Source: Rhodospirillaceae bacterium (GTDB taxonomy: Bacteria > Pseudomonadota > Alphaproteobacteria > UBA6615). Taken from it: a DNA stretch of 64,000 nucleotides. The DNA lies in the NCBI GenBank assembly GCA_002713365.1, contig PASR01000002.1, forward strand, positions 3,133-67,132, written 5' to 3'. The position numbers and the translations under genes are program-made. Every line of letters starts with the position of its first letter. Position 1 is the stretch's first letter. This document shows, one piece after another, positions 1 to 64,000 of this stretch. Below the pieces are notes generated by a model. That model was not told where the DNA came from, made no database searches, and worked only from the letters and a program-made list of their open reading frames with translations.

Positions 1-456
1 TCGACTGCAGCTCAGATATTTCCTATGGTTTCTAAGGGGGTTGTCGACGGGATGACCGGTCCTGCAGCGCTTGTAACTGTTTTAAAGGTAGATCAGTTTA
101 TAAAACATGGACTGCGTTATCCTGGAGCACTCTTTACTCTAGCATGGACCCCGATACTAAATAAGCAGAAGTGGGATTCTATTTCTGCTGATGATCAAGC
201 GATTATGGAGAAGTATATGGGTGAGCCCATGGCTCGCAGTGTTGCGGGTGAATGGGATCGTCGAAATGTAGCTTCACTGAAAAAGATGGCAGCTGCTGGT
301 GTTTCCATCAAAGATGCTAGTCCAGCTTTTGTTGCTGCAATTGAAGCTCGTACAGCTTTTTTTACTGAGCAGTGGCTAGAGCGGGCCGAGAAGCGAGGTG
401 TTGATGGGCCAGCAGCGTTAGCGTATTTCCGACAGCAGTTAAAAGAGGCGCAATAG
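1..456 (+). CDS. TRAP transporter substrate-binding protein (DctP type), C-terminal fragment, open to the window edge
   Basis: Frame 1 is open from nt 1, so the gene starts upstream of the window; stop TAG at 454-456. The product is a soluble Ala/Lys-rich C-terminus. It is followed directly by DctQ- and DctM-type membrane genes in the canonical TRAP order. Confidence 0.6.
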   Translation, partial: STAAQIFPMVSKGVVDGMTGPAALVTVLKVDQFIKHGLRYPGALFTLAWTPILNKQKWDSISADDQAIMEKYMGEPMARSVAGEWDRRNVASLKKMAAAGVSIKDASPAFVAAIEARTAFFTEQWLERAEKRGVDGPAALAYFRQQLKEAQ

Positions 457-474
457 TTAAAGCTTTTATCAGCT

Positions 475-969
475 ATGACGGATCTTGATCCGGGAATATC
501 AGACAACAATGATGAAGGTGTTGGCCCGATGCGAATTCTGGTTGCCGTCTTCATTGGTCTGATGCTCCTCGTTGGCAGTACTGATGTAATATTACGTTAT
601 TTTTTTAATGCTCCTCTTAGCTGGGGCTTACCAGTTGTTGGATTGTTACTAGGTCTTACCGTTTTTTGTGGTTTGCCGATTATTAGTCGGGATGATGAAC
701 ATATTACGGTTGGACTACTAGATCGTTGGATGCGGGGTCGAAGCCTTCTCATCCAAAACCTTACTGTTCATGTTGTTAGTATAGCTGCTACGTTGTTTAT
801 TGCTGAACGCATGTACTCCTACGGGACAGTCAGTTTTGAAGGTGATACGCAACACATGATGATCGATATCCCGATCTGGCCTTTCGCATATATATTTGCT
901 TTATTAGCACTGATCTCCGCGCTCTACATTCTACGCAACCTCTATTACTCGATAAGGTCCAGAACGTGA
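475..969 (+). CDS. dctQ: TRAP transporter small permease (DctQ family)
   Basis: 164 aa with about four hydrophobic helices. Size and position between the binding protein and the DctM gene fit DctQ. Its stop overlaps the next start (GTGA at 966-969). An internal Met at nt 529 (MRILVAV...) is an alternative start. Confidence 0.7.
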   Translation: MTDLDPGISDNNDEGVGPMRILVAVFIGLMLLVGSTDVILRYFFNAPLSWGLPVVGLLLGLTVFCGLPIISRDDEHITVGLLDRWMRGRSLLIQNLTVHVVSIAATLFIAERMYSYGTVSFEGDTQHMMIDIPIWPFAYIFALLALISALYILRNLYYSIRSRT

Positions 970-2258
970 TTGAAACTTTGATCGGGTTCTCGGCACTTAT
1001 CTTGCTACTCCTCGCTCGTGTTCCGCTGGGCTTTGCTATGCTGCTGGTGGGCGTTATTGGAACTTCGGTTGTCCGCAGCCCGACCGCTGCCCTGATGGGC
1101 GCCAGTACAACAATATTTGAGATCGCGATTTCACCGTCTTTTGTAGTGCTTCCGTTATTCATGTTGATGGGAGCATTTGTTACTCAAGCTCGTCTATCGG
1201 ATGACCTTTATGACGCTGCTCATGCTTGGCTAGGTCATTTCAAGGGTGGTTTGGCTATGTCGACTGTGGCAGCTAGTGGCGGCTTTGCTGCAGTGTCGGG
1301 TAATTCTGTAGCGACGGTCGTGACCATGGCGAAAGTTGCCTTACCTTCTATGCGACGGTACAAATATGGCGATAGTCTGGCTGCAGGAACAATTGCAGCC
1401 GGGGGTACTTTGGGTATTCTTATACCGCCAAGTAACGCCCTTATCATTTATGGCTTACTTACAGAGAGTGATGTAGGAAAACTGTTTATTGCAGGAATTA
1501 TACCAGGCTTAGTAACTATTCTTTTATATATCGGAGTTGTTCAAGTAGTGGTTACGGTGAAGCCACAGCTAGGTCCACGCGCTGATCGTAGTAGCTGGTC
1601 TAGGAGGGTTCGTACACTCGGGTCAATATGGGGAGTGCTAGCTCTATTCTTAGGAATTATGTTTGGTATTTCATTAGGTATTTTTACTCCGACCGAGGCT
1701 GGTGCTGCGGGAGCTTTGGGTGCTCTGTTATTCGCGATTGGTCGGAGACGTATGTCATGGAGAGGGCTTTACCGTTCGCTGTTTGATGCTGGTAAAACAA
1801 CGGCTATGCTTTTCACGGTGATCTTTGGTGCATTAGTATTGAACCAGTTCGTTGTTTTGACAGGAGTCGGGAATACATTATCGGAATTTGTAACCTCACT
1901 TGACGCGGGACCGACGGTCTCGATATTCGCTATACTAGGAATACTAATCATTCTCGGGATGTTCATTGAGGGGTTAGCGATGATCTTACTAGTGGTACCA
2001 ATATTTGTACCAATAGTTGACGCAATGGGCATAGATCTGATTTGGTTTGGTATTTTCTTGGTAATAGCGGTGGAAATGAGTCTGGTTACCCCGCCCATAG
2101 GCATAAATGCTTTTATCCTAAAATCTATGCTTAAGGATGTTGAGTTGTCGACAATATTTGCTGGCATTGCACCGTTCTTCGCCGCTGATGTTTTGCGCTT
2201 AATTTTGTTGATAATGTTTCCCGCTTTGGCGCTCTGGCTTCCTAGCTTATTGAGTTGA
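966..2258 (+). CDS. dctM: TRAP transporter large permease (DctM family)
   Basis: 430 aa polytopic protein with DctM-like stretches (GGLAMSTVAASGGFAAVSGNSVATV, GTLGILIPPS, VTPPIGINAF). Translationally coupled to dctQ. Confidence 0.9.
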   Translation: MIETLIGFSALILLLLARVPLGFAMLLVGVIGTSVVRSPTAALMGASTTIFEIAISPSFVVLPLFMLMGAFVTQARLSDDLYDAAHAWLGHFKGGLAMSTVAASGGFAAVSGNSVATVVTMAKVALPSMRRYKYGDSLAAGTIAAGGTLGILIPPSNALIIYGLLTESDVGKLFIAGIIPGLVTILLYIGVVQVVVTVKPQLGPRADRSSWSRRVRTLGSIWGVLALFLGIMFGISLGIFTPTEAGAAGALGALLFAIGRRRMSWRGLYRSLFDAGKTTAMLFTVIFGALVLNQFVVLTGVGNTLSEFVTSLDAGPTVSIFAILGILIILGMFIEGLAMILLVVPIFVPIVDAMGIDLIWFGIFLVIAVEMSLVTPPIGINAFILKSMLKDVELSTIFAGIAPFFAADVLRLILLIMFPALALWLPSLLS

Positions 2259-2288
2259 GTTCAGTTCTCTATCTCTATGAATTCAATG

Positions 2289-3056
2289 TTATTCTCGTAC
2301 CAATTCAAAGAACCCATTCTGGCCCCATGGCCCATCAATCATTTCTTGGCAGGTTGATAACATGGCGCCCTGCATCTCGTCAGTTGGGATCACCAGGTAA
2401 TATCTGACACTAAACTTTCTCCAAAGCATTGCGAAAGCATTTAATCCGTAAGGAACATGTACTTTAATCTCGCAGAGACGTTTGCTGATTTGTTTGTATA
2501 TAGTGCCTTGGCGGGACGCATGATTATAAAGCACTAAAGACTGCTTTCTTTGAACAAAAAAGTTAAGGTCTGACCAATACAAGAATTTGGGCCCTTTATT
2601 GCTGAGCGGCCTTGGATTAGTTCCTTCAAGGCCATTGTCTGGATCAAAAAACACAATATCAGCCTCCCTTGTTTCTAATACGCAATCGGACAGCCACTTT
2701 TCTCTGGCATCTTTTCTCATTTTGTGTCCCCTCTTGCTGGACAAAGAGCAAAAATGGCTCATATCTAGTGGTTCACTATGAAACAAAGTATTGGCGCCTA
2801 GAATCTTCGATTTTTCAATCGCCGCTATGTTTCTTTGTTTAGTTGAGATTAGTTTTTCCATTTCGCCATACAAAACTGGATCGCAGTGACGAAATTCATC
2901 GCGTCCGATATATGCAATGTGCTTACCGTCAGAATTGTGTGTCTCATCCGGAAATAAATACCAAGCAAGCGCTGTGGTGAATCCAGCTTTAGTAAGTTGT
3001 CGCATCAGTCCGTATTTAGAAAAATCTCCAACATCACCAGTGTATCTATTCTGCAT
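2289..3056 (-). CDS. Uncharacterised 255-aa cytoplasmic protein; N-terminal GDVGDFSKYGLMRQL motif and central FFDPDNGLE motif
   Basis: Long ORF with protein-like composition and no hydrophobic segments. It is convergent with dctM and bounded by a 224-nt AT-rich spacer. I do not recognise a named family; the motif layout loosely recalls RlmJ-type methyltransferases (see findings). Confidence 0.6.
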   Translation of the reverse strand: MQNRYTGDVGDFSKYGLMRQLTKAGFTTALAWYLFPDETHNSDGKHIAYIGRDEFRHCDPVLYGEMEKLISTKQRNIAAIEKSKILGANTLFHSEPLDMSHFCSLSSKRGHKMRKDAREKWLSDCVLETREADIVFFDPDNGLEGTNPRPLSNKGPKFLYWSDLNFFVQRKQSLVLYNHASRQGTIYKQISKRLCEIKVHVPYGLNAFAMLWRKFSVRYYLVIPTDEMQGAMLSTCQEMIDGPWGQNGFFELVRE

Positions 3057-3280
3057 TCATGAATCCAAATTTTACGTTTTCATTTGGGTCGAAATTTTAT
3101 TATTCTCTTAATAGATTTACCTCTATATATCTTCCTATTTATATATTGACTATGGAAAAGCTCTCAACCGCTATGTTAAGAAATCAAAGTAAATTCGTTC
3201 GCTTAGGCGTCGTTGTTGAGTTCAGTTTGTAAAAGTTGACTGGCCTAATTTATATATTAATTACAATTGGGAGATAAGCA

Positions 3281-3931
3281 ATGCTCAAGATTTGGGGACG
3301 TAAAGATGGATCGAACGTTATCAAGGTGACGTGGTGCCTTGGAGAGATTGGCGTTGACTACGAACGGATCGACTGGGGTGGTGTATTTGGTGGCAATGAT
3401 GACCCTACATACCGAGCTAAGAATCCTAATGGCCGACTTCCCACCCTAGAGGAAGATGATGGCTTCACGCTTTGGGAATCCGGCGCTGTAATGCGCTATC
3501 TTTGCGCAGAATACAGTATGGGTGAACTATATCCCCAAAATTTACGTGCACGCGCAGCGGCTGATAAATGGATGGATTGGAGCTCGATCAATCTAGCGCC
3601 TTTCAATGGGGTATATTTGGAAGAAATTCTACAGAAATCTGCCGCTGAACGAGATGAACTGCGCCTAGCAGCTGCGATAAAGCAGGCTGGCTTGATGTAT
3701 GATATCTTAGACGCACATTTGGTAGATAATGATTATATGTGCGGAGAGAAGCTGACTATGGCAGACTTTCCGTTGGGTTCGTTAACTGATCGTTGGATTA
3801 ACTGGACGCCAAACCGGCCCTCCCATCCAAATGTTGAGGCCTATTATGAGCGCCTCGCCTCACGTCCAGCCTATCGACAACACGTTATAGAAGTCAACGC
3901 GTCGAGGTGGCAGAAAATCCAAAAGGGCTGA
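3281..3931 (+). CDS. Glutathione S-transferase
   Basis: 216 aa. The N-terminal thioredoxin-like GST domain shows NPNGRLPTLEEDDGFTLWESGAVMRYL (G-site, cis-Pro region, ESxAI-like motif), followed by a helical C-terminal domain. SD GGGAGA lies 7 nt upstream of the ATG. Confidence 0.85.
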   Translation: MLKIWGRKDGSNVIKVTWCLGEIGVDYERIDWGGVFGGNDDPTYRAKNPNGRLPTLEEDDGFTLWESGAVMRYLCAEYSMGELYPQNLRARAAADKWMDWSSINLAPFNGVYLEEILQKSAAERDELRLAAAIKQAGLMYDILDAHLVDNDYMCGEKLTMADFPLGSLTDRWINWTPNRPSHPNVEAYYERLASRPAYRQHVIEVNASRWQKIQKG

Positions 3932-3995
3932 TTTCTAGCAAAACATAAGTTGTTTACTACTGGATTAACTGGGCTAATTTCTGTAAATTTACTTT

Positions 3996-6900
3996 ATGAA
4001 ACTATATTTAATTCTTTATGGTATGTATTTGCTTTTTCGTTTTGCTTGCTGGCGGAACGCTGAGTTTCGTGACCGTCTGAAAACTAAAAACATAAGGGTT
4101 CAGATTCGAACACAAGATGGTAAGCATGGTCGTATATTCATATTTAAGGATGGGCATGTAAGTTCAAAGGTCGGGGTGCATTCTTCGGCTGATTTCTCTC
4201 TTGTTTTCAAAACTTATGCAATTGCTGTGAAATTGCTAATGCCTCCAATCAACCAATTAGAACAAATTGAGGCGATGAAAAACTTTCTTTTTCATCCAGA
4301 AGGAAAAGATGAAGACAGTGTTTGGTTCGCGCAGACGGTGATGACGGCTATTAGTACTAGGTGGAAGCATGGTACCGCGGCAGGTGATGGAACCACACGG
4401 TATTGTACTATTACAAATGGTGGCCCACTATTTGTTTATGTTAAAGACGAAAAAATTGTTCGTACGACACCTATTATTTTTAATAATGATGATGCGATGT
4501 CCTATTCCATCCATGCACATGGAAAAACCTTTAATCCCCCAAGGCAAACATCGCTTTCGCCGCATGGCATGAACTGGAAGTCAATGGTTTATGCACCAAA
4601 TAGACTTCTAACCCCCATGAAACGTGTTGATTTTGATCCGAACGGTGAACGTAATATCATCAACAGGGGAGTATCAGGGTATGAACCCATTAGCTGGGAT
4701 GAGGCATTTGACCTGGTAGCATCTGAGATCAAACGTATGAAGCGGGACTATGGTCAAGGTGCGATCGCCCAATCTAATGGCTCTCATCATACTTGGGGAA
4801 ATATAGGTTACTATTTAAGTGCCAAAATGCGTTTTATGAATGCTATTGGTACTACCGAAGTTCACCATAACCCAGATAGTTGGGAGGGCTGGTATTGGGG
4901 GGCGGTTCATCATTGGGGTGGAAGTTTACGTGTTGGAGGGGGCGAACCCTTCGGTACTATGGAAGATTGTTTGAAAAATGCTGAGATGATTGTCTTTTGG
5001 TCGAGTAATCCCGAAGCCACAAACGGTATATATTCTGGTTTTGAAGGATCAATTCGCCGAAAGTGGTTAAAAGAATTAGACCTAAAAATAGTGCACATTG
5101 ATCCACATCTAAATGATACAGCACAATTTCTAGGCGGCAAGTGGATAGCGCCTAGGCCAACTACTTCGCCAGCCTTGGCACTTGCCATTGCTAACGTTTG
5201 GATGAATGAAGATCTTTATGACAAAGACTATGTTGCAAATCGAACACAGGGCTTTGAGGCCTGGAGTGATTACGTTCTTGGAAAAGAGGATGGAGTAGAA
5301 AAATCACCGGAATGGCAGGAGCAAGAAACGGGCGTATCTGCCAAAGATGTACGAGCATTGGCACGTGAATGGGCGTCAAAACGTACATATTTAGCCGCAG
5401 GTGGCATGGGCAATACATTCGGAGGTGCAGCGCGAAACCCTACTGGTAGCCAGTGGACACGAACTATGGTTTGCCTGATTGCAATGCAAGGTTTGGGTAA
5501 GCCGGGTATTAACGTTGGCAATATGCAATTAGGCGTGCCACATGATTTTAGCTTTTATTTTCCTGGGTATGCTGATGGTGGAATATCTGGCGATCTGAAT
5601 AATACAGCTCTTGCTGTAAGTCTTTACCAACGGATGCCTCAGCTAGCAACTATAAACCCGTCGAGCCAAAAAATCCCGCGTCTTAAATTACCTGATGCAA
5701 TAATTGATGGTCATACCGAAGGTCACCTTTGGGACGCAAGAACAATTGAAGGACAATTTTCTGAAGCAGTTTATCCGGCCCCTGGTCATTCGCCGGTTCA
5801 TATGTTGTACCGTTATGGAAACTCGATATTGGGTACACTTAGCGATGCTAACCGTTACGTTTCAATGTATCGTTCACCAAATTTAGAATTTGTTGTTAAC
5901 CAATCTATATGGGATGAGGGTGATACTCAATTTGCCGATGTTATTTTGCCTGCCTGTACTCATTTGGAGCGCACGGATATAGGAGAATGGGCTAATGCTG
6001 GTGGCTATGGAGCGAACTTTAATTCACAAGTTAATCATCGTGTAATTGCTTTTCAATCCAAATGTATTGAGCCGCTAGGTGAGAGTAAATCAGACTATGA
6101 TATCTTCGCTGGCATAGCCACACGATTAGGTCTTGGCAGTTACTTCACAGAAGGAATGCGAGACATTGATTGGGTTAAACGAATGTTTGATGCATCGGAT
6201 TTGCCTGGTCATATATCTTGGAAAAAATTTATGCAAAAGGGTTACTTTGTGGTGCCTCCAGAAAGAGAAGACCTGCGATCTCCAACAGCATATAACTGGT
6301 TTGCAGAAGGGCGTAAAAAAGATGTCCCTGAAGCAATGCCGTTACCTGGAGATTATACCGAAGAATTTGGTGAAGGACTGCAGACACAAAGTAGCAAGTT
6401 CGAATTTGAATGCGAAAGTTTAAAAAGGTATAACCCTAGTGATGATGAAAGAACACCAATTCCTAAGTATTCTAGGTCTTGGGAAGGACCACACATACCG
6501 GAGCTAAAAGAGTTTCCTCTGCGTATGATAACACCTCATGGACGTTATAGTTTCCATACCCAAGGTGATGGCAAGGATAGTTATTTAAACGATATTAAGG
6601 ACCATCGTGAATGGATCGATGGGCACTATTATTGGATCATTCGGCTAAATACTGAGGATGCTAAAATCCGTGGTATCAAAGAACATGATCTTGTGCGTGT
6701 ATTTAATAATAGAGGTGCCGTAATTTGTGCCGCACATATCACATCCCGATTGATCCCTGGGGTAGTTCACAGCTATGAATCTTCGGCTGAGTACAAGCCA
6801 ATGGGAAAACCTGGTGAATCTGTCGATCGCGGTGGTTGTGTTAATCTACTGTCGCCGTCCAGAACCCAAATAAAAAATGCCCATTCTATGGCTAACGGAC

Positions 6901-7004
6901 TGTCTATGGTCGAAATTGATAAATGGGACGGAACTATAGAATTTATAAGAAAAGATTCACTTACGAAAGCCCAGGGCTTGAATGAGGAAGGTTCTTTTAA
7001 ATGA
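3996..7004 (+). CDS. Molybdopterin (bis-MGD) oxidoreductase large subunit, pyrogallol-phloroglucinol transhydroxylase-like, with ~115-130 aa N-terminal extension
   Basis: From about residue 133 onward it shows motifs I recall from the Pelobacter acidigallici transhydroxylase alpha subunit: [69 protein letters not shown]. There is no twin-arginine signal and no N-terminal Cys cluster. The stop overlaps the next start (ATGA at 7001-7004). Confidence 0.85.
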
Positions 7005-7840
7005 AAAAATGGAACCTAATTGTTGATGTTGAAAACTGCACTAACTGCAACGTCTGTACATTAGCTGTACAAGATGAACATGTTGGTAATTCATTCCCTG
7101 GCTATGCGGAAGAAATGCCAAAGCATGGACATCGCTGGATTGAAATTATGCGTAAAGAGCGTGGTGCGGGAAGTGCTACTGATGTCGCATACCTTCCAAC
7201 CATGTGCCAACACTGTGATGATGCTCCGTGTATGAAAGCTGCACCAGATGCAGTTAGTAAACGGCCAGACGGAATAGTGATTATAGACCCGGTTAAAGCC
7301 AAAGGCCGTAAAGACTTGGTGGGTAGTTGTCCCTATGGTGCGATCTGGTGGAATGAAGAAAAGCAAGTGCCACAGCATTGGATTTTTGATGCGCATTTGC
7401 TTGATGCGGGTTGGAAAGAGCCGCGGTGTGTTACGGTATGTGCTACGAACGCCCTACAATCGGTCAAAGTTGACGATGATGAAATGTTGCACCTCATTGA
7501 TAAGCAAGGTCTTGAGGTTCTGCATGAGGAGTATGAAACCAAGCCACGGGTTTATTATAAAAACTTATGGCGTTATACATCTTCATTCATTGCAGGCTCG
7601 TTGTCTGGCATCCGAGATAATAAAATAGAATGTCTTGAAGGTCTTGAAGTTCAGTTGGTCTTTGATAACGAAAACGTAGAAACACAAAATACTGATAATT
7701 TTGGAGATTTTAAGTTTGATAAACTGAAAGCTAGAGGCCAAACCTACCAAGTTCAGGTAATTGATAAGGGTAAAATAGTTAAAACTATTGATGTTATATT
7801 GGACCAGTCCATAAATATTGGTGAAATTATTTTAGAATAA
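7001..7840 (+). CDS. Iron-sulfur (4Fe-4S) beta subunit of the molybdoenzyme, with C-terminal Ig/carboxypeptidase-regulatory-like domain
   Basis: 279 aa with Cys groups [21 protein letters not shown] and CVTVC, typical of 4Fe-4S ferredoxin-type subunits. The Cys-free beta-rich tail ([27 protein letters not shown]...) resembles the BthL-type subunit. Translationally coupled to the alpha gene. Confidence 0.85.
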
Positions 7841-7853
7841 TGTTTACTAGTAG

Positions 7854-8954
7854 TTAATTTATACTACTAGTTGCAGTATCGATAGAATCAGAAAAACTAG
7901 TTGAACCCAGATCTTCTTTGATTTCCTCGATGGTTGGACGTTTCATTCCAAAGATTAGATCATCTAAGGTTAGTTTGCCAATTTTTTCACCATTCCCGTT
8001 TACTATTATAGTTTGGCTTGTAGATTGTTCTGCAAATACTTGAAGTGCTTGCTCCAATGTTGTGGAACTAAGCATATTTGGCCCATTGGCATATGTATCA
8101 AGAGGTTTCATTAACGTGTGAACACGTAGTACTCTAGCGCGGTTTATGTCTTTCATAAAATCTGCGACATATGTATCAACTGGCTTCATCAATATATTTT
8201 GAGGGTTATCAGTCTGTATGATTTCACCATCACGGAGAATAGCGATATTATCTCCAATGCGTAGTGCTTCATCTAGATCATGTGTGATAAAAACAATCGT
8301 TTTTTTAAGTTCTTCCTGTAGGTCTAGAAGAATATCCTGCATTTCAGTTCTTATCAGTGGATCGAGCGCTGAAAAGGCTTCATCCATTAATAAAATTTCA
8401 GCATCCGTGGTTAGAGCTCTGGCCAGTCCCACACGTTGTTGCATGCCGCCAGAAAGCTGCGCCGGGTAGTAATTCTCATATCCAGATAGTCCTACGCGTT
8501 CAATCCAGCGAGTAGCACGTTTCTTTATTTCTAGCTGGTTAATACCCTGTATTTCTAGGCCATAGCCTGTGTTTTCTATGATTGTACGGTGAGGAAATAG
8601 TCCAAAACGCTGAAATACCATGGACATTTTGTGACGGCGTAATTCTCTAAGTTCTTTTGCATCCATAGCTAGTACGTCCGCTCCATCAATTAGTACTTCA
8701 CCAGATGTAGGTTCAATTAGTCGGTTAAGAAGGCGAATTAAGGTGGATTTGCCCGAACCAGATAGACCCATGACCACTTGAACTTTATTCTGTTCCATCT
8801 CCAGATTAATATCGCTAAGGCCTAGAACATGACCTGTTAGTTCTAATAGTTCATCTTTTTCCATGCCCTTTCGGACACGATTCATGGCACCTTCTGGATC
8901 TCGTCCAAAAATCTTGTAGAGATGCCGTATGCTGATAAATGATTCAGTCATCAA
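7854..8954 (-). CDS. proV: Glycine betaine/proline ABC transporter ATP-binding protein with C-terminal CBS-type domain
   Basis: Walker A GLSGSGKST, ABC signature LSGGMQQRV, Walker B ILLMDEAFSALD, plus a ~100-aa C-terminal regulatory tail. ATGA overlap with the upstream permease gene. Confidence 0.9.
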   Translation of the reverse strand: MMTESFISIRHLYKIFGRDPEGAMNRVRKGMEKDELLELTGHVLGLSDINLEMEQNKVQVVMGLSGSGKSTLIRLLNRLIEPTSGEVLIDGADVLAMDAKELRELRRHKMSMVFQRFGLFPHRTIIENTGYGLEIQGINQLEIKKRATRWIERVGLSGYENYYPAQLSGGMQQRVGLARALTTDAEILLMDEAFSALDPLIRTEMQDILLDLQEELKKTIVFITHDLDEALRIGDNIAILRDGEIIQTDNPQNILMKPVDTYVADFMKDINRARVLRVHTLMKPLDTYANGPNMLSSTTLEQALQVFAEQSTSQTIIVNGNGEKIGKLTLDDLIFGMKRPTIEEIKEDLGSTSFSDSIDTATSSIN

Positions 8955-9835
8955 TGATCTAGCCCTTGGTGCTTTTGAAGACGCTTTCCTAATCGCTGGG
9001 TGACACGATCAAAAATAATTGCCAGTGCTACTATCGCAAGCCCATTCATAAGGCCAAGAGCTAGATACTGATTAGAAACTGCCTGCAATACAGGGATTCC
9101 AAGTCCCTTTACACCAATCATTGAAGCAATCACCACCATAGATAGAGCCATCATTATTGTTTGGTTCACACCTGCGAAGATATTTGGTAGAGCAAGTGGC
9201 ATTTGTACCCCAAAAAGACGTTGTAGAGTGTTGGCGCCAAACGCATCGGCCGCTTCCAGTACTTCTCTATCAACTAGACGGATTCCTAGGTTAGTCAGAC
9301 GTACGATAGGCGGGAGCGCGTAAATACATACTGCTAATAGGCCAGGCACCTTTCCGATTCCAAGTAACATAACTACAGGTATAAGGTAGACAAAGGAGGG
9401 TATTGTCTGCATGACATCAAGAATTGGTGTGATAATTCCTTGAATTCGGTCGGAACGGGACATCAGTATACCGATAGGAATGCCTATCCCAATACAAATC
9501 AAAGTAGCTGCAGATATTATTGCAAGTGTCGACATTGTATCTTTCCACATGCCGAGGTAACCAATAGCTAAAAAACACAGTGCAGACCCAATGACAATTA
9601 CTTTGCTTCGGGAACCCATCCACGCGAATAAAGCTATGACTAATATGATTATCGGCCATGGAGCGGTAATCATTAGTTTTTCTAACCAAATCAAAAACTG
9701 TAGTAGGGGATTAAAAAAATTTTCTAGCGCTTCACCATACTCACGTGAAAAATCTCGAAACCCGTTATCAATAGTGCGCCGCAACTCCATAAGGTCGCGT
9801 CGACTAAGTGACGGAAAATCGTCAAAGAAACTCAT
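8951..9835 (-). CDS. proW: Glycine betaine/proline ABC transporter permease
   Basis: 294 aa. ProW-like N-terminus (DDFPSL...LENFFNPLL) and a BPD-type permease core with an EAA-like loop (EAADAFGANTLQRLFGVQMPLALP). Confidence 0.9.
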   Translation of the reverse strand: MSFFDDFPSLSRRDLMELRRTIDNGFRDFSREYGEALENFFNPLLQFLIWLEKLMITAPWPIIILVIALFAWMGSRSKVIVIGSALCFLAIGYLGMWKDTMSTLAIISAATLICIGIGIPIGILMSRSDRIQGIITPILDVMQTIPSFVYLIPVVMLLGIGKVPGLLAVCIYALPPIVRLTNLGIRLVDREVLEAADAFGANTLQRLFGVQMPLALPNIFAGVNQTIMMALSMVVIASMIGVKGLGIPVLQAVSNQYLALGLMNGLAIVALAIIFDRVTQRLGKRLQKHQGLDH

Positions 9836-9851
9836 GGATTCCCCATAGCAT

Positions 9852-9886
9852 ATAACAAATAAAGGGGGACGTCACATACGTCCCCC
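9852..9886 (-). terminator. Intercistronic GC hairpin followed by a U-rich tract between proX and proW (attenuator/terminator or mRNA stabiliser)
   Basis: GGGGGACGT (9864-9872) and ACGTCCCCC (9878-9886) form a perfect 9-bp stem with a 5-nt loop. On the minus-strand RNA the hairpin is followed by UUUAUUUGUUAU. Confidence 0.45.
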
Positions 9887-9907
9887 AGTTTATTTGTCGT
9901 GGTATAA

Positions 9908-10924
9908 TTATAGTGCAGCTTTGATTTTCTTTGCGGCACCCTGACTAACCCATTTTGTCCATACGCCTTCGTGACGAGTTAGAAACTCTATAGCGGCATC
10001 TGCACCATTAGCTTGGTTATCAGTCATAAACACCAGCATACTATTCATTATATCTCCAGGATATTTACGTTTTGCTAAGTATTCAGCAGCAACGCTACCA
10101 CGATTTTTAAATTCTGTGGTGATTACGGTTCGCACTGCTGACTCTGTCCAAGAAGAAGGTTTTGGAGATGCACATTCCTGTTCGGGTTTTACTATACAAC
10201 CATCCCAGTTTTTAGAGCCTGCAAATTTAGTTTCAAAAGGTAGCATTACTAAATTATATTTGCCTACTATAGCCGTGGGATTCCAATAGTAACCAAACCA
10301 ATTTTCACCGCGGTTAGCAGCTTTGGCTATGGATCCATCAAGTCCAGCAGCCGAGCCTGGATCTACTAAAACCCATCCCTTTTTTTCCATATTGAAAGCT
10401 CTAAATAAATTAGCATTGGCAAGTTGACAGCCCCAACCTGCAGGACACCCCATAAAGGCACCTTTTGATTTATCCTCTGCGTATGGAAAAAGATCGGGGC
10501 GTTCGAGTACCTTTTCAACTGAGTTTAGCCCTGGATTATCTTTTAAAAACTTTGGTGTTACCCACCAACCCTCACCTAGTCCAGTTATTGGTGCATTATT
10601 AACTACTTGCAAGCGGCCGGCATCAATAGCATTTTTTAAAGGTTCCCTAACGGCATTGACCCATAATTCAGGCGCCACGTCTGGTTTTCCTTTCTCATTC
10701 ATAGAAGTAAATGTAGGCATGGTATCTCCAGGAATAATTTCAGCATTACAGCCATATCCTTCCTGTAATATAATTTTATCCACGTTAGCCATTAGTTGAG
10801 CAGAGGCCCAGTTCATCTCAGATATTGTAATATCACCACATTCAGCATGCGAAGTATTAGATATGAAAAGTCCCATACTAAGTCCCATTGCGCACGCAAT
10901 TACGAATGTTTTTACCCGTTTCAT
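9908..10924 (-). CDS. proX: Glycine betaine/proline ABC transporter substrate-binding protein
   Basis: Signal peptide MKRVKTFVIACAMGLSMGLFISNTSHA, then ProX/OpuAC-like features (aromatic-rich NWFGYYWNP, MGCPAGWGC). I start at ATG 10924, where SD GAAGGA lies 7 nt upstream, rather than at the track's TTG at 10945. Confidence 0.85.
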   Translation of the reverse strand: MKRVKTFVIACAMGLSMGLFISNTSHAECGDITISEMNWASAQLMANVDKIILQEGYGCNAEIIPGDTMPTFTSMNEKGKPDVAPELWVNAVREPLKNAIDAGRLQVVNNAPITGLGEGWWVTPKFLKDNPGLNSVEKVLERPDLFPYAEDKSKGAFMGCPAGWGCQLANANLFRAFNMEKKGWVLVDPGSAAGLDGSIAKAANRGENWFGYYWNPTAIVGKYNLVMLPFETKFAGSKNWDGCIVKPEQECASPKPSSWTESAVRTVITTEFKNRGSVAAEYLAKRKYPGDIMNSMLVFMTDNQANGADAAIEFLTRHEGVWTKWVSQGAAKKIKAAL

Positions 10925-11274
10925 AATTTTTCCTTCTCTTAACAATTTAATATTTTTCGAGTCAGTGTGATTTATGTAATCTACCCGCAGAATAGAACTC
11001 GATTAATTGATTTTTACACCATATGAGTATAGCGTAGCCTGCTTTTAATCGAATAATGACATGCTGATACTAGCCAAGGCAAGGGGCTATAAATAATTAG
11101 ATAAGTGCCTCAACTGATCAAACAAATTAATTTATTAGTAAGAACTATAATCGGGCCATATGTAGAATAAAGAGATAAGTTAAAATTAATGACTTATTTT
11201 TAAAATAAACCTACTGAATCTTTAACTGATTTACACACCCATACACTAGATCAAAGAAACCAGGTGGCATTAAA

Positions 11275-12300
11275 ATGAAAGTTATTAGATTACATAAAAC
11301 TGGTGGTCCTGAGGTATTACAGATAGATGAGATGGACTCGCCTAAGCCCGGATTAGATGAAGTTTTGATTAAAGCGCATTCGATTGGTGTAGGACTCCCC
11401 GATCAGCTTATCCGCACAGGACGTTATCCCTGGATGCCTAAATTACCGACGATTCCCGGCATTGAAATGAGCGGTACAGTTGCTGCAATAGGAAAAAAAG
11501 TAACAAAATTTAAGGAAGGTGAGTCGGTTATCGTTTCAGCAGTTCCACAACGAGGTTGTTACGCTGAGTATATGGTTGCTGATGTTAACTGGGTATTTCC
11601 GTACTCTAAGACGATTAATCCTTCTTTCGCTGCTAGCTTAATTAATTATAGGGTTGCTTGGAATATTCTCCATACGGCCGCGCGGGTTCGTGCTGGTGAT
11701 ACAGTTGTGATAGTTGGCGCTGCAGGTGGGGTTGGAAATGCACTTCTCCAGTTGGCAAAAGCAGCTGAATTAGTAACGATTGCGCTGACGCGTAGCCCGC
11801 TAAAGGTTAAGTATTTAATTGAACAGGGTGCCGATCATGTAATTGAAACATCAAGTAATGATCTTTTGAAACAGATAAAAACGGTTACTTGCGGCCGCGG
11901 AGTTGACTTCTTTATAGATCCAGTTGGAGGTGTAAGTTTTGTTAATCACCTTGATTTACTTGCACCTATGGGAATGTTGATTATGTATGGCCTTATGGAA
12001 GGATTTCCTCCCGATGGTGTTTTTCGTGCTCAATGTAAAAACTGGGCGCGTAGCCCAGCTGTTCGCATGTTTTCTATCCATAGTTATGACGATCAGCCAG
12101 AGGTTACAGAAAAAAATGTAGAGATTCTATTGAAAATGATTGAGGACTTTAGGATAAGGCCTATGATCTATGCTGAGCTTCCTCTAAACATGGCTTCCGA
12201 GGCTCATAGATTACTAGAATCAGGTGATGTTATGGGTAAGATTGTTCTTCAGCCAGACAGAATAGAACCATTATACACAAATTTTTCAAATACTTTTTAA
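11275..12300 (+). CDS. NADPH:quinone oxidoreductase / zinc-independent MDR-family alcohol dehydrogenase
   Basis: 341 aa. GroES-like N-domain (PGIEMSGTVAAIGKKV), Rossmann motif VGAAGGVGNALLQLAK, and a C-terminal GKIVL typical of zeta-crystallin-like MDRs. Confidence 0.85.
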   Translation: MKVIRLHKTGGPEVLQIDEMDSPKPGLDEVLIKAHSIGVGLPDQLIRTGRYPWMPKLPTIPGIEMSGTVAAIGKKVTKFKEGESVIVSAVPQRGCYAEYMVADVNWVFPYSKTINPSFAASLINYRVAWNILHTAARVRAGDTVVIVGAAGGVGNALLQLAKAAELVTIALTRSPLKVKYLIEQGADHVIETSSNDLLKQIKTVTCGRGVDFFIDPVGGVSFVNHLDLLAPMGMLIMYGLMEGFPPDGVFRAQCKNWARSPAVRMFSIHSYDDQPEVTEKNVEILLKMIEDFRIRPMIYAELPLNMASEAHRLLESGDVMGKIVLQPDRIEPLYTNFSNTF

Positions 12301-12313
12301 GAGTTAATTATTT

Positions 12314-12784
12314 TTAATTACGAAAATTCTCATGACAGCTATTACAAGTGTTTTTAGTGTCTCTAAAACTTTTGGTTAATTGATTTAAATCATTATTTTG
12401 AGCATCCACAAACATTTTATTAGCGTTTGCCCTGAAAATATTAACGTTATCTTTAAATTTTTCAAATTCTTTCCATATATCATTACTAGCTGATGAAAAG
12501 TTAGTTTCCGAAGCCTCAGACCCTTGAGGAAAAAATTGTATCATGATATCTGCCCAATTTTTTATATTTTTTATATTCTGACTAGCTTTTGTAAAATCAG
12601 ATTCTAATATATTTTTTTTAATTGAATTCATAATCCTATCGGATTCTTGCATTTTATTAATACGGGTTAAAATTAATTTATCTGAAGCTGATGCCTCAAA
12701 ATTGATAAACAAAATTAGGAATATTAAAATAAACCTTAACAACGAGGCTTCCTCTCCGATGTCGATATTGTAGTACATAAACAA
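12314..12784 (-). CDS. Class II cytochrome c (cytochrome c'/c-556 type), exported
   Basis: A single CNSCH haem-binding motif sits a few residues from the C-terminus, which is diagnostic of four-helix-bundle class II cytochromes c. A hydrophobic leader ends in EASA-SD. The start is uncertain: a TTG at 12742, preceded by GGAGAGGAAG, would give the cleaner signal peptide MLRFILIF... Confidence 0.7.
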   Translation of the reverse strand: MFMYYNIDIGEEASLLRFILIFLILFINFEASASDKLILTRINKMQESDRIMNSIKKNILESDFTKASQNIKNIKNWADIMIQFFPQGSEASETNFSSASNDIWKEFEKFKDNVNIFRANANKMFVDAQNNDLNQLTKSFRDTKNTCNSCHENFRN

Positions 12785-12934
12785 GATTAGGTAGATTTAA
12801 TATAGAAAATTATTTTGCTTCATAAATAAATAAAGTAAACGAATAGTTGAAAACTTTTATAATATTTATATCGCTACATAGAGATTAAAGATAACCTAAT
12901 ATAATTTAAATTTTTTATTAAGGGAGGAACTAAA

Positions 12935-13540
12935 ATCAAAAGTTATTTAAGATATTTCTTACGATTATTTTCATTGTTTTTAGCAATATTAATTATACAA
13001 TTCTCAGAACTTAGAGCTCACGATATATTAAAGACAAATTTAGTTTTTCTTAAGGCTTATTACTCGCTTGATGAACCGCGTTTTCTATGTGTCGATATTC
13101 CTGGTCATAAAGAACGTGTAAATATTTCTCGTTCACTGACTGTTCATACTTGTAAAGAAGGTATTTGGCATCAAGATGAACTTTTTGATATCACAGCTGT
13201 ATCACAAGGTCTTCTAAAAATGTCAGAATATGATCTTTGTATAGAAGCTATATCATTAAAGAATAATACAGAACTTTTTCTAAAAACTTGTAATCAGTCA
13301 AAAATGCAGAATTGGCTGTATAGTAATTATAGACTAATACTCAAGGAAAATATGGATAAATGTCTTACTATTGTGAACGAACCATCGCGTCTTACAAGAG
13401 GAGGGCGACGATTAAATTCAAAACATATGGCACGTTCCCTTGTTATTGCAGACTGTTCCGAACAAGCATTTACTAGACAGATGTGGCGTTTCGAGGCACC
13501 ACAAGAACGTACTGGAGCAATTATGCCATTTAACAAATAA
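12935..13540 (+). CDS. Exported ricin-B/beta-trefoil lectin-like protein (function unknown), probable non-canonical ATC start
   Basis: QxW-type repeats (GIWHQDE, MQNWLYS, RQMWRFE) with paired Cys. The track starts at TTG 12974, but a strong SD AAGGGAGGA (12920-12928) lies 6-7 nt upstream of the in-frame ATC at 12935. That start yields a classical signal peptide (K/R-rich n-region, LFSLFLAILII, LRA-HD). Confidence 0.5.
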   Translation: MKSYLRYFLRLFSLFLAILIIQFSELRAHDILKTNLVFLKAYYSLDEPRFLCVDIPGHKERVNISRSLTVHTCKEGIWHQDELFDITAVSQGLLKMSEYDLCIEAISLKNNTELFLKTCNQSKMQNWLYSNYRLILKENMDKCLTIVNEPSRLTRGGRRLNSKHMARSLVIADCSEQAFTRQMWRFEAPQERTGAIMPFNK

Positions 13541-13695
13541 ATATTTCTGAATTAATGTATACAGAATAATATTCATAGTCGTTTTTATATTAGATATTAT
13601 ACCACTCTATTGCGATATTATAGTTAGTTCTATGGAAGACCACTTATTGATCATCCATCTTAAGTAAGGTTTAGGATTAGTATGGAGACGATGTA

Positions 13696-15714
13696 ATGAA
13701 AATGCTTGGTGTGGATGTTGGTGGAACGTTTGTCGATATTGTGCTCTATGATGACGTAAGCGGCGTTTTTGTTTCGACAAAAGTGCCATCTAGTTTACAT
13801 AACCCTGCCGATGCAGTTTTAAACGGCATAAAAGAAATTGATGTACAGCTTGAGACTGTTGATAGATTTGTACATGGAATAACTATCGGAACAAATACAA
13901 TACTAGAGCGTAAGGGTGCACCAGTATGGATGCTCACTACCGAAGGTTTTGGAGATACACTTGAGATAGCCAGAACTAACCGAGCTGCACTCTATAATAT
14001 TAAAACGCTTAAACCGCCTTCAGTGGTGCCAAGACAAAATGTTATTGAAATCAAAGAACGTCTTGAAGCTAGTGGGAAGGTTCTAAAAAGCTTGGATATA
14101 TCTGAACTAGATAACACTATAGAGTGCCTTTCTAATGAGAGACCTGCTGCGGTGGCAATATGTTTCCTACATAGTTATATCAATCGTAAGCATGAGGAAG
14201 ATGCTGCAATTCTTTTGAGAAAAAAACTTCCTCAATGGTTTATCTGCACTTCGTCAGAAGTACTTCCCGAAATGAGAGAGTATGAGCGATTTAATACTGC
14301 AGCTCTCAATGCTTATATAGGGCCCATTATAGTTGAATATCTTGATCAATTAGAGGCTCTGTTAAATGAAGCTGGCTATAAAGAGGTAGCTTACTTGATG
14401 ATTTCAAGTGGAGGAATCATAAATGTTGACAGAGCGAAGAAGTTCCCTATTCAGACCGTGCTTTCAGGGCCGGCCGGTGGCGTTGCTGCAGCAGTTAATT
14501 TAGGTAGAGTTCTTGGTCTTAATAATATGATTACCTATGATATGGGGGGTACAAGTACCGATGTATGTTTGATTCAAGGACTATCTATACCGCTAACGAC
14601 AGAACAATATATAAACCAATATCCGATACGAGCACCGCAGATTGAAATAAACACTGTGGGTGCTGGTGGAGGTAGTATTGCGTGGATGGATGATGGACAA
14701 ATTCTCAAAGTTGGGCCGCGCAGCGCTGGCGCTACGCCAGGTCCTGCTTGCTATGGTTGCGGTGGAAACGAGCCAACTGTAACAGATGCTAATATTATAC
14801 TGGGCCGATTGTCGATTGAGACAAAAATAGCTGGGGGTAGTATCAAACTTAATAGTGCTTTAGCAGAAACTGCTATTCGTAGAATTTCAAAGGAGATAGG
14901 TCTTACGATAAAGAAAACTGCCGAAGGGATTTTAAGGATTTCTGTAGCTCGAATGGTGAGTGCTATAAAGCAGATATCAGTTAGTCGTGGCTACGATCCT
15001 CGTGATTTTGTGTTAGTAGCATTTGGTGGGGCTGGTCCTTTGCATGCGGCTTTTGTGGCTGAAGAATTAGATATAAAGCACGTCTTGGTTCCTCTGAGTC
15101 CTGGAAATTTTTCTGCCTATGGTGCTTTGATTTCAGATGTGCGGCATGATTACGTACAAACTTTTCTTGCTAAAGCACAAAATTCCTCTCTTTCTAGTAT
15201 GTATGCTCTTTTTAATAAAATGGAGAAAGTTGCCTATGAGGTTATGTTAAAGGAGAATATACAAAAAAAGCAGATAAGCACGAACCGTGTTTGCGGCATG
15301 CGTTACGTGGGTCAGGCATGGCAACTGAATGTGCCAATTCCCGAAGAAGTCAGAAAAATTGAAGAATTAATAGACCTATTTCATGAAGCTCATGAGCAGA
15401 GGTACGGTTATAGAAGTGCTGATTCAGTAGAGTTTGTAGCATGTTCTTTATCTGTGATCGCTAATGTTGCAAAGCCTCGCTTAATGGAATGTGAGATAGA
15501 TAGTTCATTGAAAAAAGCTTCAGTCGATCGTAGGGTTGTATTTTTTTCGGGTGAGGAACACAGTACTCCCGTTTACAACCGCGATCTCCTACCTAGATCA
15601 GAAAAAATTAATGGCCCAGCCATCATAGAAGAAATGGGCGCTGTAACAGTAGTACCAACAGGTTGGACGAGCGAGATTGGTAAATTTGGTGAGATACACC
15701 TTAGGAGAATTTGA
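13696..15714 (+). CDS. Hydantoinase/oxoprolinase family, A (beta) subunit
   Basis: 672 aa. N-terminal GVDVGGTFVD ASKHA-type ATPase motif, plus GPAGGV and DMGGTSTD motifs typical of HyuA/OplaH. Confidence 0.9.
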   Translation: MKMLGVDVGGTFVDIVLYDDVSGVFVSTKVPSSLHNPADAVLNGIKEIDVQLETVDRFVHGITIGTNTILERKGAPVWMLTTEGFGDTLEIARTNRAALYNIKTLKPPSVVPRQNVIEIKERLEASGKVLKSLDISELDNTIECLSNERPAAVAICFLHSYINRKHEEDAAILLRKKLPQWFICTSSEVLPEMREYERFNTAALNAYIGPIIVEYLDQLEALLNEAGYKEVAYLMISSGGIINVDRAKKFPIQTVLSGPAGGVAAAVNLGRVLGLNNMITYDMGGTSTDVCLIQGLSIPLTTEQYINQYPIRAPQIEINTVGAGGGSIAWMDDGQILKVGPRSAGATPGPACYGCGGNEPTVTDANIILGRLSIETKIAGGSIKLNSALAETAIRRISKEIGLTIKKTAEGILRISVARMVSAIKQISVSRGYDPRDFVLVAFGGAGPLHAAFVAEELDIKHVLVPLSPGNFSAYGALISDVRHDYVQTFLAKAQNSSLSSMYALFNKMEKVAYEVMLKENIQKKQISTNRVCGMRYVGQAWQLNVPIPEEVRKIEELIDLFHEAHEQRYGYRSADSVEFVACSLSVIANVAKPRLMECEIDSSLKKASVDRRVVFFSGEEHSTPVYNRDLLPRSEKINGPAIIEEMGAVTVVPTGWTSEIGKFGEIHLRRI

Positions 15715-15716
15715 AG

Positions 15717-17753
15717 ATGTCTCGGACTGTAGATCCTATTACTCTTGAAGTTGTATGTGAGGGACTGATAGCTATAGTGAGAGAGATGCGGGCTTCCATT
15801 ATTCGTTCTTCTTACTCTCCTGCGATTTATGAACTTGATGATTTTTCATGTGCGTTATTTAATTCGAAAAGCGAATTGGTTGCACAATCAGAGGACCATC
15901 CCGGACACGTGATTCCAATGCCAAGTTCTGTAAAGAGCGCTATGGATGAATTTGGTGATAAAATTTTTCCCGGGGACATTATTTTGATGAATGATTCATA
16001 TCGGGGCGGCACTCATTTGAATGATGTAACACTACTTTTTCCTATATTTGATCATGATAAGCTTTTACTATTGCCAGCTGTTAGATCGCATTGGGCTGAT
16101 GTTGGTGGAATGGTACCCGGTAGCTATTCAGGTCTGGCAACAAATATTTTTCAAGAAGGTCTGCGAATGCCACCCATAAAAATTTATGAACGTGGTGTTT
16201 TGAATGAGGGTGTATTGACATTAATTAAGGCCAATATGCGTTTGCCGGAGCACCGAATGGGGGATTTACGAGCTATGATAGGAGCTTGTCGGATAGCCGA
16301 ATCTCGCATTCGCGAGGTTGTTGATAAGTATACAGCTACCACTGTAAAGGCGTGTATTGTAAGTAACCTTAATCGCTGTGAACAACGAATGCGAGACCGA
16401 ATCTCTGCTTTACCTGATGGGACTTATCACTATGAAGATTATTTGGAGTATTTTGATGAAGGAAATTTTGATCCGGTTTTGATGAGGTTAGCTCTTACTG
16501 TGGATGGTGATAAAATCATTGCCGATTTTGATGGGAGCAATCCACAAGTGCCGGGTGTGGTTAATTCATCTCATGCAGTAACTAGCGCAGGTGTATTTGT
16601 AGCTGTTAAATCAGTTCTTGATCCCGACGGAGCTATAAATGATGGAGTGTTTCGGGCGATTGAAGTTATTACACCGGAAAAGTCTATTGTTGATGTTAAG
16701 TTTGATGCACCGGCTGGTGCGCACGGGGAGGTTAGAAAGCGGGCTGTTTCAGTTGCACTAGGAGCTTTAGCTCAAATAGTTCCTGAGCTTGTATCTGGAG
16801 ACCTGTGCGGAACATCTTTTCCAAACTCTATTGGTGGAATTGATAATACCCGGAACCGTTCATACGTTTATTATGAAGTACCAGCGGGTGGTAACGGAGG
16901 GTTTATGGAGTCTGATGGTTCGAGTGCTTTTGTTAATGTGGATTTTGGAAATATTCGCTCTATTCATAATGTGGAACATTTAGAAAATGAAATGCCATTA
17001 CATGTTATACGCTGTGTGCTTCGAAAGGATTCGGGTGGAGCTGGTAGGTCACGAGGTGGCCTAGGTATGCAAAGAGAGATCCGTCTATTAGACTATGATG
17101 CAACTTATTCTGTCTTAAGTGATAGGGCAGTTGTACCACCATTTGGCACTGCAGGAGGAAAGTCAGCCTTACCAGTGTCTGTAACAATATGTAATGCTTC
17201 TGGTGAAAAGTCTCTTTCAACACCAGGTAAAGCAACGGGCAGAAAAATACACCAAGGTGACGTTGTCATAATGAAATCTGCTGGTGGTGGAGGTTATGGC
17301 TCTCCTTTAGACCGTGATGCAGACCTGGTAGTAAATGATGTGATGGTTGGTTATGTTTCAAGAGAGGGGGCCGAAAATGATTACGGTGTTGTAATAGATG
17401 ATACGGGACAGCTTGATAATGACAGAACCATCTTATTGCGTAAAAAACAGAAAGTTCAGCTAGCACCTCTGGTAGTTAAAGAAGAGGAGGTTGATTCTTA
17501 TCGAGGTATAAGAGGTCGCCACCGTATTGTTCGCCTTTCTCATAAGGTTTGTCAAAAACTAGGTATAGTATCAAATGATTTGGTGGAATTGATTGGTAGT
17601 ACCCCTGTTCCACTTCGTGCCTGGGTAGAAATAGACGAAGCACTTAGTGAAACCGTTATTCCCCTGGACGACTTTGCCTGCCGAGTTTTACGTGTTAGGC
17701 AGTCCGATCATGTGCATTTAAGGGTGATCTCATGTTCTATTCGACCTTATTAA
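15717..17753 (+). CDS. Hydantoinase/oxoprolinase family, B (alpha) subunit, with extra ~97-aa C-terminal beta-barrel-like domain
   Basis: HyuB motifs DPITLEV, NDSYRGGTHLND, GGGGYGSPLDRD and YGVV. I start at ATG 15717, where SD AGGAGA lies 10 nt upstream; the track's TTG at 15711 overlaps the hyuA stop. Confidence 0.9.
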   Translation: MSRTVDPITLEVVCEGLIAIVREMRASIIRSSYSPAIYELDDFSCALFNSKSELVAQSEDHPGHVIPMPSSVKSAMDEFGDKIFPGDIILMNDSYRGGTHLNDVTLLFPIFDHDKLLLLPAVRSHWADVGGMVPGSYSGLATNIFQEGLRMPPIKIYERGVLNEGVLTLIKANMRLPEHRMGDLRAMIGACRIAESRIREVVDKYTATTVKACIVSNLNRCEQRMRDRISALPDGTYHYEDYLEYFDEGNFDPVLMRLALTVDGDKIIADFDGSNPQVPGVVNSSHAVTSAGVFVAVKSVLDPDGAINDGVFRAIEVITPEKSIVDVKFDAPAGAHGEVRKRAVSVALGALAQIVPELVSGDLCGTSFPNSIGGIDNTRNRSYVYYEVPAGGNGGFMESDGSSAFVNVDFGNIRSIHNVEHLENEMPLHVIRCVLRKDSGGAGRSRGGLGMQREIRLLDYDATYSVLSDRAVVPPFGTAGGKSALPVSVTICNASGEKSLSTPGKATGRKIHQGDVVIMKSAGGGGYGSPLDRDADLVVNDVMVGYVSREGAENDYGVVIDDTGQLDNDRTILLRKKQKVQLAPLVVKEEEVDSYRGIRGRHRIVRLSHKVCQKLGIVSNDLVELIGSTPVPLRAWVEIDEALSETVIPLDDFACRVLRVRQSDHVHLRVISCSIRPY

Positions 17754-17778
17754 GTAATACCTACAGGAGGTTTAGTAT

Positions 17779-18648
17779 ATGAAACTGATAATTGGTGCGT
17801 CTGGAGCAGTTGGAATACCGACAATTAAGAACATGATTAAATCGGGTCATGAATTTTGTGTTTTGTCATCTAACGAAGAATCCGCACTTAAATTGCGCGC
17901 ATTGGGAGTTGTTAACGTCATTGTAGGTGATTATCGAGAAGATGGTGTGCTTGCTTCGGTAATGCGTGATGTACAATCAGTTTGCTATATTCCTGCTCGT
18001 CATATTGAAGATGAGCTAGAGGTAGGTAAATCCATAGTTGATGCGGCCAAGGTAGTAAAACTAGATCATTTTCTTTTTTGTTCTGCTTTTCAACCACAAC
18101 TCCAGAGTCTTAATCATCATTGGAAAAAACTATTATTGGAAGAGTATATTATTGATTCTGATTTACGCGCCACTATTGTTCAACCTTCTATGTTTATGCA
18201 AAACATACGTGTGGAATGGCCAACGATAATAGAGTGTGGAGAATATCGCCGACCTTACTCAACAGAAAGTCTCATGAATGTAATTGATGTTGATGATCTA
18301 GGAGAGGCAATGGCAAAAATTATGAATGAACCGCTACTGCAAGGGGCGACTTATCAGTTTTCCGGAGACGGTCCGATGAGTCATTCTGAGATGGCTAAGA
18401 AAATTTCTAAAAAGCTTGGCAAAAAGGTTAAAGCAATAAAAATTGACATTGAAGATTGGAAAAAATGGGCAATTGGGCGTGGGTGGACAGAGTATGGAAT
18501 AAACAATTATCAAAATATGTGCCAGCACTATGACGAACACGGTTATAAATATGCTAACAAATTAACACTTACGGCAATATTAGGGCGTGAACCACTAAAT
18601 TTCAGTGAATTTATTGAAAAATTTATAGAAGAGATCTATTTGAATTAG
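17779..18648 (+). CDS. NmrA-like / atypical SDR NAD(P)-binding protein
   Basis: 289 aa. N-terminal IIGASGAVG Rossmann motif and an NmrA-like length and layout. SD AGGAGG precedes the ATG. Confidence 0.75.
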   Translation: MKLIIGASGAVGIPTIKNMIKSGHEFCVLSSNEESALKLRALGVVNVIVGDYREDGVLASVMRDVQSVCYIPARHIEDELEVGKSIVDAAKVVKLDHFLFCSAFQPQLQSLNHHWKKLLLEEYIIDSDLRATIVQPSMFMQNIRVEWPTIIECGEYRRPYSTESLMNVIDVDDLGEAMAKIMNEPLLQGATYQFSGDGPMSHSEMAKKISKKLGKKVKAIKIDIEDWKKWAIGRGWTEYGINNYQNMCQHYDEHGYKYANKLTLTAILGREPLNFSEFIEKFIEEIYLN

Positions 18649-18699
18649 TAAAACATTAGCAACAATTTAATTTTTACCCGTTTACTAAGACATGTGATG

Positions 18700-20361
18700 T
18701 TAGTGCTTATTGCGGTTTCTTAACAATCTGCGTTGAATTTTTCCCGTAGTAGTCATTGGCAATTCGTCGACAAATTCAATGGCGCGAGGAAATTCATGTG
18801 CAGATAATCGTTGCTTAACATGGTTTTGGATTTCGGTAGCAAGTTTATCAGATGCCATTCTATTATCTTTTAGAACAATAAAGGCTTTGACTAACTCACC
18901 GCGTAACTCATCGGGTACACCTACGACGCCTGACATGGAAATAGCCGGGTGAGTTAGTAAAGAATTCTCTACTTCTGCGGGTCCAATACGAAAGCCTGCT
19001 GAGTTTATTACATCATCCGCTCGGCCAATGAAAAATAACCAGCCGTTTTCATCTATTCTAGCTTTATCCCCTGTGTTAAGCCATTGATCTCCTCTAGAGT
19101 CTGTAATAAATTTTTCTTTAGTTGCTTCTGGGTTATTCCAATATTTTAGAAACATAACTGTGTCAGGTGATTTAACACATATATTTCCTATTTCACCCAA
19201 AGGCATTGAATTTCCTATATCATCGAGAATTCTAAGTTTATGGCCTGGTATCGCCCGACCCATTGATCCATCGGGAGGTGTCATAACAGAAGAACAACAC
19301 CCAACAATAAGGTTACATTCTGTTTGTCCATATGCTTCGTTAATTGTCACTCCTAGTTGTTCTCTTCCCCAATTTATCAATGACGTGCCTAGAGCTTCTC
19401 CACCTGAAAACATAGAACGTAGATTATAGTTCCAATTTTTCCGTGGTTCGTTGACCTGACGCATTACTTTTAAAGCCGTTGGTGGTATGAACGCGTTACG
19501 AACTCCGTAATTGTCCATCAAGTCGAATGCTTTCTCAGGGTCAAAGCGTCCTGGAGGATTAACCACCTGGGGTATGCCGTGATATAACGCCGGCATAGCG
19601 GAATCCATTAAAGCACCTATCCATGCCCAGTCAGCAGGTGTCCACATTACATCACCTGGCTGCGGGAGGAAGTCAAAAATAAAATCAGCACCGGGTATGT
19701 GGCCGATCATAGTGCGGTGCGGTAATAAAGCACCTTTTGGATTTCCCGTAGTGCCAGAAGTGTAGATTAATAATGCTGGGTCGCTACTTTTGGTGAGTAC
19801 TGGTTCAAAAATATCCCTAGCCCGTGACATTTCCGAGTAAAAATCCTTTATATTATTTGAAGTGCATTCATTTTTACCATCTAAAGATAGAATAAGCTTT
19901 AAATTAGGCAAGGGTTGCTTAACTTCATCAAGTTTTCTACAGCCAGCTAGGTCAGTGATGACTACGCTGGCTTTACTATCTGTAAGACGGTGCTCTAGAG
20001 CATCGGGACCAAATAATTGTGCCAGAGGCATAGCTATAAAATTTGCTCTATAGCAAGCAATATGAGCAATTAATGTTTCTGCTTTCTGAGGCAGTAGTAT
20101 AGCTACTCGGTCACCTTGTGACACTCCATATGCTAACAGTAGATTTATAAGTTTATTGGATTCTTTTCGTAGATCGCCGAAGGTGTATTCGAATTGTGTT
20201 CTATTTTTTTGCGGAACGATCAGCGCTATGGCGCTCTGATCCTGAGCGTCACATATGCAAACTCCCATGTTGAATTGCTGTGGTATTACCCATTGCCATT
20301 CATTAACTGCTTGGGAATAACTAGATACTTTCTTCATATGAAACCTGATGTTCTGCTGCAT
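18700..20361 (-). CDS. AMP-dependent acyl-CoA synthetase/ligase
   Basis: AMP-binding signature IYTSGTTGNPKGAL, GEALG, YGQTE, NTGDKARIDENGWLFFIGRADD, and C-terminal TTTGKIQRRLLR. An alternative start is Met9 at nt 20337. Confidence 0.85.
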   Translation of the reverse strand: MQQNIRFHMKKVSSYSQAVNEWQWVIPQQFNMGVCICDAQDQSAIALIVPQKNRTQFEYTFGDLRKESNKLINLLLAYGVSQGDRVAILLPQKAETLIAHIACYRANFIAMPLAQLFGPDALEHRLTDSKASVVITDLAGCRKLDEVKQPLPNLKLILSLDGKNECTSNNIKDFYSEMSRARDIFEPVLTKSSDPALLIYTSGTTGNPKGALLPHRTMIGHIPGADFIFDFLPQPGDVMWTPADWAWIGALMDSAMPALYHGIPQVVNPPGRFDPEKAFDLMDNYGVRNAFIPPTALKVMRQVNEPRKNWNYNLRSMFSGGEALGTSLINWGREQLGVTINEAYGQTECNLIVGCCSSVMTPPDGSMGRAIPGHKLRILDDIGNSMPLGEIGNICVKSPDTVMFLKYWNNPEATKEKFITDSRGDQWLNTGDKARIDENGWLFFIGRADDVINSAGFRIGPAEVENSLLTHPAISMSGVVGVPDELRGELVKAFIVLKDNRMASDKLATEIQNHVKQRLSAHEFPRAIEFVDELPMTTTGKIQRRLLRNRNKH

Positions 20362-20462
20362 ATAGTTTAAAATTACTAAAACTAACGGTGAAAAGAAAGT
20401 CAGTCAGTTTCCTCTATAATATATTAATCATTTGTTTATTATTTATATTTATATATAGATTA

Positions 20463-21140
20463 TTATCTAATCTTAGATTCAATTTTTAATATTTTATCAA
20501 GTATATAAATACTGCTAGCTACAGCTGGTCCTATTAAGAATGCAAATAATATAGTACCTAGACCCACAGGCCCCCCTAATAACCACCCTATCATAACTAC
20601 AGTTATCTCAATACAGCTTCTAATCATAAAAATTGTTTGATTAGTGAGTTGTTGTAATCCAGTCATCAAACCATCTCTAGGCCCTGGACCTAGATTAGAT
20701 ATCAAGTAAATTGCACTTCCAATGCCTGTTATCAAAACACCTATCAGGGCCTGGATAATTATATAAAAATTGGTTTTTGGATTGGGCAAGTAGGGTATTA
20801 TATACTCCAAAACTATTGCAATAATTATTACATTTAGAATGGTACCAATACCGGGTATTTGTTTTAGTGGTATCCAGAAAAATAAGACCATTACACTTAT
20901 TAAAAAAGTGGAAGCTCCGATACTAAGGGTGGTTACATTACTGATTCCAAGTGCCAGTACGGTCCATGGGCTAACCCCTATACCAGCCGCAATTAATATT
21001 GCCTCACCAAGTCCGAATAGTAATAGTCCGAATACTAAAAATATTAATGTTACAGGTTGTGGTTGGAAGTTTAGAGGTCTAGATGAACTCCAGAACAAGA
21101 CAGGTATACTTTTAACGGATAAAAATGGAAATTTTGACAA
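20463..21140 (-). CDS. Polytopic membrane protein, YczE/YitT-like
   Basis: 225 aa with about 6 hydrophobic helices. GIGVSPWTVLALGIS and GPGPRDGLMTG resemble YczE-type membrane proteins. The family call is tentative. Confidence 0.55.
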   Translation of the reverse strand: MSKFPFLSVKSIPVLFWSSSRPLNFQPQPVTLIFLVFGLLLFGLGEAILIAAGIGVSPWTVLALGISNVTTLSIGASTFLISVMVLFFWIPLKQIPGIGTILNVIIIAIVLEYIIPYLPNPKTNFYIIIQALIGVLITGIGSAIYLISNLGPGPRDGLMTGLQQLTNQTIFMIRSCIEITVVMIGWLLGGPVGLGTILFAFLIGPAVASSIYILDKILKIESKIR

Positions 21141-21242
21141 TGCTTAACAGCTTTCACTCTTTAGGATCGTGTTAAAAATACATGTTATTCCTATTAGAGG
21201 ACAAAAATATTTTAAATCATTGTAAAATATATAAAACTTCTA

Positions 21243-21878
21243 TTACAAAATACTACTTTTATCCCAATTAATACCTTTGTCTGGTGATTCAGCAGTAATA
21301 TGCATTGCTTCGGCGAGTCTATTGGTACAATTCCAAAGAGCGGTAGTATAAGTCAATTCTACTATTTCAGCTTTTGAAAAGTGATCAAGCATTCTTTGAA
21401 AAAGTTTATCTTTCTCACGGGCCGACATATCTGTTACCGCGTTTGCCCAATCGAGAACAACTTTTTCTTTTTCACTAAAGCTATTGTTTTTATGCCAAGA
21501 ATTAGAAGAGATTGATGATAGTTGTCCTTCAGTAAATTCTAGCTGTCGTGCCAGTGCTACATTATGATGAGCGCAATTATGACATGCGTTATCTAGAGAA
21601 GGTTTAAGTATACATAGCACTTGCATTCGTGAGCGCTCTCGATCGTTAGCACGTAGAGCGGCAACTTTTATGTCTCTATCAAAAACAAGAAAGCTTCTAG
21701 CGGCCCCTGGAGAATGCGCTAACACTTGTATAAACTTAGGAACAATACCGTACATATTGAGACATAGATCATAGAGTTCTGTTACTTCTGGTGACTCGCT
21801 TCCTGGTTCTATTGCTGGTATACGGGTGTTTATTGGGCATGCCATATCACTGAGAACTTGATCTACTGATTTTTCCAC
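21243..21878 (-). CDS. Carboxymuconolactone decarboxylase / AhpD-like family protein
   Basis: 211 aa, all-helical, with a CHNCAHH (CxxC..H) motif as in AhpD-like peroxidase-related proteins. Confidence 0.7.
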   Translation of the reverse strand: MEKSVDQVLSDMACPINTRIPAIEPGSESPEVTELYDLCLNMYGIVPKFIQVLAHSPGAARSFLVFDRDIKVAALRANDRERSRMQVLCILKPSLDNACHNCAHHNVALARQLEFTEGQLSSISSNSWHKNNSFSEKEKVVLDWANAVTDMSAREKDKLFQRMLDHFSKAEIVELTYTTALWNCTNRLAEAMHITAESPDKGINWDKSSIL

Positions 21879-22001
21879 CTTAGTTCCTTTTACGCTGTTT
21901 ATTAAAACATAGAACTTACTTAATATTCTGCAGCACTTGTTTTATAAGAAATAAGTACTCAAGTGCTTATATAGCTGGGTATTTATTATTTTATTATAGA
22001 T

Positions 22002-22850
22002 TTAGGTCTTTGTTCTCATAAGAGTTATATAAATTAATGCTGTAGCAAACATTATAAGGCTATAAGTAGCAGCTGGAATGATAACTGGGCCACCTCCAAA
22101 TAATAATGTACCTACAGCTATTGCTAATGTTCCATTTTGCAAACCGCATTCTATAGATATTGCTGTCCTTTGTTTTGGTCCAGATGCAAAAATTGTAGCA
22201 ATAATATAGGCAACAAGCATCATTACTACGTTTAGTGCCAACGTGACCAGACCTGCCTGTGCAAAATATTCAACTATATTTTCTCGTTGCTGAAATATTG
22301 CTCCTAAAAGTACCAGTGCAAATAATACAGCCGATATTTTTTTTGCCCAAGGTTCAAACCGTAATGAAAAATCTGAAGCAAACTGCCTAAATATTAAACC
22401 AATACATACTGGTATAGTTACTATAAGGAAGACACTAATTGCTATTTTATTTATATTAATGTTCTTGCCATCTCCGTCGAAAAGTAAATTGTAAGAAAAT
22501 CCTATTATTATAGGAATTGAAATAACACTTATGAGACTGATAATGGCTGTAAGAGAAATTGATAAGGCTACATCACCTTTTGCAAATGAAGTTAAAATAT
22601 TTGAGGTTACACCACCTGGCGCTGCCGCTATTATCATAACACCTAAAGCGAGTTCTGCGGGCAAGTTCCATAAACCGATAAGAAAAAGTGCGATTAAGGG
22701 TAACAGTATTAACTGGGAAGCTAATCCTATTATAAAATCCCGCGGCATTTTAGCTACTCTAGTAAAGTCTGCTAAAGTGAGTCCTAAGCCTAAAGCGAAC
22801 ATTATAAACGCCATAGCTAATGGAAGTATAATTTCAGTTACTATTCCCAT
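22002..22850 (-). CDS. Bile acid:sodium symporter (BASS/SBF) family transporter
   Basis: 282 aa polytopic protein. LGLGLTLADF and AAAPGGVTSNILT motifs are typical of SBF-like carriers. Confidence 0.8.
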   Translation of the reverse strand: MGIVTEIILPLAMAFIMFALGLGLTLADFTRVAKMPRDFIIGLASQLILLPLIALFLIGLWNLPAELALGVMIIAAAPGGVTSNILTSFAKGDVALSISLTAIISLISVISIPIIIGFSYNLLFDGDGKNININKIAISVFLIVTIPVCIGLIFRQFASDFSLRFEPWAKKISAVLFALVLLGAIFQQRENIVEYFAQAGLVTLALNVVMMLVAYIIATIFASGPKQRTAISIECGLQNGTLAIAVGTLLFGGGPVIIPAATYSLIMFATALIYITLMRTKT

Positions 22851-23033
22851 AGCTCCCCCCAGTAAGAAATTTTATTCACACTTATTATTATATATTTTAG
22901 AAATATTTGCCATAAATTTAGCAATTATTATATATCTAAATATTTTAACTCTTAGGTGAAAGGGAGTTTATATTTTCTTATATATTTAGGAATTGTTTAC
23001 AAATGATCTGAATTAATTAATTTATTTATTTAT

Positions 23034-23474
23034 TTATTTATTTTTCATTTCTTGTTTCCGCATTGGCATTGTATCAATCAATTTAAATATGGCCTCATTA
23101 GTAATAGCTTTTTGCGATCTTAATTTCTCATTACCATCTTTTCCAACAAGTATTGCTAAATAATCATATTTATCAGCAGAAAAATAATTTTTTAAATTTT
23201 CAGTATTCATATTGTTATGAGAGAGCCCATTTATCATTACTATATTGTTAGGACCTAACTCAATAAGAACTAGATCTCGGTCGTTCCATCCATTTAGCGC
23301 TAAGTCTCTATTTTTACTTAGTTGATGTGCTTCAGAATATCCACTCTCAGAAATAAATGAAATTATAACTCTATTTTTCCATCTGTACTTACTTAAGTCT
23401 AAAGCTAAAACTTCATTTGATGTAACAAATGATGACATTATAAATATTGCAATGAGGCTTATTAAGTTTTTCAA
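23034..23474 (-). CDS. Exported DUF4174-like protein
   Basis: 146 aa. Signal peptide MKNLISLIAIFIMSSFVTSNEVLA, then WKNRVIISF...LVGKDGNEKL...IDTMPMR, which I recognise as the DUF4174 pattern. It lies 59 nt downstream of the LLM gene on the same strand. Confidence 0.55.
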   Translation of the reverse strand: MKNLISLIAIFIMSSFVTSNEVLALDLSKYRWKNRVIISFISESGYSEAHQLSKNRDLALNGWNDRDLVLIELGPNNIVMINGLSHNNMNTENLKNYFSADKYDYLAILVGKDGNEKLRSQKAITNEAIFKLIDTMPMRKQEMKNK

Positions 23475-23533
23475 AATTAATACTACGTATATTTTTTTAT
23501 AAATATAAAGTTAAAAATATTATTATAACTAAA

Positions 23534-24652
23534 CTAACCAGTAGCCGACTGTTCTTGTGGTTCAATATGAGTATTTACTCTTGGCATCACTTCCTCGGCC
23601 ATCAATTGAAGGGAACGCTTGCTAAGTTTCTCATCTACCCAGTCCATACCAGCATAAACTAGTTCTCCAAAATCGCCTGTTGTCTCACGAAACTCTAAAA
23701 TTTGTTCTACCACACTATCAACTGTTCCGCATATTACTAAATCCTCAATAACTCGATCTAGAGTTATGGAATCATCGGGTTCATCTGGATGATTTTTAAA
23801 GACTGCTTGCCTATTGCCTCTTATGAGCTTTTTAAGTATTTGGCTGTAATAAAAACGGTAAGGACTATTTATATTATACTTACCATATTCTTTGGCCGTA
23901 GTGTCATCGTCAGCCACAAATATTGTCCTAGCTATTCTCCAGTCTGATATAGATGCCTTTTTATTAGCATTAGACTTACCTTCACTGTAGTTCTTCCAGT
24001 GTGTAGCAACCCATTTGGGGAGTAAGAAATTTGCAGAAAGTGGATGAAAGTCTCTTTCTCCCATAGCTATTACCCCCTTAGAAAAAGGAGCTACAACTGT
24101 CCCAACAATCTCTGGATAAGGTTTTTGATATGGTTTTGGTAAAATACCATAACCAACTTCAGGGTATCGGGTTTTAGATGTACTTACTTTAAATCTGTTA
24201 TTATTCAGATCAATGTTATAAGGAGATTCACCTTCCCAAATCGCGATAATTACATCAATTGCTTCCGCAAACATTTTATTTCTATCTTCATCAATAATTC
24301 CTAAAGCCTCGGCATCAGACCTGAGAGCACCTGGACTTATACCCAGAATAAATCTACCCTCTGAAAGGTGATCGAACATAGCTGCATGTGCAGCAATTAG
24401 GACAGGATGCATATGAGATAGATTGGTAGTCCCCGTCGCCAATTTAATATTCTTGGTAGAATTTATTAGGGTTGCTTGGAAAAGCATGGAATTAGTTATG
24501 TTTTCAGCCTGGTCTGTAAGATGTTCTCCCACAAAGGCGTCATAAAAACCTAATTCATCACATAACACTATAGTCTCTCGGTCTTCTTTTAGTGTTGTTG
24601 TATAATCACGATCAAGTGGGTGAACAGGCATAGTAAAATAACCAAGTCGCAT
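23534..24652 (-). CDS. Luciferase-like (LLM class) flavin-dependent oxidoreductase
   Basis: 372 aa. N-terminus MRLGYFTMPVH...FDAFVGEHL and a TIM-barrel LLM layout. SD AAGGAAAAAAT precedes the ATG. Confidence 0.85.
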   Translation of the reverse strand: MRLGYFTMPVHPLDRDYTTTLKEDRETIVLCDELGFYDAFVGEHLTDQAENITNSMLFQATLINSTKNIKLATGTTNLSHMHPVLIAAHAAMFDHLSEGRFILGISPGALRSDAEALGIIDEDRNKMFAEAIDVIIAIWEGESPYNIDLNNNRFKVSTSKTRYPEVGYGILPKPYQKPYPEIVGTVVAPFSKGVIAMGERDFHPLSANFLLPKWVATHWKNYSEGKSNANKKASISDWRIARTIFVADDDTTAKEYGKYNINSPYRFYYSQILKKLIRGNRQAVFKNHPDEPDDSITLDRVIEDLVICGTVDSVVEQILEFRETTGDFGELVYAGMDWVDEKLSKRSLQLMAEEVMPRVNTHIEPQEQSATG

Positions 24653-24682
24653 ATTTTTTCCTTATTTATCGCTTTTTATATA

Positions 24683-24710
24683 TATACGCAGAATTTTTAT
24701 AAACAGATCA
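24683..24710 (-). promoter_or_regulatory. ECF sigma-E-type promoter (TGATCT-N16-CGTATA) upstream of the LLM oxidoreductase gene
   Basis: Read on the minus strand, TGATCT is at 24710-24705, followed by a 16-nt spacer and CGTATA at 24688-24683. The C of CGTA lies 36 nt upstream of the ATG at 24652. The architecture matches the five other sites in the window. Confidence 0.6.
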
Positions 24711-24796
24711 GTTACAAAAGTTACTAGATTATAATTAATTATTTTAACAAAATTTTATTAGAATTACATGCAAATCTAAAAGATAAAATATTAATG

Positions 24797-24824
24797 TCAT
24801 CCAAATTATTTTAAAATACGTACA
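24797..24824 (+). promoter_or_regulatory. Near match to the sigma-E-type motif (TCATCC-N16-CGTACA) upstream of the SDR gene at 24951
   Basis: Spacing and CGTA are conserved, but the -35 core is CATC instead of GATC. It lies back to back with the LLM promoter, like the two exact divergent pairs. Confidence 0.25.
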
Positions 24825-24950
24825 AGTGATAACTCCTTTAAATAAATAATTTTTATGTATTTTATTAGATTACTATTCACATATATCAGAATATTAGGAT
24901 TAAATTAAATAACTATGTTAACAGCTAAAAGTACCTATGATTATATAAAC

Positions 24951-25685
24951 ATGGAATCTTTTGCAGGCTCTTTAAATGTACTAATAATAGGGGCTTCTGG
25001 AGGTATTGGTGGAGCAGTTATTAGTAACCTTTCCAAAAACCCCACAACACGTATATGGGCAACTGCACGAAAGAATATAGAATATAATTCTGATATGATT
25101 ATTCCTCTTTTTTTAGATCTTAATGATGAAAAGTCAATTAAATCAGTAGCGGAGAATATAGCTAATTCAGGAAATACATTGGATTTGGTACTAGTTGCTA
25201 CAGGCTTTCTCCACGATGCTCTGATTAAGCCTGAAAAAACATGGAAATCATTAAATCATAGTTCCTTTAGTAAATCTTTTTCTATCAATTGTATTGGTCC
25301 AGCTTTAGTCGCGAAACATGTATTGCCCCTACTCAGAAAGGAAAGTAAGTCTGTGTTTGCAGTGTTATCAGCAAGAATTGGAAGTATATCTGATAATCAT
25401 ACTGGTGGTTGGCACAGCTATAGAGCATCTAAGGCAGCTTTAAACATGTTAATTCGTACACTTGCTGTTGAGTTATCACGTACAAATCCAAGTGCATTAT
25501 GTGTAAGTCTACATCCTGGAACCGTAGACACTAGCTTATCTCTACCCTTTCAAAGAGGTGTTTCTAAAGAACAGCTATTTAACAAGAATTTAGCAGCTTC
25601 TCAGTTATTAAACGTAATTGACACATTGAAGATTAATTCATCCGGGGGGCTTTATGCTTGGGATGGAAAATCAATCGCTTTCTAA
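24951..25685 (+). CDS. Short-chain dehydrogenase/reductase (C-factor-like SDR)
   Basis: IIGASGGIGGA cofactor motif and the YRASKAALN catalytic motif. I start at Met13 of the track ORF (nt 24951), which places the Rossmann motif at its usual N-terminal distance. Confidence 0.8.
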   Translation: MESFAGSLNVLIIGASGGIGGAVISNLSKNPTTRIWATARKNIEYNSDMIIPLFLDLNDEKSIKSVAENIANSGNTLDLVLVATGFLHDALIKPEKTWKSLNHSSFSKSFSINCIGPALVAKHVLPLLRKESKSVFAVLSARIGSISDNHTGGWHSYRASKAALNMLIRTLAVELSRTNPSALCVSLHPGTVDTSLSLPFQRGVSKEQLFNKNLAASQLLNVIDTLKINSSGGLYAWDGKSIAF

Positions 25686-25712
25686 ACGATTTTCAAAAAG
25701 TTTTGATTTAAA

Positions 25713-27140
25713 TTATTTATTTTTAATTTTTTTAAAACAGTCTAGGGCATATTTTCTTGTTACGACATGATCCACAATAGGATGAGGATAATTTCTTCCA
25801 ATAGCTACGTTTGCATTCAATAAAACGTCACTAGGTGCAAGCCATGGTTCATGTAGGTATTTAGTTGGTAGCTTAGATAGCTCCGGCACCCATTTTTTTA
25901 TATATAGCCAGTTTGGATCAAATCTTTGACTTTGTCTAGTTGGATTAAATATACGAAAAAATGGTGCTGCATCAGCTCCACAACCAGCAATCCACTGCCA
26001 GCTAGCTGAATTATTAGCTAAATCGGCATCAACCAAAGTATCCCAAAACCAGGCTGCTCCATCACGCCAGTCCATAAGTAAATTTTTTACGAGAAAAGAA
26101 CCTGAAATCATTCGTACACGGTTATGCATATACCCAGTTTCCCAAAGTTCTCGCATGCCAGCATCAATTATCGGATAACCAGTTTTACCTTTTTGCCAAC
26201 TTTTTAAAAGATTTTTATCCTTTCGCCATGGGAAGTTATCAAATTTTGTTTGAAGATTTATGTTGGGTAAATTTGGAAAATAATAGAGGAGTGAATATGA
26301 GAATTCTCGCCAGGCAAGTTGTGATAAAAATTTATTAATACTTAGATTAGAGTTTTTTATATTTTGAAACTTTTTAGTCTCATACCATACCATATTTGGC
26401 GATATAGAACCCCAGTGTAGGTGCACTGAAAGCTTAGATGTAGATTTAACTGCAGGAAAATCTCGATTATTTTTATAATCTTGTAATTCTGTGTTTATAA
26501 AAGTATGGAGATGTTTTTGTGCAGTAGACTCACCTACATTCCAATGCTTAGCTAAATTAGATTCCCATTGTTTATTTGTTAGAAGAGAAAGTGATGACAA
26601 AGATCGAGAATAATCTTTCGTCTCATATAACTTGATGCTCTTTGGCTTACTGATGGGCGAACGAGGTGGAACTGCACACATGCAGCCTCGTTTATAAAAT
26701 GGAGTAAATACTTTATAAGGTGATCCATCCTTTTTAAGGACTTCCCAAGGTTCCCATAATAGTGAGCCATTAAAGCTTTTTACCTCAATGTTCTTAGGCA
26801 ATATATTTTCTTTCAATATTTTATCTCGTGATATACGCCATGGTTCATAACAACGATTCCAAAAAATACCAGATGCTCCGGTATTTGCTATAAGGTCAGG
26901 AATTAATTTTAGAGCGTTTCCTTCTAAAATACATAATTTACCGTCAAGTGAATGGTTTAACGAATTAAGTTGTTGGTGCAACCACCACCGCGCCGCTCCT
27001 CTAATTGAATTTTTATCTACATTAACGTTATCAAATATATATAGGGGAAGTACTTCACCTAATTTAGCAGCCTCATATAACGATGGGTTATCAGTAAGCC
27101 TTAAATCTTGTCGAAACCAATGAATTATAATTCTATCCAT
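25713..27140 (-). CDS. phr: Deoxyribodipyrimidine photolyase (class I CPD type)
   Basis: 475 aa. N-terminal IHWFRQDLRLTDNPSL and C-terminal FAD-binding motifs DADLANNSASWQWIAGCGADAAPFFRIFNP closely parallel E. coli PhrB. Confidence 0.9.
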   Translation of the reverse strand: MDRIIIHWFRQDLRLTDNPSLYEAAKLGEVLPLYIFDNVNVDKNSIRGAARWWLHQQLNSLNHSLDGKLCILEGNALKLIPDLIANTGASGIFWNRCYEPWRISRDKILKENILPKNIEVKSFNGSLLWEPWEVLKKDGSPYKVFTPFYKRGCMCAVPPRSPISKPKSIKLYETKDYSRSLSSLSLLTNKQWESNLAKHWNVGESTAQKHLHTFINTELQDYKNNRDFPAVKSTSKLSVHLHWGSISPNMVWYETKKFQNIKNSNLSINKFLSQLAWREFSYSLLYYFPNLPNINLQTKFDNFPWRKDKNLLKSWQKGKTGYPIIDAGMRELWETGYMHNRVRMISGSFLVKNLLMDWRDGAAWFWDTLVDADLANNSASWQWIAGCGADAAPFFRIFNPTRQSQRFDPNWLYIKKWVPELSKLPTKYLHEPWLAPSDVLLNANVAIGRNYPHPIVDHVVTRKYALDCFKKIKNK

Positions 27141-27249
27141 TACTACAAATGCCTTTATTCTTTAGTTTAATTTCATTAATTTGAGGCTGGATATTAATAT
27201 ATTAAATTAATAGAATTTAATATTATTTATGAAATTTAGGGTTTAACTG

Positions 27250-27277
27250 TGATCCATAGTTTAAATAAAAACGTAAG
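27250..27277 (+). promoter_or_regulatory. ECF sigma-E-type promoter (TGATCC-N16-CGTAAG) upstream of the DUF2177 gene
   Basis: TGATCC at 27250-27255, 16-nt spacer, CGTAAG at 27272-27277. The C of CGTA lies 40 nt upstream of the ATG at 27312, which has a GAGG SD. Confidence 0.65.
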
Positions 27278-27311
27278 ATCGGTGTGACTAAAACAGAGGT
27301 AGGGACTCAAT

Positions 27312-27716
27312 ATGCTAAAAATCTATGCATTAGCATCTCTTTTTACTTTCCTTGTATTCATAATCGTTGATTTTATATGGTTAGCTAATGCAACTCGTTT
27401 CTTATATAAACCTCATATAGGTCCACTTTTGCTAGAAAAGCCTGTTCTACCTGCGGCTGCCATATTCTACATCCTTTATGTATTTGGACTGATATTTTTA
27501 GTTCTAAAGCCTGCAATTGATGCCAATTCTGTAATAAATGCTATTTGGTTAGGGGGGGTATTTGGTCTTGTGGCTTATGGCACCTATGATCTTACCAACT
27601 TAGCCACCATAAGAGGATGGTCAGTTACTGTCACACTAGTAGATATGGTGTGGGGAGCTTTCCTTACGGGTCTTTCAGCTGGTCTGGGTGTATGGATTGC
27701 ATTTAAGTTTAATTAA
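27312..27716 (+). CDS. DUF2177-like small membrane protein
   Basis: 134 aa with 4 hydrophobic helices. The VDFIWL...Y...G and GTYDLTN pattern is one I associate with DUF2177, a family co-occurring with sigma-E/ChrR regulons. Confidence 0.6.
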   Translation: MLKIYALASLFTFLVFIIVDFIWLANATRFLYKPHIGPLLLEKPVLPAAAIFYILYVFGLIFLVLKPAIDANSVINAIWLGGVFGLVAYGTYDLTNLATIRGWSVTVTLVDMVWGAFLTGLSAGLGVWIAFKFN

Positions 27717-27766
27717 CTAATAAAATTTTATGTTCAGCATATATGTATGCTAATTTAAATCCAGAT

Positions 27767-28405
27767 TTATGAACCGCTTCCAATAATATTCATAAATTCT
27801 TGCCTAGTAGCGGGGTTTTCTCTGAATGAACCAAGCATATGGCTGGTATGCATGTCCACTCCTGGTTTATTAACACCTCGTGTAGTCATGCATTGATGTG
27901 ATGCCTGAACAATGACGCCAACTCCTCTAGGCGATAAAACATCATCAATAGTATTTGCTATTTGTGCTGTCATTTTTTCTTGTATCTGAAGGCGGCGGGC
28001 ATAGACTTCTACTATTCGAGCCAATTTACTTATTCCGACAACACGCTGATCTGGAAGGTATCCTACATGTGCTTTACCGATTATAGGCGCCATATGGTGT
28101 TCGCAGTGACTAACGAATGATATATTGCTAAGTACAATCATTTCATCATAGCCCTCTGTTTCAGTAAATGTTCTCTCAAGTATGGCTATTGGATCTTGAG
28201 AGTAACCATTAAAAAACTCGTCATAAGAGCGCACCACTCTATCTGGGGTGCTTCTTAATCCTTGCCGGGTTACGTCTTCACCAGCGTAAGCTAGGAGAGT
28301 TCTTACAGCTCTAATGGCTGCTTCTTTAGGCGGCCTTTTATTGCCTATATACGGAGGTTTTTCTTTATCTTCCTCTACAGAAAAATTTAGATTATTTTTA
28401 GCCAT
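27767..28405 (-). CDS. folE: GTP cyclohydrolase I
   Basis: 212 aa with the FolE hallmark motifs [30 protein letters not shown] and [18 protein letters not shown] precedes the ATG. Confidence 0.95.
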
Positions 28406-28443
28406 TACGTGAGCTCCAAATTTTTTTTTATTTATTTAACGAT

Positions 28444-28518
28444 CCAGTATAGGACCGAGCTAATAGGGAGATACGAGCTCGGTCCAGATTTCTCGGGGGG
28501 GCCGGGAAATCTAACTGG
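28444..28518 (-). promoter_or_regulatory. Candidate structured RNA (three-way junction) in the folE 5' leader; unclassified
   Basis: P1 pairs CCAGT 28444-28448 with ACTGG 28514-28518. P2 pairs GGACCGAGCT 28452-28461 with AGCTCGGTCC 28476-28485 (perfect 10 bp, 14-nt loop). P3 pairs AGATTTCTCGG 28486-28496 with CCGGGAAATCT 28502-28512 (11 bp with one T-G/C-A position, 5-nt G/C loop). It is a GC-rich island in an AT-rich spacer, downstream of the folE sigma-E-type promoter. Strand is assigned from context only. Confidence 0.45.
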
Positions 28519-28549
28519 TTAAGACCTCAAGTAGTCTAAACTATTAAAA

Positions 28550-28577
28550 TATACGATAATTAAAATATTCTGGATCA
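28550..28577 (-). promoter_or_regulatory. ECF sigma-E-type promoter (TGATCC-N16-CGTATA) directed toward folE
   Basis: Read on the minus strand, TGATCC is at 28577-28572, followed by a 16-nt spacer and CGTATA at 28555-28550. This predicts a ~140-nt folE leader containing the structured element. Confidence 0.6.
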
Positions 28578-28635
28578 CTGTTAGATAAAACAAATTATTT
28601 TAAGTAGTAAATGTGTTTTATAAATAATCTATAGG

Positions 28636-28663
28636 TGATCTGTAATCATAACTTCTGCGTAAG
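28636..28663 (+). promoter_or_regulatory. ECF sigma-E-type promoter (TGATCT-N16-CGTAAG) directly abutting the SDR start codon
   Basis: TGATCT at 28636-28641, 16-nt spacer, CGTAAG at 28658-28663. The ATG at 28671 lies 13 nt after the C of CGTA, the same spacing as at rpoE. Confidence 0.6.
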
Positions 28664-28670
28664 AAAGGTG

Positions 28671-29480
28671 ATGATGTTATTGAACTCAATAAGATATAGA
28701 AACTTTAAAAATCCAAATGAATCACTTGCATGGATTACAGGGGCAAGTAAGGGTATTGGACGAGCTCTGGCTATTGAATTAGCTTCTAATGGATGGAAAG
28801 TTGCTGCGAGTGGAAGGAACTTAGATGAACTTAATAGCTTACTAAATAAAAATAAAGAGTGTTCTGGTAATATCTATATTTATCCATTTGATACTACTGA
28901 TGAGTCATTAGCCAAAGAAGTCTACACTAGGATTGAGAACGAACACGGACCTATTAGTTTGGCTATACTAAATGCAGGGACCCATAATCCAGTTGATGGC
29001 GAGTCTTTAGAGATAAAAAGCATTAAAAGAGTTATTAACACTAATCTAACGGGAACTGTTAATTGTCTTGTGCCTACTTTAGAAAGTTTCATTGCCAGAA
29101 GGTCAGGACATATAGCGGTTATGACCTCTCTTGCTGGATATCGTGGTTTGCCAACGGCTAGCGCTTATGGGGCTACAAAAGCGGCCTTAATTAATATGTG
29201 TGAGGCTTTACGCGTTGAGGTTGAAAAGTCGGGTGTGGTTATATCCATAATTTCCCCTGGATTCGTTAGAACTACATTAACTGATCGTAATTCTTTTCCT
29301 ATGCCATTTTTGATGGAACCAAAGGAGGCTGCAAAGAGAATTATTCGTGGATTAGAATCACACCGATTTGAAATCGCATTTCCACGCCGTTTTTATTATT
29401 TTATTAAAATATTACGTATCTTACCGTATACACTATTTTTCTTTATAACCCGTCGCCTCATTAATAAGAATAAGGGCTAA
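28671..29480 (+). CDS. Short-chain dehydrogenase/reductase
   Basis: TGASKGIGRALA cofactor motif, NAG, and the YGATKAAL catalytic motif. The track's GTG start at 28635 overlaps the promoter motif, so I prefer ATG 28671 (or 28674). Confidence 0.85.
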   Translation: MMLLNSIRYRNFKNPNESLAWITGASKGIGRALAIELASNGWKVAASGRNLDELNSLLNKNKECSGNIYIYPFDTTDESLAKEVYTRIENEHGPISLAILNAGTHNPVDGESLEIKSIKRVINTNLTGTVNCLVPTLESFIARRSGHIAVMTSLAGYRGLPTASAYGATKAALINMCEALRVEVEKSGVVISIISPGFVRTTLTDRNSFPMPFLMEPKEAAKRIIRGLESHRFEIAFPRRFYYFIKILRILPYTLFFFITRRLINKNKG

Positions 29481-30718
29481 TTTTTTTCTAAACGATATTG
29501 TCCTACTGATATTGTCCCTGATAAGAATCCTGCTTCACAGTAACTTAAATAATAAGTCCATAAACGGTTGAACTTTTGGTCAAATCCTTGCTGCTCTATA
29601 TATGGCCAAGCCGTTAAAAACCTCTCTCGCCATTCTTTGAGCGTGAGGGCATATGATGAAGCAAAACTATTTTTTAAAGCAATATTAAGGCCTGAATTTA
29701 CTGTTGCTTGCGTAATTGCCTCTTCAGATGGAAGCATCCCTCCTGGGAAGACCCTTAATTGTATAAAATCAGGGTTACTTCGATATTTATCTAACCTTGA
29801 GTTGTCAATTGTTATAACCTGTAGTCCTGCTGTTCCGCCCTGGACAAGGTTTTGTCTTATATTTGTGAAGTATTTTTCCCAATAAAACTCACCAACCGCT
29901 TCAAACATTTCTATTGATACTATTCGATCGTAGGTATCTTTAATATCACGATAGTCTTTTACTAGAATATCGATATATTCAGTTAATTTTTCTTTTGACA
30001 CCCAAGATTTTGCCCATTCTGCTTGTCTCCTAGATAATGTTAAGGCCGTAACTCGGCAGCCAAAGTTTTTTGCTGCGTATATGGAAAATCCTCCCCAGCC
30101 ACACCCTATTTCTAAAATATTATCTCCATGATTAATACCAGTAATTTCGGCTATTTGTTTGTATTTTTCGTTTTGAGATTCGGCTAATGTGGTATGAGTA
30201 TTGTTAAATATGCCCGAAGAGTAAGTCATAGAATTATCTAGCCAAGCTTGATAGAATTCATTGCCTAGGTCGTAATGATTCGCAATATTACGTTTGCTGC
30301 CTGCGTAAGTGTTTGCATTAAGTGCATGTTTAAGCTTATTTAGTAGAAGTGAGGGTTGATATTTAGTCCATGGTGATAAAAGTGCTGCTTCATTTGCAAT
30401 TCCTAGAGAGATAACTTTAGTAAGGTCAGGTGTCTCCCAATCTCCATCAATATATGAATCTGCAAACCCAATGGCCCCGCCAAATAAACATCTACGAACA
30501 AACCTTGAATTATTAACAACTATACTTGCTTTTATACCGGAGACATTGCCTTTATTTGACCATTTAGTTCCATCTGGCCATAATATTTCAAGTTCTCCCG
30601 AATGAATATATTTTGTCCATTTCTTAAAAATATATTTATTAAGCCTAGATCTATTTTTCTTTTGTAATGTTTTATTAGATAAATCCCTATTTGGAACTGT
30701 TTGCGTAAAATTACTCAT
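29477..30718 (-). CDS. Cyclopropane-fatty-acyl-phospholipid synthase family SAM-dependent methyltransferase
   Basis: 413 aa. HYDLGNEFY, ILEIGCGWGGF (SAM motif I), IVSIEMFEAVG and YLSYCEAGF are hallmark CFA/mycolic acid synthase motifs. Its 3' end overlaps the convergent SDR gene by 4 nt. Confidence 0.9.
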   Translation of the reverse strand: MSNFTQTVPNRDLSNKTLQKKNRSRLNKYIFKKWTKYIHSGELEILWPDGTKWSNKGNVSGIKASIVVNNSRFVRRCLFGGAIGFADSYIDGDWETPDLTKVISLGIANEAALLSPWTKYQPSLLLNKLKHALNANTYAGSKRNIANHYDLGNEFYQAWLDNSMTYSSGIFNNTHTTLAESQNEKYKQIAEITGINHGDNILEIGCGWGGFSIYAAKNFGCRVTALTLSRRQAEWAKSWVSKEKLTEYIDILVKDYRDIKDTYDRIVSIEMFEAVGEFYWEKYFTNIRQNLVQGGTAGLQVITIDNSRLDKYRSNPDFIQLRVFPGGMLPSEEAITQATVNSGLNIALKNSFASSYALTLKEWRERFLTAWPYIEQQGFDQKFNRLWTYYLSYCEAGFLSGTISVGQYRLEKN

Positions 30719-31517
30719 TGGTAAAACCAGAACGCGGACTGACTATAGATATCGATGCAGAATCTGCTGGCTGATGCTGAAAAACTGGTATGCGTTTACG
30801 CCATAAATTAAAAGCCTCCCAATAGATTCCAGCTATCACTTTAACGGTCATAAATGGATAGCGTATTAGAGCTAGTGTAAGAAATATATTTGTTAAAGAT
30901 TTAGCTTTACCTCTAAAAATTGCAACTAAAAGCGAGCCCTCTATATCCGCTTCTTCCATAGTAATGCTCAATCCTTTGTCTGGAGGAACTATTGTCATAT
31001 TGTATATGCAATCCATTGAAACGAACGGTGAAACATAAAACACTTTATCAAAACTATGCTTTAGAGTTGCTAACCTATTATCACCAATGGGCACTACGTA
31101 CGTATGTGACTCACCGAAAGTATTATTTACTTCATATAGAATTGCATTCAGACAATCGTGTTTATTATAGCAAAAATATATACTGACAGGGTTAAACACG
31201 TAGCCAAGCATCCGTGGTAAACACATTAGCATCACTCTTCCATCTTCTATATCTATATCTGCCTTTTTCAGGGTCTTAAAAACCCACGATAATAATGAGG
31301 TGCCATCTCGAGGGCCATGATCAACATCATAAAATGAAAATACTCCTGGGCGATTGTATGAGAATAATTTTAACTTTTTATCCAATATTTCTAGGTCCCC
31401 TAGATTTAGAAGAAGATAGAACACTCTATACTTTAAAAGGTGTTTTTTTGGGCGATGTCTTAAATGGCTAACAAAGCCACTATATGCCATTGATGTGGAC
31501 ATTGGTTTATATTCCAA
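30711..31517 (-). CDS. DUF1365 family protein
   Basis: 268 aa. GFVSHLRHRPKKHLLKYRVFYLLLNLGDLE...FSFYDVDHG matches the DUF1365 N-terminal pattern as I recall it. It sits between FAD oxidoreductase and CFA synthase genes, which is this family's usual context. It overlaps the downstream gene by 8 nt. Confidence 0.75.
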   Translation of the reverse strand: MEYKPMSTSMAYSGFVSHLRHRPKKHLLKYRVFYLLLNLGDLEILDKKLKLFSYNRPGVFSFYDVDHGPRDGTSLLSWVFKTLKKADIDIEDGRVMLMCLPRMLGYVFNPVSIYFCYNKHDCLNAILYEVNNTFGESHTYVVPIGDNRLATLKHSFDKVFYVSPFVSMDCIYNMTIVPPDKGLSITMEEADIEGSLLVAIFRGKAKSLTNIFLTLALIRYPFMTVKVIAGIYWEAFNLWRKRIPVFQHQPADSASISIVSPRSGFTNE

Positions 31518-31537
31518 TTAGTTGGTATTTTTTATAT

Positions 31538-32860
31538 TTAAAGATTATCATTACTAGCGATTAACCGGTCATTTTGTCTAGGAAGGGACCAAGGTCTTTT
31601 TACCTTTCCTAGTTTTTCTGCAACCCATAAACCTGATTGTAACGCATCTTCATGGAATCCATAACCAAAATAACTTCCGCAAAACCAAGTTTTATTTTTA
31701 CCTTGAATATGACTTAGTTGTCTTTGGCCCTTGATTGCCTCAGTATCAAACAAAGGGTGATGGTATTTTATAGAAAGATATGTCTTTGATGGTGATGGGG
31801 GAGTGTTAGGATTAAGGGTTAGAAATAAATTTTTGGGATAACTAAGGTTTTGTAAATTACTAACCCAATAAGTTACTTGCGGAGATATGTTATCACTATC
31901 CTCGTTATTTATGTAGTTCCAGCTTGCCCAGACACGTTTACGTTTAGGCATAAATGTAGAGTCTTTATGTAGGAAAGCTGAATTGGAAGTATATGAGAAT
32001 CTGCTAAGAATCTGATGTTCTGTTTTAGTTGGATTATAAATTAATTTTAGTGCTTCATCAGCATGTAAGGCCAATATTACTTCATCGAATAAATTTCGGT
32101 TTCCCTTGTCATCTATAACCTCAACATTGTCTTGATGTCTTATTATTTGCTTAACATTAACATTACAAAAAATTTTATCAGTAAAATCAGCCGTTAAACG
32201 ATCTATATAATTGCGACTACCACCAGTTACTGTTCTCCAGGATGAACGCTTTCCTAGTTTAAGTAGGTTATGACTTTCAAAAAAACGTATGAATGATTCC
32301 GCTGGATAATTATTGATATCCATACTTGGTGAAGACCATATAGCAGCCCCCATAGGTAGAATATGGTCAACTATGAAACTATAACTATAATTTTCCTTAT
32401 CAAGGTAATCACGTAAAGTTAAACCTCTAAGATTTCCTGTTCGCAAGTCAATAGGCGCTTTTTTATAAAATCTTTTAACATCGAAAAGCATTTTCCAGAA
32501 CATCGGCCGCAGTAAATTAATTTTTTGTCCAAATAAACCTATTGGAAACTTGCTGGAATATTCAAAGTTGCCTGCTCTTGAAGATATTGCAAAAGACATG
32601 TCGCTAGTTTGTGTTTGTATATTTAAATAATCAAAAAGGGCTACTAAATTAGGATAATTAAAATCATTGTAGACAATGAAACCTATATCGGCGTTTATGT
32701 TTGAGGTACCAATATTTAGTGAAACGGTATTTGCGTGTCCTCCAATTTTATTCGCCCTTTCAAAAACACTTAGACTAAAACTTTGGTTCAATAACCAAGC
32801 TGCAGATAATCCGGCAATTCCTCCCCCAATAACTGCAATTTTTTGTGATTTATTGTCCAA
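31538..32860 (-). CDS. FAD/NAD(P)-binding amine-oxidase/desaturase-like oxidoreductase
   Basis: 440 aa. N-terminal KIAVIGGGIAGLSAA dinucleotide-binding motif and a flavin amine-oxidase/phytoene-desaturase-like layout. It starts at TTG (32860), with AGGA 12 nt upstream. Confidence 0.85.
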   Translation of the reverse strand: MDNKSQKIAVIGGGIAGLSAAWLLNQSFSLSVFERANKIGGHANTVSLNIGTSNINADIGFIVYNDFNYPNLVALFDYLNIQTQTSDMSFAISSRAGNFEYSSKFPIGLFGQKINLLRPMFWKMLFDVKRFYKKAPIDLRTGNLRGLTLRDYLDKENYSYSFIVDHILPMGAAIWSSPSMDINNYPAESFIRFFESHNLLKLGKRSSWRTVTGGSRNYIDRLTADFTDKIFCNVNVKQIIRHQDNVEVIDDKGNRNLFDEVILALHADEALKLIYNPTKTEHQILSRFSYTSNSAFLHKDSTFMPKRKRVWASWNYINNEDSDNISPQVTYWVSNLQNLSYPKNLFLTLNPNTPPSPSKTYLSIKYHHPLFDTEAIKGQRQLSHIQGKNKTWFCGSYFGYGFHEDALQSGLWVAEKLGKVKRPWSLPRQNDRLIASNDNL

Positions 32861-32895
32861 TTGTATATATCCTAGTTAAATATATGGTGTATACA

Positions 32896-32923
32896 CTTAC
32901 GAACATCATTACTACGCAGATCA
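32896..32923 (-). promoter_or_regulatory. ECF sigma-E-type promoter (TGATCT-N16-CGTAAG) for the FAD oxidoreductase-DUF1365-CFA synthase operon
   Basis: Read on the minus strand, TGATCT is at 32923-32918, followed by a 16-nt spacer and CGTAAG at 32901-32896. The C of CGTA lies 41 nt upstream of the TTG start at 32860. Confidence 0.65.
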
Positions 32924-32959
32924 CTATTTAACATAGAGTATAAAAAAAACGTTTAATAT

Positions 32960-32987
32960 AGATCCATTATCTGAGAGCCTACGTATA
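32960..32987 (+). promoter_or_regulatory. ECF sigma-E-type autoregulatory promoter (AGATCC-N16-CGTATA) for rpoE-chrR
   Basis: AGATCC at 32960-32965, 16-nt spacer, CGTATA at 32982-32987. The ATG at 32995 lies 13 nt after the C of CGTA. It is back to back with the promoter at 32923-32896. Confidence 0.65.
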
Positions 32988-32994
32988 AGTATGT

Positions 32995-33669
32995 ATGTTG
33001 CAGATTATGACCAGGCCAGAATTAAGTATAAACCCATATATAGGGTCCGATTTATTAAAATCGTTAACAAGTCTTTGGATTAATCAAGCTTTGCAAAAAC
33101 CAATACAAAACAAACAACCTACAGATCCAATTGACTGGTCAAATGTTTTAGGCAGGGTTGCTGATGTTGGAGATGTAGAAGCTTTTAAGAGCATATTCGA
33201 ATATTTTGCTCCTAGGGTGAAAGCCTATATTATGCGTTTAGATTGTGACAGCTTGGTTGCTGAGGAACTAACGCAGGAGGTTATGTCAATTGTTTGGCGC
33301 AAAGCCAAGCAATATGACTCATCTAAAGCTGCAGCATCTACATGGATATTCACGATTGCCAGAAATCTCAGAATAGATACATTCCGAAAAGAAAAACGCC
33401 CAGATCTTGACCCATATGATCCCTCTTTGGCGCCTGATCCAGATATTTCTTCGGAAGATGTAGTGTTCGCTAAACAAAAAGCAGCACGCCTTAATACAGA
33501 AATTAAAAAGCTGCCCAGTGAACAAAGGCAAGTACTACATATGTCATTTTATGACGATATTAGTCATGCTGAGATTGCTAATCAGCTTAACTTGCCCCTT
33601 GGAACAGTAAAATCCAGAATAAGGTTAGCCTTTCAACGTATAAAAAATTCTCTTGGAGAAGAATTGTGA
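32995..33669 (+). CDS. rpoE: ECF-type RNA polymerase sigma factor (RpoE of the ChrR-partnered group)
   Basis: Region 2 (FEYFAPRVKAYIMRL...ELTQEVMSIVWRKA...STWIFTIARNLRIDTFRKEKRP) and region 4 (QRQVLHMSFYDDISHAEIANQLNLPLGTVKSRIRLA) closely parallel R. sphaeroides RpoE. Its stop overlaps the chrR start (GTGA). Confidence 0.9.
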   Translation: MLQIMTRPELSINPYIGSDLLKSLTSLWINQALQKPIQNKQPTDPIDWSNVLGRVADVGDVEAFKSIFEYFAPRVKAYIMRLDCDSLVAEELTQEVMSIVWRKAKQYDSSKAAASTWIFTIARNLRIDTFRKEKRPDLDPYDPSLAPDPDISSEDVVFAKQKAARLNTEIKKLPSEQRQVLHMSFYDDISHAEIANQLNLPLGTVKSRIRLAFQRIKNSLGEEL

Positions 33670-34322
33670 TTATTAACCACCACCCACCGGAAGACTTATT
33701 ATTTGCATACTCTGCAGGAGATCTCGCAGAGGCATGGTCATTGATGATAGCCACACACGTATCACTGTGTTCGAGCTGTAGACATCAAATGTTCGATGCA
33801 GAGGCTATAGGTGGCTCTTTAATAGAAAATATAACGCCAGAATTATTAGAAAATGATATTTATGAAAAAACGCTGGCAATTGTAAAAAATGAAGAGCAAT
33901 TAGCTAAACCTGAACTTTTAAGTCAAAGTGATTATTCTGATGTTCTGCCTTATCCTCTGCTTCAGTACACTCGAGCTGATATAGATGATTTGCCTTGGAA
34001 AAGGTTAGGGAAAGATGCATTTCATATACCTCTTGTTAAAGGACGCAATGGAGAACTAGCCCGACTTCTTAGAATACAAGAAGGTAAAGCAGTGCCTGAA
34101 CATGGTCATAACGGAACAGAGCTGACAATGGTTTTGTCGGGAAGTTTTTCAGATGAAAATGGACAGTTTGTAAGAGGTGATGTTGAAACAGCTGATATAG
34201 ATGTTATCCATCAGCCTAGTGCTGATGCTGGTGAGGACTGTATCTGTTTAGTTGTAACAGATGCTCCTCTCGAGTTTACCTCTCCACTAGCTCGTTTATT
34301 TCAACGTTTTGTTAATATATAG
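33666..34322 (+). CDS. chrR: Anti-sigma-E factor ChrR (zinc-binding anti-sigma domain + C-terminal cupin)
   Basis: N-terminus HHPPEDLLFAYSAGDLAEAWSLMIATHVSLCSSC carries the H-x3-C-x2-C ZAS motif. The C-terminal cupin shows EHGHNGTELTMVLSGSF. Translationally coupled to rpoE. Confidence 0.9.
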   Translation: MIINHHPPEDLLFAYSAGDLAEAWSLMIATHVSLCSSCRHQMFDAEAIGGSLIENITPELLENDIYEKTLAIVKNEEQLAKPELLSQSDYSDVLPYPLLQYTRADIDDLPWKRLGKDAFHIPLVKGRNGELARLLRIQEGKAVPEHGHNGTELTMVLSGSFSDENGQFVRGDVETADIDVIHQPSADAGEDCICLVVTDAPLEFTSPLARLFQRFVNI

Positions 34323-34393
34323 AAATATTAGTCAACTTATTAAAGTATCGTCCTTTTATTGATCAATGTAATTATTGAATACTTAATAAAAGT

Positions 34394-35551
34394 TTATTTA
34401 TATTGGCCTAATTCAGCTCGTCTCATTACAGCCCATTTATATTGTTCAGGCCATAAGCTAAAGGCATCAGTAATATTTAATTTTTCAGCAGCATGCAGGG
34501 CCCAAAAGGGGTTATGCATAAGTTCTCTTCCCAAGGCAATTAGATCTGCGCAGTTATTATTCAAAATGTCTTCTGCTTGTTTAGGATAAACAATTCGGCC
34601 AACTGCCATAGTCATAATATCAGCGTCAGATTTTATGTTCTCCGCATAAGGCACCTGAAATCCAAGTGGTCGGTCGCCAGCTGAGTTTATAGGACTACCG
34701 TCATCTTTCGATCTAAAAGCTGGAGCTCCGGTAATGCCGCCTGCTGAACAATCAATAACATCAACACCTCTTGTCTTTAATTCTTTTGAAAGGGTTATTG
34801 AGTCAGTTATCTCCCAACCCTGATTATCTACAGCAGACATCCTAAAAAATAATGGAAAATCTCTAGGCCACGATTTGCGAACAGCTTCTGTAACTTCTAA
34901 TGCAAAACGCATTCTATTTTGTAGATTTCCTCCATACTCATCTTTTCTGTTATTGGTCATAGAAGAAAGAAAGCTATGAATTAGATATCCGTGTGCTCCA
35001 TGTATTTCTAATACTTTAAAACCTGCATTGGCAGCTCGTACAGAACTATCTGCAAAAGCAGTTATTATTCTTTTAATCTCATTTTTACTAAGTTCTTGGG
35101 GTGTTTGCCATCCTTCAGCCAATCTAATTTCTGAGGGGGCAACAGTTTTCCATCCCACATGCTTATTACTCTCATCTATTGTTTTTATTGGTATTCCTCC
35201 TTCCCAGGGAGGAGCTGCTGATCCTTTGCGTCCAGCGTGGGCAAGTTGGATGCCGGCAACAGATCCCATGGAATTAATAAATTCTGTTATTGGTTTAAGA
35301 GTTTCAGCTTGTTCATCAGTCCATATACCTAGACAACCAGGAGTAATTCTACCTCGTGATTCAACCGCAGTTGCTTCAGTAAAAACTAGGCCAACTCCTC
35401 CGCGAGCGAAGGTACTAAGGTGGGCGAATTGCCAGCTTGAGGCTACACCATTATTTGCTGAATACATACATAGAGGTGATAACACAATTCTATTACGTAA
35501 TAATACGTTGCGTATTTTTAGAGGGGAGAATAATTTTATTTTATTGCTCAT
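34394..35551 (-). CDS. NADH:flavin oxidoreductase, Old Yellow Enzyme family
   Basis: 385 aa. LRNRIVLSPLCMY, EIHGAHGYLIHSFLS and ADLIALGRE are canonical OYE/NemA-NamA motifs. Confidence 0.9.
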   Translation of the reverse strand: MSNKIKLFSPLKIRNVLLRNRIVLSPLCMYSANNGVASSWQFAHLSTFARGGVGLVFTEATAVESRGRITPGCLGIWTDEQAETLKPITEFINSMGSVAGIQLAHAGRKGSAAPPWEGGIPIKTIDESNKHVGWKTVAPSEIRLAEGWQTPQELSKNEIKRIITAFADSSVRAANAGFKVLEIHGAHGYLIHSFLSSMTNNRKDEYGGNLQNRMRFALEVTEAVRKSWPRDFPLFFRMSAVDNQGWEITDSITLSKELKTRGVDVIDCSAGGITGAPAFRSKDDGSPINSAGDRPLGFQVPYAENIKSDADIMTMAVGRIVYPKQAEDILNNNCADLIALGRELMHNPFWALHAAEKLNITDAFSLWPEQYKWAVMRRAELGQYK

Positions 35552-35648
35552 TATTTTTTTCTTTTCAGCTCTTCCATTAAATTATTTTTATAATTAAGAA
35601 CATATAATTAATCGTAAGTTATACAATAGTATTTTATGGAGACTTAAA

Positions 35649-36038
35649 ATGCGCTTTCTTTATCCTGCCTTTATGTTTTTACTTATATTCAACATTTTTA
35701 GTTTATTAGGATTCGTTGAGGTTTTTGCAAAGGATCACCGTAGTATAAATATATCTATAATTAATAAAGAGGCTATAGGTGCAGAAGTTAAAGAGTCTGG
35801 CGGATTAGGAGTTATTAGGGTAACTCAGGGACAGAAAGTACAAATTACTTGGCATAGTGATCAATCAACTGTACTTCACCTTCATGGCTATAACATTAAG
35901 ACAAAACTTCCCAAAGATATGGATGTAATTATGGAAATCAATGCCAGAGCGGCTGGTCGTTTCTCTATAGAGGCGCATGGATTTGGAAATGATCATAAGC
36001 ATAAGACGCTTATATACCTTGAAGTTCTACCGCAGTAA
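35649..36038 (+). CDS. Small exported cupredoxin-like, His-rich protein (function unknown)
   Basis: 129 aa. A signal peptide ends in VFA-KD, followed by a beta-rich body with LHLHGY and EAHGFGNDHKHK. The fold call is tentative. Confidence 0.5.
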   Translation: MRFLYPAFMFLLIFNIFSLLGFVEVFAKDHRSINISIINKEAIGAEVKESGGLGVIRVTQGQKVQITWHSDQSTVLHLHGYNIKTKLPKDMDVIMEINARAAGRFSIEAHGFGNDHKHKTLIYLEVLPQ

Positions 36039-36075
36039 TTGTTTAAAGACATTAACTTTAATTATTAATCAATTT

Positions 36076-37677
36076 ATGACCAGATCAATATTATATTTTC
36101 TCGCATTAGCTAATTTTTTACTTTTTGTAATGATATCACCCGTTAATGCCCACGCTTTTGCGCAGCGTTACGACCTACCTGTGCCTCTATGGCTTTATCT
36201 TTTAGGTGCAGGCGCAACTGTAGCTATATCTTTTTTGGTGGTTATAATTTTTTTAGGTAGAGACAAGGAAGATGATACACCCAGACTGGAGCTATTAAGA
36301 ACACCGGTGGGTAGAATTTTAAGTCATCGTTATTTCCTTCTTTTAATAAAGATTTTTTCAGTTTTCTTTTTTTTAACGGTTATCATTTCTGGTTTATTTG
36401 GAACACAAACACTTCCTGAAAAAAACATTTTACCCACAACAGTATGGGTGATTTGGTGGGTAGGCCTTGCTTTTTTTAGTGCTTTATTAGGGGACCTCTG
36501 GAATTTAGTTAATCCCTGGAGAATAATTGCTGAATGGACTTCAAATATCACTTGCCGTTATAGGCCAGTAAGTTTTCAAAAGAAAAAAACTTTATCTAGG
36601 TTTTCTTCCGTATGGCCAGCAGTAATAGTATTTGCAGGCTTTTCCTGGGCGGAGCTGGTTTGGCCTGATCGCGCTATTCCATATAGTTTAGCAATTGCCA
36701 TAATTATATATAGTGTCATAACTTGGATAGGAATGTATTTCAAAGGTATAGAAGAATGGCTCTCTCAGGGAGAAGCATTCACTATACTCTATGGTCTTTT
36801 TGCTAAATTTTCTAGAATAGAATACAGAGTTATAAATAATAATTATTGTAGTTCTTGTTACCATATAGAATGTCAGCTTAATAAAAAAAATAATTGTACT
36901 GATTGTTCTTTGTGCTTTCGCAAAGCTGTTTCAACAGAACGACGTATTGATTTAAGACCTTACGGTATTGGACTTTTAACTAATCAAGTTCCATCAATAT
37001 CTATGATGTTGTTTATTTTGTTGGTTTTAGCAACGGTTAGCTTTGATGGCTTTGCCGACACCTCTGCATGGCGGAATATATTTGATGCCATGGTTTTAAC
37101 CACTTTTATTAGAGAACTTACTCATCTTTTAGATCTGAATAACTCCATAGGTTTAATAACCTCGCTAGGAATAATAGTAGCGCCTTTTATCTTCTTTATT
37201 GTTTATATGATATTTTGCTTTTTTGTTTCTTTACTTACAAAAAACTTCTCAGCAGATAATATGCATGGACTACCTAGAAATATATCAGCTATCCATGTTG
37301 CGCGTGTTTTTGTTTATACGTTAATTCCCATAGCTATTGCTTATCATTTAGCTCATTTTCTTACTTTTTTCTTAATATATGGGCAGCAAATCATTCCACT
37401 CCTATCAGATCCATTTGGTTATGGTTGGGATTTGTTTGGCACGGCTACGTATGAGGTTGATATAGCATTTGTCGGCGCTAAATTTGCTTGGATTTCTTCT
37501 GTGACAGCTATCGTGATCGGCCATGTGGTTGCTGTTTTTTTATCCCATTTAATGGCCATGAGGGTTTTTGATAACCGTAGTGCCGTATTGCGCAGCCAAT
37601 ATCCTATGTTAGTTTTGATGGTGGGATACACTATGATAAGTCTCTGGATTCTATCACAACCTATAGTTGAATTATAA
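36076..37677 (+). CDS. Polytopic membrane protein with conserved His motifs and a Cys-rich loop (function unknown)
   Basis: 533 aa counted from ATG 36076. The track ORF starts at 35977 inside the previous gene. A signal/anchor segment ends in VNAHAFAQRYDLPVPLWLY, followed by 10 or more hydrophobic helices. Motifs include NPWR, IAYHLAHF and IGHVVAVFLSH, plus a loop of form C-x2-C-x4-C-x7-C-x2-C-x2-C. Confidence 0.6.
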   Translation: MTRSILYFLALANFLLFVMISPVNAHAFAQRYDLPVPLWLYLLGAGATVAISFLVVIIFLGRDKEDDTPRLELLRTPVGRILSHRYFLLLIKIFSVFFFLTVIISGLFGTQTLPEKNILPTTVWVIWWVGLAFFSALLGDLWNLVNPWRIIAEWTSNITCRYRPVSFQKKKTLSRFSSVWPAVIVFAGFSWAELVWPDRAIPYSLAIAIIIYSVITWIGMYFKGIEEWLSQGEAFTILYGLFAKFSRIEYRVINNNYCSSCYHIECQLNKKNNCTDCSLCFRKAVSTERRIDLRPYGIGLLTNQVPSISMMLFILLVLATVSFDGFADTSAWRNIFDAMVLTTFIRELTHLLDLNNSIGLITSLGIIVAPFIFFIVYMIFCFFVSLLTKNFSADNMHGLPRNISAIHVARVFVYTLIPIAIAYHLAHFLTFFLIYGQQIIPLLSDPFGYGWDLFGTATYEVDIAFVGAKFAWISSVTAIVIGHVVAVFLSHLMAMRVFDNRSAVLRSQYPMLVLMVGYTMISLWILSQPIVEL

Positions 37678-37836
37678 TAAATTCATAGTCATAGACCATA
37701 TTATTTAGACTAATTAAATTATATGCTAATTAAAAAAAATAATATTTTATTAAATTACTTGTTCGAAAATTATTCTAAGTAAATATTCGTCTTATATTGG
37801 TTTCAATATGTTCTAAAATTTTGAGGATAATTAAAA

Positions 37837-39054
37837 ATGTCAGATCCTGCAGGAAAAAATGTTAGCGTTGGTGCTCCACAGATTTTTAAAGGAGCTTTTG
37901 ACTTTCAATTAGTACGAGTAATGGGAACGCAGACATATGGAGGTGCCGAAATTGGAGAATGTTTATCTACTGCGCGTAAAATTATAAATAATGATACTGA
38001 GAGTTGGTTTAGAGAATGGGATGCTATCGCAAGTCGTATCAATAACCTTGGAGATGGTTACCTAGCTAACGGGGATAAAGTAAGTGCTCGAGAAGCATTT
38101 CAGAGAGCTAACTGTTATTATAGATCGGCTGAATTTTTTCTTGAACGCAATGATCCTAGACATCGTGAGACATGGCAGAATGCAAGAAGCAGTTTTCAGA
38201 AAGCCGCTGTTTTATTTGATTTACCTATTGAGATAATTGAAGTGCCTTACAAAGGTATTACTTTGCCTGCATATTTTGTTCCTGGAAGTGATACAGGCGA
38301 TAAATGTCCTACTCTTTTACTTATGGGAGGGTTTGATAGCTCAGTCGAAGAGCTCTATTATTTTGGAGGAGCCGCAGGAGCTCGCAGAGGTTATAACGTT
38401 TTGCAGTTTGAAGGCCCTGGCCAGCGTACAACTGCTCATATGCATCCCGGGTCGATATATCAACCGGATTATGAAATACCTGTTTCTGCGGTGGTTGATT
38501 ATGCACTTACGCGTTCTGATGTTGATCCAGATAGACTTGCTTTTGCTGGTTTTAGCCTTGGTGGAAACTTAGGGGCAAGGGTTGGACTCTATGAAAAACG
38601 AATCAGTGCTTGCATTGTGAATTCCCTGTTAACCAATTTACGAGAGGCTTTTCTAGGTCTCCTTGGATTAGAACTTTCAGATGACTTTGTATCACAAGAT
38701 CATATTGATAAGGTCACTAATGAAACAACTGGCCCTGTATTGGCATGGATTTTACGTGAATCTGAGTGGCGTTTTGGTACAACAAATTTACCAGAATTTT
38801 TTGAGCTTTTAAGACTTTACGACCTTAGTTCAACTATTGAAAACATATCAGTACCATTCTTGTCCATAGCTTCTATAGGCGAAGGGCCACACATAGTTAA
38901 TTATACTCAACATATACAAAATATTGGTAAATCGAATATGACGGGAATAATTCTAGATGGTGAACTAGATGGTGCAGATGCTCACTGCCATTTAAATAAC
39001 CTTAGTCGCATGCATGCCGAGATGTATGGGTGGTTAGATAAGGTTCTAAACTAG
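37837..39054 (+). CDS. Alpha/beta hydrolase
   Basis: 405 aa. Nucleophile elbow GFSLGG, a helical N-terminal cap, and a later Asp/His (DGADAHCH), consistent with a Ser-Asp-His hydrolase. Confidence 0.7.
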   Translation: MSDPAGKNVSVGAPQIFKGAFDFQLVRVMGTQTYGGAEIGECLSTARKIINNDTESWFREWDAIASRINNLGDGYLANGDKVSAREAFQRANCYYRSAEFFLERNDPRHRETWQNARSSFQKAAVLFDLPIEIIEVPYKGITLPAYFVPGSDTGDKCPTLLLMGGFDSSVEELYYFGGAAGARRGYNVLQFEGPGQRTTAHMHPGSIYQPDYEIPVSAVVDYALTRSDVDPDRLAFAGFSLGGNLGARVGLYEKRISACIVNSLLTNLREAFLGLLGLELSDDFVSQDHIDKVTNETTGPVLAWILRESEWRFGTTNLPEFFELLRLYDLSSTIENISVPFLSIASIGEGPHIVNYTQHIQNIGKSNMTGIILDGELDGADAHCHLNNLSRMHAEMYGWLDKVLN

Positions 39055-39168
39055 CAAAGATGTAAGTTACAGTTTCCAACAAATTAGGTTTTGATACTGA
39101 AGAAATAATAATTTACCTTTAACTTCATATTTATAAAAAGTAAATTAAACGAACGTTTACTATATTTA

Positions 39169-40161
39169 ATGTCTGGAAATTTTATGAAAACGCGTATCAC
39201 TGAACTATTCGAAATAGAACATCCAATTATTCAGGGTGGAATGCATTATGTTGGCTTTGCCGAACTTGCAGCGGCTGTGTCAAATGCTGGAGGCTTAGGT
39301 ATTATTACCGCACTCACGCAGAAAACTGCAGAAGATCTAGGCAAAGAAATTGAAAAGTGTATCAGTTTAACAAATAAACCATTTGGTGTAAATTTAACAT
39401 TTCTTCCGAGTGTCGCCGCGCCTGACATGCCAGCATATGTTAAAGTGATAATAGATAGCGGTGTTAAGATTGTTGAGACAGCTGGGCGTAGCCCTGAACA
39501 GGTGTTGCCATATTTTAAAGATGCTGGAATTAAGGTAATACATAAGTGTACTTCTATACGTCATTCATTAAAAGCCCAGTCAATAGGATGTGATGCGGTA
39601 TCGGTTGATGGATTTGAGTGTGGTGGGCATCCAGGCGAAGACGATATTCCTAACATGATCCTACTTCCAAGAGCTGCTGATGAATTAGAAATTCCGTTTG
39701 TTGCCTCTGGAGGAATGGCCGATGCTAGGTCATTAGTTGCATCTCTGGCTATGGGTGCAGATGGTATGAATATGGGAACACGGTTTATGGCGACAAAGGA
39801 AGCTCCAATTCACGAAAGAGTTAAAGAGGCAATTGTTGCTGCGACCGAGTTGGATACCAGACTCATCATGCGTCCTTTGCGAAACACAGAAAGAGTTCTG
39901 AAAAATCCTACAGTTGACCTCGTTCTGGCCAAAGAGAAAGAGCTAGGCCAAGATATAAAAATCGATGACATTATAGATGAGGTTGCGGGCGTCTATCCCC
40001 GAGTAATGTTGGAAGGAAAAGTAGATTCTGGAGCCTGGTCATGCGGTATGGTTGCTGGTCTCATAAATGACATTCCGTCATTCAAAGAATTGATCAATCA
40101 AATTATGCTGGAAGCAGATTATTTAATTCGTAAGCGACTGGAGCAGATGCTATCAGCATAG
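39169..40161 (+). CDS. Nitronate monooxygenase (2-nitropropane dioxygenase) / FabK-like FMN enzyme
   Basis: 330 aa. PIIQGGMHYVG, GGLGIITA, DAVSVDGFECGGH and ASGGMADARS are typical NPD-family TIM-barrel motifs. An alternative start is ATG 39184. Confidence 0.85.
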   Translation: MSGNFMKTRITELFEIEHPIIQGGMHYVGFAELAAAVSNAGGLGIITALTQKTAEDLGKEIEKCISLTNKPFGVNLTFLPSVAAPDMPAYVKVIIDSGVKIVETAGRSPEQVLPYFKDAGIKVIHKCTSIRHSLKAQSIGCDAVSVDGFECGGHPGEDDIPNMILLPRAADELEIPFVASGGMADARSLVASLAMGADGMNMGTRFMATKEAPIHERVKEAIVAATELDTRLIMRPLRNTERVLKNPTVDLVLAKEKELGQDIKIDDIIDEVAGVYPRVMLEGKVDSGAWSCGMVAGLINDIPSFKELINQIMLEADYLIRKRLEQMLSA

Positions 40162-40215
40162 TTTGTTAATATCAGTATTAGAATAAATCTATTTGTCTAA
40201 AGATCGTATATAAAA

Positions 40216-41898
40216 ATGTTTAATTATATTATTATAGGCGGAGGCTCTGCCGGATGTGTCTTAGCTAATAGATTATCAGCTTTTTCAAAAAATTCCGTAC
40301 TTTTATTGGAGGCTGGAAGAGATACTGCCCCAGGTGTCGAACCAAGTGATGTTTTGGATACCTATCCGGTATCATATTATAATCCCGATTATGCTTGGTC
40401 AAATCTAACTGCTCATATGCGTGAATGTGGAAATTCTTTAGATCTACCTTTACGACAAGCAAGAATTTTAGGCGGTGGATCATCACTGATGGGTATGGTG
40501 GCGTTACGGGGAACGCCAGATGATTATAATGGTTGGGAAGAGCGGGGAGCAATAGGGTGGAGTTGGAGTGATGTTTTACCTTATTTTCGTAAACTAGAAA
40601 GAGATAATGACTTTGATGGTGATCTACATGGTCAGGAAGGACCTGTTCCTATTAGAAGGTTGGAACAATCACAATGGCCTCCGCTAATGAATGCTATTAG
40701 TGAATTTTGTAAAAATCATCAGATTTCTATCATTGATGACTTTAATGCTGATTTTAGAGATGGCTTTGGTGTTTTACCTACCAGTAAATTTATATCAAAA
40801 CGTGCTTCAAGTGCTATCTGCTATCTTGATGCATCAGTAAGACAAAGACCTAATTTAAAAATTATAACAGGAGCCAAGGTAAGCTCTTTATTTTTTGATG
40901 ATCTAGAAAATCAACAAAAAGTTACCGGGGTCATTGTTAATATTAATGGCAAGAATGAAAGAATTTACGGACAAGAAGTTATTTTATCAGCTGGTGCTTT
41001 GCAATCGCCGACAATGTTATTACGTTCTGGTATAGGTCCTATTGATGATCTGCGTAAATTAGATATTGACGTTATTGCTGATGTGCCCGGCGTGGGCTCT
41101 AATTTACAAAATCACCAGATTACGTACTTGGTTGTTCATACACGATCTAACGCAAACCACAAATATGGTAATAGACTCCATACGATGGCAACACTTCGCT
41201 ATTCCTCAGGCCTTAAAAATTGTCCGCTTAGCGATATGTATATATCTCTAGTGGGCATGACTGGATGGCACGAATTGGGACGAAGGCTTAGTTCATTAAC
41301 TCCAGCAGTAATTAAGCCTGCATCTAGGGGTAGAGTTACTTTACGGAATGCTGATAAGAATATCAGACCATTAATTGAATTTAATTTTCAATCTGATGAT
41401 CGTGACCGAATTCGTTTAAAAGAAGCGGTTCGACAAGCGGCAGAAATTTTATTATCTGAACAAGTAAGTGGGCTATGGCATCATGCATTTCCGGTCGTGC
41501 ATGCTCATCGTATGAGGCAGTTAAATGATGTGACTGCCTTTAATTCTTTAAGAGCTAAAATACTGGCCAAACTTCTTGATATTGTCCCTAAAGCGGGTCG
41601 ACCAATAGTAGGCTCTCTTTCAAAACCCAACCTAGATATAGCTACTCTTATTGCTGATGAAGAACGTTTAAATGAATTTGTTTCAGAAAGTGTTACAGGT
41701 ATGGCGCACCATGTTGGTACCTGTCGGATGGGAACATTTACTGATCCTATGGTGGTAGTTGATAGTTCTGCAAGAGTTCGTGGGATTAAAGGCTTAAGAG
41801 TTATCGATGCTTCTATAATGCCTGATATACCGAGGGCTAATACTAATATACCAACTATAATGTTAGCTGAAAAACTTGCATCAAATATTTTAAAATAA
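40216..41898 (+). CDS. GMC-family FAD oxidoreductase (choline/alcohol dehydrogenase-like)
   Basis: 560 aa. N-terminal YIIIGGGSAGCVLANRLS, the GMC signature GGGSSLMGMV, C-terminal active-site HHVGTCRMG, and GLRVIDASIMP. Confidence 0.9.
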   Translation: MFNYIIIGGGSAGCVLANRLSAFSKNSVLLLEAGRDTAPGVEPSDVLDTYPVSYYNPDYAWSNLTAHMRECGNSLDLPLRQARILGGGSSLMGMVALRGTPDDYNGWEERGAIGWSWSDVLPYFRKLERDNDFDGDLHGQEGPVPIRRLEQSQWPPLMNAISEFCKNHQISIIDDFNADFRDGFGVLPTSKFISKRASSAICYLDASVRQRPNLKIITGAKVSSLFFDDLENQQKVTGVIVNINGKNERIYGQEVILSAGALQSPTMLLRSGIGPIDDLRKLDIDVIADVPGVGSNLQNHQITYLVVHTRSNANHKYGNRLHTMATLRYSSGLKNCPLSDMYISLVGMTGWHELGRRLSSLTPAVIKPASRGRVTLRNADKNIRPLIEFNFQSDDRDRIRLKEAVRQAAEILLSEQVSGLWHHAFPVVHAHRMRQLNDVTAFNSLRAKILAKLLDIVPKAGRPIVGSLSKPNLDIATLIADEERLNEFVSESVTGMAHHVGTCRMGTFTDPMVVVDSSARVRGIKGLRVIDASIMPDIPRANTNIPTIMLAEKLASNILK

Positions 41899-41933
41899 AA
41901 GTAATTTTTATAACTAAAAATGGAACATTAGAT

Positions 41934-42308
41934 ATGCAGATTTTTAATGCGTTTGAAACCGGAAAATACTCTGATGAAAATCCTTCAAAAAATACATCAG
42001 AAATAGCAGAAGATGGGTATGTTAGAACCAAAATAATAAATGATGAGAGTTGTTCCGTGTCGGTTGCATCATTTAGAGATGGTCAGGTTAGAGAAAAACC
42101 ACACTATCATCCAAATGCTGCAGAAATTTATTACGTTCTAGAAGGAAAAGGAGTGGCTACAGACTCTCATGGAAATAAAAAGAATGTTGGACCAGGAGAT
42201 ATAATATATTTTAGTGCTGGCGAGTCTCATAATATGCATTCAGCACCAGGTTGCGATTGTAAGTATTATAGGGTGCAAGCGGGACAAGATAGGCACATGG
42301 AAGATTAA
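41934..42308 (+). CDS. Cupin-domain protein
   Basis: 124 aa. HYHPNAAEIYYVLEGKG...GDIIYFSAGESHNM matches the two cupin motifs. Confidence 0.65.
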   Translation: MQIFNAFETGKYSDENPSKNTSEIAEDGYVRTKIINDESCSVSVASFRDGQVREKPHYHPNAAEIYYVLEGKGVATDSHGNKKNVGPGDIIYFSAGESHNMHSAPGCDCKYYRVQAGQDRHMED

Positions 42309-42500
42309 GGATTGTTATCTAAACTACCATACCTGTGAATAGAATTTAAACAGCTATATAATAAGTTATTCATCTTCTAATAATCATAATCTAGTCAGTC
42401 TAATTGGAATGATACTATAAATTGAGATGTAATTAAATAATCCTGGATAGTAAGAGTTTACAGCTATAGCCCATATATTTTTATTTAAATCAGGTGTTAC

Positions 42501-44162
42501 ATGGAAAAACCTGATAAAGAATTTACAATACAAGAAGCTTTGGATATGGCTGTAGATCATCATAGAGCCGGACGTTTGTCTGAAGCCAATAATATTTATA
42601 GGTTAATTTTAGATAAATTACCTAATCAACCGGTAGCGTTGAACTTAAATGGAGTAATTCTTCATCAATCGGGCAATTCAATTTCAGCTATTAATCAGAT
42701 TAAAAAAGCAATTGAGTCTAATCCCAATTATGTTGACGCGCACCTTAATTTGGGGACAGTCCTAATGGACCTGAACAGATTTGAGGAAGCAAGTGAATGT
42801 TTTTCTCTAGCTACAAACATAGATCCAAATCACTCTATTGCTTTCAACAACCTAGGTAACGCTAAATTTAAAATGTATCAATATGAAGACGCTGTTGTTG
42901 ATTATGAGAAAGCTATTGCTTTGGATCCACTATGCATAGAAGCCTACACAAATATGGGTGTACTATTCAAAGAGGAAGGTGAACTCGAAACTGCTCTTAA
43001 ATATATACAAAAAGCTATAAATATTAACCCCGAAAATATAAATTCTCTTAATAATTATGGTGCCATTTTATCTGACCTTAGACAATATGAAGAAGCAGAA
43101 GATAGTTATAAAAAGGCCTTGTCGATTGATCCTAATAATATTGGTGTGATTGGTAATTACGCCATACTTTTGAATATTATTGGAAAAAAAGAATTATCTC
43201 TTTCGTTTTTTTCGAAACGGTTAGACCTTGCTAGAGGTAAATATGTAGATAACCTGGACTTACCGCAATTCAAATATATCAGTAAATCCAAGATTAAGCA
43301 TGATATAGAACAGTTTCAATTTTTAAAGTCTACCTATAAAGGAGATGTGAGGTTTGAAAACCTTGTAGACATTTACTCTAAACTGGATAAAGAAATTACC
43401 TGGCCTGCTAACGATGCAGAATGGGTTCTTCTTTCAAAATCACAAAGAGAACGTATAGCTGATAGTTATAACCGTTCGGTGCATATTGCTTATGCACCTG
43501 AAATATCAGGCGGAGCTTTAAACAAAAATTTAGATGCAGTTGCAATTACCAAAAATTATTTTGAAAATAAACCTGGCATAGCTTTTTTTGACAACTTTTT
43601 GAATGCTTTAGCTCTTAAGAAACTAAGACAATACTTTATGGAGAGCACTATATGGTATGATTTTAGTTATTCGGGCGGTTACCTAGGAGCAATGTATACA
43701 GATGGTGTGGCGTGTCCGTTGCTTCTGCAGATTGCTGAAGAGTTAAGGAAAGTATTCCCAAAAATAATAAAAGATCATCCACTAGTACAAATGTGGGCTT
43801 ATAAATATGATAGTCAGCTTAAAGGTATTAATAATCACGCTGATATTGCTGCGGTGAATGTGAATTTTTGGATTACTCCCGATGTTGCAAATACGAACCC
43901 TAAGTCAGGTGGTATAATCATTCACAAGGCGGAAGCTCCATTAGACTGGAATTTTAACAGCTTTAATAGAGATGAAGAGCAGATCAAGAAATTCCTTAAC
44001 CAGAACCAGAGTGGAAATATAAAAGTTCCATATGCTGAAAATAGAATGGTGCTATTTAATTCTAATCTTATTCATAAAACAGATAATATAGCATTCAAGA
44101 CTGGTTATGAGAATCGGCGTATAAATATTACTATGCTTTTTGGAAATCGAGTAAATAATTAG
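42501..44162 (+). CDS. TPR-repeat protein fused to a putative 2OG-Fe(II) oxygenase-like C-terminal domain
   Basis: The N-terminal ~230 aa hold six to seven 34-residue TPR-like repeats (A..Y...L..DP.N..A..NLG). The C-terminal half carries H-x-D (NNHADI), a distal His (NLIHKT) and an Arg (RRINIT), arranged as in the jelly-roll facial triad. Confidence 0.6.
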   Translation: MEKPDKEFTIQEALDMAVDHHRAGRLSEANNIYRLILDKLPNQPVALNLNGVILHQSGNSISAINQIKKAIESNPNYVDAHLNLGTVLMDLNRFEEASECFSLATNIDPNHSIAFNNLGNAKFKMYQYEDAVVDYEKAIALDPLCIEAYTNMGVLFKEEGELETALKYIQKAININPENINSLNNYGAILSDLRQYEEAEDSYKKALSIDPNNIGVIGNYAILLNIIGKKELSLSFFSKRLDLARGKYVDNLDLPQFKYISKSKIKHDIEQFQFLKSTYKGDVRFENLVDIYSKLDKEITWPANDAEWVLLSKSQRERIADSYNRSVHIAYAPEISGGALNKNLDAVAITKNYFENKPGIAFFDNFLNALALKKLRQYFMESTIWYDFSYSGGYLGAMYTDGVACPLLLQIAEELRKVFPKIIKDHPLVQMWAYKYDSQLKGINNHADIAAVNVNFWITPDVANTNPKSGGIIIHKAEAPLDWNFNSFNRDEEQIKKFLNQNQSGNIKVPYAENRMVLFNSNLIHKTDNIAFKTGYENRRINITMLFGNRVNN

Positions 44163-44211
44163 TCAAAAATGAAGGTTATTGCGATACGCTTAAAAACATA
44201 TATTTTGTATT

Positions 44212-44727
44212 TTAGGTTTTAAATGGAATATATTTACCTTTGTAGAATAGTAAGGGCTTATTATCTTGGTTTATCAGTAAATCAACCACTCTTCCAATCA
44301 CGATAGAAGTATTGTTCCTCTCAATTACTTCTTCTAATTCACAATCCATAACAACAACGGAGTTGTTGTATATAGGTGCTCCGGTAGTCATTTTTGTCCA
44401 TAATTTAGGATCAAATCGATCCGAGCCTTTTAACTTTCCTTTTCCCGAAAAAGAGTTAGCTAAGTTTTCTGTTCCTACCGGTAAGATATTTATTGCGAAA
44501 TGATTCGATTCTTTAACTGTTTCTAGTGCTGTCGTTTTTTTATCAATTGATACAAGCATAGTTGGTGGATCGGCTGTAACATGCGTAGTTGATAGAGCTA
44601 AGAGGCCAGCTGGTCCATTAGAACCAACTGCAGTTACTACAGTTGTTCCAGATGGTCTATGCCCTATGGCCATCCAAAAGCTTCCAATATCAATAAGGTT
44701 TCTAGTTTTTCTTATGCTTGAACTCAT
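44212..44727 (-). CDS. Flavin reductase (split-barrel, HpaC/NtaB-like)
   Basis: 171 aa. GTTVVTA...GLLALSTTHVTADPPTMLVSI...NHFAINIL is typical of flavin reductase domain proteins. It is divergent from a two-component-type monooxygenase gene. Confidence 0.8.
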   Translation of the reverse strand: MSSSIRKTRNLIDIGSFWMAIGHRPSGTTVVTAVGSNGPAGLLALSTTHVTADPPTMLVSIDKKTTALETVKESNHFAINILPVGTENLANSFSGKGKLKGSDRFDPKLWTKMTTGAPIYNNSVVVMDCELEEVIERNNTSIVIGRVVDLLINQDNKPLLFYKGKYIPFKT

Positions 44728-44848
44728 AAAGCTTATAATAGCACTATAACTTTGAAAAAGTATATTAATGCTAGATATGACAGTCGAAGGACAATCAAGT
44801 ACAATTGAATAAGGTGCAATAGATTTACTTTTAAAGGCTTTGATATGA

Positions 44849-46171
44849 ATGGTTAGAAAACGTCAACTTCACTTGGGTGCATTTATGAGGCCAGCTACAA
44901 TTCACACAGGTGGTTGGCGTTACCCTAATTCTTATGCAGATGCGAATTTTAATTTTGAACACATTAAAAAATTTGCACAGCGATTAGAAAAAGCAAAATT
45001 TGATGCTTTTTTTATGGCTGATCACTTGGCAGTACTTAATATGCCTCTTGATGCACTTAAAAGAAGTGCGACACCAACTTCTTTTGAGCCTTTTACATTG
45101 CTTTCTGCTTTAGCAAGTGTAACAAAGAATATTGGTTTAGTGGCCACAGGGTCGACTACTTATGATGAGCCATACCATGTTGCACGTCGATTTGCTTCTT
45201 TGGATCATATTAGTGGAGGAAGAGCAGGATGGAATATTGTTACGACCTCAAACCCAAATGCTTCATTAAATTTTGGTCTTGAAGAGGCTCTTGAGCACGG
45301 AGACCGCTATGCTCGCGCTAGAGAGTTTTACGATGTGGTTACCGGTTTGTGGGATAGTTGGGATGAAGAAGCATTTATAAAAAACAAAGAAACCGGAGAA
45401 TATTTTGATCCCAAAAAATTAAATATACTAGATCATAAAGGTAAATACTTCTCGGTTCGTGGGCCTTTAAATATTGCACGTCCTGTGCAGGGTTGGCCTC
45501 TAATTGTTCAGGCTGGTTCATCTGATGCTGGTCGTCAACTCGCTGCCGAAACTGCTGAAGCGGTATTCACGTCGCACTCTGATTTAATCGCCGCTCGCGC
45601 ATTTTACTTAGATGTTAAGACAAGAGCCAAGTAGTTTGGTCGTAATCCGGACGAGATAAAAATACTTCCGGCTTGTTTTGTTGTGATTGGTGACACAATT
45701 GAAGAAGCAAAAATGAAAAGAGCTAAACTAGATAGTTTAGTTCACGTTGATAGTGCTATAGCATCATTATCTATTGCCATTGGAAGTGATGCTTCAAGGT
45801 TTGAACTGGACAAACCACTTCCAGAAATACCAGAAAGTAATGCTAGTAAAAGCGGTCGTAGTAGGGCTATTGCATTAGCTAAGAAAGAAAACTTAACTGT
45901 ACGTCAGTTAGCTCAAAGATTAGGTGGTTATTCGGGGGCAGCAATGGTCGGCACACCAAATTCTATAGTTGATGAGATGCAGGAGTGGTTTGAATCAAAG
46001 GGCAGTGATGGGTTTACAATTATGTTTTCGCATTTGCCGAGTGGATTAGAGGATTTTTGTGATTTAGTCGTTCCCGAACTGCAGCGTCGAGGACTTTTCC
46101 GCAGTAAATATTTAGGAAAAACTCTGAGAGAGAATCTTGGTTTACCGAGACCAAGTAATAAATATTTTTAG
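44849..46171 (+). pseudogene. NtaA/SnaA/DszA-family LLM flavin monooxygenase interrupted by one in-frame TAG (45632-45634)
   Basis: The two track ORFs (44849..45634 and 45683..46171) are in the same frame. The codons between them read FGRNPDEIKILPACFVV, which continues the family alignment (...RAK*FGRNPDEIKILP...). Total length is 441 codons, normal for this family. Confidence 0.8.
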
Positions 46172-46338
46172 TTTTAAATACACAAATCATAAATGCTTAT
46201 GGTTATATATTAAGCATTAATGTCAGATTATTTTTAGTGTAATTTTATTAATGTAGTTTTATTTAAGATAATAAGTTTAAATTAATGAATTATAGATTCA
46301 ATAAAATAGTTAGAACAAAATAATAGAGGTAGCAATTA

Positions 46339-48660
46339 ATGAGTGAAAAATCGCAAGTTGGTTCTTTTCAGATTGAAGAGGCAACGATAGACGAAATGCA
46401 TGAGGCGATTAAATCGGGTCAAATAAATTGTGTTGAAATAGTTAAGGCATATATAGCAAGAGCTAAGGCATATAATGGTGTTGCCAGTATGCTAGTAACG
46501 GAAAAAGGGGAACCTGTAACTGAATCACAGGGAGCAATAAGAGCCGAGAAAACACTTAATTTTCCTACTCAAACTGTCGCAGCAAGCGATTTATTACCTG
46601 ACCTGGATAAATATAAAGGTCCTCCTTTAGAGTTTGGTAGAATGGAACCAACAGCATCAGACCCTGAAGTGGATCAACAATTTGGTATGATTGTTGGGAT
46701 GTCAGATGCAGGCCAAGTTAATGCATTAGCTACACTAAACATTAGGGGAGAGCGTTCGGTTACATGTCGTGGTGATTATGATTTGCACCCTTCTAAAGGA
46801 CCGTTACCGGTTGGTGCTCCGCCTGTTTGTGAAATGTTTCGTCAATTACCTGATGCTTTAGAGCGTGCCGCCGAACTCGACAAAGAATATGGAAATGATC
46901 CAGATCTAGAAAAAATGCCAATGTATGGTGTTACATTCTCATTCAAAGATCCTTTTGATACAAAGGATATGCGTTCTACCGGCGGAGGCGATGCAGCGTA
47001 TGATATAGATTTTCCTGCTCGTGACCACATACTAGTAGAGCAGCTAAGAGATAAAGGGGCTATCATTTATGCCAAAGCCGTAAATACTGAATATAATGGC
47101 AGAGCTGGTGATCCTGGGAATGGTACTCACATACCAGATAAGGTTTTACCTTCTACACTTGGTTATCAGCGGAGTACATGGGGAGGAAACCCCTCAAACT
47201 CATACGATACTACCCGTGCAGCATCTCTGGGATCTAGTTCGGGTTCAGCTGTATCTGTAAGTTGTAATCTCGTTATGGCCAGTTTAGGTGAAGAGACAAG
47301 GGCTTCTTGCCGTGGTCCATCCAATCATAATTCGGTTGCATTAATATTACCTCATAAGTCTATGTTAGGGTTTGATGGCGGTGCAATTGGTGCCGATATA
47401 TATTGTGATCGTAGCGGTATTCACTGTCGAAAAATATCAGATTGTGCTAAGATTCTAGATGCACTCAAAGATGCAGATGAGGGATACTATGACCCAAGAG
47501 ATCCCTTTACAACCATACCTAGGTCCTCAGTTTTAAATTCGACTTATGCAGAGCATGCTAGAATGCATGGAAAACCAGGTGCTCTTAAAAACATGAGAAT
47601 TGGTATCATACGTGAGTCAATGGTCTATCCTAAGGGCTCTAAAACAGAAGAGCCTATAATTAATGCCGTTAAAGAAGAAATAAAGACAGTGATAGGAGAG
47701 CATTTAGGAGCGACGTTGGTAGAGTCAACTGACCCTCTATGGGAAGCTGATCCAGATGTAGAGACTATGGAAACTGACTTTAGGCGTGCCTTAGCGCGTC
47801 TGGTTCCTGTATTTATGCCAGATTTACTTTTTCGTCTAGGAGCTGATGATCAACCAATATTTAAAGACTTTGCATCGTCAATTGTATCCACTGAATTTAT
47901 GCCTGGTAAGTTTTTTGGTACGGGTAAAATGAAGCCCATAGATTATATGATTAAAATGTCAGAAGGTATTATATCACCTCCAGAAAACCTGGATATAGGT
48001 ACAATTCAACAGCAAGAAATGGCAATGGCCTTCCGATTTCATATACCCCAATACTTGACTCGTCGTGCTGCTGATTGGAAAGCACTTGGTTTTACAGAAT
48101 CATTAGTAGATTTTAACGAGCTTAATAAACGGTCTAAATTTTGGGGCGATGATCAAAGAGCTTCATTCAAAAACTGGGAAGAGGTAGATGATCCTCGTAA
48201 CCCGCACGGTTCACGTCAAGGAGTTAATGAGAGAATAATGTTACGTGAGTTACTCCGTCGTGTTGATATGATGGTAATTCTTGAGAATCATCTTGATTGT
48301 CTTGTTCGGCTTCACACGCCTTGGCCACCAGGAATTATTGGAGGTCCAGCTCAATATGATATTATGCATAACCTTAGGCCGGAAACATTTAACGGACCAA
48401 ATGCTGGTTTAACAGAAGTATTAATACCAGCAGGTTATGTTAAAACTGCTTTTGACCCAGTATTTAAACTAAGCGATGATGCAAAAAGTTATGTATCTGC
48501 TGCGACTGATGTAGCCACTGAAGCTATTGAACCAGGATTGCCGTTCTCATTAGTCTTTAGAGCTGAACCTGGTAAAGAAGATACATTGTTGCGGGTTGCG
48601 TCTTCCTATGAAGAGGCCTCTAAACGTCGAGTATCTCCGCCATCATTTGGACCTTTATAA
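46339..48660 (+). CDS. Amidase-signature family protein, unusually long (773 aa)
   Basis: VTFSFKDPFDTKDMRSTGGG contains the catalytic Lys region and SLGSSSGSAVSVS is a Ser-rich amidase-signature motif. A large C-terminal region has no motif I recognise. Confidence 0.8.
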   Translation: MSEKSQVGSFQIEEATIDEMHEAIKSGQINCVEIVKAYIARAKAYNGVASMLVTEKGEPVTESQGAIRAEKTLNFPTQTVAASDLLPDLDKYKGPPLEFGRMEPTASDPEVDQQFGMIVGMSDAGQVNALATLNIRGERSVTCRGDYDLHPSKGPLPVGAPPVCEMFRQLPDALERAAELDKEYGNDPDLEKMPMYGVTFSFKDPFDTKDMRSTGGGDAAYDIDFPARDHILVEQLRDKGAIIYAKAVNTEYNGRAGDPGNGTHIPDKVLPSTLGYQRSTWGGNPSNSYDTTRAASLGSSSGSAVSVSCNLVMASLGEETRASCRGPSNHNSVALILPHKSMLGFDGGAIGADIYCDRSGIHCRKISDCAKILDALKDADEGYYDPRDPFTTIPRSSVLNSTYAEHARMHGKPGALKNMRIGIIRESMVYPKGSKTEEPIINAVKEEIKTVIGEHLGATLVESTDPLWEADPDVETMETDFRRALARLVPVFMPDLLFRLGADDQPIFKDFASSIVSTEFMPGKFFGTGKMKPIDYMIKMSEGIISPPENLDIGTIQQQEMAMAFRFHIPQYLTRRAADWKALGFTESLVDFNELNKRSKFWGDDQRASFKNWEEVDDPRNPHGSRQGVNERIMLRELLRRVDMMVILENHLDCLVRLHTPWPPGIIGGPAQYDIMHNLRPETFNGPNAGLTEVLIPAGYVKTAFDPVFKLSDDAKSYVSAATDVATEAIEPGLPFSLVFRAEPGKEDTLLRVASSYEEASKRRVSPPSFGPL

Positions 48661-48720
48661 ATAAAACTATGTATAAATATTACGCTAATAAATGAAAAAA
48701 AGTAATTTTGGAAGGTTAAT

Positions 48721-49548
48721 ATGCCAATTGTTGTTAGAGGATCAGAAATAGAATGTATCGAGATCGAGAAAGGAGTGACTACCCAGTCATTGCTATCTCC
48801 TAAAAACACAGGTTCGGATCATGTGCTTTTAAATCTGATAGAATTTACTAAGGGGTCGATATACAAATTATCACTAGATGAAGGTTCGTTTGGTTGGTTG
48901 CAAATCCTTGATGGTTCGGGGGTATTAACAAACTATGAAGTAGAATTGGAACCGCATGGCGTAACTTATATGCCTGTAGGTTATGAAGGAGAATTTAGGG
49001 CTGTCGAGGACTGTACTAGATTATTAGTTGCCATCGTACCTAATGCTCGACGTTTTGATAGTCAAATAAATAATACCCCCAGCATATTACAAACTACTGA
49101 TTGGTCTAATGAACCAGTTTTAAAATCTGAACATGATGAACGAACACGTATATATATGGCTACGCGTACATTGACAGGTACTGAGGCATATCGCGGAGAG
49201 ATGATTAGGTATCCCGAAGGTACCGAGGCTCCCGAACACCATCATGAAGGCGCAGAACATTTCCAATACGTACTTAAAGGGTCTGGTACAGCCTTATTAG
49301 CAGGAGCACCATGTGATTTATCCGCCGGGGATGTTCTCTATAATTTTGATAAAGAATCTCATTCATTTTACAATAATGGTTCCGAGGAATTTATTTTTGT
49401 AGAGTTTTTCGTGCCCGGAAGTTGTAAAACGGTATGGGCTCCTGGAGCGAATGTTTGTGCTTGGCTACCTACTAACGTAGATATTATGGGAAGACCACCT
49501 TCTAGGGACATTGCATATCATGTGCACGGAGAAGATAAAGGTATCTAA
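48721..49548 (+). CDS. Bicupin protein
   Basis: 275 aa with two cupin-like halves; the second carries PEHHHEGAEHFQYVLKGSG...GDVLYNFDKESHSF. SD GGAAGG precedes the ATG. Confidence 0.6.
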   Translation: MPIVVRGSEIECIEIEKGVTTQSLLSPKNTGSDHVLLNLIEFTKGSIYKLSLDEGSFGWLQILDGSGVLTNYEVELEPHGVTYMPVGYEGEFRAVEDCTRLLVAIVPNARRFDSQINNTPSILQTTDWSNEPVLKSEHDERTRIYMATRTLTGTEAYRGEMIRYPEGTEAPEHHHEGAEHFQYVLKGSGTALLAGAPCDLSAGDVLYNFDKESHSFYNNGSEEFIFVEFFVPGSCKTVWAPGANVCAWLPTNVDIMGRPPSRDIAYHVHGEDKGI

Positions 49549-49576
49549 AGCTCTAGATAAATATATGAAATAGATT

Positions 49577-50908
49577 TTATGAATTGATTAATTTTTCTTC
49601 TAGTTGGCATGAAACTCTACCAAAATTTATGTCATCACCAGGAAACCCAGCAAGCATGAACCCTATAGGCATGCCTGATTGATCTTTTCCGCCAGGTAGT
49701 GAAATAATCGGACCACCTAAAGCTGTCCAGGGAGCAATAAACCTTGGATCACCTGTCCATTTAAGTCCTTCTGGTGCAGTATCAGGCGTCGTTGGAATAA
49801 GAAAAATATCTGTTGTATTGAAGTTTGAAAAAAACAATTCTCGAGTTTTTTCCATTTGGTTGCGTGCTAATAGATAATCATTTTCTGTAAAATTACCACC
49901 ACGACTTATAGCCTCGCGAAGCTTTTCGCTAACTTCTTCAACGTCAAATTCTAATAAATTAGCATGAATACGTGATAGCTCAAATTCTACCATAAGCATT
50001 TGTGTTTGGCTTAATGTCTCTAATGAGATAGGGGACTTAAGATAACTCACATTATATCCAGAAGAACTTAGTTTTTCTGCAATGATGTCACGAGCTGATA
50101 AAATTTCGGGGTTAGTTTGGTCAAAAAAATTATCTTCTAAAATTACTAAGCGAACTGATTGCTCGTTTTTATGAGAATCTTTTTTAATGGTAATTTTCTG
50201 AGTTGCTTCAAATAGAGCAACTGCATCAGCCACCGACCAGCCATAAAACCCAACGGTATCAAACATAGGAGATAATGGAGTGACGCCATAGTTTGCCCCT
50301 ACTCCAATGCTTGGTTTAAATGCGCCTATGCCGCAATAAGCTGCGGGTCTATTTACTGAAGCAATGGTTTGAGTTCCAATTGAACCAGGTACTGTTCATG
50401 AAGCAACTGCTGCTGCTGGCCCACTGCTAGACCCCCCAGGTGTGTGCTTAATATTATGCGGGTTACAAGCAGGTGAGGGATTAAAATAGGCAAATTCAGT
50501 AGTATGACATTTTCCTATAATAATTGCCCCTTTAGATTTTAGAATAGATACTATTTCAGCATCTGCGTTTGCAGGGGCTATGTTACTTCGAGTGGGGCTA
50601 TTACATTTTGTTGGCCACCCTGCCACATCTATAATATCCTTTATTCCTATTGGAATACCATGCAAAGGACCCCGAATTATACCTTTCGAAGCTTCTTTTT
50701 TAAGGCACTCCGCAGTCTCTAATGCTCCTTGAGCATCTACTGATACCCAAGCATTTACTGATGAATCAGCAATTGAAATTCTCTTAATATAGTTTTCAAC
50801 TAGTTGTACTGGACAAGCCTCTATATTTCGAATTTGATTGGCAAGCTTAGAGATGCTTCCGGGATTTTTAACAAAATTATATTCTTTTTTAATATGATTT
50901 TGAATCAT
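49577..50908 (-). pseudogene. Amidase (GatA-like amidase-signature enzyme) interrupted by one in-frame TGA (50396-50398)
   Basis: The track ORFs 50396..50908 and 49577..50266 share a frame. The 43 codons between them read TVPGSIGTQTIASVNRPAAYCGIGAFKPS, the expected continuation of the signature GGSSSGPAAAVAS-[G]-... Total length is 444 codons. Confidence 0.8.
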
Positions 50909-51165
50909 TTATATCTCTTTATGTAACCATTTTTAAAGTAAGTAGAGCATGCGGATATACCTTCATGCTAGAGTATTTATAAGTGTAAAAGAATATAGAG
51001 AAAGATTTAATTATCTATATTCATATGAACAGTTAATTTAATGAAAAATGTAGACTTATTATCATAAATACGTCTTACGACACCTGATGGGTTATTAAAT
51101 GGGTGTTCTTAATATTAAATAATTAGCATAATATTAGAATATATTATTTATTTGAGGAATTTTTA

Positions 51166-52215
51166 TTATTTTTTAAAAATAAAAGCCCGATCGTGATCAA
51201 TTTCTAAATTTATTGGCTTACCTTCTTCTAATAAAACTCTTCCTAGTTCCCTAGTTATAATATGTGTGTGGGGTTCAGGCCAATTTCCAATCCCTATGCG
51301 AACTAAACTAGAGTCTCCTGAATATCTAACGTCACAGACTCTTAGATTACCACTGAAAGAAGAATTTTCTATTTCTGGAGAAATTCTTATGCCATCTTGC
51401 CGTATTAAAACGTCAACTTTAGAACCAGTTGGAAAGTTTTTATTTGAGAAGGTTCCAATGTCTGTAGATATATTAGCACCTTTAACTTCTCCATCCACCT
51501 TATTAATATTTCCAAAAAACTCTGCAGAAAAAATATTAGTAGGTCGCTCATATATATCACCAGGTGTACCACTTTGAACAATATTTCCTTCATTCATTAG
51601 AACAATTTGGTCAGCAATCAGCATTGCTTCTTCGGGATCATGCGTTACTAAAACGGTTGTTACGCCGCGCTCTTTTAGTATCTGTAGAGTTTCTTCACGG
51701 ATTTTTTCTCTTAAAGAAGTATCCAGTCCTGAGAAGGGTTCATCCATTAAAAGCAGGCGTGGTTCAGGAGCTAGAGCTCTGGCTAATGCAACTCTTTGTT
51801 GTTCTCCACCAGATAACATATGTGGGTATTTGTCAGAATGATCTTCTAGCCGAATTTGCGTTAGCATTTCTGTCGTTCTTATTTGAGCCTCAGTTTTACG
51901 TAAATGCTTAAGGCCATAAGCAATGTTATTCCTTACAGTAAGATGAGGGAAAAGGGCAAAATCTTGAAAAAGAAAGCCTATATCACGTTTATATGGAGGA
52001 ATAACAAATGAGTTTGTGGACACATTAGTTCCGTTAATCGATACCGTTCCTGAATCAGGCGCTTCTAGACCTGCTATCAAACGTAAGGTGGTTGTTTTCC
52101 CGCAACCTGAAGGACCGAGCAAGCACAATAGTTCTCCTTCTGTAACATCAAAGGATATATTTCGAATAATTTTAGTTTCTTCGAGTGCTAGATTTATATT
52201 TTCTAGTTTTAACAT
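51166..52215 (-). CDS. fbpC: Fe(III)/polyamine-type ABC transporter ATP-binding protein
   Basis: Walker A GPSGCGKTT, signature LSGGEQQRV, Walker B LLLMDEPFSGLD, and a C-terminal TOBE-like domain. It is divergent from the fbpAB-containing operon across a Fur box. Confidence 0.85.
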   Translation of the reverse strand: MLKLENINLALEETKIIRNISFDVTEGELLCLLGPSGCGKTTTLRLIAGLEAPDSGTVSINGTNVSTNSFVIPPYKRDIGFLFQDFALFPHLTVRNNIAYGLKHLRKTEAQIRTTEMLTQIRLEDHSDKYPHMLSGGEQQRVALARALAPEPRLLLMDEPFSGLDTSLREKIREETLQILKERGVTTVLVTHDPEEAMLIADQIVLMNEGNIVQSGTPGDIYERPTNIFSAEFFGNINKVDGEVKGANISTDIGTFSNKNFPTGSKVDVLIRQDGIRISPEIENSSFSGNLRVCDVRYSGDSSLVRIGIGNWPEPHTHIITRELGRVLLEEGKPINLEIDHDRAFIFKK

Positions 52216-52500
52216 ATTTGATTCTATAGGGTCCGTAACTGATAAATATTTTTAGAAAACAGTGAGTAATAGTCAGTTCTATAAGTTCATTTTGATTTAG
52301 ATATTACCGATTAAATACTAGTGTTTGTAATTAAAAATCATTCTCATATATTTTATGTTCAATTACAATGCTAAATGGTCAAAATAAATTATACATTTGT
52401 ATTTAAATTGTTTACTTATTAATATCTATTAAGTCACTGAAATATAACAAATAAAAAATAAAATAAGTTGTACATTAAATAATCTCTTGCCCCATTTATC

Positions 52501-52519
52501 AATAATGATAATCATTATC
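52501..52519. promoter_or_regulatory. Fur box
   Basis: AATAATGATAATCATTATC matches the 19-bp Fur consensus GATAATGATAATCATTATC at 18 of 19 positions. It directly abuts a TTGACG (52521-52526) -35-like hexamer and lies 140 nt upstream of the GTG at 52659. Confidence 0.75.
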
Positions 52520-52658
52520 ATTGACGTTGATTACTATTCTCATTAAAAAGTAGTTAATCGAACTAACTGTATTTAACGGATCGAACTATTAAAGAACAAA
52601 TTTTTTTATGATTATTGAAAAAATATTTTGGATATTAAGTATAATTTAGGAGGCAATA

Positions 52659-54083
52659 GTGAGTAAAGGTTGGGTGAATAATTTATTAGCGTCAGGTGCA
52701 TTTATTATAGGGGTGTCTATGCTATCCCTTAATGTGAATGCAGGAGATACTCTTTATGGTGACTTCCCAGTTACATTAAAAGATTATAAGGGATCTAAAT
52801 CTAGTTCTGTTTCTTATACAGGTCAGATAGCGAGACATGTTCTCCATGATTCACTAAAAAAATTAGCGGGTAAAGGAAATGGTAGTGCCAACCCTGAACT
52901 CAAAGCAAAGATGATGAGTTATTATGGTGAGAAGACTCCTAATCGTGAGATAATTGCTCCCAAAACTAAGGGATCGTTTATAGTAAAGCAGACTAATGTC
53001 GATCAGATTAGTAAAAAGAAGAATTTATCGGGTAAAACTTATAAAGGCACTATCTCTGGTATGCCTAATAATATGACAGGGCCTGAATTAATTACATTTT
53101 GGATTGATAAAGCATCTTCAGCTAAAAAGGGTGTTGATAATAGAAATGGATATAACTACCCACAATTAATATCCAAATTTATAATGGGAGCAGTTTTCTA
53201 TAATCAGGCTGTAGATAATTACCTTGATGAGAAGCTTTCGGCTAATAAAAAACCTAATAACAAACCTTATAAAAAAGGTGCTGCTTACACAGGTAAGGAG
53301 CATAGTTGGGATGAAGCGTTTGGCTATTTTGGAATGCCTGCGCATGGACTTTCTTTATCTCCAGGTCAGCTCTATTCTATAGCTAAACAGAAGCCCGAAG
53401 GTTTTGAAGCTGCAGACCACAATGGTGATGGTAAGGTCGATTTATATAAGGAAATGATGTTTGCACCTGCTTACTATGCTGCTGGTTATGATAAATCTAA
53501 GAAAACATCATATGCTAAAAATATTGGGCATGCATTTCTTAATGGCCGTCGTGTGATAACGAATGCTGATGGAGCCGTACTGACTGATGCGCAACGTAAT
53601 AAACTGAGAGATTACGCCGCCATAATTGAATCGAATTGGCAAAAAACTTTGGCTGAATCTGTATTTAAATATGCAGGCTCGGTTTATAAAGACTTGAAAA
53701 AAATAAATGAAACTATGGCCACTGAAAAGGGTTCTGATAAATACGAGAAAAAATATATTAAGCACTGGGGTGAGCTAAAAGGTTTTAGTCTATCATTGCA
53801 GACTGGACGTGTTCAGCTGGGAGAGACCGCCGTTAAACTTAACCGTCTAATCGGTTTTGGACCTGTTTTACCAAACTCTAGCCAGGTAGTTGATATTGAT
53901 AGTAAAGGAAACTACGTAAAAGGTGAGTCATCAGGTATAGAAGAGTACATGGTCCACATGCTTAAAGTACAAAAACTAATGGTCGATAAGTTTGATGTTA
54001 AGGCACGAAAAAATGATCAACTTGCTGGTATGGCTGAAATGCTGAAAAAATTGGGAGATGGTGCTTCAGCTGAAAATGATTAG
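52659..54083 (+). CDS. Exported iron-regulated protein, DUF4856-like (tentative), with EF-hand-like DHNGDGKVD loop
   Basis: 474 aa. GTG start with SD AGGAGG 5 nt upstream, and a signal peptide ending in NVNA-GD. The EHSWDEAFGYFG motif is what I associate with DUF4856 and imelysin-neighbourhood proteins. It is the first gene downstream of the Fur box. Confidence 0.5.
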   Translation: MSKGWVNNLLASGAFIIGVSMLSLNVNAGDTLYGDFPVTLKDYKGSKSSSVSYTGQIARHVLHDSLKKLAGKGNGSANPELKAKMMSYYGEKTPNREIIAPKTKGSFIVKQTNVDQISKKKNLSGKTYKGTISGMPNNMTGPELITFWIDKASSAKKGVDNRNGYNYPQLISKFIMGAVFYNQAVDNYLDEKLSANKKPNNKPYKKGAAYTGKEHSWDEAFGYFGMPAHGLSLSPGQLYSIAKQKPEGFEAADHNGDGKVDLYKEMMFAPAYYAAGYDKSKKTSYAKNIGHAFLNGRRVITNADGAVLTDAQRNKLRDYAAIIESNWQKTLAESVFKYAGSVYKDLKKINETMATEKGSDKYEKKYIKHWGELKGFSLSLQTGRVQLGETAVKLNRLIGFGPVLPNSSQVVDIDSKGNYVKGESSGIEEYMVHMLKVQKLMVDKFDVKARKNDQLAGMAEMLKKLGDGASAEND

Positions 54084-54089
54084 AAAAAT

Positions 54090-54131
54090 AAAGTATTTGG
54101 TCATCCATAGAATTGGGTGGCCAAATACTTT
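54090..54131 (+). terminator. Long imperfect hairpin after the first gene of the iron operon (attenuator/terminator-like)
   Basis: AAAGTATTTGG (54090-54100) pairs perfectly with CCAAATACTTT (54121-54131), and the inner arms TCATCCA/TGGGTGG pair partially. It is followed by TATGTT. Confidence 0.4.
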
Positions 54132-54156
54132 ATGTTAAGATTGAGTTCCACTTATT

Positions 54157-55170
54157 ATGATTGACTGGTTTTTTGATGATTATATTCAAAAACTTATTAT
54201 ATCATTTACTAACCCTCAGAAGAGAGTTTCTATAGGATATATAGGTACTGCTATTTTAATTGCACTTTTTTGGAGTGTTTGCTTGCAAGGAGCTAAATGG
54301 CGATGTGGGATTTCAAATACGATACGAAAACTATTTAGCAGAAATATTTTACTGTCATTATCAGCAAAAGCTGATTACCAAATAATGTTAATTAATCATG
54401 GCTTTTTATTGCTAGCTGCACCATTTTTAATTAGCAAAGTCGCATTTACAACTTATCTTTTCTTTTTACTGCATGAATTGTTTCCGTCTGGGTCTGCCTT
54501 CCTATCGCCGCTTCCAATTTTAATTGTTTCTATACTATACACAATATTTTTGTTTTTATTGGATGATTTTTCTAAATACTTTACTCATAGTATGATGCAC
54601 CGTATTCCCTGTTTATGGTCTTTTCATAAAGTTCATCATTCAGCTGAAGTATTGACCCCGATTACGGTATATCGAACCCATCCTTTGGAAGCGATTATTT
54701 TTTCATTTAGAGGAATTTTTGTTCAGGCTACATCAATATCGCTATTTGTTTATTTATGTGGCGATAAAATTGATTTAATATCAATTTATGGGGTTAATAT
54801 TTTTCTTTTTTTATTCAATATTACTGGTGCCAATCTTCGTCATTCGCATGTACAAATCAGTTATGGGAAGATCTTAGAAAAATTAATAATATCACCAGCT
54901 CAGCATCAGATACATCATTCAATTAATTCCTCGCATCATGGAAGAAACTTTGGGGCTGCTCTAGCTATCTGGGATCTAATGTTTGGTACTTTGTTTTTGT
55001 CTGAAAAAAACATGAATTTAGTTTTTGGCTTAAATAAGAAATTAAATCCTGAGACTCATAGATTACTAAATATTTATATACTGCCTTTTAAGGAATCGAT
55101 GCTTAGTTTTGCAGGTTTACGATTAGGTAGCCAACTATCAAAGAAGAAAGATATTAGAAATGCGGTTTAG
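54157..55170 (+). CDS. Fatty acid hydroxylase / sterol desaturase superfamily membrane di-iron enzyme
   Basis: 337 aa with several hydrophobic helices and the three His boxes HSMMH, HKVHH and HQIHH. It overlaps the fbpA start by 11 nt. Confidence 0.75.
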   Translation: MIDWFFDDYIQKLIISFTNPQKRVSIGYIGTAILIALFWSVCLQGAKWRCGISNTIRKLFSRNILLSLSAKADYQIMLINHGFLLLAAPFLISKVAFTTYLFFLLHELFPSGSAFLSPLPILIVSILYTIFLFLLDDFSKYFTHSMMHRIPCLWSFHKVHHSAEVLTPITVYRTHPLEAIIFSFRGIFVQATSISLFVYLCGDKIDLISIYGVNIFLFLFNITGANLRHSHVQISYGKILEKLIISPAQHQIHHSINSSHHGRNFGAALAIWDLMFGTLFLSEKNMNLVFGLNKKLNPETHRLLNIYILPFKESMLSFAGLRLGSQLSKKKDIRNAV

Positions 55171-56197
55171 TATATATCAATTTATTAGAAGTGGTCTAAC
55201 TGCTGTAATTGTAATGATCGGACTACAATTTAATACCGAAATCTCTAATGCCACAGAACTTAATGTTTATTCTCATAGGCAACCATTTCTGATAAATCCA
55301 TTTTTAAAAGAATTCGAGAAGCAAACGGGCACTAAAATAAATGTCGTTTTTGCCTCTAAAGGACTGGTTCAGCGTCTTCTGGCTGAAGGATCACGAAGTC
55401 CGGCTGATGTAGTTTTAACCGTGGATATTGGAAGACTTTATGCTTATGCCGACAAAAACTTATTTGCTCAAGTTCTATCAGAAAAATTAAGTAAAAATAT
55501 TCCAGCACATTTGCGTGATAAGAATAATCGTTGGTTTGGCTTGTCAAAACGTGCAAGAATTATTGCAATATCTAAAGACCGAGTTGGTGTTAATGAAATT
55601 AAACGTATAGAGGACTTAGCTGAATCAAAATGGAAGGGGCGGATTTGTAGCCGGCCAGGTAGTCATGTTTACAATCGTGCTTTGCTAGCCTCAATGATTG
55701 CTGCGCATGGTGAAGAAAAAGCAGAAATATGGGCGCGTAAATTAGTATCTAATTTTGCTCGTAGACCTCAAGGCAACGATCGGGCGCAAGTAAAAGCTAT
55801 CTATGAAGGAGTATGCGATATTGCCATAATAAATAGTTATTATTTTGGCAAGTTAAAAAATTCTAAGGTGCCAGTACAACGTGATTGGGCTAATTCTATT
55901 CAGATTGTTTTTACAAATAAAAATGATCGTGGTAATCATATAAATATCTCTGGTGGAGGGGTCGCCATTCATTCGAAAAACAAAGAAATGGCGGTACAGT
56001 TACTTGAGTTTCTAACTGAAAGTACTGCCCAAGATCTATATGGAAAAATTAACTATGAATTTCCTGTTAATTCATCTGTTTTACCCTCTGAAGAGGTTAG
56101 GTCATGGGGAACATTTAAAGAAGATAATTTACCGATTTCTTCAATCGCGGCGTTGACACCTAGCGCTCAGCGAATTATCGATCGGGTAGGATGGTAA
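55160..56197 (+). CDS. fbpA: Fe(III) ABC transporter substrate-binding protein
   Basis: 345 aa with a signal peptide. ELNVYSHRQ...VVLTVDIGRL...NRWFGLSKRARII...CSRPGSHVYN resembles FbpA/AfuA ferric-binding proteins. Confidence 0.85.
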   Translation: MRFSIYQFIRSGLTAVIVMIGLQFNTEISNATELNVYSHRQPFLINPFLKEFEKQTGTKINVVFASKGLVQRLLAEGSRSPADVVLTVDIGRLYAYADKNLFAQVLSEKLSKNIPAHLRDKNNRWFGLSKRARIIAISKDRVGVNEIKRIEDLAESKWKGRICSRPGSHVYNRALLASMIAAHGEEKAEIWARKLVSNFARRPQGNDRAQVKAIYEGVCDIAIINSYYFGKLKNSKVPVQRDWANSIQIVFTNKNDRGNHINISGGGVAIHSKNKEMAVQLLEFLTESTAQDLYGKINYEFPVNSSVLPSEEVRSWGTFKEDNLPISSIAALTPSAQRIIDRVGW

Positions 56198-57840
56198 GAA
56201 ACAGTTGTCTGAAAAAATTATTTAGATCTAGTAAACAAATTAGCTTTTGGTCGCTGGTCACCTTATTATGTGGCTTGTTGCTTATAGGTCCTTTTGTTTC
56301 TATGTTTTATCTTGCTACAGGTAATAGTGAAGGCTTGTGGATTCATCTAATACAAACTGTTTTCCCACGCTATGTTATAAACACATTATTACTCATGGGC
56401 GGAGTTGGTATACTTAGTCTATTATTTGGATTGAGCACGGCTTGGGTTATTGCACGTTTACATTTCTATGGTGATAGGTTCTTTGAGTGGGTACTACTTC
56501 TTCCTGCAACGGTTCCCTCTTACTTAATAGCTTATACATATACAGATTTGCTCGAGTATGCTGGGCCAATACAGGGGTTCCTTAGAAAAATATTTGGATG
56601 GAATTCAGCGGCTGATTATTGGTTCCCGGAAATTAGGTCAATGGGAGGAGCAATTATTGTTATGGCTGCCGTTTTATATCCTTATATTTATTTAATGGCA
56701 CGAACTGCATTTCGTCTAACCCCAGTTTCTTACTATGAGGTTTCGCGTGTGCATAACCGTAATTTTTCTTTTGCCGTAGATCTTCCTTTAGCTCGGCCAG
56801 CTATTTTTGCTGGTCTAGCTTTAGTTCTAATGGAAGTGGTTTCAGATTTTGGAACAGTGGAGTTCTTTGCTGTGGAAACCCTTACGCTGGGGATATTTAA
56901 TGTCTGGTTAGGGATGAATAACCTCACTGCAGCTGTGCAAATAGCGGGCATAGCATTCATATTTATACTTGGACTTCTATATATTGAAAGAAAGGCAAGA
57001 TCTAGACAAAGGTTTACCGATACAACTCAGAGGAATAATAGCATTGCTAAAAAGCATGTAGATGGCTGGACTTGCATATTACCTATACTAATTTGCTGTT
57101 TGCCAGTGATATTAGGCTTTATTATACCTGTAACAATTCTTATAAATTTTGTTCTTAAAGGCTTGTCTGTTGCAGAAATTAACCTTCTTACTTCTAGCGC
57201 TATTAATTCATTATTATTAGCTCTTTCAGCCGCAGTTTGTATAATGGTTTTATCTACAATTATGGTGATAGTTGTAACTTACAAGAAACATCCTTTCTTA
57301 AAACTTTTGAGTGCAATATCTGCAACTGGCTATGCTTTTCCAGGAGTTGTATTAGCGATAGGAGTGGTTTCTTTTTCCGGAAGTATAGATGCAATTACAC
57401 AATGGATTGCTTTTAACTTTTTTGGGATAGACTTTTCAGGTATATTATTGGGGAGTATTGTTTTGTTAATATTCGCCTACATAGTTAGGTTCCAGGCTAT
57501 TGGCTATGGGGCAATAACCTCTGGCGTTAACCGTTTATCTCCTAATGTAATGAATGCAAGTTTTCTTTTGGGAAGAGGTTTCTCTAATAGCTTAGTATTT
57601 CTCGTTCCAAATTTATTACGAAAATCGATATTGGCTGGGGGGCTGTTGGTATTTGTTGATGTAATGAAAGAGTTACCTATGACTCTGCTTTTGCGACCTT
57701 TCAATTTTGAAACGCTTTCTACATATGTTTATCAGTTTGCCAATAACGAGTTATTAGAAGAAGCTGCTCTAGCAGCTCTCATAATTATTATCGCTGGTTT
57801 AGGTCCGGTCATATTAATGAATTCTTCTCAAGGGCGATAA
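56191..57840 (+). CDS. fbpB: Fe(III) ABC transporter permease (duplicated BPD-type domains)
   Basis: 549 aa with two tandem permease modules of about 6 helices each, as in FbpB/AfuB. It overlaps the fbpA stop. Confidence 0.85.
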   Translation: MVRNSCLKKLFRSSKQISFWSLVTLLCGLLLIGPFVSMFYLATGNSEGLWIHLIQTVFPRYVINTLLLMGGVGILSLLFGLSTAWVIARLHFYGDRFFEWVLLLPATVPSYLIAYTYTDLLEYAGPIQGFLRKIFGWNSAADYWFPEIRSMGGAIIVMAAVLYPYIYLMARTAFRLTPVSYYEVSRVHNRNFSFAVDLPLARPAIFAGLALVLMEVVSDFGTVEFFAVETLTLGIFNVWLGMNNLTAAVQIAGIAFIFILGLLYIERKARSRQRFTDTTQRNNSIAKKHVDGWTCILPILICCLPVILGFIIPVTILINFVLKGLSVAEINLLTSSAINSLLLALSAAVCIMVLSTIMVIVVTYKKHPFLKLLSAISATGYAFPGVVLAIGVVSFSGSIDAITQWIAFNFFGIDFSGILLGSIVLLIFAYIVRFQAIGYGAITSGVNRLSPNVMNASFLLGRGFSNSLVFLVPNLLRKSILAGGLLVFVDVMKELPMTLLLRPFNFETLSTYVYQFANNELLEEAALAALIIIIAGLGPVILMNSSQGR

Positions 57841-57957
57841 GGTTGGCGAGTATTCGTTTCTTTACTGTAAAAAGTTAAAGCTATAGCTTAGCCATGAGTT
57901 GATTTTGGTTAATAAAATTACTCATTGTGATCATAATATTATCTGTGGAGAAATTAT

Positions 57958-58350
57958 ATGTATGAGGCCAGAGCTGATGTTGCAAAAATTGAGGAGCTCG
58001 AAAATAAACGATACGACGCGATGTTAAATGCAGATATTCATGTGCTTAATGATTTGCTGCATGAGAACTTAATATATTCACACTCAACTGGAGGTTTAGA
58101 TACCAAAGAAATTTATCTTAATGCTCTGCGAGATAAAGTGTCTATATATAAGTCAGTAAAACGTGATGACCAGACTGTTAGAATTACAGGAGATATAGGT
58201 CTAGTTTTTAATCATGTCCAAATACATGCAGAGCATAAGGGCAGTGAGTTGCGTCTTGATAATAGGCTACTAGCAGTATGGACACGCGATAAGGGTATTT
58301 GGCGGCTTTTAGCTATTCAATCTGGCGCAATTCCAAAACAGATAGACTAG
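57958..58350 (+). CDS. SnoaL/DUF4440-like NTF2-fold protein
   Basis: 130 aa. LENKRYDAMLNADIHVLNDLLHENLIYSHSTG...AVWTRDKGIWRLLAIQS is typical of the DUF4440/SnoaL-like fold. Confidence 0.6.
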   Translation: MYEARADVAKIEELENKRYDAMLNADIHVLNDLLHENLIYSHSTGGLDTKEIYLNALRDKVSIYKSVKRDDQTVRITGDIGLVFNHVQIHAEHKGSELRLDNRLLAVWTRDKGIWRLLAIQSGAIPKQID

Positions 58351-58440
58351 TATTATAAATACTTTAGATTATTAATTATAGTAAAATTTTTTTAAATATT
58401 ATAGAATTACATCGAATCAAGAATTTTAAAAGGGATTGTT

Positions 58441-58911
58441 ATGTCTAATAAACTTGGAATAGGTGATAAATTTCCTAGTATGACGATTAATTTAGTTAAT
58501 GGTGGTACTATAAATTTACCAGAAAGCTTAGATTCTAAGTATGGGGTTATCCTATTTTACCGAGGGCATTGGTGACCATATTGTCGCCGTCAGTTAGGCG
58601 GTTTTGCAGAAAATAAGAAACAGCTAGATGAAGCTGGTGTTAAGGTTTTTGCCGCAAGTATAGATAATTTTGATAATGCTAAAGAAGTAGCTAATGATTT
58701 AAATTTTCCGGTTGGTTATGAAGTTTCTCGAGATATTGCCGATCAGATAGGGGCCTGGTGGGAAGAGCGCAGGCAGATTATACAACCCTCAGAATTTATT
58801 ATAGGACAAGATAACAATATTATAGTGTCAAGCTATAGCGATGGCCCTCTTGGTCGGATGGATGCAACTGACGTAATTAAATTGGCAAATTTCTTTACAT
58901 CTCGTGAGTAG
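58441..58911 (+). CDS. Peroxiredoxin/redoxin-like (AhpC-TSA fold) selenoprotein candidate; UGA at 58573-58575 in a U-x-x-C redox motif
   Basis: Absent from the ORF track because it is split by TGA. ATG at 58441, with SD AAAGGGA 7 nt upstream. The translation reads MSNKLGIGDKFPSMTINLVNGGTINLPESLDSKYGVILFYRGHW-[TGA]-PYCRRQLGGFAENKKQLDEAGVKVFAASIDNFDNAKEVANDLNFPVGYEVSRD... The frame stays open for 111 codons after the TGA, to TAG at 58909-58911. The TGA sits exactly where homologues have the first Cys of FYRG-WCP-C. Confidence 0.65.
58583..58602 (+). promoter_or_regulatory. SECIS-like hairpin downstream of the in-frame UGA
   Basis: GUCGCC (58583-58588) pairs with GGCGGU (58597-58602): four G-C pairs plus two G-U pairs. 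The 8-nt loop GUCAGUUA begins with G 16 nt from the U of UGA. This is within the spacing I recall for bacterial SECIS elements. Confidence 0.4.
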
Positions 58912-58934
58912 AAACACAAAATATTATCTTAAAA

Positions 58935-61301
58935 TTAAGATCTGCAATTATGCGGATCTTTTTTTATATCTGTAGTATTTTGCATCGCTTTCCAAATACG
59001 TTCAGAGGTTGCAGGCATATCAATGTGACGAATACCAAGCGGTCTTAGCGCATCACATATGGCATTCATAACAGCTGGTAGAGCTCCTACGGTGCCAGCT
59101 TCACCAGCACCTTTGAATCCAAATGGATTATTTTTAGAAGGTACTTCATGTCCGATAATATTGAATGATGGAAAGTTGTCTGCCCTAGGCATAGTGTAGT
59201 CCATGAAGGAACCTGAAAGAAGTTGTCCAGTTTTATCATCATAAACAATTTCTTCCATTAATGCTTGGCCGGCACCTTGCGATATACCGCCATGTATTTG
59301 CCCTTTAACCAGCATTGGGTTTAACATTAAACCAACATCATCAACTACAACATAACTTACGATTTCGGGTGTACCAGTTTCACAGTCAATTTCAACTTCA
59401 CAGACATGGCAGCCATTTGGGTACGTTGGTCCAGGCGGTAGAACTATAGAATTTTCAGCAAGACCAATTTCCATGTCTTTTGGAAGTTTTGCTGGTAAAT
59501 AAGCTGCCTTAGCAATATCTACGATGCTTATAGATCGATCTGTTCCTTCAACAATAAATTTTCCTTCTACAAAGTTTATATCAGCTTCTGCGGTTTCCAT
59601 TAAATGTGCAGCAATACTTTTGGCTTTAGTAATGATTTTATCGGCAGCATGTTTTAAAGCAGCACCTCCAACACTAATCGAACGAGAACCGAATGTGCCC
59701 TTACCGTGATGTGCTATATCCGTATCACCATAAAGTATATTTATCTGATTGAAATCTAAACCAAGAAGTTCGGATGCGATTTGACGGAAAGCGGTCTCAT
59801 GCCCTTGTCCATGAGAATGTGTACCCATTACCACAGAGGCACCCCCATCACTTTCAAAACGAATAGAAGCACTTTCTTCATTTGGAATAGGCAAAGGTCC
59901 TCCAGCTATCTCTATTACGCTAGCAATTCCTAATCCGCGTAATTTTCCATTTTCTTTTGAAATCATTACTCTTTTTTGGTAGCCATCTTTATCTATAGCT
60001 TTTATTGCTTTATCCATCACAACCTCAAAATCACCAGAATCGTAGGTGAAAACAAAACCCGTGTCATACGGAAATGATTTTGCTGAGATTAAGTTGCGTC
60101 GTCTTAGTTCTATTGGATCGAAACCTAGATCATGGGCTGCTGTTTCAATTAATCTTTCTACTGCGTAGGACGCTTCTGGCCTTCCTGCTCCTCTATAAGC
60201 CGTCGTTGGACTGGTATGTGTGTATAAGCCTCTTACTTCAGCAAAAATGTGAGGCGTAGTATAAACACCTGATAGGCCGCCTAAATTATTTGTAGGAGAA
60301 TGAGGTCCAGCAAAGCTCAGATATCCCCCAAGATTCGCTTTTGTGCTAACTCTCAGACCTAGAAAATTACCTTCATTATCTAAAGCAAGACCTGCTTTAG
60401 TAACATTATCTCTTGCATGGTAATCGGTTGCCAAGGATTCTGAACGCGTTGCTACCCAACGGACGGGTCTTCTAATTTTACGGGATGCCCAAAGAACGAG
60501 TGCGTGCTCAGCAAATGGAGCTCCACGCATTCCAAACCCACCTCCCATGTCTGGTGATATAATTCTCAATCGTGATTCAGGAATGCATAAGACGTTATTA
60601 GCTAATTCTGAACGAACACGGTGAGGTGATTGCATACCGGCATATAGGGTATATCGTTGGTTGCTAGTGTTATAAAAACCGATAGCACCCCGTGGTTCCA
60701 TTGTATTTGCAGAGACTCGGCTTATTACAAAATCAAGTTCGACTATATGCGGTGCATTCTTAAATACATCATCTACTTTGTTTTTATCTCCAATAGTAAA
60801 ATAGAAACTTTCATTATTACGTACTTCATCCCAAACTTGAGCTACCCCGTCTTCTAATGCAGTGCCAGTATCAGTTGCGACTGGCAAAATATCGTAGTCA
60901 ACCTCAATTATTTCTGAAGCATCAATTGCTTGTTCTAGTTTTTCTGCGAGGATAATAGCTATTGGGGCTCCAACCATATTCACTACTGAATTGGCTAGTA
61001 TAGGGTAAGGGGGTTCAAGCATAGGTTGGCCATTTTCTTGTTTGCGTTTTACACTGCAAGAAAAATTACCTAAACCATCCGTTTCTACATCTGCACCTGT
61101 TAAAATTGATAATACGCCGTCCATATTTTCAGCTAAAGTGGTGTCAATTGATTTTATTTTTGCAGCTGCATGCGGTGATCTTAATACGGACATAAAAACT
61201 ACATTCGGCACTTGGTGGTCGTCAGTATAATTACCAAGTCCTGTCAGTAGTCTGCGGTCTTCAACTCTAGGTACTGATTGCCCTATACCATATTCACGCA
61301 T
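58935..61301 (-). CDS. Xanthine dehydrogenase/CO dehydrogenase-family molybdopterin-binding large subunit (CoxL form II-like)
   Basis: 788 aa. N-terminal GQSVPRVEDRRLLTGLGNYTDD, the AYRGAGRPEA motif (form II-type, not AYxCSFR), and GGGFG and GAGE motifs. Confidence 0.85.
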   Translation of the reverse strand: MREYGIGQSVPRVEDRRLLTGLGNYTDDHQVPNVVFMSVLRSPHAAAKIKSIDTTLAENMDGVLSILTGADVETDGLGNFSCSVKRKQENGQPMLEPPYPILANSVVNMVGAPIAIILAEKLEQAIDASEIIEVDYDILPVATDTGTALEDGVAQVWDEVRNNESFYFTIGDKNKVDDVFKNAPHIVELDFVISRVSANTMEPRGAIGFYNTSNQRYTLYAGMQSPHRVRSELANNVLCIPESRLRIISPDMGGGFGMRGAPFAEHALVLWASRKIRRPVRWVATRSESLATDYHARDNVTKAGLALDNEGNFLGLRVSTKANLGGYLSFAGPHSPTNNLGGLSGVYTTPHIFAEVRGLYTHTSPTTAYRGAGRPEASYAVERLIETAAHDLGFDPIELRRRNLISAKSFPYDTGFVFTYDSGDFEVVMDKAIKAIDKDGYQKRVMISKENGKLRGLGIASVIEIAGGPLPIPNEESASIRFESDGGASVVMGTHSHGQGHETAFRQIASELLGLDFNQINILYGDTDIAHHGKGTFGSRSISVGGAALKHAADKIITKAKSIAAHLMETAEADINFVEGKFIVEGTDRSISIVDIAKAAYLPAKLPKDMEIGLAENSIVLPPGPTYPNGCHVCEVEIDCETGTPEIVSYVVVDDVGLMLNPMLVKGQIHGGISQGAGQALMEEIVYDDKTGQLLSGSFMDYTMPRADNFPSFNIIGHEVPSKNNPFGFKGAGEAGTVGALPAVMNAICDALRPLGIRHIDMPATSERIWKAMQNTTDIKKDPHNCRS

Positions 61302-61492
61302 AAACTATCTCCGTATTAAATTTTATCTACATCCTAATTAATAGATAAATTAGTAACATTTATATTTTAAATTAAAGCATAAAGTTGTTGCGTTATCATT
61401 TAGGAAGCTAATTGGCTATATTTAATATAGTTTTTTTATCAGAAATTTATTTATCTTTGTTAGAATAGGACAAAAGTGTTAAATGGGGTTGC

Positions 61493-62917
61493 ATGAGAAG
61501 AAATAGGAACGTGAAGGTACTGGCCACTCTTGGCCCTACTAGTTCTAACGATAAAACTATTCGAAAACTCTTTGAGGCTGGTGCTGATGTTTTTAGGCTG
61601 AATATGAGCCATGGGACACATGAGGAAGTAGAAGCCATCCATAAAGCAATTCGTAGTGTAGAGCTTGATTTAGGAAGACCTGTAGGCATTTTAGCTGACT
61701 TGCAGGGACCGAAGCTTAGAATTGGGGTTATGGAACAAGATGTTGTAATTGAAGAGGGTAATAATTTTCAACTAGTTCTAAGCAATATTATGGGTGATGT
61801 TAATCGAGCGACTCTGCCCCATAAGGAGGTGTTTGAGGCATTAAAGCCAGATATGCTATTACTACTTGACGATGGTAAAATTCGTTTAAAAGTAGTTTCC
61901 ACAAAGACAGATATTATCGATACACTTGTATTAGTAGGAGGGGTACTTTCCTCAAATAAAGGCGTTAGTGTTCCCGACGCTATTCTTCCACTCAGTTCAT
62001 TAACAAAAAAAGATAAAAAAGATCTAGAATTCTGTTTAGGTTTGGGCGTGGATTGGGTAGCTCTTTCATTTGTGCAACGAGCAGCTGATATAATAGAGAC
62101 AAAGAAAATTATTGGGGGCCGTGCATGGGTTATGGCTAAGCTGGAAAAGCCCCGAGCTATGGAGCATCTTGATGAGATTATATCTGTAAGTGATGGTATT
62201 ATGGTTGCGCGTGGTGATTTGGGCGTAGAATTACCTATAGAACAAGTTCCAGGATTGCAGAAATCAATCACTAGAGCTGCTCGTAGAGCAGGGAAACCAG
62301 TGGTTATAGCCACTCAAATGCTTGAATCAATGATTAAGGCAGCAAGTCCGACCAGGGCTGAGATTTCTGATGTGGCTACTGCTGTCTTTGAAGGAGCTGA
62401 TGCTGTCATGCTTTCTGCTGAATCGGCTATTGGTAATTATCCTATTGCAGCAGTTAGTATGATGGATCGGGTAGCAAAATCTGTGGAATCTGATCCACAA
62501 TATCGCTCTATTATAGAACGAGATGAAACTAGACCTGAAACAACTAGCGCTGATGCTATAACTCTTGCCGCACGACAAGTTGCAGAAACTATAGATGCTG
62601 CAGCAATCATCTGCTATACTAACTCAGGGTCAACTGGTTTAAGAGCTTCCCGCGAAAGACCTAATGTGCCGATCATGGTACTTACTCCAAGTCAGGATAC
62701 TGCTAGAAGAATGGCATTAGCGTGGGGTGTTCATTGTGTGGTTACTGATGATGTGCATAGCTTTCAAGAAATGGTAGAACACGCAACTGTCATAGCCATT
62801 AATGAGTGCTTTGCTGTCTTAAATAATCAAGTAATTATTACAGCAGGCGTTCCATTCGGTTCACCTGGAAATACTAACGTTCTCCGCATTGCAACTATTG
62901 GTAGTACGTACCAATAA
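61493..62917 (+). CDS. pyk: Pyruvate kinase
   Basis: 474 aa. VKVLATLGPTS, FRLNMSHG, DLQGPKLR, MVARGDLGVE and ATQMLESM are canonical pyruvate kinase motifs. Confidence 0.95.
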   Translation: MRRNRNVKVLATLGPTSSNDKTIRKLFEAGADVFRLNMSHGTHEEVEAIHKAIRSVELDLGRPVGILADLQGPKLRIGVMEQDVVIEEGNNFQLVLSNIMGDVNRATLPHKEVFEALKPDMLLLLDDGKIRLKVVSTKTDIIDTLVLVGGVLSSNKGVSVPDAILPLSSLTKKDKKDLEFCLGLGVDWVALSFVQRAADIIETKKIIGGRAWVMAKLEKPRAMEHLDEIISVSDGIMVARGDLGVELPIEQVPGLQKSITRAARRAGKPVVIATQMLESMIKAASPTRAEISDVATAVFEGADAVMLSAESAIGNYPIAAVSMMDRVAKSVESDPQYRSIIERDETRPETTSADAITLAARQVAETIDAAAIICYTNSGSTGLRASRERPNVPIMVLTPSQDTARRMALAWGVHCVVTDDVHSFQEMVEHATVIAINECFAVLNNQVIITAGVPFGSPGNTNVLRIATIGSTYQ

Positions 62918-62925
62918 ACCTATAT

Positions 62926-64000
62926 TTAAGTATTTTGTTTACGTTTTATGAGGTATGTAAAACTTCCAAATGCTAAAAAAGCTGCAGAACAAATAAGAAT
63001 TGATATGGGCAGAGCCGAATTAGAAGGTAACATACCAGCTAATTGAGCAAAACAAGCACCAACTGACATTTGTATAAATATTAGTAGTCCTGATGCTGAA
63101 CCAGCAATAGATGGTTTTACACTAACCCCCCCTGCTTGTGCGTTAGGCATTGATAAGCCATGACAGGCAGCCATTAATGCTCCAGGACCAAAAATAGCCC
63201 AAGGGGTCTTAAATCCCATTAGTATAATTACGATCATGGATAAGCCAATTAATAAGCTTGTAAAACTTGCCAGACCAATCATTTTATCTATGCCAACCAA
63301 CGGGGTAATCTTTGTACTGAAGAATGTGCCTATCAAAAAACCAGTCATGATTAACATTATAAAAAAACCAAAGTCTGATGGAGGCCGTTTATAGTAATCA
63401 ACCATAACGAAAGGCATTCCTCCTGCAAAACCCATAAACATTCCTACCCCAAAGCTGGCATAGCCGGTATAAGCCAAAAAATTTGTATCTTTTATGAGAA
63501 CTGGAAATGCGATAGTTATTTCGTTATAAAAATTTACTCCAGTTTTAATTGTAGCTGTTTCTCTGTAACCAAGAAAAGTAGAAATAAGAGCTATGATTCC
63601 TATTAAGGTGGTGCAGATAAATACGGTTTGCCAGCCATATAGTTTGGTAATAAACGCCCCTACAATTGGAGCAAATATTGGAGCTAAGATTATAATCGAC
63701 ATCATATAACCAATGATTTGTGCAGATTGTTCCCGACTATAAACGTCTCTAACTATGGCTCTACTAATTACCATGCCAGCAGCGCCTCCCGCTGCTTGTA
63801 TTACTCGCCCTAATATTAAGATTTCAATATTAGGAGACCAAAAACACAATAAGCTGCCAACGACAAAAATAGACAGTCCAGTTAACAATACTGGTTTTCT
63901 CCCAAATCTGTCAGCAGCCGGTCCATAAGCTATTGTAGAAAATGCCATGGCAAATAGCCCTAGGGATAAAGAAAGCTGAGTAATTCCGCTACTGCGCATA
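62926..64000 (-). CDS. MFS transporter (Bcr/CflA drug-resistance subfamily), N-terminus beyond the window
   Basis: The ORF is open to the window edge. GPAADRFGRKPVLLTGL (MFS motif A region) and about 10 hydrophobic helices are visible. It is convergent with pyk. Confidence 0.8.
   Translation of the reverse strand, partial: MRSSGITQLSLSLGLFAMAFSTIAYGPAADRFGRKPVLLTGLSIFVVGSLLCFWSPNIEILILGRVIQAAGGAAGMVISRAIVRDVYSREQSAQIIGYMMSIIILAPIFAPIVGAFITKLYGWQTVFICTTLIGIIALISTFLGYRETATIKTGVNFYNEITIAFPVLIKDTNFLAYTGYASFGVGMFMGFAGGMPFVMVDYYKRPPSDFGFFIMLIMTGFLIGTFFSTKITPLVGIDKMIGLASFTSLLIGLSMIVIILMGFKTPWAIFGPGALMAACHGLSMPNAQAGGVSVKPSIAGSASGLLIFIQMSVGACFAQLAGMLPSNSALPISILICSAAFLAFGSFTYLIKRKQNT

Follow-up and report, generated by a model that had tools for sequence, protein, structure and literature searches.

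Seven sites in the window (by which we mean the whole 64-kb stretch of DNA that was analysed, from an uncultured marine alphaproteobacterium) very probably serve as promoters for RNA polymerase bearing the ECF11 sigma factor that is encoded alongside them at positions 32995–33669. In these sites TGATCY would be the −35 element and CGTA the −10 element, with 16 nt between them. The window motif equals the published consensus TGATCC-N16-CGTA, which has been reported for P. syringae PSPTO_1043, where it is backed by ChIP-seq and qRT-PCR (PMC5507510), and for Shewanella RpoE2, where it is backed by mapped transcription starts (PMC4336711). An earlier sequence-only reading had proposed a sigma-E/ChrR regulon here, and its interpretation of the sites is upheld by this equality of consensus, by the orthology of the regulator pair and by conservation of the sites across relatives of very different base composition.

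The regulator genes are rpoE (32995–33669, plus strand; start at ATG 32995 or ATG 33007), whose ECF11 sigma factor product has Pfam Sigma70_r2, r4 and r4_2 matches, and chrR (33666–34322, plus strand), which has a 4-nt overlap with the rpoE stop codon and whose product is a zinc anti-sigma factor that ends in a cupin domain (Pfam Cupin_7). The best solved-structure match of the rpoE product is R. sphaeroides RpoE (2Q1Z_A, E = 2.6e-43; the next ECF factor is at 1.8e-21), and that of ChrR is R. sphaeroides ChrR (2Z2S_B, E = 1.1e-46). By the list of eight ChrR zinc ligands in PMC6852236, the N-terminal ligands H6, H31, C35 and C38 all align with 2Z2S_B and the cupin ligands H141, H143, E147 and H177 are all kept, with EHGHNGTELT and the later His aligned with R. 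sphaeroides; “ChrR family anti-sigma-E factor” is also the NCBI name of one cluster member. These comparisons make the two adjacent genes a genuine ECF11 sigma-E/ChrR pair, with R. sphaeroides RpoE and ChrR as orthologues: both best structures are the R. sphaeroides proteins and all eight zinc ligands are retained.

The same comparisons bear on the inducing signal. It is possible, if somewhat doubtful, that these are genuine sigma-E promoters that answer a signal other than singlet oxygen, such as light (UV-A or blue), peroxides or some other membrane-lipid signal: the host is presumably a non-photosynthetic marine bacterium, no photosynthesis genes were seen in the window, and the homologues in C. 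crescentus, P. syringae, S. oneidensis, V. cholerae and S. maltophilia answer other stresses, with inducers of the homologous systems that include organic hydroperoxide, H2O2, superoxide, UV-A, blue light and cadmium (PMC6852236, PMC4336711, PMC5241685, PMC11832516). However, the cupin ligands needed for the R. sphaeroides singlet-oxygen response are among those kept in this ChrR, and putative furan-fatty-acid genes, a kind linked to singlet-oxygen sensing (PMC7380195), are present in the window.

A search of both strands of the 64 kb for WGATCY-N16-CGTAWR recovered, at the same positions and on the same strands, the six exact copies that had been picked out by eye; 0.10 matches (sd 0.30) are expected, in agreement with the earlier rough estimate of less than one, and at least six were found in 0 of 100 dinucleotide shuffles. 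The looser pattern GATC[CT]-N14..19-CGTA also returned only these six, all with a spacer of 16 nt, so the claim that the window holds no further copies stands. ATC[CT]-N16-CGTA gave 8 matches in the window, namely the six, a near match at 24797–24824 (below) and one at ~58012 that is antisense within a gene, and at up to 2 mismatches there were 35 matches where 28 are expected. As had been described, every exact copy (6/6) is intergenic and faces a start codon, and all lie in the region 24.6–33.0 kb, where they occupy four spacers; with the near match counted, three spacers hold two sites back to back, with inner −35 hexamers separated by 86, 58 and 36 bp, and the fourth (27141–27311) holds a single site, that of the DUF2177 gene. 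Regulon membership and motif specificity were both read within these 64 kb of the genome, a span too short to bear out the earlier description of the regulon as nearly complete.

In a footprint against a lineage with 86–88% ChrR/FolE identity, the motif cores are identical at 70 of 70 positions, whereas the 16-nt spacers are 86% and other intergenic positions 80% identical. In relatives with 54–60% ChrR identity and ~60% GC, the motif and the promoter pairs are retained at orthologous spacers, within which the motif alone can be aligned. A second low-GC relative (L016) carries seven sites at the same genes, and one copy of the motif precedes rpoE itself in all relatives examined.

These observations also weigh on who reads the motif. 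It is quite unlikely that another ECF sigma paralogue or a GATC-box DNA-binding regulator does so in place of the adjacent sigma-E; further ECF sigma genes could lie elsewhere in the genome, of which the window is 64 kb, but two boxes at a fixed 16-nt gap in strictly gene-facing orientation are ECF promoter architecture, the match to the ECF11 consensus is exact (PMC5507510, PMC4336711), and a copy before rpoE in every relative is a hallmark of ECF autoregulation. An origin of the sites by chance in AT-rich spacers, or by duplication of one spacer segment, is hardly credible and is refuted in practice, since the near-expected count at 2 mismatches is set against exact matches that no shuffle equalled in number, cores fully conserved over an 80% background, recurrence in GC-rich relatives, and 16-nt spacers and flanks that are mutually unrelated, so that the sites are not duplicates of one another.

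We describe the sites as predicted sigma-E promoters, giving for each the distance from the last CGTA base to the start codon. The site of the luciferase-like monooxygenase (LLM) gene (site 24683–24710, minus strand, TGATCT-N16-CGTATA, exact match; gene 23534–24652, minus strand, Pfam Bac_luciferase) lies 32 nt from the start. It is kept upstream of the LLM orthologues of L095 (5274–5297) and L016 (12174–12199), the latter protein being 81% identical, and its core is identical in the footprint; the LLM gene is a lineage-specific target, and a transcript from this site may continue into a DUF4174 and an SBF transporter gene. Opposite to it, SDR-a (24915–25685, plus strand, NCBIfam PRK09009-like) has the near match TCATCC-N16-CGTACA (24797–24824, plus strand). 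The earlier reading had listed this near match among the sites; the number of such matches is not above chance, but we accept it as a weak site because it is conserved at the orthologous position in two diverged relatives. TCATCC-N16-CGTA is kept in L095/L096 although the 16-nt spacer has diverged at 5 positions, and the orthologous spacer of L016 has AAATCC-N16-CGTAAA on the correct strand (chance probability 0.004). With no G in its −35 element, the SDR-a promoter may be very weak.

The DUF2177 membrane protein gene (27312–27716, plus strand, Pfam) has an exact site 36 nt upstream (27250–27277, plus strand, TGATCC-N16-CGTAAG) that is kept upstream of DUF2177 in L095, L016, L097 and L100. SDR-b (28671–29480, plus strand; identified by profile matches and by a gene call in relative L003) has the site 28636–28663 (plus strand, TGATCT-N16-CGTAAG), which is kept upstream of the SDR orthologue in L095, L008, L011, L013, L097 and L101, with CGATCT in L016. 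This site overlaps the longest possible SDR reading frame (from GTG 28635), so the real start has to be ATG 28671 or 28674; the L003 gene call starts at the equivalent of 28674. The autoregulatory site of rpoE-chrR (32960–32987, plus strand, AGATCC-N16-CGTATA, exact match) is kept in L004, L007, L008, L011, L013, L016, L097 and L101, and published rpoE promoters bear the same motif (PMC5507510, PMC4336711). Distances of 9 nt to ATG 28671 and 9 nt to ATG 32995 (21 nt to ATG 33007) would imply leaderless or nearly leaderless mRNAs for SDR-b and rpoE.

Divergent from rpoE is an operon (29477–32860, minus strand; Pfam Amino_oxidase, DUF1365, CMAS) of FAD amine-oxidase-like (31538–32860, first in the operon), DUF1365 (30711–31517) and CFA-synthase-like methyltransferase (29477–30718) genes. 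Its site (32896–32923, minus strand, TGATCT-N16-CGTAAG; 37 nt) is kept in all relatives that have this spacer (L004, L007, L008, L011, L013, L016, L097, L101). By protein families and gene order the operon matches ufaD-ufaO-ufaM, the furan fatty acid genes RPA2571-2569 of R. palustris, whose R. sphaeroides counterparts are RSP1091, RSP1090 and RSP2144 (PMC7380195).

The last site precedes folE (27767–28405, minus strand), a type IA GTP cyclohydrolase I (Pfam GTP_cyclohydroI; TIGR00063 above cut-off). This site (28550–28577, minus strand, TGATCC-N16-CGTATA) leaves a structured leader of 146 nt, and the motif precedes folE, or a fasciclin gene paired with folE, in L095, L016, L008, L097, L100, L101, L102, L019, L020, L033 and L057. 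As a target class folE is already known, folE2 having been reported among the R. sphaeroides targets (PMC7074977).

As a separate observation, the folE leader contains a conserved RNA structure (28443–28520, minus strand) in which a stem P1 encloses two hairpins, P2 and P3, the loop of P3 being rich in C; in the window copy an outer helix pairs with the Shine-Dalgarno region. The leader has a minimum free energy of −42.6 kcal/mol (z = −4.0), and all hits of its covariance model (R1) lie immediately before folE and come from 7 distinct sequences; in the alignment 86% of cells are paired, compensatory changes occur at 10 of 26 pairs, and 0 of 500 shuffles were as good. Rfam gave no match to the window leader at gathering score and none relevant at E up to 10; with short inputs, the window, L097 and L008 elements had no match to Rfam, THF-II included, at E = 10, and the sole hint was the Atu_C10 sRNA in L008 (19 bits against a cut-off of 60). 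The element and the THF-II riboswitch (folE motif) are both structured RNAs placed immediately 5′ of folE in Alphaproteobacteria, but THF-II is one long hairpin whereas the window element is two hairpins closed by a stem, and THF-II was rejected for want of a covariance-model match even at E = 10. This covarying RNA without an Rfam match is a side observation that deserves follow-up.

As for target families, those found here agree with the regulon described in the literature, both core and extended, which takes in rpoE-chrR, the CFA-synthase-like RSP2144, fasciclin, folE2 and the genes RSP1091-1087, among them those for UfaD, UfaO (DUF1365) and an SDR (RSP1087) (PMC3546557, PMC7074977, PMC7380195). 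The core targets (listed in PMC3546557) FAD oxidase/DUF1365 operon, CFA-synthase-like gene and SDR have predicted promoters here (32896–32923; 28636–28663). The earlier statement that exactly the regulon families are clustered here needs qualifying for the photolyase, which is core in R. sphaeroides and P. syringae. The photolyase gene lies inside the cluster (25713–27140, minus strand; Pfam DNA_photolyase, FAD_binding_7), but no sigma-E-type site was found in its upstream spacer at up to 2 mismatches and it is missing from the otherwise syntenic L016 cluster, so it is not a member when membership is read from the DNA. This is a point of variable membership and has no bearing on the identity of the regulator pair.

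By analogy with characterized systems we infer the sigma-E dependence of the sites, their transcription starts and their inducing signal. In unstressed cells ChrR would keep sigma-E inactive, and singlet oxygen or organic hydroperoxide would remove ChrR, as in R. sphaeroides, C. crescentus, P. syringae and S. oneidensis. Freed sigma-E would then activate itself by transcribing rpoE-chrR, and would also transcribe the two SDR genes, folE, DUF2177, the luciferase-like monooxygenase gene and, divergently, the ufaD-ufaO-ufaM-like operon, whose R. sphaeroides counterpart exerts feedback on ChrR turnover.

The closest known system is the ECF11 sigma-E/ChrR of R. (Cereibacter) sphaeroides, with an orthologous regulator pair, the same zinc ligands and the same promoter consensus. 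In both, rpoE-chrR is divergent from an operon that starts with genes of the UfaD (FAD amine-oxidase-like) and UfaO (DUF1365) families (RSP1091-1087 in R. sphaeroides; PMC3546557, PMC7380195), and R. sphaeroides targets likewise include an SDR, a CFA-synthase-like methylase and a GTP cyclohydrolase (PMC7074977). The window differs in that its methylase gene shares one operon with the ufaD-ufaO-like genes (the arrangement of R. palustris RPA2571-2569), no motif precedes the photolyase gene, the folE unit has lost its fasciclin gene, LLM oxidoreductase and DUF2177 genes are added, and rpoHII and cycA were not seen within the 64 kb. The R. sphaeroides target goes by the name folE2 and has a hypothetical annotation; we infer it to be of type IB, which is not homologous to the type IA folE of the window. 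P. syringae PSPTO_1043/ChrR and S. oneidensis RpoE2/ChrR share the consensus, and their targets are also clustered (PSPTO_1121-1114 and SO_3386-3374 operons), with photolyase, CFA synthase, amine oxidase, DUF1365-type proteins and SDRs (PMC5507510, PMC4336711); the divergent Shewanella genes rpoE2/SO_1987 both carry the motif (PMC4336711). In these gammaproteobacteria, however, the cluster is one long operon, whereas the window has seven short units, three in divergent pairs, and catalase, glutathione peroxidase and similar genes are absent from it. The B. subtilis sigma-W promoters (TGAAAC-N16-CGTA) share the −10 CGTA and the 16-nt spacing, but differ in −35 element and ECF group, and their anti-sigma RsiW is unrelated.

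The back-to-back arrangement of the sites is thus not new, the divergent rpoE/FAD-oxidase pair being the known R. sphaeroides layout. Sigma-E/ChrR systems have been characterized since 1999–2008, and the system found here is of that well-described type, now in an uncultured marine alphaproteobacterium.

A pattern search of the 64-kb window for the sigma-E-type motif WGATCY-N16-CGTAWR returned six copies, the number that the sequence-only reading had claimed and at the same coordinates and strands, where 0.10 is expected; none of 100 dinucleotide-preserving shuffles contained six or more. The further claim that the window holds no other copies also stands, since a looser search (GATC[CT]-N14-19-CGTA) recovered the same six with a gap of 16 nt throughout. 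Four intergenic spacers hold all of the exact sites, each of which is directed at a start codon, and the three back-to-back pairs that had been described are present, with -35 hexamers 86, 58 and 36 bp apart. The 16-nt spacers and flanks of the exact sites are mutually unrelated, so these sites are not copies of one duplicated segment. Relaxing the pattern to ATC[CT]-N16-CGTA gave eight matches in the window (the six exact sites, a near match upstream of SDR-a and one antisense intragenic match near 58012), and allowing up to two mismatches gave 35 matches against 28 expected, so that count alone cannot tell degenerate copies. The motif had been named as the R. sphaeroides sigma-E promoter, correctly, as it equals the published consensus TGATCC-N16-CGTA (PMC5507510, PMC4336711). 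For PSPTO_1043 of P. syringae this consensus is backed by ChIP-seq peaks and qRT-PCR induction (PMC5507510), and the same sequence is given for S. oneidensis RpoE2, whose mapped transcription starts follow TGATCC and CGTAAT/CGTATT elements (PMC4336711). Each paper notes the likeness of the consensus to the R. sphaeroides sigma-E promoter.

Pfam and NCBIfam searches bore out the gene families assigned to the cluster. These are a luciferase-like monooxygenase (LLM) gene (23534–24652, minus strand), SDR-a (24915–25685, plus), a photolyase gene (25713–27140, minus), a DUF2177 gene (27312–27716, plus), folE encoding a type IA GTP cyclohydrolase I (27767–28405, minus; TIGR00063), a second SDR gene, SDR-b (about 28671–29480, plus), a single operon of CFA-synthase-like methyltransferase, DUF1365 and FAD amine-oxidase-like genes (29477–32860, minus), rpoE for an ECF sigma factor (plus, ending at 33669; gene callers differ on the start, 32995 or 33007, giving 224 or 220 aa) and chrR for a Cupin_7 protein (33666–34322, plus). 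Of the solved structures, R. sphaeroides RpoE (2Q1Z_A) matches the sigma factor best, at E = 2.6e-43 compared with 1.8e-21 for the next ECF factor, and the protein encoded downstream of it matches R. sphaeroides ChrR (2Z2S_B, E = 1.1e-46). The 2Z2S_B alignment keeps all eight ChrR zinc ligands given by the ECF11 review (PMC6852236): the anti-sigma domain contributes His6, His31, Cys35 and Cys38, and the cupin domain His141, His143, Glu147 and His177. One member of the 90% protein cluster carries the NCBI name [quoted passage not shown], and the nearest relatives with a name are MAGs of marine origin, classed as Alphaproteobacteria and Rhodospirillales; the window itself has a GC content of about 36%. 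At the N-terminus of the sigma factor (33007–33120) about 31–35 residues precede the RpoE-aligned region, query residue 39 aligning with R. sphaeroides residue 8; the protein is of similar length in relatives (220 aa), and tblastn gave no alignment of this extension between the window and the low-GC relative L016.

Related loci for comparison were gathered through ChrR and FolE homologues. A metagenome search with FolE, which is too conserved and so matched mostly unrelated bacteria, yielded L015, L016, L019, L020, L033 and L057, and a DUF1365 protein search of genome contigs found only two distant Thiocystis loci, which lack informative sites. One lineage (L004, L095 and L096; ChrR/FolE identity 86–88%) has the gene order of the window, and when the four spacers of the window and this lineage are aligned, the ten core positions of the seven sites (the near match included) are identical at 70 of 70 positions, compared with 96 of 112 in the 16-nt spacers and 531 of 665 (80%) in the remaining intergenic DNA. 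L016, with 50–81% protein identity, is syntenic with the window but lacks the photolyase gene; there the motif precedes the FAD-oxidase operon, rpoE, folE, DUF2177 and LLM, and CGATCT-N16-CGTAAA stands before SDR-b. In seven GC-rich relatives (L007, L008, L011, L013, L097, L100 and L101; ChrR identity 54–60%, GC about 60%) the divergent rpoE/FAD-oxidase promoter pair is kept in spacers that are otherwise unalignable, and most of them also keep the SDR-b/(fasciclin-)folE pair; the motif stands upstream of folE or fasciclin-folE in L019, L020, L033, L057 and L102 as well. That the sites hold their places and directions while GC content shifts by 25 points argues strongly that they are functional, and we consider it very probable that these are working sigma-E promoters. 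A position weight matrix built from the relatives’ sites was not counted as an independent test, because its training sites had been chosen with the same regular expression.

The first in-frame ATGs of rpoE (32995) and SDR-b (28671) lie 10 nt past the CGTA -10 element (window 32982–32997 and 28658–28673), which suggests that both mRNAs are leaderless or nearly so. The corresponding rpoE spacing is 10 nt in L004 (3456–3471), 9 nt in L016 (5280–5292) and 22–24 nt in the GC-rich relatives. Some relatives have additional consensus sites with no annotated gene directly downstream, one in L016 (5498–5523, minus) some 200 nt ahead of the proximal rpoE promoter and one in L013/L014 (4822–4846, minus) divergent from the SDR promoter; these may drive small RNAs or small ORFs, and sigma-E-dependent sRNAs are known in R. 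sphaeroides (PMC5036791). Beyond the cluster, one GC-rich relative (L097, 11452–14500, and L098) has a catalase-peroxidase gene (PF00141), which contains an ATCC-N16-CGTA match (12160–12183, minus), and a stand-alone Cupin_7 ORF of 150 aa that resembles the ChrR cupin domain.

The near match (TCATCC-N16-CGTACA, 24797–24824, plus), which had been listed as a near copy directed at SDR-a, is not significant by count, but its TCATCC and CGTA elements are unchanged in L095 and L096 even though 5 of the 16 spacer bases differ. The orthologous L016 spacer has AAATCC-N16-CGTAAA on the correct strand, a match found in 0.4% of shuffles of that spacer, and an induced P. syringae promoter has a similar gcATCC -35 element (PMC5507510); we accept the near match as a true, probably weak site on this comparative evidence. 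Two other candidates from the two-mismatch search were rejected: TGATCC-N16-CGAATC at 35710–35737 (minus), considered as the promoter of a flavin oxidoreductase (OYE) gene, falls within a conserved ORF and is not shared by L005 or L016, and L095 does not retain AGTTCT-N16-CGTAAA, found at 21889–21916 (minus) ahead of a peroxidase-related gene.

The photolyase had been listed among the target families; its family is as stated, but its upstream spacer holds no site at up to two mismatches. A scan for sigma-70-like promoters gave 36 where 48 are expected, so that they are not enriched, with none listed on the photolyase strand in the photolyase spacer. In the window the gene is located, antisense, in the 25713–27311 region, with SDR-a on one side and the DUF2177 promoter on the other; the SDR-a to DUF2177 interval of L016 lacks it. 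Siteless here and missing from the syntenic position there, it appears to be an insertion that never gained the sigma-E promoter, or it may be expressed by another route; in R. sphaeroides and P. syringae photolyase belongs to the core regulon (PMC3546557, PMC5507510). Downstream of chrR (34394–46200) lies a run of OYE-type NADH:flavin oxidoreductase, NMO, GMC oxidoreductase, cupin, flavin reductase and second LLM genes together with two conserved ORFs without a Pfam match (35649–36038 and 35977–37677), both syntenic in L016; no gene of this run has a conserved sigma-E-type site. The GC fraction falls from 0.40–0.47 in the first 20 kb of the window, which carries TRAP transporter, molybdopterin oxidoreductase and caprolactamase-like protein genes, to 0.32–0.37 across the regulon cluster, and the cumulative GC skew flattens at about 18–36 kb.

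The standard ECF11 circuit is the explanation best supported by the motif, its statistics, geometry and conservation, and the orthology of the regulators; from these we infer where transcription starts, what induces it and that it depends on sigma-E. ChrR would sequester sigma-E until an oxidative or light-derived signal leads to removal of ChrR, whereupon the sigma-E holoenzyme would bind TGATCY (-35) and CGTA (-10) and transcribe rpoE-chrR together with six other units; of these, the putative furan-fatty-acid operon would feed back on ChrR stability. The signal may be one of several oxidants, since homologous sigma-E/ChrR systems respond to several (PMC6852236, PMC4336711, PMC5241685, PMC11832516), and the organism is presumably non-phototrophic. 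RSP1091-1087 of R. sphaeroides are “divergently transcribed from rpoE-chrR” (PMC3546557) and SO_1986 and SO_1987 of S. oneidensis both have the motif (PMC4336711), so that the divergent rpoE pair of the window is a known layout. Its FAD oxidase, DUF1365 and CFA-synthase genes correspond by family to the UfaD, UfaO and UfaM genes of the furan fatty acid pathway, in the same order as R. palustris RPA2571-2569 (PMC7380195), and genes of this type are needed for ChrR turnover under singlet oxygen in R. sphaeroides (PMC3546557, PMC6852236). The R. sphaeroides RpoE regulon already includes folE2 (RSP_1852) and the fasciclin protein RSP_1409 (PMC7074977), which makes folE a known target class; the annotation of RSP_1852 as hypothetical or of unknown function (PMC7074977, PMC3441632) suggests that it may be the non-homologous type IB enzyme, as opposed to the type IA enzyme of the window.

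The 146-nt leader between the folE promoter (28550–28577, minus) and folE is GC-rich for this genome and is predicted to fold stably (MFE -42.6 kcal/mol, z = -4.0). Within it (28406–28549) a 78-nt element (28443–28520, minus) forms hairpins P2 and P3 closed by stem P1, P3 having a 10-bp stem and a C-rich loop with CUCC; in the window and L095 the Shine-Dalgarno region lies under a further, outer helix. The same architecture occurs directly upstream of folE in L095, L016, L097, L100 and L008, lying between the fasciclin gene and folE in GC-rich relatives, and independent single-sequence folds of L016, L097 and L095 give the same structure. A covariance model of the element (R1, six sequences) matched only folE-leader positions in about 0.9 Mb of gathered loci. 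Across seven distinct sequences from five lineages 86% of cells are paired, with compensatory changes in 10 of 26 pairs; none of 500 shuffles reached the observed values, and register-shifted controls were 25–51% paired. Because the sample is small, seven related sequences, and the same set yielded the structure, we regard this evidence of conserved structure as suggestive rather than conclusive. An Rfam search of the whole window and the folE leaders gave no relevant match, folate-related riboswitches included.

A P3-like hairpin followed by a U run, resembling a terminator of the fasciclin gene, is found in L008, L101 and L102, so the element may have its origin in an attenuator or terminator. 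In loci that have lost the fasciclin gene (window, L095 and L016) the U run is missing and the structure is still kept. It could serve as an anti-Shine-Dalgarno translational switch, as a stabilising 5′ structure or as a riboswitch. That it is a new cis-regulatory RNA, whether riboswitch-like or an anti-Shine-Dalgarno switch, sensing for example a pterin, folate or GTP-derived metabolite, seems to us unlikely on balance. If it were, one sigma-E target would come under a second level of control, acting after initiation, and sigma-E-driven pterin synthesis (folE and the divergent SDR) would be matched to need under light or oxidative stress, for instance in supplying the photolyase antenna cofactor.

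The sigma-E/ChrR cluster is real and the core interpretation of the sequence-only reading is correct; the system has already been thoroughly studied, and the sigma factor itself raises no new question, the unclassified structured folE-leader RNA being the sole possible exception. The cluster allows a photo-oxidative stress regulon of an uncultured marine alphaproteobacterium with low GC to be mapped from its DNA, and the ECF11 promoter code proves unchanged from 36% to 60% GC. The map identifies folE (with or without the fasciclin gene), DUF2177, the second SDR and the LLM oxidoreductase, and not a clustered photolyase, as the genes that travel with the system in this clade. The map is of use in MAG annotation and comparative regulon mapping among uncultured marine alphaproteobacteria, and in singling out candidates from the functionally uncharacterised “extended regulon” genes flagged in PMC6852236.

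What the first reader, a model, noticed from the sequence alone, without database searches (positions are those of the whole stretch)
28444..28518. GC-rich 75-nt three-way-junction RNA element inside the predicted folE leader
Seen in sequence: an island of high GC sits in an otherwise AT-rich 229-nt spacer and folds into three helices that abut each other.
- P1: 5 bp (28444-28448 with 28514-28518).
- P2: perfect 10 bp (28452-28461 with 28476-28485), 14-nt loop.
- P3: 11 bp (28486-28496 with 28502-28512), 5-nt homopolymer loop.
- Junction strands are only 3, 0 and 1 nt long.

The element lies about 25 nt downstream of the expected start of the sigma-E-type folE promoter and about 40 nt upstream of the folE SD. 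On the folE (minus) strand, the P2 loop contains CUCCC and P2 contains GAGCUC. Both are complementary to the folE SD region (UGGAGCUC at 28418-28411), so an SD-sequestering alternative pairing is possible.

Strand caveat: the single non-Watson-Crick position in P3 is a U-G wobble on the plus strand and a C-A mismatch on the minus strand. The strand of the functional RNA is therefore not settled.

Established knowledge: a folE-associated riboswitch (folE motif / THF-II) exists in Alphaproteobacteria, but I recall it as a single irregular hairpin rather than a three-way junction. I do not claim identity with it.
Basis: partly seen in the sequence, partly recalled or inferred. Interest (0 to 1): 0.65.

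Follow-up and report, generated by a model that had tools for sequence, protein, structure and literature searches.

The report
Conserved structured RNA leader of folE
A 75-nt GC-rich three-helix RNA fold sits in the transcribed 5' leader of a stress-induced GTP cyclohydrolase I (folE) gene of uncultured marine Alphaproteobacteria; it is conserved with compensatory changes in related lineages, matches no described RNA family, and is most likely an undescribed cis-acting control element of folE expression.

Summary
At 28444-28518 three helices form a tight three-way junction. It is the minimum-energy fold on both strands (z -5.4 to -6.8), has 56% GC in a 24-25% GC spacer, and occurs once in the window.

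The functional strand is the folE (minus) strand. In 12 metatranscriptomes the contigs run from folE through the element, reach at most 28542 and leave 28543-28639 empty. That end lies 10 nt downstream of a sigma-E/ChrR-type promoter (TGATCC-N16-CGTA).

The element recurs directly upstream of folE in three lineages (FolE identity 88%, 76%, 69%). One of these places it between a same-strand fasciclin gene and folE, so it travels with folE and not with the promoter or the SDR gene. Each homologue folds to the same junction on its own. Against the 88% relative the element is 96% identical, versus 55% at four-fold sites. P2 shows C-G/U-A and A-U/G-C swaps.

It is not THF-II, not any Rfam family and not a repeat. 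The proposed SD-sequestering pairing is no better than shuffled controls.

Best reading: a new, narrowly distributed cis-regulatory leader RNA whose conserved C-rich P2 loop is the likely effector. The mechanism is not established. A new riboswitch class is not excluded.

The parts
28572..28577 (-). -35-like box TGATCC of the sigma-E/ChrR-type folE promoter
   Evidence: An exact TGATCC-N16-CGTA match. There are only 2 in the 64 kb, against 0.23 expected. The same motif is present in the relatives L089 and L189.
28552..28555 (-). -10-like box CGTA of the same promoter
   Evidence: The deepest metatranscriptome contig ends 10 nt downstream, at 28542. In L189 a template-switch oligo marks the RNA 5' end 9 nt after its CGTA.
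28519..28542 (-). 5' flank of the leader, from the inferred transcription start (about 28542) to P1
   Evidence: RNA contigs reach 28542, 28534 and 28524 and never go beyond. The 28519-28545 segment that contains this flank is 93% identical to the 88%-FolE relative, versus 55% at four-fold sites.
28514..28518 (-). P1, 5' strand (CCAGU on the RNA)
   Evidence: It pairs with 28444-28448. The equivalents are CAGUGA/UCACUG in the L092 family and GAGG/CCUC in L189.
28486..28512 (-).
   Evidence: The lower stem AUUUC/GAAAU is conserved in all lineages. The mismatch is kept as C.U in the L092 family.
28452..28485 (-). Second hairpin on the RNA (P2): GGACCGAGCU / 14-nt loop / AGCUCGGUCC. It is the most conserved module.
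   Evidence: 98% of cells are paired across 11 sequences, with C-G/U-A and A-U/G-C swaps at two positions. A P2-like hairpin also occurs in L181 and L188.
28462..28475 (-). P2 loop CGUAUCUCCCUAUU with the C-rich core CUCCC (28470-28466)
   Evidence: The core UAUCUCCCU is invariant within the window lineage. The loop is C-rich in every lineage: CUCCCCC, CCCCCA, CUCCCCA, CCCCUUCCCC. Population variants hit only loop edges, at 28464 and 28475.
28444..28448 (-). P1, 3' strand (ACUGG on the RNA)
   Evidence: The neighbouring variant 28443 T>A lengthens P1 to 7 bp in L081 and L096.
28406..28443 (-). A-rich, poorly conserved linker carrying the folE SD (GGAG 28417-28414)
   Evidence: It is 58% identical to the 88% relative, which is about the neutral level. 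Its length varies from 38 to 57 nt between lineages.
27767..28405 (-). folE, GTP cyclohydrolase I (212 aa)
   Evidence: Pfam PF01227, E 1.7e-72. RNA contigs are continuous from the coding region into the element.

Best explanation
The element is a cis-acting structured domain of the folE mRNA leader.

Transcription and placement:
- Transcription starts at a sigma-E/ChrR-type (photo-oxidative stress) promoter, near 28542 on the minus strand.
- 24 nt later the RNA folds into a compact, very stable three-way junction: P1 of 5-7 bp encloses two abutting hairpins.
- A 38-nt A-rich linker then carries the SD and start codon of GTP cyclohydrolase I.

Proposed mechanism:
- The junction acts as a rigid scaffold that presents a conserved C-rich, anti-SD-like apical loop on P2 and a sequence-conserved P2 stem.
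- A partner reads these features and sets how much FolE is made from the stress-induced transcript, through translation initiation and/or mRNA lifetime.
- The partner could be the purine-rich ribosome-binding region, a protein, a small RNA or a small ligand.

Status of each step:
- Shown: the fold, its transcription as part of the folE mRNA, its strict linkage to folE in three lineages, purifying selection on stems and loops, and compensatory changes.
- Inferred: that it regulates, that the C-rich loop is the effector, and at which level it acts.
For: Structure:
- The fold is the MFE and centroid, z -6.8.
- Homologues from three other lineages each fold on their own into the same junction, z -4.6 to -7.8.
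- RNAalifold recovers the three helices from a structure-blind MAFFT alignment and from the model-based one.
- 89% of cells are paired, against 23-46% when partners are slid. Nine pairs have changes on both sides. In 0 of 500 shuffles is the covariation score reached.

Transcription and strand:
- In 12 of 12 metatranscriptomes, contigs run from the folE coding region into the element. Their upstream ends lie at 28542, 28534, 28524, 28516, 28512 (twice), 28505 (twice) and further in.
- None of those contigs covers 28543-28639. DNA metagenome contigs span that whole spacer.
- The SDR transcript contigs begin at 28670, 9 nt after that gene's own TGATCT-N16-CGTA.
- In the L189 lineage a template-switch oligo marks the RNA 5' end at the first base of P1, 9 nt after CGTA.

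Linkage to folE:
- In the L092, L176 and L180 lineage (FolE 76%) the sigma-E promoter precedes a fasciclin gene. The element lies in the 141-nt fasciclin-folE spacer.
- In the window, L089 and L189 lineages it lies between the promoter and folE.

Selection (window versus L089):
- Element 96% identical and 5' flank 93%.
- Linker 58% and four-fold degenerate folE sites 55%.
- Both loops are also conserved (13/14 and 5/5 positions).
- All population variants inside the element fall in loops or junction: 28449, 28464, 28475.

Context:
- An ECF sigma factor and a ChrR anti-sigma factor are encoded 4.5 kb away.
- folE2, fasciclin, SDR, CFA synthase and photolyase are RpoE-regulon members in Rhodobacter sphaeroides (PMC7074977).
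- Of 149 folE loci, 10 have the sigma-E promoter. Only the element-bearing ones have leaders longer than 100 nt.
Against: - No regulatory output has been measured.
- Only three independent lineages carry the full junction. Several counted compensatory changes are therefore single events, and P1 is kept in shifting registers rather than by clean swaps.
- In L181 and L188 only a P2-like hairpin is present.
- Complementarity between the leader and the SD region is not above shuffled controls.
- It does not co-vary. L176 lost the U of CUCC and L095 has GGUG as its SD, neither with a compensating change.
- The junction strands are 0-3 nt long and not conserved, so there is no obvious ligand pocket.
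- The distance to the SD varies (26-45 nt), and the position relative to the 5' end varies: +1, +25, or intercistronic.
- The contigs carry no strand information, so the direction of the RNA is inferred from contiguity.
Confidence: 0.55

Rival explanations
1. It is the aptamer of a new riboswitch class. The junction binds a small molecule linked to FolE chemistry or to photo-oxidative stress, such as a reduced pterin or folate (for example the methenyl-THF antenna of photolyase), GTP or its oxidation products. Lineage-specific sequences downstream convert binding into a change in translation.
For: - It is a conserved, autonomously folding domain upstream of the first enzyme of a cofactor pathway, with variable downstream linkers, as is typical of an aptamer plus expression platforms.
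- In L189 the closed-P1 state and a state in which the P1 3' strand pairs with the SD region differ by only 1.6 kcal/mol.
- In L181 the P2 hairpin is followed by a U-tract, which looks like a terminator.
- A riboswitch on folE has precedent in THF-II (PMC6800512).
Against: - Junction strands are 0-3 nt and unconserved. Conservation sits in the helices and one apical loop rather than in internal loops.
- No consistent switching helix exists across lineages.
- The motif was found with one gene only, and in few lineages.
- There is no match to any riboswitch model, even at E up to 10.
Confidence: 0.15
2. It is a purely structural mRNA stabiliser or processing determinant. A stable obstacle ahead of folE blocks 5'-end-dependent attack and scanning by RNase E, or defines the 5' end of a processed folE segment in the fasciclin-folE operon. 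This would prolong the life of a stress-induced message.
For: - The fold is very stable (-24 to -41 kcal/mol) and always lies 5' of folE.
- In L189 the first transcribed base is already paired in P1.
- In the L092 family it is intercistronic.
- In one metatranscriptome (X54) the leader is covered at 50-65x, versus 9-24x or less for the coding region.
Against: - A mere obstacle would not need a conserved loop sequence. The P2 loop is 13/14 and the P3 loop 5/5 identical where neutral sites are 55%.
- The C-rich core of the loop survives a change of genome GC from about 37% to about 60%.
- In the window lineage 24 unpaired nucleotides precede the fold, which defeats 5'-end protection.
- No leader excess is seen in the window-lineage runs.
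Confidence: 0.18
3. It is, or gives rise to, a trans-acting small RNA of the photo-oxidative stress regulon. Its C-rich loop would be an anti-SD seed that represses other mRNAs, as in the CcsR/cuckoo and AbcR sRNAs of Alphaproteobacteria.
For: - A C-rich apical loop (CUCCC or CUCCCCC) sits on a stable hairpin under a stress sigma factor.
- In L181 the P2 hairpin carries a U-tract. In L183 and L187 the same fasciclin-folE spacer holds CCUCCUCCC-like tracts plus a canonical terminator.
- There is a leader excess in run X54.
Against: - The element keeps its position next to folE rather than next to the promoter when gene order changes, which a trans-acting RNA does not need.
- The window, L089, L092 and L189 lineages have no terminator after it.
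- RNA contigs are continuous into folE.
- No Rfam sRNA family matches.
Confidence: 0.08
4. It acts at the DNA level. It would be a palindromic operator for a dimeric regulator between the divergent folE and SDR promoters, or a REP/MITE-type mobile repeat.
For: - Two near-perfect inverted repeats are present.
- G.U and C.A departures are equally frequent on the two strands.
- Symmetric half-site changes would mimic compensatory changes.
Against: - It lies downstream of the mapped transcription start, not between the promoters.
- In the L092 family it is 500 nt from the promoter, inside an operon.
- Three nested or adjacent helices with an enclosing P1 are not an operator layout.
- It is single-copy in the window, in about 200 loci and in four DNA metagenomes at 80% or more likeness.
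Confidence: 0.03

Closest known systems
THF-II riboswitch (folE motif RNA)
   Same: It is a cis element in the 5' leader of folE (GTP cyclohydrolase I) in Alphaproteobacteria and presumably tunes FolE synthesis.
   Different: - THF-II is a single irregular hairpin (P1-P2) with conserved nucleotides in an asymmetric internal bulge.
- Its RBS lies in the 3' strand of P1, it spans about 60 nt including the AUG, and it is found in Rhizobiales (PMC6800512).
- Here there is a three-way junction with almost no unpaired junction nucleotides, and the SD lies 26 nt beyond P1.
- The source is a Rhodospirillales-like marine MAG lineage.
- There is no covariance-model match even at E up to 10.
THF-I riboswitch and purine-type three-way-junction riboswitches
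   Same: They share the three-helix junction topology, and THF-I shares the folate-related gene context.
   Different: - Those aptamers have long conserved junction strands and loop-loop or pseudoknot contacts.
- Here the junction strands are 0-3 nt, both loops are pyrimidine-rich and cannot pair with each other, and no Rfam match was found.
CcsR (cuckoo) and AbcR-type alphaproteobacterial sRNAs with C-rich anti-SD loops
   Same: They also present C-rich loop motifs on stable hairpins. The CcsR sRNAs are linked to the photo-oxidative and heat-shock sigma cascade (my own knowledge of the Rhodobacter literature).
   Different: - Those are discrete trans-acting RNAs with their own terminators and a CCUCCUCCC motif.
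- This element is part of an mRNA leader, has no terminator in the window, has only CUCCC, and matches no Rfam model.
5'-UTR stabiliser structures (for example the ompA leader) and obstacles to RNase E scanning
   Same: They are stable structures in a leader of about 137 nt upstream of an accessible A-rich RBS region.
   Different: Stabilisers need structure but not a conserved loop sequence. Here the loop sequence is conserved, and in the window lineage the fold is not 5'-terminal.
RpoE-ChrR (singlet-oxygen) regulon of Rhodobacter sphaeroides
   Same: - The same gene set is present: photolyase, SDR, DUF1365, CFA synthase and folE, with fasciclin in relatives.
- The promoter type is the same, and rpoE-chrR lie next to the cluster (PMC7074977).
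   Different: That regulon is defined at the level of transcription. My paper searches found no structured folE leader reported for it.

Membership tests
THF-II riboswitch (folE motif) | Match to the Rfam covariance model | tested here: not met
   There is no hit at gathering score in the window. Nothing relevant appears at E up to 10 in 28300-28750. There is no hit in 20 related folE loci or in 7 element-bearing or neighbouring loci at E up to 5.
THF-II riboswitch (folE motif) | Single hairpin of P1 and P2 joined by an asymmetric internal bulge that holds the conserved nucleotides | tested here: not met
   The fold is a three-way junction with 0-3-nt junction strands, and conservation lies in helices and one apical loop. 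The definition is from PMC6800512.
THF-II riboswitch (folE motif) | Ribosome-binding site forms the 3' strand of P1 | tested here: not met
   The SD GGAG at 28417-28414 lies 26 nt downstream of the P1 3' strand at 28448-28444. The gap is 38-57 nt from P1 to the AUG in relatives.
THF-II riboswitch (folE motif) | Located immediately upstream of folE | tested here: met
THF-II riboswitch (folE motif) | Binds THF, DHF or BH4 | not testable with these tools
   This needs in-line probing or ITC.
Riboswitch (generic) | Conserved, autonomously folding domain with covariation in a leader | tested here: met
   but from only three independent lineages.
Riboswitch (generic) | Conserved unpaired nucleotides able to form a ligand pocket | tested here: inconclusive
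   The junction strands are unconserved: UAU, UAC, AAC or none. The only conserved unpaired features are the C-rich P2 loop and a 1x1 mismatch in P3.
Riboswitch (generic) | Mutually exclusive expression-platform pairing conserved across members | tested here: not met
   No SD complementarity above shuffles. Predicted SD pairing differs by lineage and by the folding window.
RpoE-ChrR regulon promoter | TGATCC-N16-18-CGTA upstream, with the transcript starting about 9-10 nt after CGTA | tested here: met
   An exact motif at 28577-28552. The RNA contig ends at 28542. In L189 a template-switch oligo marks a start 9 nt after CGTA.
RpoE-ChrR regulon promoter | Cognate ECF sigma and ChrR anti-sigma genes in the genome | tested here: met
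   32995-33669 has Sigma70_r2 and r4 domains. 33666-34322 has the ChrR cupin domain PF12973.
CcsR/cuckoo-type sRNA | Rfam model match, CCUCCUCCC loop motif and own terminator | tested here: not met
   No Rfam hit. The loop has only CUCCC. No U-tract follows the element in the window.
REP/MITE-type repeat | Many dispersed copies | tested here: not met
   There is one copy in 64 kb. No extra partial matches appear in four DNA metagenomes at 80% or more likeness. Whole genomes of the lineage could not be scanned.
Intrinsic terminator | GC-rich hairpin followed directly by a U-tract | tested here: not met
   An A-rich tract follows on the folE strand, and RNA contigs read through into folE. Only the L181 variant has a U-tract.

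The most novel reading that the evidence does not exclude
The three-way junction is the aptamer of a previously unknown riboswitch class, or the operator of a dedicated RNA-binding protein. It would add a metabolite- or damage-sensing checkpoint to the singlet-oxygen (RpoE-ChrR) response, gating pterin or folate supply for photolyase and related enzymes in abundant uncultured marine Rhodospirillales-like bacteria.
Probability: 0.15. Interest if true: 0.8.

Novelty: new variant of a known kind. Interest (0 to 1): 0.55.

Why it matters
Leader RNAs upstream of cofactor-pathway genes have repeatedly turned out to be riboswitches. The one validated folE-specific class (THF-II) is reported from Rhizobiales and metagenomic sequences (PMC6800512).

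This element is a second, structurally unrelated folE leader motif. It comes from uncultured ocean Alphaproteobacteria and sits inside the photo-oxidative stress regulon. It would mean that the sigma-E/ChrR response has a post-transcriptional layer, not just a transcriptional one.

It is directly testable, because the RNA is small, autonomous and already mapped to a transcript start. If it proves to be only a stabiliser it is ordinary. If it binds a ligand or protein it is a new regulatory class.

Tried and rejected
- **Rfam.** Nothing at gathering score in the window. Only noise at E up to 10 around the element and in relatives.
- **Repeat, MITE or REP.** No second copy was found by pattern, inverted-repeat or covariance-model search. 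No partial matches appeared in DNA metagenomes.
- **SD sequestration.** I tested pairing by the P2 loop, by P2 GAGCUC and by the 5' flank. Duplex energies against shuffles were not significant. The helix between the 5' flank and the SD seen with 40 nt of coding sequence disappears with 30 nt.
- **Strand from wobble pairs.** G.U and C.A are balanced, so this is uninformative.
- **Wider family membership.**
  - Covariance models R1 and R2 found no further members among about 160 other folE loci from genomes and metagenomes.
  - Sequence searches with BLAST and nhmmer over the 80 genome-derived folE loci found nothing.
- **Viral contigs.**
  - Two pattern scans for the P2 hairpin returned over 230 GC-rich hairpins.
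  - The covariance model was run only on the 20 loci that nhmmer ranked best.
  - Their scores are inflated by the pre-selection, and the best alignments carry little or no P3. The L351 match lies inside a 427-aa ORF.
  - I treat all of them as chance.
- **More variation within lineages.** Ten contigs of the L089 lineage are identical in the leader. The L189 lineage gave three variants.
- **Literature.** My searches found no paper describing a structured folE or folE2 leader in the RpoE regulon.
Full report
**1. The observation**

- P1 is CCAGT/ACTGG, 5 bp.
- P2 is GGACCGAGCT/AGCTCGGTCC, a perfect 10 bp with a 14-nt loop.
- P3 is AGATTTCTCGG/CCGGGAAATCT, 11 positions with one T.G on the plus strand or C.A on the minus strand, and a homopolymer pentaloop.
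- The junction strands are 3, 0 and 1 nt.

RNAfold gives this fold as MFE and centroid on either strand, with z-scores of -5.35 (plus) and -5.83 (minus) for 91 nt. For the 75-nt minus-strand RNA the z-score is -6.82, and no shuffle folds as well.

The element has 56% GC. The linker has 24%, the rest of the spacer 25% and the window 38%.

It occurs once in the window. Mismatch-tolerant pattern searches, an inverted-repeat scan and a covariance-model scan find no second copy.

**2. Genomic setting**

The flanking genes are listed below.
- folE (27767-28405, minus; PF01227, E 1.7e-72)
- a divergent short-chain dehydrogenase (SDR)
- DUF2177
- a photolyase
- CFA synthase
- DUF1365
- an amine oxidase
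- an ECF sigma factor (32995-33669) with a ChrR-type anti-sigma factor (33666-34322)

This is the gene set of the RpoE-ChrR singlet-oxygen regulon of Rhodobacter sphaeroides, which includes folE2, a fasciclin protein, an SDR, cfaS and phrA (PMC7074977).

The promoter motif TGATCC-N16-CGTA occurs exactly twice in 64 kb, against 0.23 expected. One copy precedes DUF2177. The other lies at 28577-28552 on the folE strand. A one-mismatch version, TGATCT-N16-CGTA (28636-28661), precedes the SDR gene.

The window matches Tara Oceans and other marine assemblies. Members of the same 90% FolE cluster are labelled as Rhodospirillales or Alphaproteobacteria MAGs.

**3. Is it transcribed, and on which strand?**

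I laid the contigs of 12 marine metatranscriptomes on the region.
- In every run one contig runs from inside folE into the element.
- The upstream ends are 28542 (the deepest run, 53x), 28534, 28524, 28516, 28512 twice, 28505 twice, 28485, 28473 twice and 28446.
- None of these contigs covers 28543-28639.
- SDR contigs begin at 28670 in two runs, which is 9 nt after that gene's CGTA.
- DNA metagenome contigs span the whole spacer, so the gap is a property of the RNA.

The folE 5' end is therefore near 28542, 10 nt after CGTA, and the leader is about 137 nt:
- a 24-nt 5' flank;
- the 75-nt junction;
- a 38-nt A-rich linker with the SD GGAG (28417-28414).

Contigs have no direction. The strand is inferred from contiguity with folE and from the comparative evidence in section 4.

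**4. Relatives**

Loci with the same FolE protein carry the same leader with a few changes. I retrieved more distant relatives through FolE homologues and their contigs. A covariance model built from the first sequences then found the element in the lineages below.

| Lineage | FolE identity | Arrangement |
|---|---|---|
| L089/L090 | 88% | same as the window |
| L092-L095, L176-L180 | 74-76% | GC-rich genomes; see below |
| L097 = L189-L198 | 69% | same synteny as the window; E 6e-6 |

In the L092 family the sigma-E promoter (TGATCC 2309-2314, CGTA 2331-2334 in L092) drives a fasciclin gene. The element lies in the 141-nt spacer between that same-strand gene and folE. The element therefore stays with folE when the promoter and the neighbouring gene change. 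This fixes the functional strand and argues for action in cis.

In L189 a metatranscriptome contig carries the SMART template-switch oligo sequence directly before position 1382. That is 9 nt after CGTA and is the first base of P1 (GAGG). There the junction starts at +1.

Two further lineages, L181/L182 and L188, have only a P2-like hairpin with a C-rich loop. In L181 a U-tract follows it.

L183 and L187 lack the element and instead have C-rich tracts plus a canonical terminator.

About 160 other folE loci from genomes and metagenomes have no match. Only 10 of 149 folE loci carry the sigma-E promoter, and among these only the element-bearing ones have leaders longer than 100 nt.

**5. Evidence for a selected RNA structure**

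Each homologue folds on its own into the same three-way junction.

| Sequence | MFE (kcal/mol) | z-score |
|---|---|---|
| L089 | -38.3 | -7.8 |
| L092 | -36.9 | -6.1 |
| L176 | -41.5 | -6.7 |
| L189, from its mapped start | -24.0 | -4.6 |

RNAalifold predicts the three helices from a structure-blind MAFFT alignment and from the model-guided one.

On 11 distinct sequences:
- 89% of cells form standard pairs, against 23-46% when the 3' partners are slid by 1-3 columns;
- nine pairs have changes on both sides;
- none of 500 shuffles reaches the observed covariation score.

P2 is the best supported helix, with 98% of cells paired.
- Its fourth pair is C-G in the window lineage and U-A in the L095, L176, L180 and L189 lineages. 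L092 has the C.A intermediate.
- Its seventh pair alternates between A-U and G-C.

P3 keeps its lower stem AUUUC/GAAAU in sequence and varies at the top. Its mismatch is kept as C.A in the window lineage and as C.U in the L092 family.

P1 is kept in shifting registers: CCAGU/ACUGG, CAGUGA/UCACUG and GAGG/CCUC. I count this as weaker evidence.

There are two caveats.
- There are only three independent lineages.
- One of the alignments is fitted to the model.

Selection is clear in the closest informative comparison, window versus L089.

| Region | Identity |
|---|---|
| Four-fold degenerate folE sites | 55% |
| Linker | 58% |
| SDR side of the spacer | 69% |
| Promoter | 81% |
| 5' flank | 93% |
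| Element | 96% |

The loops are conserved too, 13/14 positions in P2 and 5/5 in P3. Variants seen in assemblies and metatranscriptomes inside the element (28449, 28464, 28475) fall in loops or junction. The variant at 28443 lengthens P1.

**6. What it is not**

- *THF-II.* That motif is a P1-P2 hairpin with a conserved internal bulge and the RBS in P1, and it is known from Rhizobiales (PMC6800512). None of these features is present here, and the Rfam model does not match.
- *Any other Rfam family* (same calls).
- *A terminator.* An A-tract follows the element, and the RNA reads through into folE.
- *A repeat*.
- *A DNA operator.* It lies downstream of the mapped start in the window and inside an operon in the L092 family.

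**7. How it may work**

The most distinctive conserved single-stranded feature is the C-rich apical part of the P2 loop.

| Lineage | P2 loop core |
|---|---|
| Window, L081, L089, L096 | UAUCUCCCU |
| L092, L095 | CUCCCCC |
| L176 | CCCCCA |
| L180 | CUCCCCA |
| L189, L190 | CCCCU(U/C)CCCC |

It resembles an anti-SD sequence, and the folE SDs are GGAG or GGA. However, I could not show that it pairs with the SD.
- Duplex energies between leader and SD region are not better than with shuffled SD regions.
- The two natural changes that break CUCC:GGAG (L176 in the loop, L095 in the SD) are not compensated.
- Predicted SD occupancy depends on the lineage and on how much coding sequence is folded.

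In L189 a closed-P1 state and a state in which the P1 3' strand pairs with the SD region differ by 1.6 kcal/mol. That resembles a riboswitch, but it is not seen in the other lineages.

The placement of the fold is variable.
- Position relative to the 5' end: +1, +25 or intercistronic.
- Distance to the SD: 26-45 nt.

Together with the conserved loop sequence, this argues against a simple 5'-end protector and against direct steric occlusion.

I therefore commit to a cis-acting leader domain that works as a scaffold presenting the P2 stem-loop to a partner, which sets translation and/or stability of the stress-induced folE message (confidence 0.55).

The rivals and my confidence in each are:
- a structural stabiliser or processing determinant, 0.18;
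- a new metabolite riboswitch, 0.15;
- a leader-derived trans-acting sRNA, 0.08;
- a DNA-level element, 0.03.

**8. Novelty and verdict**

The element is real, transcribed, conserved and undescribed in Rfam 15 and in the papers I could search. It is a new folE leader motif with a narrow distribution and an unproven mechanism. I rate it a new variant of a known kind, namely structured cis-regulatory leaders of cofactor-biosynthesis genes. I score interest at 0.55.

Noticed in passing
window 28636-28676 (+): The SDR gene has its own sigma-E-like promoter (TGATCT 28636-28641, N16, CGTA 28658-28661). Metatranscriptome contigs begin at 28670, at or within a few nucleotides of the candidate start codons GTG 28668, ATG 28671 and ATG 28674. 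The SDR mRNA may therefore be leaderless or nearly so. One run (X10) has a contig starting at 28640.
   Followed up: partly
window 27250-27275 (+): A second exact TGATCC-N16-CGTA motif lies 36 nt upstream of the DUF2177 gene (27312-27716). It suggests that this membrane protein also belongs to the sigma-E/ChrR regulon.
   Followed up: no
window 32995-34322 (+): An ECF sigma factor and a ChrR-type (Cupin_7) anti-sigma factor overlap by 4 nt, next to the DUF1365, CFA synthase and amine oxidase operon. This makes a complete singlet-oxygen response island.
   Followed up: partly
L187 about 1340-1450 and L183 about 1340-1445: In GC-rich relatives that lack the junction, the fasciclin-folE spacer carries CCUCCUCCC-like or C-rich tracts followed by a canonical intrinsic terminator. 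This could be a CcsR-like sRNA derived from a 3' UTR. No Rfam match was found.
   Followed up: partly
L181 1424-1475: A P2-like hairpin (GGACCGGGUUG ... CAACCCGGUCC, loop GUAUUUCCCGUACCCCCA) is followed by GGUUUUUU. In this lineage the conserved hairpin looks like a terminator or attenuator between fasciclin and folE.
   Followed up: partly
L189 1382-1617 (run X54): In one metatranscriptome the leader, including the junction, is assembled at 50-65x. The first part of the coding region is at about 24x and the rest at 0-9x. This may reflect a stable leader fragment or premature termination. It was not seen in runs of the window lineage.
   Followed up: partly
window 28516 (run X2): One RNA contig continues beyond 28516 into 28 unrelated letters (CCTTCCGGCGTGGATTCCAGCTTAGAGG). 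It is probably an assembly chimera, but it remains unexplained.
   Followed up: no
window 54085-54136: This is the longest inverted repeat of the window, with 23-nt arms, 87% complementarity and a 6-nt loop. It starts right after the stop of ORF 52659-54083 and precedes ORF 54157-55170, so it is possibly a terminator or intercistronic hairpin.
   Followed up: no
window 1-64000: The 64 kb contain no tRNA genes and no Rfam family at gathering score.
   Followed up: yes
L092 2944-3000 and the homologous stretch in L095, L176 and L180: The linker between the junction and folE is itself well conserved within this family (GCGCCCYGUCGGSGUUCUUACCAAARGU). It can form a small extra hairpin (GCGUAY...RUGCGC) that overlaps an alternative GCGCC...GGCGU pairing. 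This may be a lineage-specific expression platform.
   Followed up: no

Follow-up and report, generated by a model that had tools for sequence, protein, structure and literature searches.

Does a redoxin frame that is cut by one in-frame TGA encode a functional selenoprotein, or is it a gene that has recently died? This question is raised by the locus at 58441-58911 of the window, i.e., the whole 64-kb stretch of DNA that was analysed. A sequence-only reading had pointed, within the ORF-free gap at 58351-58934, to an unannotated frame that begins at ATG 58441 behind a good Shine-Dalgarno sequence, is broken solely by the TGA at 58573-58575, and then stays open for 111 more codons. The coordinates and the AAGGGA check out, and a re-read of the sequence agrees with the single interruption. 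The features of the locus, with what each assignment draws on, are the following:

58430-58435, forward strand: Shine-Dalgarno-like AAGGGA, 5 nt upstream of the ATG; read from the sequence, with a presumed function.
58441-58911, forward strand: predicted selenoprotein gene encoding an AhpC/TSA-fold redoxin, 'Prx-like 1' (UxxC); from the frame, Pfam, and 80 orthologues of like architecture.
58573-58575, forward strand: in-frame TGA, codon 45, predicted Sec and first residue of U-P-Y-C; from orthologue conservation and the Cys found in homologues.
58582-58584, forward strand: TGT, Cys48, the probable resolving Cys of UxxC, at the position of the peroxidatic Cys of Prx; invariant in the alignment, placed by HMM alignments to 2cx3 and to ResA 3c71.
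58586-58602, forward strand: SECIS-type hairpin of 6 bp, starting 10 nt past the UGA; from covariation among orthologues.
58786-58788, forward strand: CCC, Pro116 in the invariant IQPSEF, at the position of the ResA cis-Pro and of the Prx catalytic Arg; from invariant columns and alignments to 2cx3, 6q5v, 5zte, and 3c71.
58937-58970, forward strand: terminator-like stem-loop of 10 pairs with a T run behind it, 26 nt past the stop; a consensus match, with a presumed function.

The frame runs from its ATG through 156 sense codons to a TAG at 58909-58911, and the TGA at 58573-58575 is its sole internal stop. Around this codon, the translation reads VILFYRGHW, then the stop, then PYCRRQL, after which an open stretch of 111 codons follows; when the same bases were shuffled 20000 times, a stretch this long arose in only 5 cases. 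The gap that contains this one frame is the only one of its size, and a scan of the gene-free gaps of the 64-kb window found no second TGA-split ORF besides 58441-58911. The stem-loop at 58937-58970 sits between the redoxin gene and a convergent molybdenum-hydroxylase gene. Once codon 45 is filled with Cys, the Pfam AhpC-TSA profile (pfam00578) hits the product at 1.3e-23, in an alignment that covers its positions 1-122 out of 124; since nearly the whole profile is covered, the match spans the TGA. Two other points of the sequence-only reading, the redoxin-like nature of the product and the use of TGA as an ordinary stop elsewhere in the window, are thereby borne out: TGA ends 8 of the 55 long ORFs, and 90% of the window is covered by long ORFs when the standard code is applied.

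A UGA that encodes Sec is expected to align with Cys in homologues. A protein search for homologues returned 511 sequences, among which three kinds were recognized. Some are full length and carry HWCPYC, HWCPFC, or HWCPLC, i.e., they are true Cys forms; others, also full length, carry HWWPYC and come from short contigs translated with TGA read as Trp; and a very large group consists of fragments of 104-106 residues that start right after the motif and correspond to gene calls cut at the TGA. Cys occupies the UGA column in P0004, P0006, P0009, P0025, P0027, and P0055, so that the pairing of UGA with Cys, which had been put forward as a check of the proposal, is found in the alignment. At the DNA level, we assembled the best 80 orthologues, each from a different GTDB species, all from alpha- and betaproteobacterial MAGs with a GC content of 0.40-0.71. 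The TGA stands at codon 45 in 80 of the 80, and the frame is otherwise free of stops in 79, the exception (L067) having an extra TAG at codon 79. The same population is represented by six more public assemblies (L081, L082, and L085-L088), all of which have the TGA. The genes of L085 and L087 are identical to that of the window, while those of L081 and L082 differ from it by four codons, two of these changes being synonymous and two conservative.

A closer comparison is provided by a sister species recovered in three JGI metagenomes (88.5% nucleotide identity, GC 0.35), which keeps the TGA and has in common with the window the order of a DUF4440 gene, the redoxin gene, and the convergent Mo-hydroxylase gene. 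Since synonymous sites are saturated against the 63-75% identical orthologues, these sister-species contigs were used instead to measure dN/dS. They show 33 synonymous and 15 non-synonymous codon differences from the window gene. The dN/dS is 0.08 for the part ahead of the TGA and 0.11 for the part behind it, and neither a stop nor a frameshift occurs downstream of the TGA. A low value (0.065) was also obtained between L032 and L034. These sequence comparisons show the region after the TGA to be constrained by purifying selection in the AT-rich lineage to which the window belongs, and the only sensible reading of such selection is that the UGA is translated. Two observations that had been named as fatal to the proposal, i.e., further disruptions downstream of the TGA in close relatives and a TGC or TGT at 58573-58575 in other sequencing, were both looked for: the sister species is intact, and the independent assemblies read TGA.

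The bacterial SECIS of the E. coli fdhF type is an apical stem-loop that binds SelB, lies about 11 nt past the UGA, and has essential G and U residues in its loop region. In the window, the arms GCCGUC (58586-58591) and GGCGGU (58597-58602) enclose the loop AGUUA (58592-58596). If the U of the UGA is numbered 1, positions 14-19 pair with positions 25-30 around a 5-nt loop, AGUUR. Among 75 distinct sequences, 97.3% of the cells of this pairing are standard pairs, and compensatory two-sided changes are found in four of the six pairs: C15-G29 becomes G-C in L053 and L079, G14-C30 becomes U-A in L054, G17-C27 becomes A-U in L078, and the pair 18-26 occurs as five standard pair types. This covariation was matched on any measure by none of 500 shuffles, and controls in which the hairpin was slid along the sequence were at most 53% paired. 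The G-U of the loop is invariant in the orthologue alignment.

The nucleotides past the TGA are, moreover, conserved far beyond the needs of the protein, with the consensus UGA CCN UAY UGY CGC CGN CAG UUG GNC GGC UU. The Leu codon in the loop is TTG or TTA in 80/80 orthologues. Elsewhere in the same genes, TTR accounts for 124 of 1011 Leu codons (12%), and the GC-rich genomes that make up most of the set favour CTG and CTC. The Gln codon of the hairpin region is likewise CAG in 80/80. The window hairpin keeps all six pairs, two of them as G-U wobbles (G14-U30 and U18-G26), and its GC content is 65% in a genome at 37%. With the structure imposed, its energy is -8.1 kcal/mol, against a median of -10.2 over 81 Sec forms. 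The distant Cys homologues L093 and L094 (43-48% identity) cannot form it (+6.5 and +7.3 kcal/mol). L083 and L084 are Cys forms nested among Sec forms in which the hairpin is still present, and we read these two hairpins as probable fossil SECIS elements left by recent conversions from Sec to Cys.

Taken alone, the window hairpin folds no better than shuffled sequence (z = -0.09), so that its significance comes from the comparison of orthologues. Rfam gave nothing relevant, either for the whole window at the gathering threshold or for 58540-58660 at E <= 10. The sequence-only reading had drawn a 6-bp hairpin at 10-29 nt past the UGA with an 8-nt loop. The hairpin itself is upheld, but not this register, which can be drawn but shows no covariation across 81 orthologues; the supported one is shifted by 3 nt and has the 5-nt loop. 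In many GC-rich orthologues, RNAfold prefers to draw the UGA itself into a longer stem. This stem was rejected: it shows no covariation, and 223 of 500 shuffles do as well.

By analogy, the hairpin fits the bacterial SECIS type, with SelB as its presumed ligand. As in the fdhF SECIS of E. coli, it lies inside the coding sequence, its stem begins 10 nt past the UGA, the G-U of the loop is invariant, and the RNA is constrained beyond what the protein needs. On the contrary, it is much shorter than that of fdhF, with 6 supported bp and no bulged U, and it has no supported lower stem reaching the UGA.

The genes surrounding the redoxin gene in related genomes point to the same decoding. The ORFs of the related loci were clustered, and the clusters were named with NCBIfam. 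Within 10 kb of the redoxin gene, the following were found among the 80 loci:

tRNA-Sec: 42 loci, 13 of them within 500 nt.
SelB (TIGR00475, 459 bits): 39 loci.
SelA (TIGR00474, 585 bits): 31 loci.
Fusion of a pyridine-nucleotide oxidoreductase with SelD: 13 loci.
At least one of tRNA-Sec, SelB, SelA, and the SelD fusion: 47 loci.
AhpD-related CFYUT selenoprotein (NF041238), its frame interrupted by a TGA of its own: 19 loci.

Where the AhpD-related gene is present, its usual place is just upstream of the redoxin gene, at a median distance of about 0.9 kb. Around the window gene, neither selA, selB, selD, nor tRNA-Sec was found in the 64 kb of the window, in about 9 kb of right flank (L085), or in about 4 kb of left flank (L089), and the window has no tRNA gene of any kind. 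A tblastn search with the relatives' SelA, SelB, SelD fusion, and AhpD-related protein gave no match in the window, in its flanks, or in the AT-rich relatives L032, L034, and L037, which have no sel genes within 10 kb. The window has in common with L001, L032, and L034 a micro-synteny in which a CoxL-like gene, about 500 nt downstream, converges on the redoxin gene, and no sel genes were found nearby in these three relatives. Exact copies of window proteins are encoded by the MAG GCA_045562975.1, and a 194-kb contig of the ENA assembly ERZ8578522 covers the region.

Redoxins of this kind have already been described from the ocean. In the Sargasso Sea selenoproteome, a 'Prx-like protein' was described in which a thioredoxin-like UXXC replaces TXXU (22 sequences; Zhang, Fomenko and Gladyshev 2005, PMC1088965). 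In the later analysis of the GOS samples, the family named 'Prx-like 1' (pfam00578, UxxC) comprised 225 selenoproteins in 37 samples, one GOS read carried adjoining Prx-like 1 and AhpD-like 2 genes, and the '#Prx-like 1' sequences of Dataset S1 contain ...LFYRGHWUPYCRRQL... and ...IQPSEF... (Zhang and Gladyshev 2008, PMC2398784). The protein encoded in the window has 57% identity with one sequence under that label, JCVI_READ_286511 (E = 8e-55). Judged by sequence, the redoxin gene belongs to this published family: the pfam00578 domain, the UxxC at the thioredoxin-like position, and the FYRGHWUPYCRR and IQPSEF motifs are all common to both, and the AhpD-like pairing published there is seen here in the loci of 19 relatives. 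Nothing essential differs; the window gene is simply that of an AT-rich marine alphaproteobacterium, away from sel genes and without an AhpD-like neighbour. A 2026 review still lists the 'Prx-like thiol:disulfide oxidoreductase' as 'predicted with high confidence', i.e., without biochemical proof (PMC13188914), and we found no biochemical data for any member of the family.

None of the NCBIfam models reaches its cut-off for this family, which explains why the gene was left unannotated. Another selenoprotein, PrxU (TxxU), also has an AhpC/TSA fold, but its Sec replaces the peroxidatic Cys, whereas that of the redoxin stands three residues upstream (UxxC); the PrxU model (NF040737) gives 21.8 bits against a cut-off of 270, and that of the SelL-related redox protein (NF040769) 23.6 bits against 120. 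With ResA and TlpA (PDB 3c71 and 1st9), the redoxin has in common an AhpC/TSA-Redoxin domain, a W-C-P-x-C motif, and a cis-Pro two residues before a conserved Phe. In contrast to these membrane-anchored or extracytoplasmic proteins, it has no signal peptide and has Sec in place of the first Cys, and the NCBIfam ResA model gives 32.4 bits against a cut-off of 170. Indeed, the N-terminus MSNKLGIGDKFP leads straight into the domain, which is preceded by 7 residues.

Bcp/PrxQ and other Prx (3hjp, 2cx3, and 6q5v) provide the best structural matches and the best PDB sequence matches, with Cys48 at the peroxidatic position. For the natural Cys homologue P0004, AF2 gave a model (pLDDT 91) in which helix 49-60, the first long helix, has the CxxC at its N-terminus; the best matches of this model in the PDB are Bcp and Prx folds, with a TM of about 0.8 (0.82 to Bcp4, 3hjp). 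The residues of the motif were mapped by profile alignments to solved structures, as follows:

Arg41: in Prx, the Pro of PxxxTxxC.
Sec45 (predicted): in Prx, the Thr or Ser of TxxC; in ResA, the first Cys of W-C-P-H-C.
Cys48: in Prx, the peroxidatic Cys; in ResA, the second Cys of W-C-P-H-C.
Pro116 of the invariant IQPSEF: in Prx, the catalytic Arg; in ResA, the cis-Pro.

Unlike strict Prx (AhpC, Bcp, and Prx6), the redoxin thus has no PxxxTxxC motif, with Arg41 at the Pro and Sec45 at the Thr, and in place of the catalytic Arg that precedes the FI(I/V)D strand, it has the invariant Pro116. Of the four catalytic residues of Prx, the Cys alone is kept and the other three are replaced; the thioredoxin-type set, W-U-P-x-C and the cis-Pro position, is present. 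Because the active site resembles that of thioredoxin and ResA and the Pro, Thr, and Arg of Prx are absent, cytoplasmic thiol:disulfide (or selenenylsulfide) exchange is the most likely chemistry and is favoured over that of a classical Prx peroxidase. Sec45, lying just ahead of the first helix of a Prx-shaped thioredoxin fold, would be the attacking nucleophile; Cys48 would resolve the intermediate as a Sec45-Cys48 selenenylsulfide; and a cellular thiol reductant would presumably reduce this bond again. This cycle and its reductant are proposals, and the substrate assignment is deduced from the residues of the active site.

We conclude that 58441-58911 is very probably a functional selenoprotein gene whose UGA at codon 45 is read as Sec. 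The mRNA hairpin at 58586-58602, with its AGUUA loop, would serve as a bacterial SECIS and bring the complex of SelB, GTP, and Sec-tRNA(Sec) to a ribosome that has paused on the UGA; this codon would be decoded as selenocysteine, so that translation would run on through the remaining 111 codons. In this scheme, binding of the hairpin by SelB is what we infer; the conserved UGA and frame, the Sec/Cys pairing, the covariation, the selection before and after the TGA, and the linkage of relatives' redoxin genes to sel genes are observed. The sequence-only reading had taken the codon for a Sec-decoded UGA rather than the mark of a dead gene, and it gains support from the TGA in 80/80 orthologues, the Cys column, and the covarying hairpin, with further backing from the two-sided selection, the sel linkage of the relatives, and the published Prx-like 1 motifs. 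The residual doubt comes from the Sec machinery, seen neither in the window nor in about 13 kb of flanks.

It is on this doubt that the idea of a recent pseudogene feeds. The Sec machinery would have been lost, translation would end at codon 45, and the downstream frame would be open by inertia. The sel genes and tRNA-Sec missing from the window and its flanks go in this direction, as do the three AT-rich relatives, which have none within 10 kb either. But the inertia of a dead frame is contradicted by the sister species, in which synonymous changes outnumber non-synonymous ones (33 to 15), the part past the TGA has a dN/dS of 0.11, and neither stops nor frameshifts have appeared; by a hairpin that keeps all its pairs within a genome of 37% GC, with G14-U30 and U18-G26 as wobbles that preserve the pairing; by an intact frame in at least six assemblies of the population; and by an open run of 111 codons that so few shuffles reproduce. 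A pseudogene is hence improbable. A codon that is read need not be read as Sec, and TGA could have been reassigned to Trp, the translation given to it by some ENA gene calls, or undergo near-cognate read-through with Trp or Cys. A W is indeed displayed at this position in entries P0001, P0002, P0003, P0005, P0007, P0011, P0015, and P0022, but this W is an artefact introduced by gene callers working on short contigs; 8 of the 55 ORFs stop at TGA and the standard code gives a coding density of 90%, the aligned residue of homologues is the Cys of a CxxC and never Trp, and the conserved hairpin with, in relatives, the adjacent selC, selA, and selB is specific to Sec decoding. We consider such a reading to be very improbable. 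As for an error of sequencing or assembly that would have turned TGC or TGT into TGA, no support for it was found, and it is refuted by independent assemblies, the TGA being present in the six of the same population, in the three JGI contigs of the sister species, and in 80 other species; its chance is practically nil.

The main functional rival leaves the selenoprotein in place and concerns its chemistry: the redoxin could be a Se-based hydroperoxide reductase, GPx- or Prx-like, with a peroxidatic Sec. Its fold is closest to Bcp/PrxQ and to Prx6 or Prx1 (TM of about 0.8), selenols react fast with peroxides, and in the 19 related loci the redoxin gene comes directly after that of the AhpD-related selenoprotein (NF041238). 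This AhpD-redoxin pairing recalls the mycobacterial AhpC/AhpD peroxidase pair. The window, however, was not found to have an AhpD-like gene, three of the four catalytic residues of Prx are replaced (by Arg41, Sec45, and Pro116), and the motif and the cis-Pro match CxxC oxidoreductases of the ResA type. A peroxidase is therefore rather unlikely, though it deserves to be kept in mind, and thiol:disulfide exchange stays the chemistry that we favour for this selenoprotein.

The redoxin is an additional member of a known and abundant selenoprotein family, which is expected in marine Alphaproteobacteria and is not new. What the analysis brings is a real gene, added to the annotation of this genome at 58441-58911, and the exposure of a systematic annotation failure, the family being present in public databases as fragments of 44 and about 105 aa or as full-length entries with a false Trp in the active site. 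The 81-sequence alignment of the UGA and the hairpin gives a clean SECIS consensus backed by covariation, which could seed a search model. More speculatively, and at what we hold to be a low probability, the redoxin, often with the AhpD-related CFYUT selenoprotein, might be what a compact selA-selB-selC(-oxidoreductase/SelD fusion) island mainly carries as its 'cargo' in uncultured Alpha- and Betaproteobacteria, the role played by fdhA in cultured Proteobacteria; it might also act in selenium handling, e.g., by reducing a Se donor used by the SelD fusion, instead of serving general antioxidant defence, and in the AT-rich lineage of the window the gene would have become separated from the island. 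For the organism itself, a Sec-decoded UGA would imply Sec decoding at the level of the whole cell, so that other selenoprotein genes and a requirement for selenium are to be expected.

The redoxin gene family appears in public gene calls in three distorted forms, i.e., as a 44-aa stub; as a fragment of about 105 aa, started at an internal TTG or ATG; and as a full-length protein in which the Sec residue is wrongly translated as Trp, the last arising with code-4 calling on short contigs. Fragments of this kind make up the majority of the best 120 database matches listed. Among the protein-database homologues, miscalled entries include P0001, P0002, P0003, P0005, P0007, P0011, P0015, and P0022, and the following ORFs are miscalled in closely related contigs:

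6949-7083 of L085 (further assembly of the same population as the window): miscalled ORF
1251-1385 of L096 (sister-species contig): miscalled ORF
1404-1721 of L096: miscalled ORF

P0002, encoded on an ENA contig of 691 nt, is a mixed sequence. Over residues 1-52 it matches the window protein exactly, and over the remainder the MarineAlpha12 orthologue (L032), the junction falling inside the ultra-conserved UGA/SECIS stretch. This entry is probably a chimeric metagenome assembly; recombination is a possible origin of the mixture.

Two orthologues depart from the common pattern of hairpin and frame. In L014 (180-239), where the protein reads RRQLAAFE, a hairpin of 6 bp with a 4-nt AGUU loop forms one base out of the usual register, and the structure is preserved by a different pairing. 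In L067 (3931-4410), a betaproteobacterial MAG, the redoxin gene carries a second in-frame stop, a TAG at codon 79. None of the other 79 orthologues has an additional disruption, and this locus could be a pseudogene or reflect an assembly error.

The hairpin also persists in two Cys-containing homologues, which share 60-61% identity with the window protein:

10001-10480 of L083: Cys-containing homologue
5483-5959 of L084: Cys-containing homologue

In both, the SECIS hairpin is retained behind TGC or TGT (-10.3 and -10.8 kcal/mol), with the loop altered to AGCUA in L083, and no sel genes were found at either locus. These genes look like recent Sec-to-Cys conversions, and their hairpins like fossil SECIS elements.

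Around the redoxin gene, a recurrent neighbour (33 loci) encodes the large subunit of a molybdenum hydroxylase of the CoxL/xanthine-dehydrogenase family, accompanied by the small-subunit gene in 15 loci and the medium-subunit gene in 11. The window's own neighbours are:

57958-58350, (+): DUF4440 protein of 130 aa, upstream of the redoxin gene
58935-61301, (-): CoxL-like large subunit

Only L001, L032, and L034 have the same convergent layout of the redoxin and CoxL-like genes, the latter lying at about +500 nt. The association may reflect a functional tie to selenium or simply common descent. The DUF4440 protein of the window has no NCBIfam match, and its gene keeps its position in the sister species (L096-L098), not across the wider family. 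Elsewhere, the window encodes a molybdopterin oxidoreductase of 1002 aa (3996-7840, (+); Pfam AhtL-like_1st, Molybdopterin, and Molydop_binding), adjoined by a 4Fe-4S subunit gene.

In 19 loci, the redoxin gene is preceded, typically at a distance of about 0.9 kb, by a gene for an AhpD-related CFYUT selenoprotein (NCBIfam NF041238) that is itself interrupted by a TGA; none occurs in the window. Examples are:

8665-9447 of L008, plus the next ORF: AhpD-related gene
720-1070 of L053: AhpD-related gene

This recurrent upstream position suggests that the AhpD-related protein and the redoxin form a redox pair of two selenoproteins.

The Sec machinery itself is often encoded nearby. In 42 of the 80 species (loci among L004-L080), the redoxin gene has a tRNA-Sec gene no more than 10 kb away, and in 13 the distance is at most 500 nt, for instance:

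9822-9917 of L026: tRNA-Sec
9878-9973 of L062: tRNA-Sec
1057-1152 of L079: tRNA-Sec

Across the same 80 species, genes for SelB, SelA, and an oxidoreductase-SelD fusion also occur near the redoxin gene, at 39, 31, and 13 loci, respectively. This looks like a compact Sec island of uncultured Alpha- and Betaproteobacteria with the redoxin as its cargo, an arrangement that the 2006 literature reported in Proteobacteria with fdhA only (PMC1794560).
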